Shown here one piece after another: positions 1-33,377 of a stretch of 33,377 nucleotides of DNA. Position numbers and translations under genes: made by a program. The notes under the pieces are model-generated. The model did no database searches and was not told the DNA's origin. It saw only the letters and a list, made by a program, of their open reading frames with translations. Every line of letters begins with the position of its first letter. Position 1 is the stretch's first letter. Origin of the DNA: Perkinsus olseni (taxonomy: Eukaryota); NCBI GenBank assembly GCA_013115125.1, contig JABANN010000388.1, positions 1 through 33,377 of the forward strand, given 5' to 3'.

Positions 1-464
1 TGGTCTGAGCGTCACAGTATGCGTGGAACTAATGGTCAGAGCGCGCACAAGAGTCCTGCAATGCGCTGACACCCGCCGCTAGCTGAGACCGACCGAGTTG
101 TGTGCCAAACACAAAATAGGAGACGAGCAAGGTGAGGTAACGACTCCGGCTCGAACTGTACCTCCAAGCACATGTGCTTTCCAATACAAAGTTGCATAGT
201 AGCCGATTCAACGTCTTCGCGGAGGAACTTCCCACAGTACGGCAGGAGGCACTCTGCCTTCGTTCCACCGCCTCTCCCGTCACTCATGGCCGGGAGGAGG
301 TACGAATCGTCCCGGACGATCCGGATGCGTCTCGCATGCCGACTAAATTGCTCTGGGGTTTTACTAAGTAGGTCTGGAAATGGGGTAGAGGTGGAGGGAG
401 TGCTAAGATCTGCTCGCTTGGCTGCTGTGTCAGGTTAGATATCAATTTAATTTTTGTTTCCTAC

Positions 465-844
465 ATGGCTGAATTCGGCCACGATCTACAGGCTCTTGTG
501 GTCTCATTGAAGCCGCTCGACCCAGTCAGGGCCAAGCTGTCCGAGCTGGGTATCAACACCACCTGATGGCAGCAATAGACAATGAGGATCTTACCAAGGC
601 GTTCTCCTCAGAAGCGGATACTGCAGCTACGCGAACCACCGCGTTCGCCTTGAAGTCTTCGATCGTACTGCTGGTGTCAAAGTCCGATGAGCTAACTACG
701 GCCCCAGGTCAACAGGACGCACTACTACGATCTCTTGTTGAGGCCTGCCAACGAACGCTGAAGTGTCTTCCTCTGGCCTGGCCCTTGAAGAGGTCACATA
801 CAGGCTATATGGTGAGATTGTATTCATATCGTCGTAAGAAATAG
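465..844 (+). pseudogene. Frameshifted ORF fragment with SAM-like N-terminal motif (possible decayed gene or TE ORF)
   Basis: ATG 465 gives MAEFGHDLQALVVSLKPLDPVRAKLSELGINTT*. Reading continues in another frame as LMAAIDNEDLTKAF...CLPLAW (ORF 566..844). Joined, KLSELGINTT/LMAAIDNEDL resembles a SAM-like 'L..LGI.t...L..l..edL' pattern. There is no room for an intron at the junction. Confidence 0.35.
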
Positions 845-970
845 TGTGTTGATGATTCATGTTCCAACTCTCAGTGGTTGACGCGAATCAAGTTTTTAGA
901 CTGTATTCGAATTAATTTGGAGCACTGTTTGAGTCATCAGCGTCCGAGCCAGGAAACACAGCAAACAGCA

Positions 971-1044
971 GCTGGAATGGTCTAGTTGGTTATGACGACT
1001 GCCTAACACGCAGTAGGTCCCGAGTTCGATTCTTGGTTCCAGTA
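971..1044 (+). tRNA. trnV-AAC: tRNA-Val (anticodon AAC)
   Basis: Full cloverleaf: acceptor GCTGGAA/TTCCAGT, D arm GTCTAGTTGGTTATGAC, anticodon arm ACTGC-CTAACAC-GCAGT, T arm CCGAG-TTCGATT-CTTGG, discriminator A. A TTTT Pol III terminator follows at 1045-1048. Confidence 0.97.
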
Positions 1045-1602
1045 TTTTATAACTTTTTACACCCTCCATCGAATGGTTGTTATTTTCGGAAAGATAATGA
1101 TGAACTCTAGTACGGGTTCGTTTCCCGCTGCTACCGCCCCGCCTGGCCGTTGGATTTTGAGTTTTGTATCACGAAGTCAATCACAGCGAGCGATGAATAG
1201 AACAATTACACTACTGCTACAACAGTACTATCAATCAACCGGGCGAGCGAGGGACATAGCGTGATATTGGTCATGGCGACTCACAGCGGTTACACAGGTG
1301 GAAGCGGTCTGTTGGCAGCTTCACTATAATTATTTGGGGTCACTCCAGCCTCGTCATTGGCGAGACCTATCATCTCCACCATCGGCGGGATTATCATCCT
1401 CAACCCCTTCACCCTTATCACTAGCAGCAACCACAACAGGTTGTTGCGAGGGTACGACCGTGGTTACATGACCAGTAGGTTCATCTTGTTGAGTGGGTGA
1501 GGAAGAGGGCTTGTACTGGAAGCTTTCCTGCATCTTCCACGCTCGACCTGAAGATACTCTCCACTGAACTCAACGACCTCTGTTGACAACAGCTAAAGCC
1601 AC

Positions 1603-2587
1603 TCATGACATGACTCTCCCAAAGGGGATAACTGGCCACACAAATTGTACAACCGGCGGCCGAGGGAGAGAGTATCTAGAGGTCAAGCTGAAAAAGTATC
1701 TTCGACCCAGTTTACCTTGCTGCAAAGATACGTCCAGACTTCCGTGCAATTGTCGTGGAAAAACGTTCATCGGCAGGGGGCGGTAACTGATCATTGACAT
1801 TGAACAGTAATGGAGGTTGTTGACGATTTGCTGATAACATCGGAAGCTTCCACTCTGCCTCAACAAGATCGATAAATTTCGAAATCGAAGGGTGACGGAA
1901 ATACAGTGGCAAAATACTACACAAGACGACCGACGATTGGAAAACAGTAAACTCACCGGAGGCGGAACTCTTCGGTCGGTGGAGGGGCCTGATAGCGGAA
2001 GGGCAGTGGCTGATTATGATACGTAACATGAGACTCACCAGCAACAGTACGGGCAGTGAGGGGAGGCGATTTCCGTGAGTCCCGAGAAGTCAGCAGGGGG
2101 GAGTATTGGAAACAGACCTAATATCGGCTGGAATGGTCTAGTTGGTTATGACGACTGCCTAACACGCAGTAGGTTCCGAGTTCGATTCTTGGTTCCAGTA
2201 TTGCACCATCGACTATTCTCGGGTACGGATATTCACTTGTTCCTCATCAAACCATATGCATATACGTATGCACCTGCTATTTTCTTTTCCGGCAAATGAC
2301 TCAAATATCATTATTTTTAATTGACGGAGCACAGCAGCATCATCCGCTCAGAATCTTGCACCCCCGCCCACTCGGCCCGGGTGGCCCGGAGCCCATCATG
2401 TCAACACGCCCCACAAGGAAGCTTTCCACCCCCAACATAGAAGCACACGAGAATCGCCTCACTCCCGGAAGGCGAATCATCGTTGACAGAAAACGACGCC
2501 CAGATGGCCTACCTCGCCTTGCCACCGCGGACTCAGTAAAGCCTGGCCGACTCGTGTGATGGCGAATTTCCTCGACCACTGCGATGG
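1603..2587 (-). CDS. Probable C-terminal exons of the SNF1/AMPK-related kinase (low-complexity tail); 3' end uncertain
   Basis: Phase-compatible GT-AG exons 2513-2587 (PSQWSRKFAITRVGQALLSPRWQGE), ~2039-2117 (VCFQYSPLLTSRDSRKSPPLTARTVA), ~1957-1988 and ~1716-1859 (AEWKLPMLSANRQQPPLL...GRIFAAR), then RYSLPRPP... to a stop at 1603, or further exons to ~1350. An alternative phase-2 splice would end the kinase at 2533. Confidence 0.45.
2127..2200 (+). tRNA. trnV-AAC: tRNA-Val (anticodon AAC), second copy
   Basis: 73/74 identical to 971..1044; the only change is AGGTC->AGGTT in the variable loop. The cloverleaf is intact. It lies antisense within predicted kinase intron 2118..2512. The first T4 run is only at ~2280. 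Confidence 0.95.
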
Positions 2588-2631
2588 CTGAATTGCAGAG
2601 GAGATGAAAATTCAAGTTTCATAAATTCACC

Positions 2632-5528
<2,897 letters not shown>

Positions 5529-5728
5529 ATCGGAGGTTTACGGGCGGATACTCAGACGAAGGTGTCAGTAAACTAATTCTGAAATCCCCACTTTTCGTGT
5601 GAAAATCAATCCCAGAGTCTGAGGGTCACAATTCATTAGTTGTACGGAAGTCGACCGGAAGCCTTGCGCCAATCGATTATAATGGCGCGCGCTAAATGAA
5701 CAGCGCAGGATTGGCCTGGTCAGTCAGT

Positions 5729-6300
5729 TCATCCTCCTGGAATGGAAAGTGGCCGTTCCTCGAACTGCCTCCGGGCATTATGGTTCGCCTTGCTACTCCT
5801 CTGGTCTGCCTTCGTGACCACCTTGGATTCCATCAGACGAATAGTGAATCGGGGCAAAAGGGAGGACGTCAGAACGAAGTAGAATTCTTCACCGCGCCAC
5901 GAAATTATGTTCGATTCGATGAACTATCTTACCTGAGCCTCAGCGGCGCTCTCATCATTCGATTTGACGTGCGAGAGCGAATCCCCGGGGCACTCTCTTG
6001 AAAGGTCGACGGAGGCAGCAGCCTTCTGAACGCTCGGACCGATTGTGCGACTGAGGATCGTTTTCGACATTGATTCACACACGCGAAATTGCGGTTCTTG
6101 AGTCAGTTTATTGGGCGTTCCCACTCTCTCAGTTACCCGGGTATCCGCCGGTGGTCGTTGGCACGAGAGAGTAAGTCGGAGAAGCTTCTATAATCTCGAA
6201 GCCCTCTGGGCGTAGGTTCCGATGCGAAGGCAGCAACAGCCTTCCCGCCGCCTTCCAGTATTGCTACTGACGCTGCCGAGTCGACGAGGTCGGAGGCAGA
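5729..6300 (-). CDS. Small hypothetical multi-exon gene
   Basis: Open segments ESASDLVDSAASVAILEGGG...RRIPG (~6137-6300) and MSKTILSRTIGPSVQ...ESAAEAQ, ending at a strong donor CAG|GTAAG (5932). The intron runs to 5822; last exon VVTKADQRSS...PGG*. No recognisable domain. Confidence 0.35.
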
Positions 6301-6413
6301 TTCTGATTATTCTGAGATGGATGCTAGTCAAGTGTGATTGAATAATGACGTTGTTAATGGAGCATGTAGAATTCGTCAAAGTGGAGTTGCGTGGAGAGTC
6401 CTCTTATTTCGCA

Positions 6414-6485
6414 GCTGAAATGGCTTAGCGGTTGGCCGCGCTGCCTCGCTCTGTGAGGGTGTGGGTTCGATCCCTATCTGCTTCC
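6414..6485 (+). pseudogene. Degenerate tRNA-like Pol III element (A box + B box)
   Basis: A box TGGCTTAGCGG (6421-6431) and T arm GTGGG-TTCGATC-CCTAT at tRNA-like spacing, but the acceptor and anticodon stems do not pair. Confidence 0.55.
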
Positions 6486-6664
6486 TTCTAGCTTAATTAT
6501 CGCTCGTCACTGTGATTGGAGGTCACCACAAGTTTAACAGCAGCTCGTCAGCTTAGCGCTCCCCCTCAATAAATTAATTCCGAAACTCAGAAGCGATTCT
6601 GGTATTGGTTTTTCACCCGTAAAATTACGCAGATCTCAGAATTACTCTATTCAACGAGCCCTCA

Positions 6665-8972
6665 ATGCCAGCGCACGGTCGGCCCTCCTCCTCCTCCTCC
6701 TCCAGCCTTTGGGCCCAGCACGAAATCGACAAACTACGGAGGAGGAACACCGAGCTCGAGACCCGCGTGAAGGTGTATGATCGTCACGCGTGCAATTTGG
6801 TGAATCTTGTGAAGAGACTGACTGATTGAGAACTCGACACCCGGGTTTCGCCATTTGGAATCCAATCTTTCATCTGTTGTTTCTTATCATCCGCCACTTA
6901 GCTTTGCTTCAGCGTAGCTTCTTGTCGGAGCAAGATAGGATCAGCGGTATAAACGTTACAATCTCCAAGCGCGATTACACTGTCCCCTGTCTCCATTGAA
7001 AATTCTATTGAAGCCGGCCCAGAAACTCTCTAGCCCCTCGGTTAGGGGGCTGCTGCTGGCTTTCGAGGGAGGCATCAGCCCACATCCTCTCCTAGGCGGC
7101 CTCGAATCCACATCGTACCGTTCGACAGCGCAGCCATCTTCGTCGGTATTTGCGAGGTCCTCCTGCTTGATCGGCCTCTTGTCGAAGCACCCAGCTTAGC
7201 GGGTGCATCCGAAAGACGTCCGTGATCAGATTGAGTGCCGCGGATCGGGAGGTCGGTGAGCTACAGCAAGAGATAGCCTTGCTGAAGGGGAAGTTGGTAA
7301 ACTACCGCATCAGTACAGGAAATGTGGGGACGCCCACGGGGGGCTCCAGGCGAGAGGCTGGAAAAGGGGGAGAGCTGGCAGAGGTGCTCATGGGAGTTCA
7401 CTTTGCGACGGCGTGTGTTGGTCCACTTCATGATTCAGTAAGCTTCAGAAGGCCCAGGAATATCGGAATTTGCGAACTCTGGCGTCAGCGTTAGTTTAGT
7501 TTTCGCTTGCTCGATAGGTAGAATCGAATCGCCATGTGGGTCGAACATCCCGTGGCTCACTGCTGCTATTGCTCTTGGCAGTTCCACGACTACATAAGGC
7601 AACTGGAAGTGGAGAACGCCCGGCTTGGAATGCTACTGAGAGATACGCGGATAGACCAGCAACGTCGACGGTCGCTCTTGAAACAGCGGAGCGAAAGGGT
7701 CGGTGAAGCCCTGGTTGGAGGGGAAGGTACCCTCATACGGGTGAAGCCTACTCCGTCTGTTTGTGGATGTCTGACTTCTTTCAGTGGCGACACGGGGGCA
7801 GTTGAGTCGGGTCGACGTTGCTCGGCCGACGGAGATGAGGGCTGCTACGGCGATCAGTGAAGAAGCTCTGGCCCTGCACGGAGCAATCGAGCGGTTGAGG
7901 CTACGAAAAGTGGCGGAGTTGTAAGGGGGCTGATGCATGCAGGTGATGACTCATTAGGGCAGATCTTCGCTAGAGTCCGAGAGCTCTACCGTGTCAGCGC
8001 AGAGTCCAAAAAGGGAACAGATAGGTAGGCTTGGGTCTGGGGGTTGGGAAGCGACGTGTTGGTAAAAGCCTTCTGCCGGAGTTGAACCGACGACCTCCCG
8101 CTTACTAAGCGGATGCTCTACCAACTAAGCTAAGAAGGCTGGCTGCATATTTTGCTTCTCGCCTGCTTTCGTTCGGACCATTCGAACGACCATATCACCG
8201 CACTTCAGGACTTCTCTCCTCGACCCCTACGATGGACACTCTCGAGGGAGAAGTTCAGCAACTGAGGAGTCTGAACAGCGCGCTGAATTCACGGGTGATA
8301 AGAAGGCGGCTACTGAGCCTTCACTGTAGGACGGGCGGCATGCCCATGCGGTTCCTCGAATCAGGTCGCGAGGCTGACTGAAGCCCATGAGCTTTTGCGA
8401 ACGGAGGTGCTTTTCATCGGTAGAAGTGCTCACTATTTTCTTTCTGTTCGTTTCAGTTTGATTGTCGCGCCCATGATTTGCAGCTAGTAGTGTCAGAAAT
8501 GAAGCGTCTTTTGACCGAGGCAGACAAGTGTGGATTCACAGTGAGTATTTCCTTCGTCTATCAGCAAACATCCTCTCTTTTCCTGTAGAGCTTCCGTTCA
8601 TCCTCTTCGCGGTTGGATGAGCTGCTGGACGGCCACTTCACCCTGGGAGCCAGCCGAAGGAGCTTCAGCCCATCCCGAAGCCAGAGCCCGGTAGGCTCGA
8701 TGGAGAACTCAAGGCTTCCTCAATGTCCCATCAGATGTCCCCGTCCAAGCGAAGCCAGAGGAGCCCTCGAGTCCAGCCGTATTCGCCTGATAGTCGCGTG
8801 TTGGGTGATGGAAAGCCCGTCGCTGTGCATCTCGGAGTTAATAGTGTGCGAGAGAAAGGAGAGTCTTCGAAAGTAGCACTGCCCCTAGGAAGATGACTCC
8901 CATCATGGGAGTCCCATGTTTAGCTTGGTCAGATGGCTTCCGGAGGCCCTCGATGAGCCGAGTGAACTGTAG
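6665..8972 (+). CDS. Hypothetical coiled-coil protein, multi-exon
   Basis: ATG 6665 MPAHGRPSSSSSSLWAQHEIDKLRRRNTELETRVK|GT. Later exons include LSAADREVGELQQEIALLKGKL, FHDYIRQLEVENARLGMLLRDTR, QIFARVRELYRV...TDR, intron 8025-8208, then TSLLDPYDG, NQVARLTEAHELLRTE|LVVSEMKRLLTEADK and an SR-rich tail. An alternative stop at 8329 is possible. Confidence 0.65.
8067..8139 (-). tRNA. trnT-AGT: tRNA-Thr (anticodon AGT)
   Basis: Minus strand GCCTTCT-TA-GCTTAGTTGGTAGAGC-A-TCCGC-TTAGTAA-GCGGG-AGGTC-GTCGG-TTCAACT-CCGGC-AGAAGGC-T followed by TTT. Complete cloverleaf, nested antisense in intron 8025..8208. Confidence 0.97.
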
Positions 8973-9122
8973 TGTATCAGCATGCTGTGCTTGGATCGAT
9001 CGGAGTATGCCGGGGTTGAGTTTGTCAGAGTACGCGGGATTGAACGCGCACGTCTGTAGGAGAGAAGCGGGAGAAGCCAACGGAAGACTATAAACTCGAC
9101 TTTGTGTCCATGTCCCTTGGGG

Positions 9123-9720
9123 TTAGTTCGATGACAGAACCTTGCAAAGAGCTTCCTTATCCGCAAATATCACCCAGTCGCTGGCATCCTCATTGTTCTG
9201 CTGTTTAAGACCATCAACTCAGCCGCGGGCGCTCATCAATCGTTCTCTATCTCGGGAGGATTTCATTCAATTCGTCGCTCCTACCGTATGGACAGTACCC
9301 TTCTCAGAAGAGCATCGATACCTGCATCAACTTCTGTGTATCTTCGAGGGGACGCGCAAGCAGGTGAACAGAGGCAGGAAGCAAACCTCTGGTCGTCGTC
9401 ACAATTCTACCTCTTCGCCCACCGCGGTTTTTCGACAGTCAGCTCGGCCCCTCACCACAGCGAACAAACCGGTGTTTCTTTCGTTACTGATATCTGAATC
9501 TCTTGGGAAGCCTAGGAAGACTTCCTAGGAATTTCTCTATTGTCATCATAACGAGCAGGCCCTCCTCAGGAGAGCCGAAGGGCGCTTTATTCCGCCAGAT
9601 ACCACCGATATCGTCTGCGAAGGAAATAGCGTCCGAGTCGGTGACGTTGCTGAGTATCGCTTCACCAACTGTCATGCAAACTCCCCCATCGAGGAGGTTT
9701 ACAAAGCAGACCTCCAGCGG
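9123..9720 (-). CDS. Hypothetical multi-exon gene (partial model)
   Basis: Exon-like open segments PLEVCFVNLLDGGVCMTVGEAILSNVTDSDAISFADDIGGIWRNKAPF, FPRDSDISNERNTGLFAVVRG and VDGLKQQNNEDASDWVIFADKEALCKVLSSN*, flanked by plausible splice sites. Start not resolved. Confidence 0.35.
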
Positions 9721-9840
9721 CTAGTTGACGCGGCCGTTGGTGGCATCGATGGGGTGAGGAGTAATCGGACGCCTTCTGATAAACAATTTGATAGCCACTC
9801 GACACGATTTGTGAATAAAATCCCCAAGAAGGGAGCACAT

Positions 9841-9947
9841 CGGTGAAAGGCTTTCACACCGGTCAGAGTTTAGCTAAACTCTGACTCTGATCGGAGTCAT
9901 TGGTCCCCGCACGAGTACTCTAAGAAAAGCTGTGTGAAACACAGCTG
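9841..9947. repeat. Cluster of back-to-back short inverted repeats
   Basis: GTGAAAG-G-CTTTCAC (9843-9857); perfect 24-bp palindrome GTCAGAGTTTAGCTAAACTCTGAC (9862-9885); TGACTCTGA/TCGGAGTCA (9882-9899); GAGTACTC; AGCTGTGT-GAA-ACACAGCT (9928-9946). Confidence 0.85.
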
Positions 9948-9977
9948 ACCTCTATTATCACCAACTGGGTTCATCAA

Positions 9978-11920
9978 TCATTCAGGCTGCTGCACATCAT
10001 CATCATTCAGGTCTTCCTTCTCCTCGGTCTCGCTACTAGTGGCACTGAGCGCAGCCTCTTCCACAATGCTGATGACGGGCTCGTCATCTTAGCGCTCCGT
10101 CATTTGGTAAGCAACCAAATGGTTGGGCAGGTGCACAACTACGGAGCTCATGGTTGGGCTGTTGTTGAACGATAGAATCAGATCCTATAGATCGGAAATT
10201 CTGAAACTCTCAGAGTCCCAATGGAAATATGTTGTCGATTTCAAACGGTTGACAGTGAATTACGCGTTTCAAGGTGAGCAGCTTGACAGAACGACAGAGG
10301 ACGCGAACGGAGTTGGGGAGAGTGAAAAGTCAAAGTCGCGACACGCAAAGATACACCTACGGCGTGAAGGTACGAAGACAGCCTCGGCTGGGAGAAGTAT
10401 CAATTGCATTTTGCCGTCTCCTAGGTCCGAATAGTGGAGGTTACAGATGAAAAGATACGAGACTTGATCGGGCAGCCAAGCCGCTCTGGGGCACCCTTGT
10501 GCAGTCTGCTGGAGAGTAAGCCGACAAAAGCACTGCCTGAAGCGATTCTCATTTCACGACCGCTTCACGCGATGATTCGATCATGGAGGTCACTAGTTCA
10601 CATTGGATGGGATCCTAAGTGAACTGAGCGTCCTTTATGATGCTTAGATCTAAGTGAAGCAAGACTAGCTTTGGGTGATCGCTGTGTGGGGGGGGACTCT
10701 TCCGCTCGCCCCCTGTCAGCTCTACCCTGAGTTCTCATCGCCATACACTGCCACGGCTGTTTGTTGTTTCCAGCGGAAGACGGTGTCACCCTTTCGGGTG
10801 CTCAATCTCTTATGATCGACTCACAGGAAGTCGAGGACGTGGTGGTGGGCAAGATGATTCGAGCGATTGGCAGATCGGGCCATGAGGTTCACAGATGATC
10901 AGAATCAATCCGCTGACTTGGAGGGTTCCTCAGGGCACGACACTTGCAGTGTGGGTTGATATCTCGCAGCACGATAATATGCTCGATTGGGCTACAACTA
11001 GGTGGGACACGCCTCACCCCTCTGCCGGGCTCAACCTTCCCCTACACAGACGACGATAGTGAATCGCCAACAGTAAAGCTGGGTCATTGCAGCTGTAAAC
11101 ATCGTAGGCTAATCAATTTGATCCGAAAGTTAATTCAATCAACCGTGCTGTTGTGGCATCCGCTCATAATCGCCACGATCATGTGACTGCCTGCCCACAG
11201 TCGCTGCGCCATCACGAGAAGATATTTTGTTAACTTGCGGAGAATATGTCACAATATTTCATTTCGGTCCTGATTGCCGTGAACTTAGGCAGGTTGGCGA
11301 GATTCTCCCTGTCAGTCGGTTGATGCTGATAAAGGCACCCAGTCTGGACTGCTTGACCCACGACCGCGACGTAGCGAGCGCTACCAGGGGGTTCACCACC
11401 TTCAAGTCTCAATACACGCTCTGGGTAAGCCACCGAGCTCACTGAGACGCGCTCTGTCAAAGACCCTGAACGGCTCAGCTACTCGTTTCTATTAGGATGC
11501 TGCCTCGAACTGGAGCACACAAAGGCCTCCGCTAGCTGTGTCCCGCTCTAGCGTGCTGACCATGATGCTCATGGGTTCGTTGGTCCACGGGAGTGCGTTG
11601 ATGCAAGTGAGCCCGATGAGCCCGTCCGAGGCTCGACACTTCATCCAGGTCACGGCTGTACTGCCGGTGGAGGGCACTCCTGAGGTTCAGAAAGTCTTGG
11701 AGCTTCTGCAGAAGCTAGGCGAGGTAAATGTGGCCAGCGTTCTGGGGAGGAGAGAGAGTGGCCATGATGAGTGTCACTCTCATCTCCTACCACCCCCTAC
11801 ATCGCAATTCGTCGGACGTATCCTGAGAGTCTTCATGCAATGCGACCGAATAGCATTCAGCGAATACCCAATGAGAATTATCCGCCAGACTTCAGAGAGC
11901 GGCCAGAAATAATATAACAT
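9978..11920 (-). CDS. Hypothetical multi-exon gene; N-terminal segment weakly FCH/F-BAR-like
   Basis: Exon-like segments LLQKLQDFLNLRSALHRQYSRDLDEV (~11560-11705), VVNPLVALATSR, ENLANLPKFTAIRTEMKY, CNDPALLLAIHYRRL and acidic DDEPVISIVEE...QQPE* (stop 9978). Not all exon phases were resolved. Confidence 0.4.
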
Positions 11921-12025
11921 TGAAGACAGGTACGCAGCAGCCCGCTCGTCCAGGATGCTCGAGTGTGCTCATTCGCCGCAACACAGAGGAGGTTGCTCTT
12001 GTTGCTGCAGACAGAGGCTGGGACC

Positions 12026-15000
12026 ATGAACAGGTCAGAGGAGGGCTCTAGAAGTATGACAACTCCTGCACGTGTCTCGTCACATCGTCTCTGCCGATTA
12101 GTGGAGACTACCAGTGAGGAGGCTCTGGTGCTGCAAGAGCAATTGGTGAACATGGAACGAAAGTTGATGGAGGGAAAAATGGAGCAAGCGAAAGTGAATT
12201 GGGATCTGCGTGAGCTGTGCATGAAGCTGATCAGACTGTCGACCAGAGAATACGCCTGACAACTCAGCTAGAAGAAGAGAAACGGAAAGTAGCGGGGCTT
12301 ATCGCTGAGAATATATCGTCCCAGGAGGCCCAGCTGAAGGCCGAAGAACGGCGGATAGAGGTGAATAGGTTCGGGAGTAGCGCATGACCCCCAGGCTCAA
12401 CACAGGCGGTGGAGGGCTTACTTTCGGCGAGAGCCGAGGCTCTTGACGCGCTGGAGGAGAAGAAGCAAGTGGAATTAACCTCACAGAACGACACCAACGA
12501 GCTAAGAGATGTATGATGTTGGTCCGCCTTTCAGAAGATGCGCAACATGAGAGAACTTCCTGGCCGTAGCGCAACAGGGAAACTATCTTAGTAATAGAGT
12601 GAAGAATGGGAATATCTAGCACGGTTTAGCTCAGCCCTGTCACTGTGTGGTACACCGAAGCAAGGGTTGAGACCGACGCAGCCTCGGCTATCGAAACTTG
12701 TGGCGGCTTGTCGATGAGACACACAGTTCTCATGGAGTTGTGGATGCAGGAGCTCGAAAGACTACAGCAAGAACTGAAGGAGAAAGGGGCGTTACTCAGC
12801 GCGGCACAGGAGTCCGCTGGGAGCCTTCGAGATCAACAACAGGAGGGCAAGCGAATTACTGACAAGCTGGCCGATGAATTGAAATCGGTCGAAGTGGAGT
12901 TGGCCAAGGAGAGAGCGAGGAATGAAGAACTGTCCCTGCAGGTGTGCCAACTTAGGACTCGTCTGGGGGTTAGCCCGTTAGTACTACTAACTTAGTAGGC
13001 TGGCGAATGAGAACTGTTACCCTGGTTTGGGTTGACCATAGTCTATGTTCAACCTAAACCAGAGTAACAGTTCTCCAGTTCTATGGTCCAAAAAAACCGT
13101 ACAGCTTAGGGTGGACGTTCTCACACTCAAACTCACAATTAGAACAGCGATGTGAAATGGCATCTAGTAGTGAAGAGGCTACATAGCTGATGACTGGATA
13201 CACGACAGTGTCGTGACGACACAGCATTAACTGTGTGTGGTTGGGCACTTGAAGCAGCGTTGGGAAGATATAAGGGGCATCAAGACCTCGTCGCCACGAT
13301 CGCTTAGACGTGCATAACCCTAGCCTACGCACTTTGGATCTGATCGACAGGGTTCCTCTAGCATTCCATCACCACAGATGGTGATGCTCATTCAGATAAT
13401 AAATCTGGCAGGCAAAGGGGTCGAGCTCGAAAGAGAGAGGCAACTTGCAGGAGAAGAACGAACTCACGTACAAACTGAGCTGGCGTCTCTGAAGGCAGCA
13501 CTGGGTGAGAACGAGGGCTCCTTCAAAAGGAACCTCACGCGACCTTTCAACCCAGTAGTTCACCACATTCTGGGGGTGCTCAGGCGATGAAAGGTTAGTA
13601 GCTTTTTAGCCATTCTATTTCTGTTGAAAATGAACACTTATTTACTGCTTGTCGGAAGCGGAGACAAGCGTATCTTGGACCTCAGATTCCGAGTCCAGCT
13701 CACTTCAAGAACGGCTTCGACAAGCAGAGGAAAATATCGAACAGGAGAAGCAGGAAAAGGAACAGCTGAGATCTGAACTTGAACAGGCGCGCGTACGTCG
13801 ATACCGCCGTGTTTATCATGTGTGGGTTAAGCAAATTCTCGAGTATGTCTCAGTGCTCTGCCGAGGAAGAGAAGTCTAATCTTAAGATGCGTTTAACGGA
13901 AGAGCATCGCTTGCAGGCTGAGAGGGATGCCGAGGAAATAGTAAGCCGTAAGGATTCCATCTTGTCAGCATGGTACGTGTGAGCTTACAATTCATCATCG
14001 GAGCGGCTTTGACGGAACCGGTTCAGTTGCCTTTTCACAGATCTGCTCCTGGTACCATTAGATATGGTAAGATATCATATCGGTTCGCTAAGTTTTACCT
14101 TTTCCTGGATAGAATGAAGATTATCCATCGATCTTGAAAATCAAGAAGAATTTTCTAAACCTTTTCTTTCTCCTCTAATTTTCTGAATTGAGAGGATCGA
14201 GTTGATTTATTGATAGCAACTCTCGTAAGATTCATCCGGAAGTAGAAGGCGTGTATGGATTCGGCACCATCCGAACGGTGTTCAGAGTTACTTGGTCCAG
14301 CACCGCCCTGCCGGCTGAGATTTACAAGCACTCTAACCATATCAGGACCGTATGAGTATTCAAGTTCGGGAGCTCGAGGAAAAGCTTGAGAATATCAAAG
14401 CAGAGAAGGGAAATTTGGACGCTAAGGTCGAGTCTTTGCAGATGAAACTCGATGAGAAGGTAAAGAGACGTTTGCAGATGATCTAAATGACTCGCCTCGT
14501 GGCGAAGACACTCATCACCGGTTTTCACGATGCCGATCGATCATTTCTCGGAAACCCTTGCGTTGACTTATCTTGATACTGCGCAACCTATTCGAAGTGA
14601 CATCCGAGTCCGTGGAGCTGAACAGTTGCGCATGACGATAATCGCTACACAGGAGCGGGAGCGGGCACCATGCCATGATAGGCTGAGTCCGTGTCACCAC
14701 AGGAGAATCTCCTGAAAACCCGAACCCGATCTCTCGAGGAAATCAGCTCGCTCATCGAAGCATAACTGGCGGGCTCGGCTCTCTCCTTCAGGAACAGCGA
14801 CATGTTGGTCTCAAGGCCGAGGTAGATGGACTCCGGGAGGAGGTCGCCAGGTTAGAGGAAGAGAGTGCTCAACAACGCGTGGAAGATCGATCGAAGATTG
14901 AGAAGCTCCTTGAATCGCTCACAGAGGTTAGTTCGAGGCTGGACGGAATCCGAATCCAGGGACCGCTCATGCGCGCGAATGCGCAGGACCTTGAAGAAGA

Positions 15001-16968
15001 AATGTCATCAACTTCGGAAATTCCTAACTGGAAGGCTTGCAAGACTTGAACCTCGAACTTCTCCGGGCCGTCAGAACATGTCCAACGAACACCTGTTCTT
15101 CTAGCTACTATTGGAGTAACCATCCAGAGGATGGTCCATGACGGACCGTCCGTCTCCTACTTCTTCTCAACACGGCATGGTGGATAGAGTTATTGAGACC
15201 TCTTACGCGTACAATACGAACATGCAACTGTTCTAGCATGTTAAGCTACGCTATAGGGACACAACAGCGGCGAAAAATTGTCATCAACAACACAACAAGG
15301 CCATAACAGCCCTGATTTGAGTCAAATAATTTGACTGAACCATATGCAAGCTTGGTTTTTCTATGCTTTGTTGGATCGTATATACAAGGTTGGAAATTTC
15401 CCGACGGAAAATTCCGAAATACATTTTTCGGGAAATAGCCAACCTGGACCATAGGAGTTTATAGACTTTTATGCTCCAGTGAGTTGTAGTGTAAATCACA
15501 ACAGACCTGCTCAAGGTGGACGACTCATCGGCGTGTTGGAACAGGCACAACCAGAGGGAGAGGCGGTTCTCATCGATGCCACGAAGATAGACCTCGTGAG
15601 CCACGATAAGTAACTCAGTAGCTCGTCCGAGGAGCTGCTAGGCCCTCACTCGATTGGTTGAATCCGCCAACAAAAGCTGCGAAGGGGAGAAGCGCCTGCG
15701 CCGTGAAAAGAGGCAACTGCTGAGCAGGGTGCGAGAGCTCGAGGGACTGGCATCCTCCGCGAAGGTGAGAAGAAGTGGGCGAAATATGGCATCGAATATG
15801 GCTTGGTAGGTTTGGCTGGCTAAAATTCCCGAAGGAATGCGGGGTGATTCATACCTGGAGACTTTGAAAAATCTAGTACGCCGACCGCCGACTCCGCCGA
15901 GGTGCATCCTCCTTTACATAGGATGGGATTAGGACTTCATCTTCGAGTGTGCCGACGGGGGCCGAGGAAGAAAAGGTGAAGAAGGAGAGCGCTGGCTTTA
16001 ATATCACTTCGCTCAAAGTGAACGCGACCGATAGTTTTGTTCCCTTCAAGGAGATGGACGACCTCAGAGCGACTGTAAGAGACCAAAAAAGTCGGCTCTT
16101 TGAATTGCAGACGGAGTCAGCCAGCAAGGTTCAAAGATTACAGGTGATCCTTCGGAAACGACTTAGTCTTCTCCCCAGCCGTTGGACAGGTGAAAGTCGC
16201 GACGCAGGAGGCGGAGCTGGCCAGATTGCGGCATTCTGTTCAATTCCCCGCGAATGTTGAAAATCATCGGAGCGAAGAACCGAAGCTCACGAGTAGAGAC
16301 GATACGTGATCTAATAGCCAATTTTCGAAATGAGTACTGTACACTCTCGCCTGTGGCGACCACTGTCCGGCGGCTAGGCTGCAGACACGATGACTCTCGA
16401 TGAATCTCAGTGGGCTAGCTAGCTTTTTTGGATTGTTCATCTTTCCTCACATTTTAGATAGAGAGCGCGAGAAGTTTTTGAGGAAAATCCAGGACTTAGA
16501 GAAGAAGCTAGCGGCAGCCAGGGCTCAGTCGCCGCCAGATATACGCTCACTTCAGAATCGGTGGGAGATGGTCGACTGACAATAGTGAGGTAAAACCGTT
16601 AGGTGTGATGTTTTGGAGAAACAAGTCGAGCGACTGGAGGAAGAGCGGAGCGGAAATATTGTCCGAGCGACGGTGGCGGAAGAACAAGTCACTCACCTCA
16701 GCGTAAAGCCCATTGGATCGTCACGTGCTACGAATCATAGCCACTGTGTGGTGACGAGATTATTGTTCCAAAATTGAGAGCTTCCCAGTCTACTGAGCGC
16801 ACGCCAGCATCGTCGAGGCCATTCTGGTCGTTTCGTGTCTTTCCACTCAGCATTGCGGTTGTTCGTCAGGAACAGCTCGTAGCTCTAACGCAGCAGTACA
16901 GAAAGCAAGGTGCCAAGCCGCTGAAGGATGCCGGTAGAACCTACGCCGTCGCGTCTAATGGTGTGTAG
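12026..16968 (+). CDS. Large multi-exon coiled-coil protein with CCDC78-like C-terminal motif
   Basis: Many E/K/Q/L-rich heptad exons with GT-AG boundaries (EEALVLQEQLVNMERKL; ELERLQQELKEK...RNEELSLQ|IINLAGKGVELERER; LQERLRQAEENIEQEKQEKEQL; EMDDLRATVRDQKSRLFELQ). Near the end LEKQVERLEEERSGNIVRATVAEEQ|...LVALTQQYRKQ...SNGV* (stop 16968). The start is uncertain; a pyrimidine tract + CAG lies 15 nt before ATG 12026. Confidence 0.75.
13009..13075. repeat. 67-nt near-perfect fold-back hairpin in intron 12942..13396
   Basis: 33-nt arms GAGAACTGTTACCCTGGTTTGGGTTGACCATAG / CTATGTTCAACCTAAACCAGAGTAACAGTTCTC with a 1-nt spacer: 30 Watson-Crick pairs, 1 G-T, 2 mismatches. Confidence 0.9.
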
Positions 16969-17045
16969 AACAGATGAGCATTTAGAGTTATCAATTAGCC
17001 GGACGTGGTTCCATCCTCGGCTCAGTTCTCATTCCGACATTCCGC

Positions 17046-19367
17046 ATGCCAACCATGCGCTCTATCGCTCATCTGCTGGTGGTCTGTTTCGTGCATGGAG
17101 AAGAGTTTTCACCAGACCGTTGCTGGGCTTACGGTTACACTTACAATTTCTGCTGCCTGTCGAACCGGTCGAAGGCCTGCTGGCACGGTGAATATAATCG
17201 CACTTCCTGCTGTACTCAGCCAATCTTTGATGCAGAAACCGCTGTAGAGAACAGAACCATCTTTCTCACCGAGACTCTTGCTCCGAAGATTGACTTCCCC
17301 GATAGCAACTGTGAGCTTTATGAAGAGTGGAAGGAGTTCAGAGCCTCAGCGTGGGCAGCGCTGGGCGCTGAGCTGATCGGAGTGGAGGCAATGGTGACGA
17401 TCTGGGGACCGCGTCTGTTGGGCGAAGAATGTATGGAAAACGCGGCGAGTTGTGGTGGCTATGTAGCTCAGTGCAGAGTCGGCAACTTGGTCGTTGCTAT
17501 GAACATTCTACTTTCCTGCCTGAACCAAGTGAAGCGAGCGAGTGGCAGCGACGCTGTGCACTGCATCGCGTGGTTCGACTACTTTGCCAGCATTTGGAAT
17601 GGGATTGACTACAATATCCTGATGGCCACCAGATGGCCGGTCTTGGAGACGTTTGAAAGGCTCTTCTTCACAGTCCGTGGCCTCCGCGCAGAGAGGGGAC
17701 ACGTCTCCGAGGAATGCAATATGGATCGGCCGATCGATTGGATAACTCTCCGGGATTTCACCTCCAACGTGGAGTTCAGCGGCTATAACGAAACGGTTTT
17801 GAAAATTATATCCCATTATTCGCTAACAGAACCACCATCTCAGTTGAGGGACGGTGGTATATGCCGTCCGGGCCTGGCCATCGTCTGCATCCTCAAACTG
17901 TGGCTCTGCGCGGCATCTGAACCGAGCTGTGTCCACGCCTACGGTGACTACCTGATGCAGAACGAGCTGGAGTGGAATGACGGACTCAGTCTGATTGGTT
18001 GGCTGATGGCTGAGGGAGGATGGAACATACCAGTTTGGTTGAGAAGGATGCTCCGTCAAAGTGCACGCCATGAGATGGAGTTGGGCATCACCTTAACCGA
18101 CAGGATAATCTTGGGCGTTGATGGCTCGACAAAAATCGGTCAATTGGACAGGGCAAAACTGTCTGAGAGAATTTACAGCGATGGTGGTGGACGAAAGCAC
18201 GATGCCTTCACATGTCGGCAGGCTTGTCGGGCCTACCCCTTATTCGGCGTGGCAGGCGATTGTTTGTGTCTGAGGTCGCCATCGGACAGCCGCTATGCGA
18301 TGCAGAAGAGTGAGTTACTCGACAGTCTGGACGATAAAGGGGAGATCAAGGTTCATGAACCCATCACCGAAGGGAAAGTGGGCCCAGGCCCGATCAAAGA
18401 GATGACGCCTGACTTCCTCGCCCAAGGGAGTCCGTCGCTGTTCGCGCAGCTTTTGCCAATAGTGTCGAAGATTCCACCGTACAGAACCGTCCTGGCGACG
18501 ATGGTTTGGGGGCAGGAGATGTCAAGGCACATCCCGGCCTTCGCAAGCCGCGCTCGTGAACTCCGCGCAGATAACGACGTCATCGTCTACGCGCTCGACG
18601 GTGTTGCCTCTAAAGCGTGTGAGGATTCTGGGTTGCACTTCGTCACGGGTGAAGCGAGAAGTTCTCTTCAGAAGTATCTTCTGGTTCTGGCCTTACTGCA
18701 GCTTGACCGCGTTGTGATGTGGATCGACTTCGATGCCTACTGGTACAGACACCCAGCCTTTGCCCTTCCTCAAAACTGGGGTGATGGTGTAGAAATTCTT
18801 TCAGCGGTTGATTTCAACTCGGAGGACTGCCTTATGAATGCTATGTTCGCTATTAAGCCGAGTCTCCGGACGCGGCATTGGCTACTCGCCCTGTCTAGAT
18901 GGGTTTACGCCCGACCTTACGTCCACTGTCAAGTAGCGTGGATCATGTTCCTAGGGATCGTCGCGCCGGTGGGTCGTGATGTTATCCCTCCCGCTCCGGC
19001 ATGGGCTACCCTGGACCCCGACGTTTTCGTTAATGCTCTACTTTTCGATGGGTTGGGGTGGTCCGGCAATTATGACAGGCTTGCAGTCTTCCACTTCTTC
19101 TACGGATGGAACTCCGGTGCTGGGCTCGAAATGACTGCCATATACACCTTGCCTACATACAGAAATCTTCTACTTGAGCAAGATGCCTCGGATATCTTCG
19201 ACTTGGTGTATCGAGGGGACGATGTTATTTTACATGAGGTGTTGGGGCTGTCCATCACAGAGAGGCCGAAGGAGCTCAAGAGATGCCGCGAGAGTATGTC
19301 CTCGAGCGATCTCAACCTGGGGATCAAACCAGTGACGCATGTGGCAACTGTACGTCTTGCGCAGTAG
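17046..19367 (+). CDS. Intronless 773-aa secreted protein: signal peptide, Cys-rich CW..CC module, WSC-like Cys motif and C-terminal nucleotide-diphospho-sugar transferase (GT77-like) domain
   Basis: Uninterrupted 2322-nt ORF. Hydrophobic leader MRSIAHLLVVCFVHG; CWAYGYTYNFCC...CWHGEYNRTSCC; FTCRQACRAYPLFGVAGDCLC. GT-A signature KYLLVLALLQLDRVVMWIDFDAYWYRHP (DxD), then MNAMFAIKPS, HCQVAW and a late VFHF. Confidence 0.88.
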   Translation: MPTMRSIAHLLVVCFVHGEEFSPDRCWAYGYTYNFCCLSNRSKACWHGEYNRTSCCTQPIFDAETAVENRTIFLTETLAPKIDFPDSNCELYEEWKEFRASAWAALGAELIGVEAMVTIWGPRLLGEECMENAASCGGYVAQCRVGNLVVAMNILLSCLNQVKRASGSDAVHCIAWFDYFASIWNGIDYNILMATRWPVLETFERLFFTVRGLRAERGHVSEECNMDRPIDWITLRDFTSNVEFSGYNETVLKIISHYSLTEPPSQLRDGGICRPGLAIVCILKLWLCAASEPSCVHAYGDYLMQNELEWNDGLSLIGWLMAEGGWNIPVWLRRMLRQSARHEMELGITLTDRIILGVDGSTKIGQLDRAKLSERIYSDGGGRKHDAFTCRQACRAYPLFGVAGDCLCLRSPSDSRYAMQKSELLDSLDDKGEIKVHEPITEGKVGPGPIKEMTPDFLAQGSPSLFAQLLPIVSKIPPYRTVLATMVWGQEMSRHIPAFASRARELRADNDVIVYALDGVASKACEDSGLHFVTGEARSSLQKYLLVLALLQLDRVVMWIDFDAYWYRHPAFALPQNWGDGVEILSAVDFNSEDCLMNAMFAIKPSLRTRHWLLALSRWVYARPYVHCQVAWIMFLGIVAPVGRDVIPPAPAWATLDPDVFVNALLFDGLGWSGNYDRLAVFHFFYGWNSGAGLEMTAIYTLPTYRNLLLEQDASDIFDLVYRGDDVILHEVLGLSITERPKELKRCRESMSSSDLNLGIKPVTHVATVRLAQ

Positions 19368-20274
19368 CATTCCGTTATCAAGAAGTATTTATATTTTGTT
19401 TCACTAAGGCATGATAATTGTGAAATAATAATTCCGATTTTCATGTCTCATGTTGGGTACTTGCCTGGATGAAGTATGACTGATGGGCCGGCACTCCGCT
19501 ACTCTGGAGACTGCGAAACTGACTGGCAACCTCGAGGAGCTCTCGACGAGAACAGACTTAGTTTAGTTTAAAAGTAGGCAGAGGGACAATGGGTCTGTGG
19601 GAGAAATCTCAGTCTACGACGTAGACCCTCTCCGATGTATTCCCCGTCTCCATCATTAATTAGAGATACCCATTGATATCCCGTTATCCATTCACTCCGC
19701 TCAAGTAATCGGTTATCTATGTGGCTAAATTCCATTCATAAAACTAGATGAGAGTAATGTTCTTCCTTTCCCACTACGTATAGTTGTTACAGCTGGTAGT
19801 AGCTACTCGATGCCGCCTCGGCAAGTAGTTACTCAAGGTGTCCTACACCCACGGTTACGTTACTTGACTTTGATAATCTGAGGCTTTGGCAGCCTTGGGT
19901 GAACAATTGACTTAATGCCTGCTTTTACTGTGGAAGAGCGAGATGAGCTTTGTACTCATCAGTTCCTTGCCAGTATTCGTACCGTTACGGTACGAATTAC
20001 TCGTACCGTAACAGACTTCCTCTTGACAAAGATTCCGTGGTATGACTCTCTTGACAGCCGCTGTTGAGAGGAAGGAAACGCTGCGAGCCTACAATCGTAT
20101 GTACTGCGCTCGAGGGTTCTTCTGCAACCTCCTATCAGAGAGGCGGATCCCACTGGGATCATCCCAGCACTCCCTTTCGCTTTAAGTTTTCCTTCGGAAA
20201 ATCAAACTCTGTCGAGATAGGGCCTATCTGATAGGCGACGAAATCCATCGTCTCTGAAAACCACGACTTGAACG

Positions 20275-21856
20275 TCAGGGAATGGGCAGCACAGTGCTGC
20301 CAGCACTCGGTCTGCTATATCGGTCGTACACGAGCTTTAATTTCACTGTCCGTTGGCTGCGCAGTGAAATGTTCTTGCCCGCGAGAGTCTTGCGGCGAGA
20401 CCTAAAGTATCTCGTGACTAGATAGCAGCTTCCACTCTATATTACGATCACTTGTCACTTCGGTGCCACTTGTTTTTTCAAACCGTGATTTCTCCGCAAG
20501 TACCTGAAGGTCACCATCTGATGGTGAACTTCAAGCTGACCATCAATAAGCTGTATATTAAGGCGGATTCCACCGTACGTGATTTTGTAATGCTTGTTGG
20601 ATGCAATCAGAGTTTTCGCCTTACCTTCCATTCTCACAAGACGGAGTCGCAGTGTAGCGATCGCCCTGAAAATGACGGATTAGCATGGATTGACTGTCTC
20701 CGGAGACGACGACGTGGGAGTCCCACGGTGAGACTCATGTGTCGCTTGCCCAGCTCGAAACTCACGATACCATAATGTTCACCGAACAAGCTCTACTTAT
20801 GTCGCGCATTCTGGCAACAGCGCCGGATGGTGAGGTGTACGAAGGGCCACTGAGAGACCCGGTGGTTTTTAACAAGACGAGCGCTTACTTCGAAGCATCC
20901 AGCAGGCATGATGTGTTTGACGACCCGCGACTTCTACTTTTATTGATTAGAGCTTGATGATCGTTGCCAGACACTGGCCTCCGTCGTCGTCAGTATAGAG
21001 AAGAGTTAGGCCCGTGCATCTCGGATGCGTCGTGGCCGTGATGACTTGATTGAAGAGCTGCCCATACGAAGTGCAATCACTTAGCGATGTCCTTCTACGG
21101 ATGGCATTGCCGTCGTAGAGGGACTTGAGCTTGATGTCACCCCGGGTGACTCACCCGCACGTACATTGATAAACCTCGGAAAGTCGATAACTCCATCGTC
21201 ACTGGCGGAGTATCCGCTTGGATGTCGCCAAGTGATTGGCTGCCCCCTGAGGACCTTCCTCAATGCTTTAAACGATAACCCGCTAGTCGAATCAGGAAAT
21301 AGCGTGTCAGTAAGAGCCTAGCGTTGGTACTGATAGAATGATTCACCAGGTACCAAATAATGCCTCTGGCTATGTCAACTGAATGTAGAGCGGTTGTAGT
21401 GGACAAGGGCTTCAGTAGACTTCTGATCACAGCATCCCGTTGTGCGTGGAGCTTCCGCCTAGATGTGCCTCTCAGAGTCATCTTCTCCACGGGCAGGTTC
21501 ACGAATTGTGATCCGCAATTCAGTTCTCGTTGTGCAGCATCTTGTCCTAGGGGCAGCTCATATAATGACATGATCTTTGTTTCGCCGTGAAACTTTCACG
21601 CATTCGTGATCCCACCGTGCTCGTAGTGGGGTAAAGGGCAGAATTTCTGCCCTTTCTGCCGCGGAAACCTCGAAGTTGAAGAACTTCGAATTTTGCGAAG
21701 TTGAAGTTCACAGAGCCGCGAAGATGAAAGTCCGACGTGCCACCAACATTGAAGGCCCCAAAAGTGATAGTTCTATAATAAAACCTCAATCGTATCGAAA
21801 TCGAACTCACGAAGGAGTCCTTCGGAAGGACCAATACTCGGATTAAAATGTTCCAT
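20275..21856 (-). CDS. Hypothetical multi-exon gene with a PB1-like segment (partial model)
   Basis: Canonical splice signals on the minus strand (GTGAGT, GTAAGG, TTTTCAG). Exon 20947-21094 encodes RTSLSDCTSYGQLFNQVITATTHPRCTGLTLLYTDDDGGQCLATI, resembling the PB1 acidic OPCA motif (LxYxDEDGD). Phases are not fully resolved. Confidence 0.38.
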
Positions 21857-23518
21857 CACGAAACTCAAAGTTTCGAGTGTGGAATCCTCCGTGAATTTGA
21901 TGGATATTCTTTAACCTCTTTTATTTCTATTGAATGGTATATGTTGATGTTTTCCGGAGCAAGTTTGATTTAACTTCAACACCGCTATGTCCATGCGTGC
22001 AGAAAAAAGATTTTTTTGGCGCGCGAAAAGTGAGCTTCGCCTTGCAAGGCAAGGCTTGCCCTAAGATTCTCGACAAGAGCTCTTGAAAACATCCTCGATG
22101 ACGTACTCTGTGCATGGTAGCAGGTGACACAGCCGGTCTATCAATCAGTACCGAGTGCCTCACTCGGGCAGCCTGCCAGGGTTGGAGTGTTCAGTCATGC
22201 TACGCGGCCGATTGACGACATCCCCACCGAGGTCCTCAACTCGATAAGTCACAGCGATCGTTGATTATATGTTTCATCAAGCTACATCGTTGGTGGATGT
22301 GACGCGTCCTGTCACCAAGTTGATCGTTTGGCGTACTTAACAGCTCAGGTTAGTCTCTCCTCCGAGGAAGGTATTCTCGTAGATTAATGTCATTTATATG
22401 TCCCTCGTTGCTTCGTTGCTTCGACGGCCTTTTCAATACCATCCCGCCACCTGCTCGGCCAAGACCACACGGTCCAGCTGAAGGTAGTAAATTGGAGGGC
22501 ATCGTGTGCGGAAATTTTCAAGATTTTCCGGAAATTTGTGGATGATAAAATTCGGGTTTTACGAAATAGGTTGCCAATCGGTACCCAGATCGATGGAGTT
22601 TTTTTCAACAACTTCAACATTATGACGAATCTCATTCTCCTACGTAGTGCATTGCGAATCTCCTGCCCGAGAGGGGTTCTCGAATCCCTTCTCATCATTG
22701 TAGTGACGATTGTGAACCGGCCTCGGCAAGATCCGGACGCGCCCCCGACACCGTTACTCGTACTGGTAGACCTACTGGTCATCGTGTTAAATAAGCCTCT
22801 ATTGAGACGAAGCCACGCATGTTGCGATTTTGATCTCCAACAGCAAATTATTCCAGATTCATTAACTTCTATGGTATGACATAGAAGTTCCCGCACTGCT
22901 CTGCGAGAGAATCTTTTGTTCTGTGAGTTCCATGCTCGACTAAATTTGCAAATCTTCAATATCTTGGGATTTTTCGGCCACGCTAGTCGAGAACCCGTTA
23001 GTTGCCCGAAAGTGAGATGAGGGTCCAACGCCGACAATGCGGCTTAGTTGGACTAACACCATGGGGCAGTGCTTCAGCTTGTGCCTCTTCTCCATGTGAT
23101 GGTCCTTCCGAAAATACGGAAAATTCCGCTGAGCCCTGTTCTCTAAAATCGTCACTGTGCGCTCAGAGAGGCCCATCCGCCAACCTCCCGAAGGTTCAAG
23201 AGCTAAGTCGCCTAAGGATGACTCGATGCTCGGCAGTGCGAGTACCGCTAGTCGGTTGGGGAAGAAGTCAGGCGCGTAGGCAACTTTCAAATCCGGGCAT
23301 TCCGTTACTGCACGGAAGCTTTCAGGAAGCTTTCACGGAATTTATTTAGTTTCTAGATGAGCCTGTGGATCATCGGTTTTTTGGTGACAATTTTTTTGTG
23401 AAAATTATCCTGGATCTTCTCGAGTAAAGAATCCGCTGATCTAATAATGTATCTTGTAAAAGATCTTCACAAAATTCGCTTTTATATCTGCAGTTTTCGG
23501 TATGGCAGCTCCGAAAAT

Positions 23519-26500
23519 ATGAGGTTATTCTGGTTCAAAGGGAGCCTCAGTTCTGCTCTCTCCTGCGCTCGTCGTTTGGATTGCGCTGCCGTCGTGTATT
23601 CGGTGAGGTCAGTGCGTAACCGAATGGTCGAAGGTTCGATGCCCGGGTAGAGTATTTTTTCAGTTACCCCAAAGCCTCGTATACGTCTGTTTCGAGCACC
23701 ACTGGCGTGAGCGTCAAGTCGTCGGCATTGGACACTATTATTCTTAATGTAAATCTCGCTGCGCCCTAGTGATCGATAAGGTATTGAACTCTCGTTCAGG
23801 TTGCTGTTCTCACTGATAGTCTTGACGAGGACCGGGTATTGATAGCGGATATTTGCCGGAATTGCAGACGAAGGCGGAAAATTAGTCAGTGGGCGCTGAA
23901 TAGTGAAGTTAGGTAATATCGATCGAGTGATCGATTTGGGTTGGCCAGGAGAGGACGCAATATTTGATGCTGAAATTATTATGAACTGGAATGCTGCATA
24001 GAATGGTTGCTGAGTATTTCGATCGTAAAATTGAAGCCTGAATCTGGCTAGGTTGACCTAAAGATACCGTTGCGGGTCGAACTTAAAGATACGCCGTTTC
24101 GTTCAGGGTATTTACGGTCTCTTCCTATCTAAGTTCAGTTGGGGAATCCTTGGATTTACCGGAGAATGCACTCGAGGTGGCGAGTTTGAAGGGAATCAGG
24201 TCATGGGTTGACATCATTGTGAGTGCGCAACCTATTTCGTATCTTGCATGCTTCAACCTCGGATATTTCAGGTTGTCTCATGCCCGCCTCTCCTGTGCGA
24301 AAATATTCTGCGTGCGCTGCGTGGATGCCATCGCCAATCATTGACGGCGCCCTTCATCATCGCTGTGGTAAAATTGACGGCCCGGGAATCGAACCTGCGA
24401 CCTATCCAAAGAACCTCTTTGCAAAACAGCTTGACTGGGATTCGAACCCGGGAACTTCTCAGGTTCTACGTCCCGAATTCACCCTTCGTTTTGATGACCG
24501 TGGTATGGCAGCTTTGAGCGATGCGTCGACGTGGACGCTTCGGCCGGATGGATTATCTGCGGTTGGAGTGGTACTATTAAATTCGCCTGTGGGCTCGAGG
24601 ATGCTGCAGGAATCTTCGCAGTGCGCAGAGAGTATCTTAGCTTTGTGAGAGGTTTCGATGAGAATATCAGATTCTTAGATCGGATATCGGTAGGGTTGAA
24701 CCTTTGCGGAATACGTATGGCGTGGTTTGGCAGATTTACCACAATGGTTTGTCCGGTTACGCTGTTGGGTCGCATGATTTAGTGTGCTCGGAGATATTGA
24801 CGATGTTGGTGGCGAATGGAGATGGACGAGAGCCGCTAAGGTTCGACCAGGTAGTATATCCAAGACGGTCAGGTGCTGAAAATAAAGTAGTTACAACAAG
24901 AGTAGATTGTTTTGCTCAGTGAGCGTTATGGAGCGGTTCAGGTTGATAGCGGAAGTAGTTGAGAGATTGTATAATCGGTAGTATGGGGACAGCTCGATTG
25001 TGTTATGTAGACGGTTCGAACCAAACCGTTATTCAAATCGGCAAAGTAGAGATGTCTCCGCTGGTGGGAGTTGGAATTTCTTGGTAGTATTTTTCACAAC
25101 AATTTGTTTATTTTTATATTTTACATGTATGTATACAGCACTCAGTTGCCTTCCTGATGCTTGTACTCGACCGGTGGTCAGCGACCGCATCTCAATAATC
25201 CTTCCACAACGTGGAGGAAGCTGCTAGGGTATCAGCGATATCTGACGCGAGAATCATATGCTCTGCGAGATGCCAGGATCAAATCTGTATGGAACCGGAC
25301 GGGTAATACTCTCAGCGCCATCTCGGCGAAGTCCTTCGGTTGTTGCTTTGCGCAAATCGAAATTTTAGGGTTTATTAGTATAGAGAATTATACGTATTGA
25401 AAATATATATTCTCAATGAATAGATCACCGTACCATACACACAAACGTGTGCTCGGAACTTGTTGTTCTTCTCAGGATCGAAAAGCGCTCGCCCGATTGA
25501 TCGATTTGCTGATAACACAGCCCGGCATACAGCCGACGGAGATGGCTCAGATGAGGCTGTCGACTGAGTTTTCGAATTGGCTGGAGAAAAGGAATTTATT
25601 GGGCAGATTTCCACTGTTAAATGACGCGATAAGTAGTAGGGTGCGGGGATCGAACCGGGGACCTTCGTGTTGTTGGGTTCAGGTGGAATACATGCTAGAG
25701 GCTTTGACTCGTGGAGTGGTGATGCTTGTCATTTTGTATCCCGAGATCCCGGGTTCGAATCCCGGTAGGGGCATTTTGGCCGTGTATAATTGAAGCCTTT
25801 GTTTAGTGTAGGTTTTTGTACCGCCCATGCGACACGCATGGAATCTTTAATTTTCTAATCGATCACGTGATCGATGAACCATTATCTTTTGATATCACGA
25901 CTTTGGATTTGGGGAGTTGTGTGGAGGTGGCGGGTTCAATTCTCGGGTCCGCTTTTTTTATTATCTTCCACTCAGTGGAATCCACTGGGTGGGTCGCGCA
26001 AGTTTATGAGGTTACAAGATTTGAGAATATTGGCGTTTCCCGGGTTTGGCTGCTGACGAGGGCGCCATGCATGTGGAAGGCGCTGCTTCACATGAAGGTG
26101 TTTGGTGGGGTGGTAGTAGTTGTGTTCAGTCTGTTCAAGACCCTGGGTTCAAATCCCAATGGTAGTATTGCTGTGCGAGATTTCTTCTCACTCAGAGTAA
26201 GCTGGAATGTTGAAATTCGATACTTTATTGTTTGAAGGACTCGTATCTTCGAGGTTGCCCGTGAAAGATACGGAAAAGGTCGTCTTGCTTACACCCTTTG
26301 ATTCATAACAGGTTTTGTTGTCTTCTAGTATGTTATCACCTCGAGTAGCATCTACCGATCAGTACGAGAATCTTGATCCACTACGAGAAGCAGGGGACAC
26401 TCGAGCCATCGCCGAGGTAGTCGTGGTTTAAACGTCACCGTTGTTTTTCTTTCGCTGTCGATGGCTGACGGCGGAGGATGAAAGAAAGTGGACTCTTTGC

Positions 26501-27899
26501 GCATCTTCAGTAAAGTTGATAGTCTCATTTTTGTTCGTGTATCGTGTGGCGAGAGAAATTGAATATTTGCAGGATTTTTTTCACGAAATTTATCGTGAAA
26601 ATTAAAATTTTTTGAACGCCTTGTGTATCTTCCAGCAGAATTGATATCTTTATTATTTTAAGTTCACCCCGCGGATAAAGGCACTGAATCGTATCAATAG
26701 AGCGTGAAAGCGTATTGGGCGGAGTTCGCTTCTACCGTCTTCCTTGGACGTTTCGGAAAAAATTGCGAGAGAAGTGGGCTTGTCCGTAGCGGGAAAATTT
26801 TTATTTCTTTTCCGGGGTATTGGGAATTTTGGATTCGGCGTTACTCTGTTTTTTACGCAGGAAAACTTGCCAGTGTTTTTTGGAATTGTTCGTTGGATGA
26901 ATATCCCTAAGTTGTTGGAAATTTTTACAGTATTTATAGTATTTTCATGGAAGAAAATCTTTCCCCTATTGGAAGTATCCTATTTTTCTTCCTTCGGACC
27001 AAATCTTAAGATCGAGATTTTCTTTCCCCATCCGCGTTCAGATGCCTTCCAGAGTGCGTAAAGGGTCGTGGCAGCATGATTCGCCAAAATTGAGCAGAAA
27101 TGTGTCGGTTGTTGAGTCCCGGGAGCTGTCCGAAAGAATTTCTACCGCGGAGAGGAACGCCGAAGAGAATCAGAAATTGTGTCGGACGGAGAAGCAGCGG
27201 GTGGACAGGTCCGTGGATGACGATGAAGATGAGGATGAAGAGGGGTCAAGGAAGATCAATTTTGGTGATGAAGTAATATGCAGGGTGTTGGGATTGAACA
27301 CGGGTGGTCTCGCACAGACTGCCTGGTGGATTGTGATATAGAAGAGTATTTTGTTACTTCGGGTGTATCGAGGGTTTGCGAGGGTGACACGTAGAACGGC
27401 TGGGTCGACGGTTCCGTCCGTGCGCTGTTTATTTTTCATTATGAAATAATCGGCGGACGTCGAGCCCTGTGATTGGTGGTATTCATCGAGCTTATCAACT
27501 CCGCTCATCTTGAGGATTCTTCGCCGCATCAACTCTGCCGTTAATCATGAGGGCGCATTTATCGAAACATTTTTCAGAACTTCGGATCGAATCACCTCCG
27601 CTCCGCCGTACCGTTATTTTCTCTGTTTCTGATGATCATAAGCTCCTTTCTGTCAGGTGAATGTGCGTTTCTTCAACCGCACCGGGTCCAGCTTGGCGCT
27701 GCGTGGACGGTCGCACAGCCAAAATGGTGTAGCTGATCTGGCAAGCTGCGTGAAGATGTTCGACGGTCGTAGTAATAGCAAATCGTGTTTGGGCAAGACG
27801 ACGAGTTATGAGAATCTCGGGGACTTGGAGAGTATAGCGGAGGAGATGGGCAAGCCGAGGGAGATGATGATGAGCGGTCGGAGGCCTCGGTCAAGGTGA
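23519..27899 (+). CDS. Hypothetical multi-exon gene whose introns carry tRNA-like relics
   Basis: In-phase exon chain 24272-24367 (VVSCPPLLCENILRALRGCHRQSLTAPFIIAV) | 24463-24561 (VLRPEFTLRFDDRGMAALSDASTWTLRPDGLSA) | 24610-24644 (ESSQCAESILA). Further exon-like pieces: DRKALARLIDLLITQPG, MLSPRVASTDQYENLDPLREAGDTRAIAE, NVSVVESRELSER...DDDEDEDEEG, VNVRFFNRTG...RPRSR. Both ends are uncertain and this may be more than one gene. Confidence 0.5.
23610..23660 (+). pseudogene. tRNA 3'-half/B-box relic filling most of intron 23603..23663
   Basis: TAA-CCGAA-TGGTC-GAAGG-TTCGATG-CCCGG-GTAGAGT-A-TTTTTT-CAG. The oligo-T doubles as the intron polypyrimidine tract. Confidence 0.55.
24369..24410 (-). pseudogene. 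tRNA 3'-half/B-box relic (first of a tandem pair in intron 24368..24462)
   Basis: Minus strand GGAT-AGGTC-GCAGG-TTCGATT-CCCGG-GCCGTCA-A-TTTT. Confidence 0.6.
24423..24462 (-). pseudogene. tRNA 3'-half/B-box relic (second of the tandem pair)
   Basis: Minus strand CTGAGA-AGTTC-CCGGG-TTCGAAT-CCCAG-TCAAGCT-G-TTTT. Confidence 0.6.
25635..25672 (-). pseudogene. tRNA 3'-half/B-box relic
   Basis: Minus strand AACACG-AAGGTC-CCCGG-TTCGATC-CCCGC-ACCCTAC. The 25643..25666 core is 23/24 identical to 3007..3030. Confidence 0.6.
25701..25777 (+). pseudogene. Degenerate tRNA-length element with perfect T arm (possibly Gln-TTG derived)
   Basis: 73 nt from GCTTTGA to TAGGGGC-A, then TTTT. The T arm CCGGG-TTCGAAT-CCCGG is perfect. 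GTGGAGTGG is A-box-like and the loop is TTTTGTA, but the anticodon stem is broken and the 5' part may be exonic. Confidence 0.6.
25921..25959 (+). pseudogene. tRNA 3'-half/B-box relic
   Basis: GTGG-AGGTG-GCGGG-TTCAATT-CTCGG-GTCCGC followed by T7. Confidence 0.5.
26103..26167 (+). pseudogene. Degenerate tRNA-like relic in predicted intron 26098..26196
   Basis: A-box-like TGGTGGGGTGG, then AGACC-CTGGG-TTCAAAT-CCCAA-TGGTAGT-A. Confidence 0.5.
27278..27318 (-). pseudogene. Highly degenerate tRNA 3'-half relic in predicted intron ~27265..27341
   Basis: Minus strand GAGACCA-CCCGTG-TTCAATC-CCAAC-ACCCTGC-A. Its 3' end resembles those of the 25635 and 2992 relics. Confidence 0.35.
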
Positions 27900-28296
27900 T
27901 AAGGGGAAGGAGTGGTATGGGCTGTTGGAAATGTGTTTTTGAAAAAATTATCGGTCCATCAGGGTGTTGGAACTTGTAGGAGGTTCGCATAGATTTTGGT
28001 TATACCGCAGCTTGACTTGGTAAATTCTGAGAATTTGGCGTCAAAAAAAGAGGGAATTTCATGAAAAATTATCGATGATGATCGAAGTGTTGGTATTATA
28101 CTTATCCCGGCGCGAGCGGCATTGAGGGTTGTCAGGTCGTACGCTGACTTGGAGGAGATTGACTTCTAGACGTCCTGAGGGAAGATACTTAACAATATTA
28201 TTAGTGCTGCACTTTCTGCGTATCTTATGTGCATGCGTGCAATTTCCAACTTGCAAGATTCCACCGCTTATTGTTCATCATTCATTGCATTGATTA

Positions 28297-28911
28297 CTAA
28301 ATACATATTCGAAGATACTGTGGAAGTATCTCAGCTTCATTCATGGAAGATACGAAATAGGTCAAGTCATATCCACCCACCGTCACCGGACAATAATTGT
28401 TTCTGGTAGTGTCCTATTGTCAAAACGCTTATCAAGCGCTCATAGAGAATCTATTCACATACTGCTGAGATCCCCTGGAGGCTCCGGGTTCGAATCGCGG
28501 TGGAGTCATTTCTATGGCATTTCCCGGTCGCCCTGCTGCCGTCTGAAGGCGAGCCGATGACCAATTTTGTGGCGCAGTGACGCTGATTATACCAGTGGTC
28601 ATCAGGGGGCGCTGTTCTCATTCCTACGGCAGTTTCTTGAAAGATTCTCCAACAGGCTATGAGTTGGGTTCAATATGAGAATGTTCGGGCGGAATTTCGT
28701 GGTAAAACCGCGCGGTAAAACTGTGGTACGTCTTGTCTGCGAACTTCACCACCATTTCCCGATGGATTCTACCGTTCAACGATTTCTAATTTTAAAAGGA
28801 CCGGAATTTTTCCACTTTGAGCGTCGAATTTTTCCGAAATTTTCCATACATTTTCGAGTTTATTCCTGAACAACCGAAAGTTCGAAAGCGACAGCGACAG
28901 CGGCAGCTCAT
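28297..28911 (-). CDS. Possible small multi-exon hypothetical gene
   Basis: Exon-like segments IHREMVVKFADKT|IFQETAVGMRTAPPDDHW and HYQKQLLSGDGGGYDLTYFVSSMNEAEILPQYLRICI* with plausible splice sites. Model incomplete. Confidence 0.3.
28470..28511 (+). pseudogene. tRNA 3'-half/B-box relic
   Basis: CTGG-AGGCT-CCGGG-TTCGAAT-CGCGG-TGGAGTC-A-TTT. It may overlap an exon on the opposite strand. Confidence 0.45.
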
Positions 28912-29196
28912 GGAAGTGATTCGGGGATGGTGTGGTATGGTTCATTAGCACTTGAAACCCGTGTGGCTGAGGAGCGCTGGAGAGTGGACGAAAGGATATG
29001 AGAAAAATACGGCGTGAGAGAATTCTGAAGGAGTTAATCGGCAGACCGGGCAGGTGTGAGGGCGGTGAATTTTCTTGTCAGCAGTGACGGCCTTGGGTTG
29101 CTGTTTCTTCTGTATTTTTTGGAGATTTTTTCAATTTTTTTTCTTCTAGTTTTCCTCCTATTTTCTGCGAAGACGTTTTCTCGTGCTACGATACGG

Positions 29197-30056
29197 ATGG
29201 TGAATAGAGTGCCGAGGTATTTGGTTTTCGACAAAGACGGCACGCTGTTGGATCTGAATAAAACCTACGGGGCATCAGTGGAGGTTTTGGCGAAGCGGAT
29301 GAGCGATGAGTTTGGCGTGGAGCCGCGAAGGTTGGAGGACGTGCTCGGGTTTGACTCCGAGCGGAAGCGTTTCAAGGAAGATGCGTTATGTATGACTGGT
29401 GAGGATTTGATTCTTCAATCGCGCACTGCGAAGATCTTATTATCTTTTCAGTGAGCAACTCGGAGATGGCGCGGAAGGTGGAGGATAGTGGCATCCCAGC
29501 AGGACCGGTGATGAGCCACATGAACAATTATCGACCCACTTTTGTGGCGGCGTGCAACTTACGAGTGCTTTTCGGCGACTTGCGGGAATTGGGAGTACAG
29601 AAAGTCGGAGTGTTGTCACTAGACGATGTAAGTGTGATGATCTTGCTATCTTGCTTCATCTTGCATTTCCTCAGGTAGCTGCTGCTGGGCGGTTCCTAGA
29701 AGCTCAGGGCCTCTCGTCCAGCGACGTGGACGGTATCGTCGGAGGTGATATGAATTTGCGACCGAAGCCGAGTGATGACGGGGTAAAATTTTTATTGGAA
29801 AATTGGAAGTGTGGGGACTTGACAGAAGCGATGATAGTTGGTGATCATCCTATGGATATGAAGGTAGCTAGGGGTTTGAAAATCGATCAGTTGATCGATT
29901 GTGAGCGTATCTTAGGTTGGAGCGGGCTTCGGATGGCGCGTTGGTGTGTACGGTACTGGTCTGAGCTCTCCTGAGGCACTCTGGGGTGCCGGAGCTACTC
30001 ACGTGGTTCGGGATGTCTCAAAGTTGATCGATTGTGTTATTAAAGAGGATCCGTGA
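29197..30056 (+). CDS. HAD-superfamily hydrolase, phosphoglycolate-phosphatase-like, 4 exons
   Basis: Exons 29197-29398, 29452-29627, 29675-29863 and 29916-30056 join in phase. HAD motif I LVFDKDGTL, motif II GVLSLDD, motif III RPKP, motif IV MIVGDHPMD; C-terminal VGVYGTG...AGATHVV. Confidence 0.92.
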
Positions 30057-30104
30057 GATTGTTTTGTTGTTGTTTTTGTTGCTTCAATTCGTACTCCTTG
30101 AAAA

Positions 30105-31790
30105 TTAGGAGGAGCTGCGCGAGCGGGGTGTGGATTTGAGAGAGTCAGGAGAGTGGGCTGCGGATAAATTTGGGTACTCATTAGTCGTTATTGAAGCTGA
30201 GCCCTGGGTGAAAATTCCGTCAACGATAGAAAGGCGAACTCCTTTGCGTCCGTACTTGAGCGAGTTTACAAAATTCCCATCACGAAAGGCAGCCCGTCGG
30301 CTAGCTTGGCCCTGATGCAATAGGGAAATACCTCGTACGAGAGAGAGTATCATCAATAAATTAAAGTTCTCCTTTTTTGGCGTACGCAGACGAAGTCCTC
30401 CTCGAGAGGAGCTTTCAGTACTTTTCAATGCTCATGGTCATGATACCCAAGTTAGGGGTTCGGGAGAGATAGTCGTGAAACCCATCTTTCATCGCTCTGT
30501 TGTTATTTCCCTCTTGACTTAACAAAACCATGCTTCAGCCAGTAATAGGGATATAGGAAGAGATACTGATCTAACGCTCAAATATGCACCACAATATCGT
30601 AATAACATTAAAATGTCGTCGTCTAGCGAGGAGGGACAAATGCACAGCCTAGCTCCGAAAATTACACAAGAGTATCACAAATTATGGTACCCATGACGGA
30701 GGGGGTTCACTACACTCTGGGAGGTGGAGTTGAGCTGATTATAACCACCCAAGTTTTGCTACGGACAATGCTGCCAATACCCTCAGTCCGACCTACTCCC
30801 CTCGATGGTCAGCATCCCCATCATCCTATCAGTGCCAGCTTCCTTGGCATCAGGCACCTACCTTCGTCCCAAGCTACTTCACAAGGCCCTCAGGCAGCTG
30901 ATGGGTGGAGCTGACCTCCGAACAGGGGCGGAGGTCGTTGAGGTAGGGACGGTCCTAGTTGGTCTCACATCACGGCATTCCTAAAATCCGTAGCGTATCA
31001 GATTTAAGAACGCTGTCACGTAGAGTATAGCATTGCATCTTGAGGGCTTAGATTATTGTGGTTTTCATAACACAACCTCAATGCTTCAGAGCAAAACTCT
31101 TCCGCAAAAATTCGAAAAATTTCCTCCGCAAATTCATAGCAGACACGGCGCAAAATACCAACTTTTGCCGAAAACCGGATATGCTCAGAATCTGTGGAAG
31201 GGCGTCCGCCTTTACCTCAGATTCACTCCAATACCACCCCAACCCTATTTAATATATTACGGATGTTTGGGTACGATTCGTCTGTTGATACTGCTGGGAA
31301 CGAGGTCAGTTCTGGGTGATACTCTTACCGTTCGAAGATGGCTACGGTGCTCCTCCTGATCATCATCTTGTTCTGGATTCCTGGCATCTACTGGCACCTC
31401 GTGAATTTGTCTAGGGGCCTGCTGATGTCTGTGAGACAAATTACTTTAGATGCCCTCCTAGCCGTTATCGGGTTAAGCTCATACTGGAGAGTGTCACAGA
31501 CCGACCCGAGATTTGCCATCCTATCCTTTCATCGTCTGTCTTCAGTGCAGCTCCTCATCGGAGCAGCGAAAAATGTCTAACCACATTTCCCCGGGGGTTG
31601 CGGCTCCCCTCAAAATGCGGCTTCTTAGGTTCTGCGGGTTTGTCCTTCTAAGCCGGCCGAAGGATGCAAAGTGGGGTGTCTCAGTGTGTAAATTTTCGTT
31701 CTCGCTGGGTAGGGTCTCCATGAGCGGTCCAAGTGTCACACCGTGGTGGAGTCGGATGGTCGGAGCACCGGCGCGAGTAAGGCTCGGCAT
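30105..31790 (-). CDS. Hypothetical low-complexity multi-exon gene (partial model)
   Basis: ATG 31790 MPSLTRAGAPTIRL...; exon HQQAPRQIHEVPVDARNPEQDDDQEEHRSHLRT|GTAAG; terminal exons GQASRRAAFRDGNF and GSASITTNEYPNLS...RSRSSS* (stop 30105). Confidence 0.4.
31329..31348 (-). other. Spliced-leader-like 20-mer followed by a splice donor
   Basis: Minus strand ACCGTAGCCATCTTCGAACG|GTAAG. The first 14 nt are identical to the 5' end of the Perkinsus SL as recalled (ACCGTAGCCATCTTGGCTCAAG). Confidence 0.4.
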
Positions 31791-32351
31791 TTTCGGAATT
31801 TCTGAGCTTATGTAGGTCGTGGATCTACCCGGGCCTTGAATGCATTCTCGACTTTCGAGAATGCCGAAGTAAGATCGGGAAGTGGGAGACCTGTGGGGGA
31901 AGGAGAGGTATCTTCAGCCGGCTGATGGTCAGACTAGGGGATCTAGGCTCGGGCCGGAGGAACGGAGACGGATCTTTGAACGGCTTTGTGAACCTCGGAG
32001 GGACTACGAGAGGAGGTGATTGAAAGGTGACTGCTGCTTCGATATTAATGCTTGATAGGCGCTAGCGGTAGAAGTTCTGTTTTTGGGGGGAAAGGCTATA
32101 CCGAAAAAGCGGTATAGCTCCCCTTCTCGAGGGTGATAATTATTGATTAATAATACTAGTAGTAAATAGTCTGAATAAAGGTGACTAATACTACCAGGGG
32201 GCCGCAATCACTCACGGAGTTGTTATTAAAAGTTCTAATGCCGTCTGCGGCCGACTCAGAGTAACGCCCATTTTCAGCAACCAACTAGTCATCCCAATGA
32301 CCAGTTCTTATATCAGTAACCACTAATCCTTACTAATAACCGAGTGATATA

Positions 32352-33377
32352 CACAGTGTGAACCCAATACACCTCTCCACAAATTCTTAGCATAAGTGGT
32401 GTGCGACCCCTAATACGTTCATCGAGTCGAATTAAGGCCTGAAATTTCAGTATAACACCCTACTAGATCCTATACACCTCTCCGCCAACGCCTATGATCT
32501 CACTCTACCGACCCACAGAGATCCAGCTTAACCTCACTTTTTCAACTCCACACAATCTTAGCATATTATCTAAGCCTAATAATTCGACTAGTTTATAGCG
32601 ATTAGAAAATCATATCAATCGGCTCATAGAATACTCAGTAGCTCGTCTTAGCACCCTGCAGAGATAAAACATCAACGAGACGCTTAGTAACAGAGTTAGT
32701 GCAACTTTTGATCACCTCGGGAGGAATTTGGGACCAGCAATGGAAAATGGCGGTTCTCAGTTCTGCCAGAGTCCGAAAAATCGGCTTGCCTGGGCCATAG
32801 AGTGTTCTCACCATGTAGCCCCAGATGTTTTCGATTGGGCTGAGGTCAGGGCTTAAGGCTGGCCACTGAACAGACGTCACTCCGCTTGCACGGAGCCACT
32901 CAGCGGTGCTCCTGCTGCTATGGCAAGGAGCGTTGTCTTGCTGGAAGACGATACCTTGGGCCTTGAACTCTTCCCAGTGTGGTAAGAAATGATTGGAGAG
33001 TATCTCCTGATAGGCAGCACTGTTCATGCGGACCGTGACTTCCACTAAGGCCACGGTATGGTCATGTCTGATAGCGCCCCAGACCATCACACCACCGCCG
33101 TTGAAGGCTCGCTTGGTTTTGAGCTGTTCCTGGTCTTCGGGTAGATTCCAGGTGTAGAATAGGCCGTCAGGACCATCAAGGCAGAAGCGCTTTTCGTCAC
33201 TCCACACCCAGTTGCGAAAATCAGTGTTGCCTTGGAGATGCTGGCGAGCGAAGCTCAGGCGCCTGGCCTTGTGGTTGTCCGTCAACGGCGGTGTAGTCTT
33301 CAGCTTCACGTAACGCGCACCCTCATCACGTAGGAACCTCCGTACCGTCTCTGGCGAGACTTGCAGACCAAGTTCGT
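32352..33377 (-). mobile_element. Tc1/mariner superfamily DNA transposon (Tc1/Tc3-like, DD34E), truncated by the window edge
   Basis: Contains a transposase ORF. Probable end TA|CACAGTGTG at 32350-32360, resembling Tc1/Tc3 TA-CAGTG ends. Subterminal direct repeats 32375-32394 vs 32546-32565 (18/20) and 32367-32378 = 32472-32483. Confidence 0.85.
32635..33377 (-). CDS. Tc1/Tc3-type transposase (5' part outside the window)
   Basis: Frame is open to the edge. ELGLQVSPETVRRFL (second HTH), WVWSDEKRFCLDGPDG (first D, Tc3-like), VMVWGAI, FQQDNAPCH and SPDLSPIENIW, with 34 residues between the second D and E. Confidence 0.96.
   Translation of the reverse strand, partial: ELGLQVSPETVRRFLRDEGARYVKLKTTPPLTDNHKARRLSFARQHLQGNTDFRNWVWSDEKRFCLDGPDGLFYTWNLPEDQEQLKTKRAFNGGGVMVWGAIRHDHTVALVEVTVRMNSAAYQEILSNHFLPHWEEFKAQGIVFQQDNAPCHSSRSTAEWLRASGVTSVQWPALSPDLSPIENIWGYMVRTLYGPGKPIFRTLAELRTAIFHCWSQIPPEVIKSCTNSVTKRLVDVLSLQGAKTSY

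Follow-up and report, generated by a model that had tools for sequence, protein, structure and literature searches.

Background

The origin of new spliceosomal introns is a long-standing question. Transposons that bring splice sites with them or co-opt them are the best documented source. Introners, found in Micromonas, Aureococcus, fungi, Polarella and Amoebophrya, are repeated elements that coincide with intron boundaries and carry or co-opt splice sites, and several may occur in one gene. Introns can also be gained through filler DNA at repaired double-strand breaks, in Daphnia and others, giving short introns that consist of captured sequence and are bounded by very short direct repeats. 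Among elements with a B box, tRNA-derived SINEs need an internal promoter in order to spread, and yeast ETC sites are bound by TFIIIC without Pol III. Perkinsus, a pathogen of oysters and clams, has a transfection system.

Introners occur in relatives of Perkinsus (PMC7789003, PMC12130899), and one Polarella glacialis introner family of 1,709 copies was labeled 'tRNA' by RepeatClassifier (PMC12130899, Dataset S2). In the supplement of PMC12130899, the P. olseni, P. marinus and P. chesapeaki assemblies are given two zeros each, which we take to mean that no introner families were found in them. For P. marinus, 349 tRNA-Leu-CTT and 116 tRNA-Gly-GGA gene copies have been reported, together with Dada transposons that insert at TAGCTC in the A box (PMC3706591). 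Our searches found nothing describing tRNA-fragment introns in the literature on Perkinsus and introners, no paper joining 'introner' with 'tRNA-derived', and no mention of 'tRNA pseudogene' among the papers listed on intron gain and spliceosomal introns. The words 'tRNA', 'SINE' and 'Perkins' were all absent from the main texts of PMC9860276 and PMC12130899.

The locus described here lies in a stretch of 33,377 nt of Perkinsus olseni DNA (the window, meaning the whole stretch analyzed). It shares the above features with introners, but its elements are only about 40 to 55 nt long, come from the 3' halves of tRNA genes and were seen in two genes; the copies are diverged rather than near-identical, and they have neither terminal inverted repeats nor a clear target-site duplication. 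Like tRNA pseudogenes and tRNA-derived SINEs, they carry a B box and a Pol III terminator, lie on both strands and are non-functional as tRNA. Unlike SINEs, they are mostly 3' halves without an A box, and thus without half of the internal promoter, and have neither a LINE-like body nor an A-rich tail. Yeast ETC sites and chromosome-organizing clamps likewise have a B box but no A box and no tRNA gene, whereas the flanks here are of plain tRNA descent and the elements occur in both orientations within transcribed Pol II genes and sit at splice sites. The hundreds of tRNA gene copies reported for P. marinus (PMC3706591), of the same genus, would be a ready source of fragments. From Dada insertion, however, one would expect 3' pieces about 66 nt long, each next to a transposon of 5 to 11 kb. 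The fragments described here begin at position ~26 or 38, with no adjoining Dada. The likeness to filler-DNA intron gain lies in short new introns of captured sequence with very short end repeats, the difference being that the captured sequence here is repeatedly a tRNA 3' half with its terminator, in fixed polarity to the splice site. Our preferred reading, to which we give a probability of roughly 0.55, is that the elements are debris of amplified Perkinsus tRNA genes, whose 3' fragments were intronized and supplied splice signals in the manner of a tRNA-derived introner.

Nine elements with the layout of a tRNA 3' half

The initial annotation had described an array of nine elements that keep a B-box core and the spacing of a tRNA 3' half, and both their positions (23610, 24369, 24423, 25635, 25701, 25921, 26103, 27278, and 28470) and their layout were verified. 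Between the variable loop and the discriminator, all copies gave a gap-free alignment to tRNA 3' halves, including those of the three genuine tRNAs found in the window, with tRNA spacing kept. At least 90% of the alignment rows retained A-G at positions 44-45. The exact B box, GGTTCRANNCC, was found in six elements (23633+, 24385-, 24438-, 25646-, 25752+, and 26146+), and the remaining three had it with one mismatch (25933+, 27290-, and 28487+).

The motif is far denser than in dinucleotide-shuffled controls. There were 9 exact matches in the whole window, one of which is a genuine tRNA-Thr gene, compared to a mean of 0.53 and a maximum of 3 in 100 shuffles; when up to one mismatch was allowed, 34 matches were found against 15.25 expected, with 25 in the largest shuffle. 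Six of the eight exact B boxes outside tRNA genes cluster in 2,513 nt (P = 3.7e-4 under uniform placement). A T run of at least 4 directly follows the discriminator in five elements (23610, 24369, 24423, 25701, and 25921), and TTT follows it in 28470. Acceptor strands vary among the copies, subgroups of which are 68 to 91% alike over 23 to 33 nt, with no sign of a recent burst.

A B box with at most one mismatch was thus present in all nine elements, compared to an A-box-like sequence in the expected place (two mismatches or fewer, a score reached by 7.9% of random 41-nt segments) in only two, 25701 and 26103. None of the five intronic copies had an A box (3 to 5 mismatches, like random DNA), as opposed to two of the four non-intronic ones. 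The T stem and the 5' half had both been described as mostly decayed. This held for the T stem, where 1 to 5 of 5 pairs are formed, but in the intronic copies the 5' half is missing behind a sharp edge and has not decayed. Furthermore, because the elements were picked by their B box, the picture of a retained B box in an otherwise decayed sequence is largely a result of how they were chosen.

By analogy with yeast ETC sites, the B boxes might, as the initial annotation suggested, be selected DNA sites at which TFIIIC would bind without Pol III and organize chromatin or act as an insulator. The elements do have the B-box consensus without an adjoining Pol III gene, six exact B boxes lie within 2.5 kb, seven elements lack an A box, and some B boxes stand beside broken T stems (2/5 pairs in 23610, 3/5 in 24369, and 1/5 in 27278). 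However, the way the elements were chosen weakens this argument, and decayed B boxes are also in excess (34 versus 15), suggesting a tail of decaying copies. Conservation is not confined to the B box: the terminator, the variable loop, the T stem on its 3' side and some of the acceptor strand share in it, and TFIIIC is not known to need these. Common descent fits this better. The sharp edge of the intronic copies also weighs against selection for TFIIIC binding, which would leave the match to splice sites unexplained. Such selection found no support at this locus and is not needed to explain the elements, and we consider it improbable.

Status of the elements as tRNA genes

Counting as tRNA an Rfam RF00005 or ARAGORN cloverleaf at or above the family threshold (29 bits), the two programs found only three real tRNA genes in the window, at 971, 2127, and 8066. 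Rfam searches of the whole window and, separately, of 23500-28600 gave no tRNA match at any element even with E values of up to 10, and nothing at the nine elements scored as tRNA with either program. The intron mode of ARAGORN added a single, implausible call with a 631-nt intron, and the 74 calls made at a lowered threshold were taken as noise. The combination of A box and B box expected of a tRNA-derived SINE was not found across the set (B box in 9/9, A box in 2/9), and the copies in the window end at the terminator, with no tail and no duplication longer than 3 nt.

The elements are probably non-functional descendants of tRNA genes, with 25701 and 26103 as full-length decayed pseudogenes (three with the 6464 copy described below) and the others as 3' fragments. 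A different view would be that they are working Pol III genes, either half-tRNAs joined in trans (split tRNA genes) or sources of small tRNA-like RNAs within introns. The terminator T run in five of nine and the B or near-B box in all would suit such a role, and the RNA contigs used here are of a kind unable to reveal small RNAs. Seven of the nine, however, have no A box or acceptor partner; acceptor pairing in the fragments lacking an A box is 0 to 4 of 7, with no split-tRNA partner adjoining in the window. In addition, T stems are broken, nothing reaches a tRNA score, and the window shows no pattern of 5' halves that would match the differing acceptor strands. A function of this kind is therefore very improbable.

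Host genes

While the initial annotation had assigned the introns to one plus-strand gene, RNA contigs revealed two spliced plus-strand genes at the locus:

22354 to 25768, plus strand: first host gene; open frame of 290 aa (22354-24850) once 8 RNA-supported introns are taken out
26310 to 28651, plus strand: second host gene; spliced-leader acceptor at 26310/11, ATG at 26330, 203-aa frame with 3 introns, stop at 28167-28169

The later exons of the first gene, 25476-25632 and 25683-25765, were tied to the 290-aa frame via a database protein. For the frame 24223-24648, no relative was found among longer proteins, although other exons did find relatives. The protein of the second gene is conserved in P. 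olseni, P. marinus, and P. chesapeaki. Of two metagenome scans for orthologous DNA, the one with the alignment of this protein yielded a single weak match, at a contig edge and with 36% identity, which was set aside, and the one with the glycosyltransferase-like neighbor yielded none. In a Pfam search of 31 frames, no Dada or other transposase was found beside the elements; the matches were a Tc1-like fragment at 32.6 kb, a HAD domain, and weak coiled-coil matches.

Elements that coincide with intron boundaries

Splicing was assessed from RNA contigs from four runs. Among the joints listed, at least five of the nine elements lie in GT..AG introns confirmed by RNA:

23625 to 23663, plus strand (23610): sense 3' fragment at the 3' end of intron 23276-23663; tRNA positions 44-73 at 23625-23654, then T6 and CAG
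24368 to 24421, minus strand (24369): antisense unit 1 of a 95-nt intron; GTAAAA (complement of a T4 trailer plus AC), then positions 73 to ~25/26
24422 to 24462, minus strand (24423): antisense unit 2 of the same 95-nt intron; trailer complement and positions 73 to 38, ending in the CAG 3' splice site
25633 to 25682, minus strand (25635): 50-nt intron made up of GT and antisense tRNA positions 73 to 26
27273 to 27308, minus strand (27278): antisense 3' fragment at the 5' end of the 384-nt intron 27273-27656; GTAATA, then the complement of discriminator and acceptor

The sequences, their tRNA layout and their splicing are directly observed. The joints 24366>24462, 25632>25683, and 27272>27657 occurred in all four runs and 23275>23664, which removes a 388-nt intron, in three (X7, X8, and X19). 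The claim that most elements lie in short introns of a single gene was not confirmed in that form: only three of the five intronic elements are in short introns, and the genes are two. The 95-nt intron 24368-24462 consists of the two tandem antisense units and nothing else. Two introns are therefore wholly element and two have an element at one end, which is the coincidence with spliced-intron boundaries that marks an introner; the 388- and 384-nt introns are mostly non-element sequence.

The elements are also placed in a consistent manner within these introns. In four of the five, the tRNA 3' end is 2, 6, 6 or 9 nt from the splice boundary it faces (for 23610, the 3' splice site is 9 nt past the discriminator), and the probability of at least four of five falling within 9 nt, a limit set post hoc, is 2.3e-5 under random placement in 3,168 nt of intron. 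For each of the three antisense cases, positions +3 to +6 of the 5' splice site are encoded by the element or its trailer, the complement of trailer and acceptor reading GTAAAA, GTAGTA or GTAATA, and the local 5' splice-site consensus is GTARTA. The shortest RNA-supported introns of the region, among the joints listed, are 50 to 53 nt, and therefore no older intron fits beneath the 50- and 95-nt introns.

No clear target-site duplication was found at the element introns; only GT or GGT is repeated, at the start of the intron and past its end. This end repeat occurs in 3/3 introns with antisense elements and in 3/11 others (P = 0.055). Among the joints listed, no clear element was seen in 10 of the region's 14 RNA-supported introns. 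A profile test for decayed copies in the 11 introns outside the profile gave p = 0.005, 0.021, and 0.053 for three of them and at least 0.12 for eight; combined by hand with Fisher's method, these values give about 0.05, which is marginal. A further joint, 24457>29642, was rejected as splicing (CT..AT, 6 extra letters, and a short side of 23 letters) and is read as a contig from another locus or a chimera formed via T-arm sequence and an ATCTTGC repeat.

The two tandem units in one intron, and the clustering within 2.5 kb, might also be explained by internal duplication, by which an intron already holding a tRNA-like insert was multiplied within the gene, along with its exons, to form a local array. 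A repeat search of 21000-31000, however, returned only pieces of 16 to 40 nt and no exon-sized blocks, the flanking exons are unrelated, and acceptor strands differ among the copies. This explanation is largely refuted, and we regard it as the least probable of all.

Elements outside confirmed introns

The other four elements lie outside the confirmed introns, among the joints listed, and all are in sense orientation, in a terminal coding exon, a 3' UTR or the spacer:

25701 to 25777, plus strand (25701): full-length (73 nt) decayed tRNA-like pseudogene with T4; A-box remnant, acceptor 6/7, T stem 5/5
25925 to 25961, plus strand (25921): sense 3' fragment with one-mismatch B box, then a T run; downstream of the first gene's stop codon
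26095 to 26167, plus strand (26103): sense tRNA-like copy with an A-box remnant in the expected place; ~145 nt upstream of the second gene's spliced-leader acceptor
28463 to 28511, plus strand (28470): sense 3' fragment in the second gene's 3' UTR

Element 25701 sits in the last coding exon of the first gene, where it carries the last ~22 codons and the stop at 25766-25768, and an RNA contig spans 25683-25898 unspliced over it. Both 25921 and 26103 lie between the stop codon of the first gene and the spliced-leader site of the second. Contigs of the second gene cover 28134-28651 without a break, including 28470, in which the stretch before the T arm may be a long variable arm.

Elements in such places raise the question of neutral debris, that is, tRNA pseudogenes and fragments piling up in free sequence, with their position at splice sites due to chance or a by-product, no introns created and no splice signals supplied. 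This would fit their presence in UTR, spacer and terminal exon, the excess of one-mismatch B boxes across the window, and the zeros given to Perkinsus in the supplement of the PMC12130899 introner survey. Only one of 14 B-box-like places in 22484-28651 is in a coding exon, which is expected of any neutral element. Chance placement has more difficulty with the two introns that are wholly element, since no shorter intron is possible beneath them, with polarity and adjacency that have a P of about 2e-5 under random placement, and with an element- or trailer-encoded +3 to +6 of the 5' splice site in 3/3 antisense cases. We consider neutral accumulation rather unlikely.

Proposed origin of the introns

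Descent from tRNA genes, together with several exact matches to intron boundaries confirmed by RNA, lends support to the tRNA-derived intron system that the initial annotation had offered as an alternative. In our preferred reading of intronized tRNA debris, the source would be the unusually amplified tRNA gene families of Perkinsus, which would leave debris whose 3' fragments keep the Pol III terminator. A fragment landing in a Pol II gene would survive because it is spliced out. In an antisense copy, the complement of the trailer and acceptor end would supply a GTARTA-type 5' splice site, and in a sense copy, the oligo-T terminator followed by CAG would serve as polypyrimidine tract and 3' splice site. 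We infer that the fragments arrived by insertion and donated these splice sites. The 50- and 95-nt introns are made only of such units, and therefore their creation by fragment insertions is the most likely course. The 388-nt and 384-nt introns may just as well have existed before, with a fragment inserted at their edge or a splice site that shifted, as have been created in this way. The reading covers one locus with two genes; spread over many genes is a hallmark of introners.

How the fragments arose is more speculative, and an RNA-mediated route is a candidate to which we give a fairly low probability. Here, the 3' parts of nascent pre-tRNAs would be copied into DNA and inserted in Pol II genes, an antisense copy being a ready-made intron of about 50 nt, and the elements would form a new class of introner. 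At their 3' end, the copies stop with the U-run that a primary Pol III transcript has, and CCA is absent (terminator T-run in 6/11 copies, CCA in 0/11). The fragments break at position ~25/26 in two units and at 38 in one, and the break positions ~26 and 38 are near m2,2G26 and m1G37, which we take to be reverse-transcriptase stop sites. Breaks at 26/27 or 37/38 would then be where base modifications stop the reverse transcriptase, and the intron would comprise a target-derived GT and the complement of trailer and acceptor (giving GTARTA), running to the next CAG.

The locus hints that decayed tRNA pieces are able to give rise to introns. As a source, tRNA fragments would be another kind of material than transposons, since their own composition would offer either a 5' splice site or a polypyrimidine tract with AG, depending on orientation. 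If this is general in Perkinsus, the cell's own Pol III genes can feed intron gain, very short introns can arise whole, and surveys based on near-identical repeats miss a class of intron sources. If the RNA-mediated route were true, the units would be too short and diverged for similarity-based surveys, could explain a considerable fraction of the 50-nt introns that are modal in perkinsids, and would tie intron gain directly to what Pol III produces. If limited to this locus, it would be a minor but neat case of intronization of pseudogene debris.

Further copies in the window

Two more copies were found in the window, outside the array:

6413 to 6485, plus strand (6464): full-length decayed tRNA-like copy; A box with one mismatch, T stem 5/5
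2999 to 3028, minus strand (3010): 3' fragment closest to 25635; TTTT 3 nt past the discriminator, leave-one-out score 31.7

At the latter, a candidate minus-strand GT..AG interval of 89 nt, with no convincing frame, ends 11 nt past the discriminator.

tRNA gene descent of the B-box elements

The initial annotation had reported nine tRNA 3'-half or B-box elements (at 23610, 24369, 24423, 25635, 25701, 25921, 26103, 27278, and 28470; named here as e plus position), and these proved to be real. The motif GGTTCRANNCC had nine exact matches in the window, compared to an average of 0.53, and never more than 3, across 100 dinucleotide-shuffled versions; one of these matches is a real tRNA-Thr gene, and six lie within 23633-26156. 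With one mismatch allowed, 34 B-box matches were found (15.25 expected, maximum 25), taking in the other three elements (25933+, 27290-, and 28487+). The exact matches were clustered, with six of the eight outside tRNA genes falling inside 2,513 nt (P = 3.7e-4).

Using an alignment anchored on the B box, we compared the nine elements, two further copies (e3010, - strand, and e6464, + strand), and the corresponding 3' halves from the three real tRNAs in the window. The alignment was gap-free from the variable loop through the discriminator, with A-G (positions 44-45) conserved in at least 90% of the rows. At least four T followed the discriminator in five of the nine elements (6 of the 11 copies), and CCA was absent at this place from all 11; their source is therefore tRNA genes or primary transcripts rather than mature tRNA. 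The pseudo-tRNA scoring suggested in the initial annotation brought no element to a tRNA model match: the only genes that ARAGORN and Rfam called in the window were those for Val, Val, and Thr (971, 2127, and 8066), and the tRNA model gave no match at the elements at E up to 10, even with the search limited to 5.1 kb. tRNA genes and tRNA-gene debris are both abundant in the window; the two tRNA-Val(AAC) genes (971-1044 and 2127-2200) are near-identical and 1,156 nt apart, and the tRNA-Thr(AGT) gene lies at 8066-8140.

The T stems of the copies had 1 to 5 of 5 pairs intact. Only e25701, e26103, and e6464 had an A-box-like sequence with the proper spacing and, as in the real tRNAs, at most two mismatches, a score that 7.9% of random 41-nt segments reach by chance. 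The copies fall into two classes, with these three being full-length decayed pseudogenes and the other eight 3' fragments without the 5' half. That the elements are real and derived from tRNA genes is nearly certain.

Some copies are alike beyond generic tRNA features: e23610 and e24369 (79% over 33 nt), e24423 and e25701 (91% over 23 nt), and e25701, e28470, and e26103 (86% and 68% over 28 nt). A C at position 65, which breaks the T stem, was common to e25635, e27278, and e3010, and 6/7 acceptor bases were identical between e25635 and e27278; these similarities, small in number, hint that some copies stem from templates already defective. For P. marinus, PMC3706591 reports 349 tRNA-Leu-CTT and 116 tRNA-Gly-GGA genes, plus tRNA-targeting Dada transposons; the genus therefore has a large pool of donor genes. 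Dada was rejected as the source of the fragments, as its cut falls inside the A box and no Dada was found near the elements.

Host genes and introns

The single long open frame at 16986-19367 showed 91% identity to a P. olseni hypothetical protein and 70% to a P. chesapeaki one, and for a gene within the element region the encoded protein shared 97% identity with one from P. olseni and 86% with one from P. marinus, in agreement with the initial guess of Perkinsozoa. The analysis was based on the 33-kb window, public RNA contigs, and papers. Contigs of four runs from four studies (X7, X8, X9, and X19) were mapped on 21000-32000; X19 is recorded as RNA, while X7, X8, and X9 are only presumed to be RNA, yet carry the same spliced forms. 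Among the splice junctions (joints) listed, 14 of 15 were GT..AG on the + strand, and intron coordinates were adjusted to GT..AG.

Introns supported by an RNA joint, with the elements located in them
22484-23166, +, intron
23276-23663, +, intron of 388 nt; e23610 at 3' end, sense; joint in 3/4 runs
23749-23799, +, intron
23913-24106, +, intron
24219-24271, +, intron
24368-24462, +, intron of 95 nt; e24369 and e24423, antisense; joint in 4/4 runs
24571-24733, +, intron
24851-24919, +, intron
25303-25475, +, intron
25633-25682, +, intron of 50 nt; e25635, antisense; joint in 4/4 runs
26417-27041, +, intron
27273-27656, +, intron of 384 nt; e27278 at 5' end, antisense; joint in 4/4 runs
27896-28135, +, intron
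29399-29451, +, intron

Intron removal opened a 290-aa frame (22354-24850, across eight introns) and a 203-aa frame (26309-28166, across three introns). An unnamed database protein, P0009, connects exon 24734-24850 with exons 25476-25632 and 25683-25765, which therefore belong to one gene, AB (22354-25768, +). Gene C (26310-28651, +) is a fresh start, with nine loose letters, CTTGGCTCA, before the AG at 26310/11 in one X19 contig. The published Perkinsus spliced leader has the 3' end ...CTTGGCTCAAG (PMC3101222), which CTTGGCTCA matches, and 26310-26311 is the spliced-leader trans-splice acceptor of gene C. Given this start, the one + strand gene that was thought to hold most elements is actually two.

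In P0009, 57 residues between exons 24734-24850 and 25476-25632 were unmatched anywhere in the window. RNA contigs instead read through 24917-25301, where every frame contains stop codons, and a diverged second allele would fit the loose contig ends at 24979 and 25012. Gene AB may be broken, or take an alternative form, in the haplotype of the window (24851-25475). Downstream, a HAD-type hydrolase gene (29038-29974; DKDGT motif, HAD_2 E 3.9e-5) contains the RNA-confirmed 53-nt intron 29399-29451.

Elements at splice sites

RNA-confirmed introns hold five of the nine elements. The initial annotation had placed most elements in predicted short introns, a description that does not suit the introns of 384 and 388 nt. 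Intron 25633-25682 consists solely of GT and then tRNA positions 73 to 26 in exact antisense. Intron 24368-24462 is made up of two tandem antisense units. In the first, GTAAAA (complement of a T4 terminator and AC) leads into positions 73 to about 25/26; in the second, the next terminator's complement leads into positions 73 to 38, finishing in the 3' splice-site CAG. Intron 27273-27656 starts with GTAATA, directly followed by the complement of the e27278 discriminator and acceptor strand, and the 3' splice site of 23276-23663 is the e23610 T6 terminator plus CAG, 9 nt past the discriminator.

For four of the five intronic elements, the distance from the tRNA 3' end to the intron boundary it faces was 2, 6, 6, or 9 nt; the fifth adjoins its tandem partner. 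Under random placement of 30-nt elements, in either orientation, in 3,168 nt of intron, with the 9-nt limit set post hoc, the probability was 0.047 for a single element and P = 2.3e-5 for at least four of five. The intronic copies comprised one sense and four antisense, compared to four sense and no antisense among the other copies (Fisher P = 0.048; small numbers). The 5' splice site is locally GTARTA (8 of 14 introns start with GTAA or GTAG), and its positions +3 to +6 were the complement of the trailer or acceptor end in the three antisense cases. All five intronic copies lacked the 5' half, with a sharp edge. GT or GGT was present both at the intron start and just past the end in 3/3 antisense-element introns and 3/11 others (P = 0.055), a possible repeat of 2-3 nt that is too short for a target-site duplication.

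The initial annotation suggested that the B boxes were kept as TFIIIC sites, which may apply as a secondary use. However, B-box survival amid decay is mostly a product of picking the elements by their B box, B boxes with one mismatch are likewise in excess, conservation spans parts for which TFIIIC has no known need, and the fit to splice sites is left unexplained. None of the observations needs a TFIIIC role.

The remaining four elements are all sense. Within the last coding exon of AB, e25701 (25701-25768) supplies the final ~22 codons and the stop codon; an unspliced RNA contig spans 25683-25898, the C-terminal residues of P0009 are the same, the B box translates as PGFE, and the stop codon lies inside the acceptor strand. 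Here, a tRNA pseudogene has been exonised. Element e28470 is part of the C 3' UTR, over which contigs are continuous (28134-28651), and e25921 and e26103 lie between the AB stop codon and the C spliced-leader site.

Origin of the introns

Our preferred reading, put at roughly 55%, is that several elements made spliceosomal introns or supply splice sites of them. The shortest RNA-supported introns of the region are 50-53 nt. No older intron underlies the 48-nt insert at 25633-25682 or the two-unit insert at 24368-24462, because none of it would remain; the 50- and 95-nt introns were either created by insertions or are earlier introns replaced base for base, creation being the simpler reading. 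In sense copies, the terminator T-run would offer a ready-made polypyrimidine tract, and in antisense copies the complement of the trailer/acceptor end would give +3 to +6 of the 5' splice site. The sharp loss of the 5' half in the five intronic copies argues for truncation at birth, not by decay. Where it could be placed, the inner end of the fragments was near position 25/26 in two units and near 38 in one, positions where modified bases halt reverse transcriptase. Together with the terminator end and the lack of CCA, these inner ends suggest copying from nascent Pol III transcripts, but in these three cases the requirement for an AG may just as well have fixed the ends.

A tRNA-gene-derived, introner-like source of introns would be a new version of a known phenomenon, and its importance hangs on the genome-wide pattern. 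Against a general introner claim, the observations cover two genes only, the copies are diverged from one another, and 10 of 14 RNA-supported introns are without a clear element. When an eleven-copy profile was run on a further eleven introns, ten with RNA support and one predicted, three had p = 0.005, 0.021, and 0.053, and the remaining eight were at 0.12 or above. In the supplement of the largest introner survey (PMC12130899), the assemblies of P. olseni, P. marinus, and P. chesapeaki each have two zeros, which probably stand for an absence of introner families; short diverged units could escape this survey, which groups introns by sequence similarity. Its Dataset S2 includes a Polarella glacialis family of 1,709 introners, assigned to 'tRNA' by RepeatClassifier. 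Our literature search found no paper joining introners with a tRNA-derived origin and, for Perkinsus and introners, no description of tRNA-fragment introns.

Other sites in the window

A possible 3' splice site on the minus strand (TTTTAAAG) comes 11 nt after the end of the copy e3010, in an 89-nt GT..AG interval (2988-3076, -). The layout is that of the sense copy e23610; the interval is a candidate from sequence alone, with no clear frame. A joint between 24457 and 29642, seen in three runs, links 23 letters from the T-arm region of e24423, through six additional letters, to an ATCTTGC-repeat stretch of intron 29628-29674, and 29640-29673 is common to several contigs with differing flanks. 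The joint probably comes from another locus, where a like element neighbours this short repeat, or from chimeric assembly.

The palindromic 16-mer TCGATCNNGTGATCGA occurs at 23919-23934, 25859-25874, and 29883-29898 (6 strand-hits, 0.39 expected). Near it, loose contig ends start at 23916 and 25853 in all four runs, indicating that a piece common to other loci or haplotypes begins at TCGATCNNGTGATCGA; this 16-mer could serve in regulation or mark the terminus of a repeat. A Tc1/mariner-type transposase fragment (32635-33375, -; DDE_3 and HTH_Tnp_Tc3_2) runs past the window end. Finally, a long near-perfect hairpin at 13009-13075 gave weak matches to a microRNA precursor family on either strand (E about 2, well short of the threshold) and is probably just an inverted repeat.
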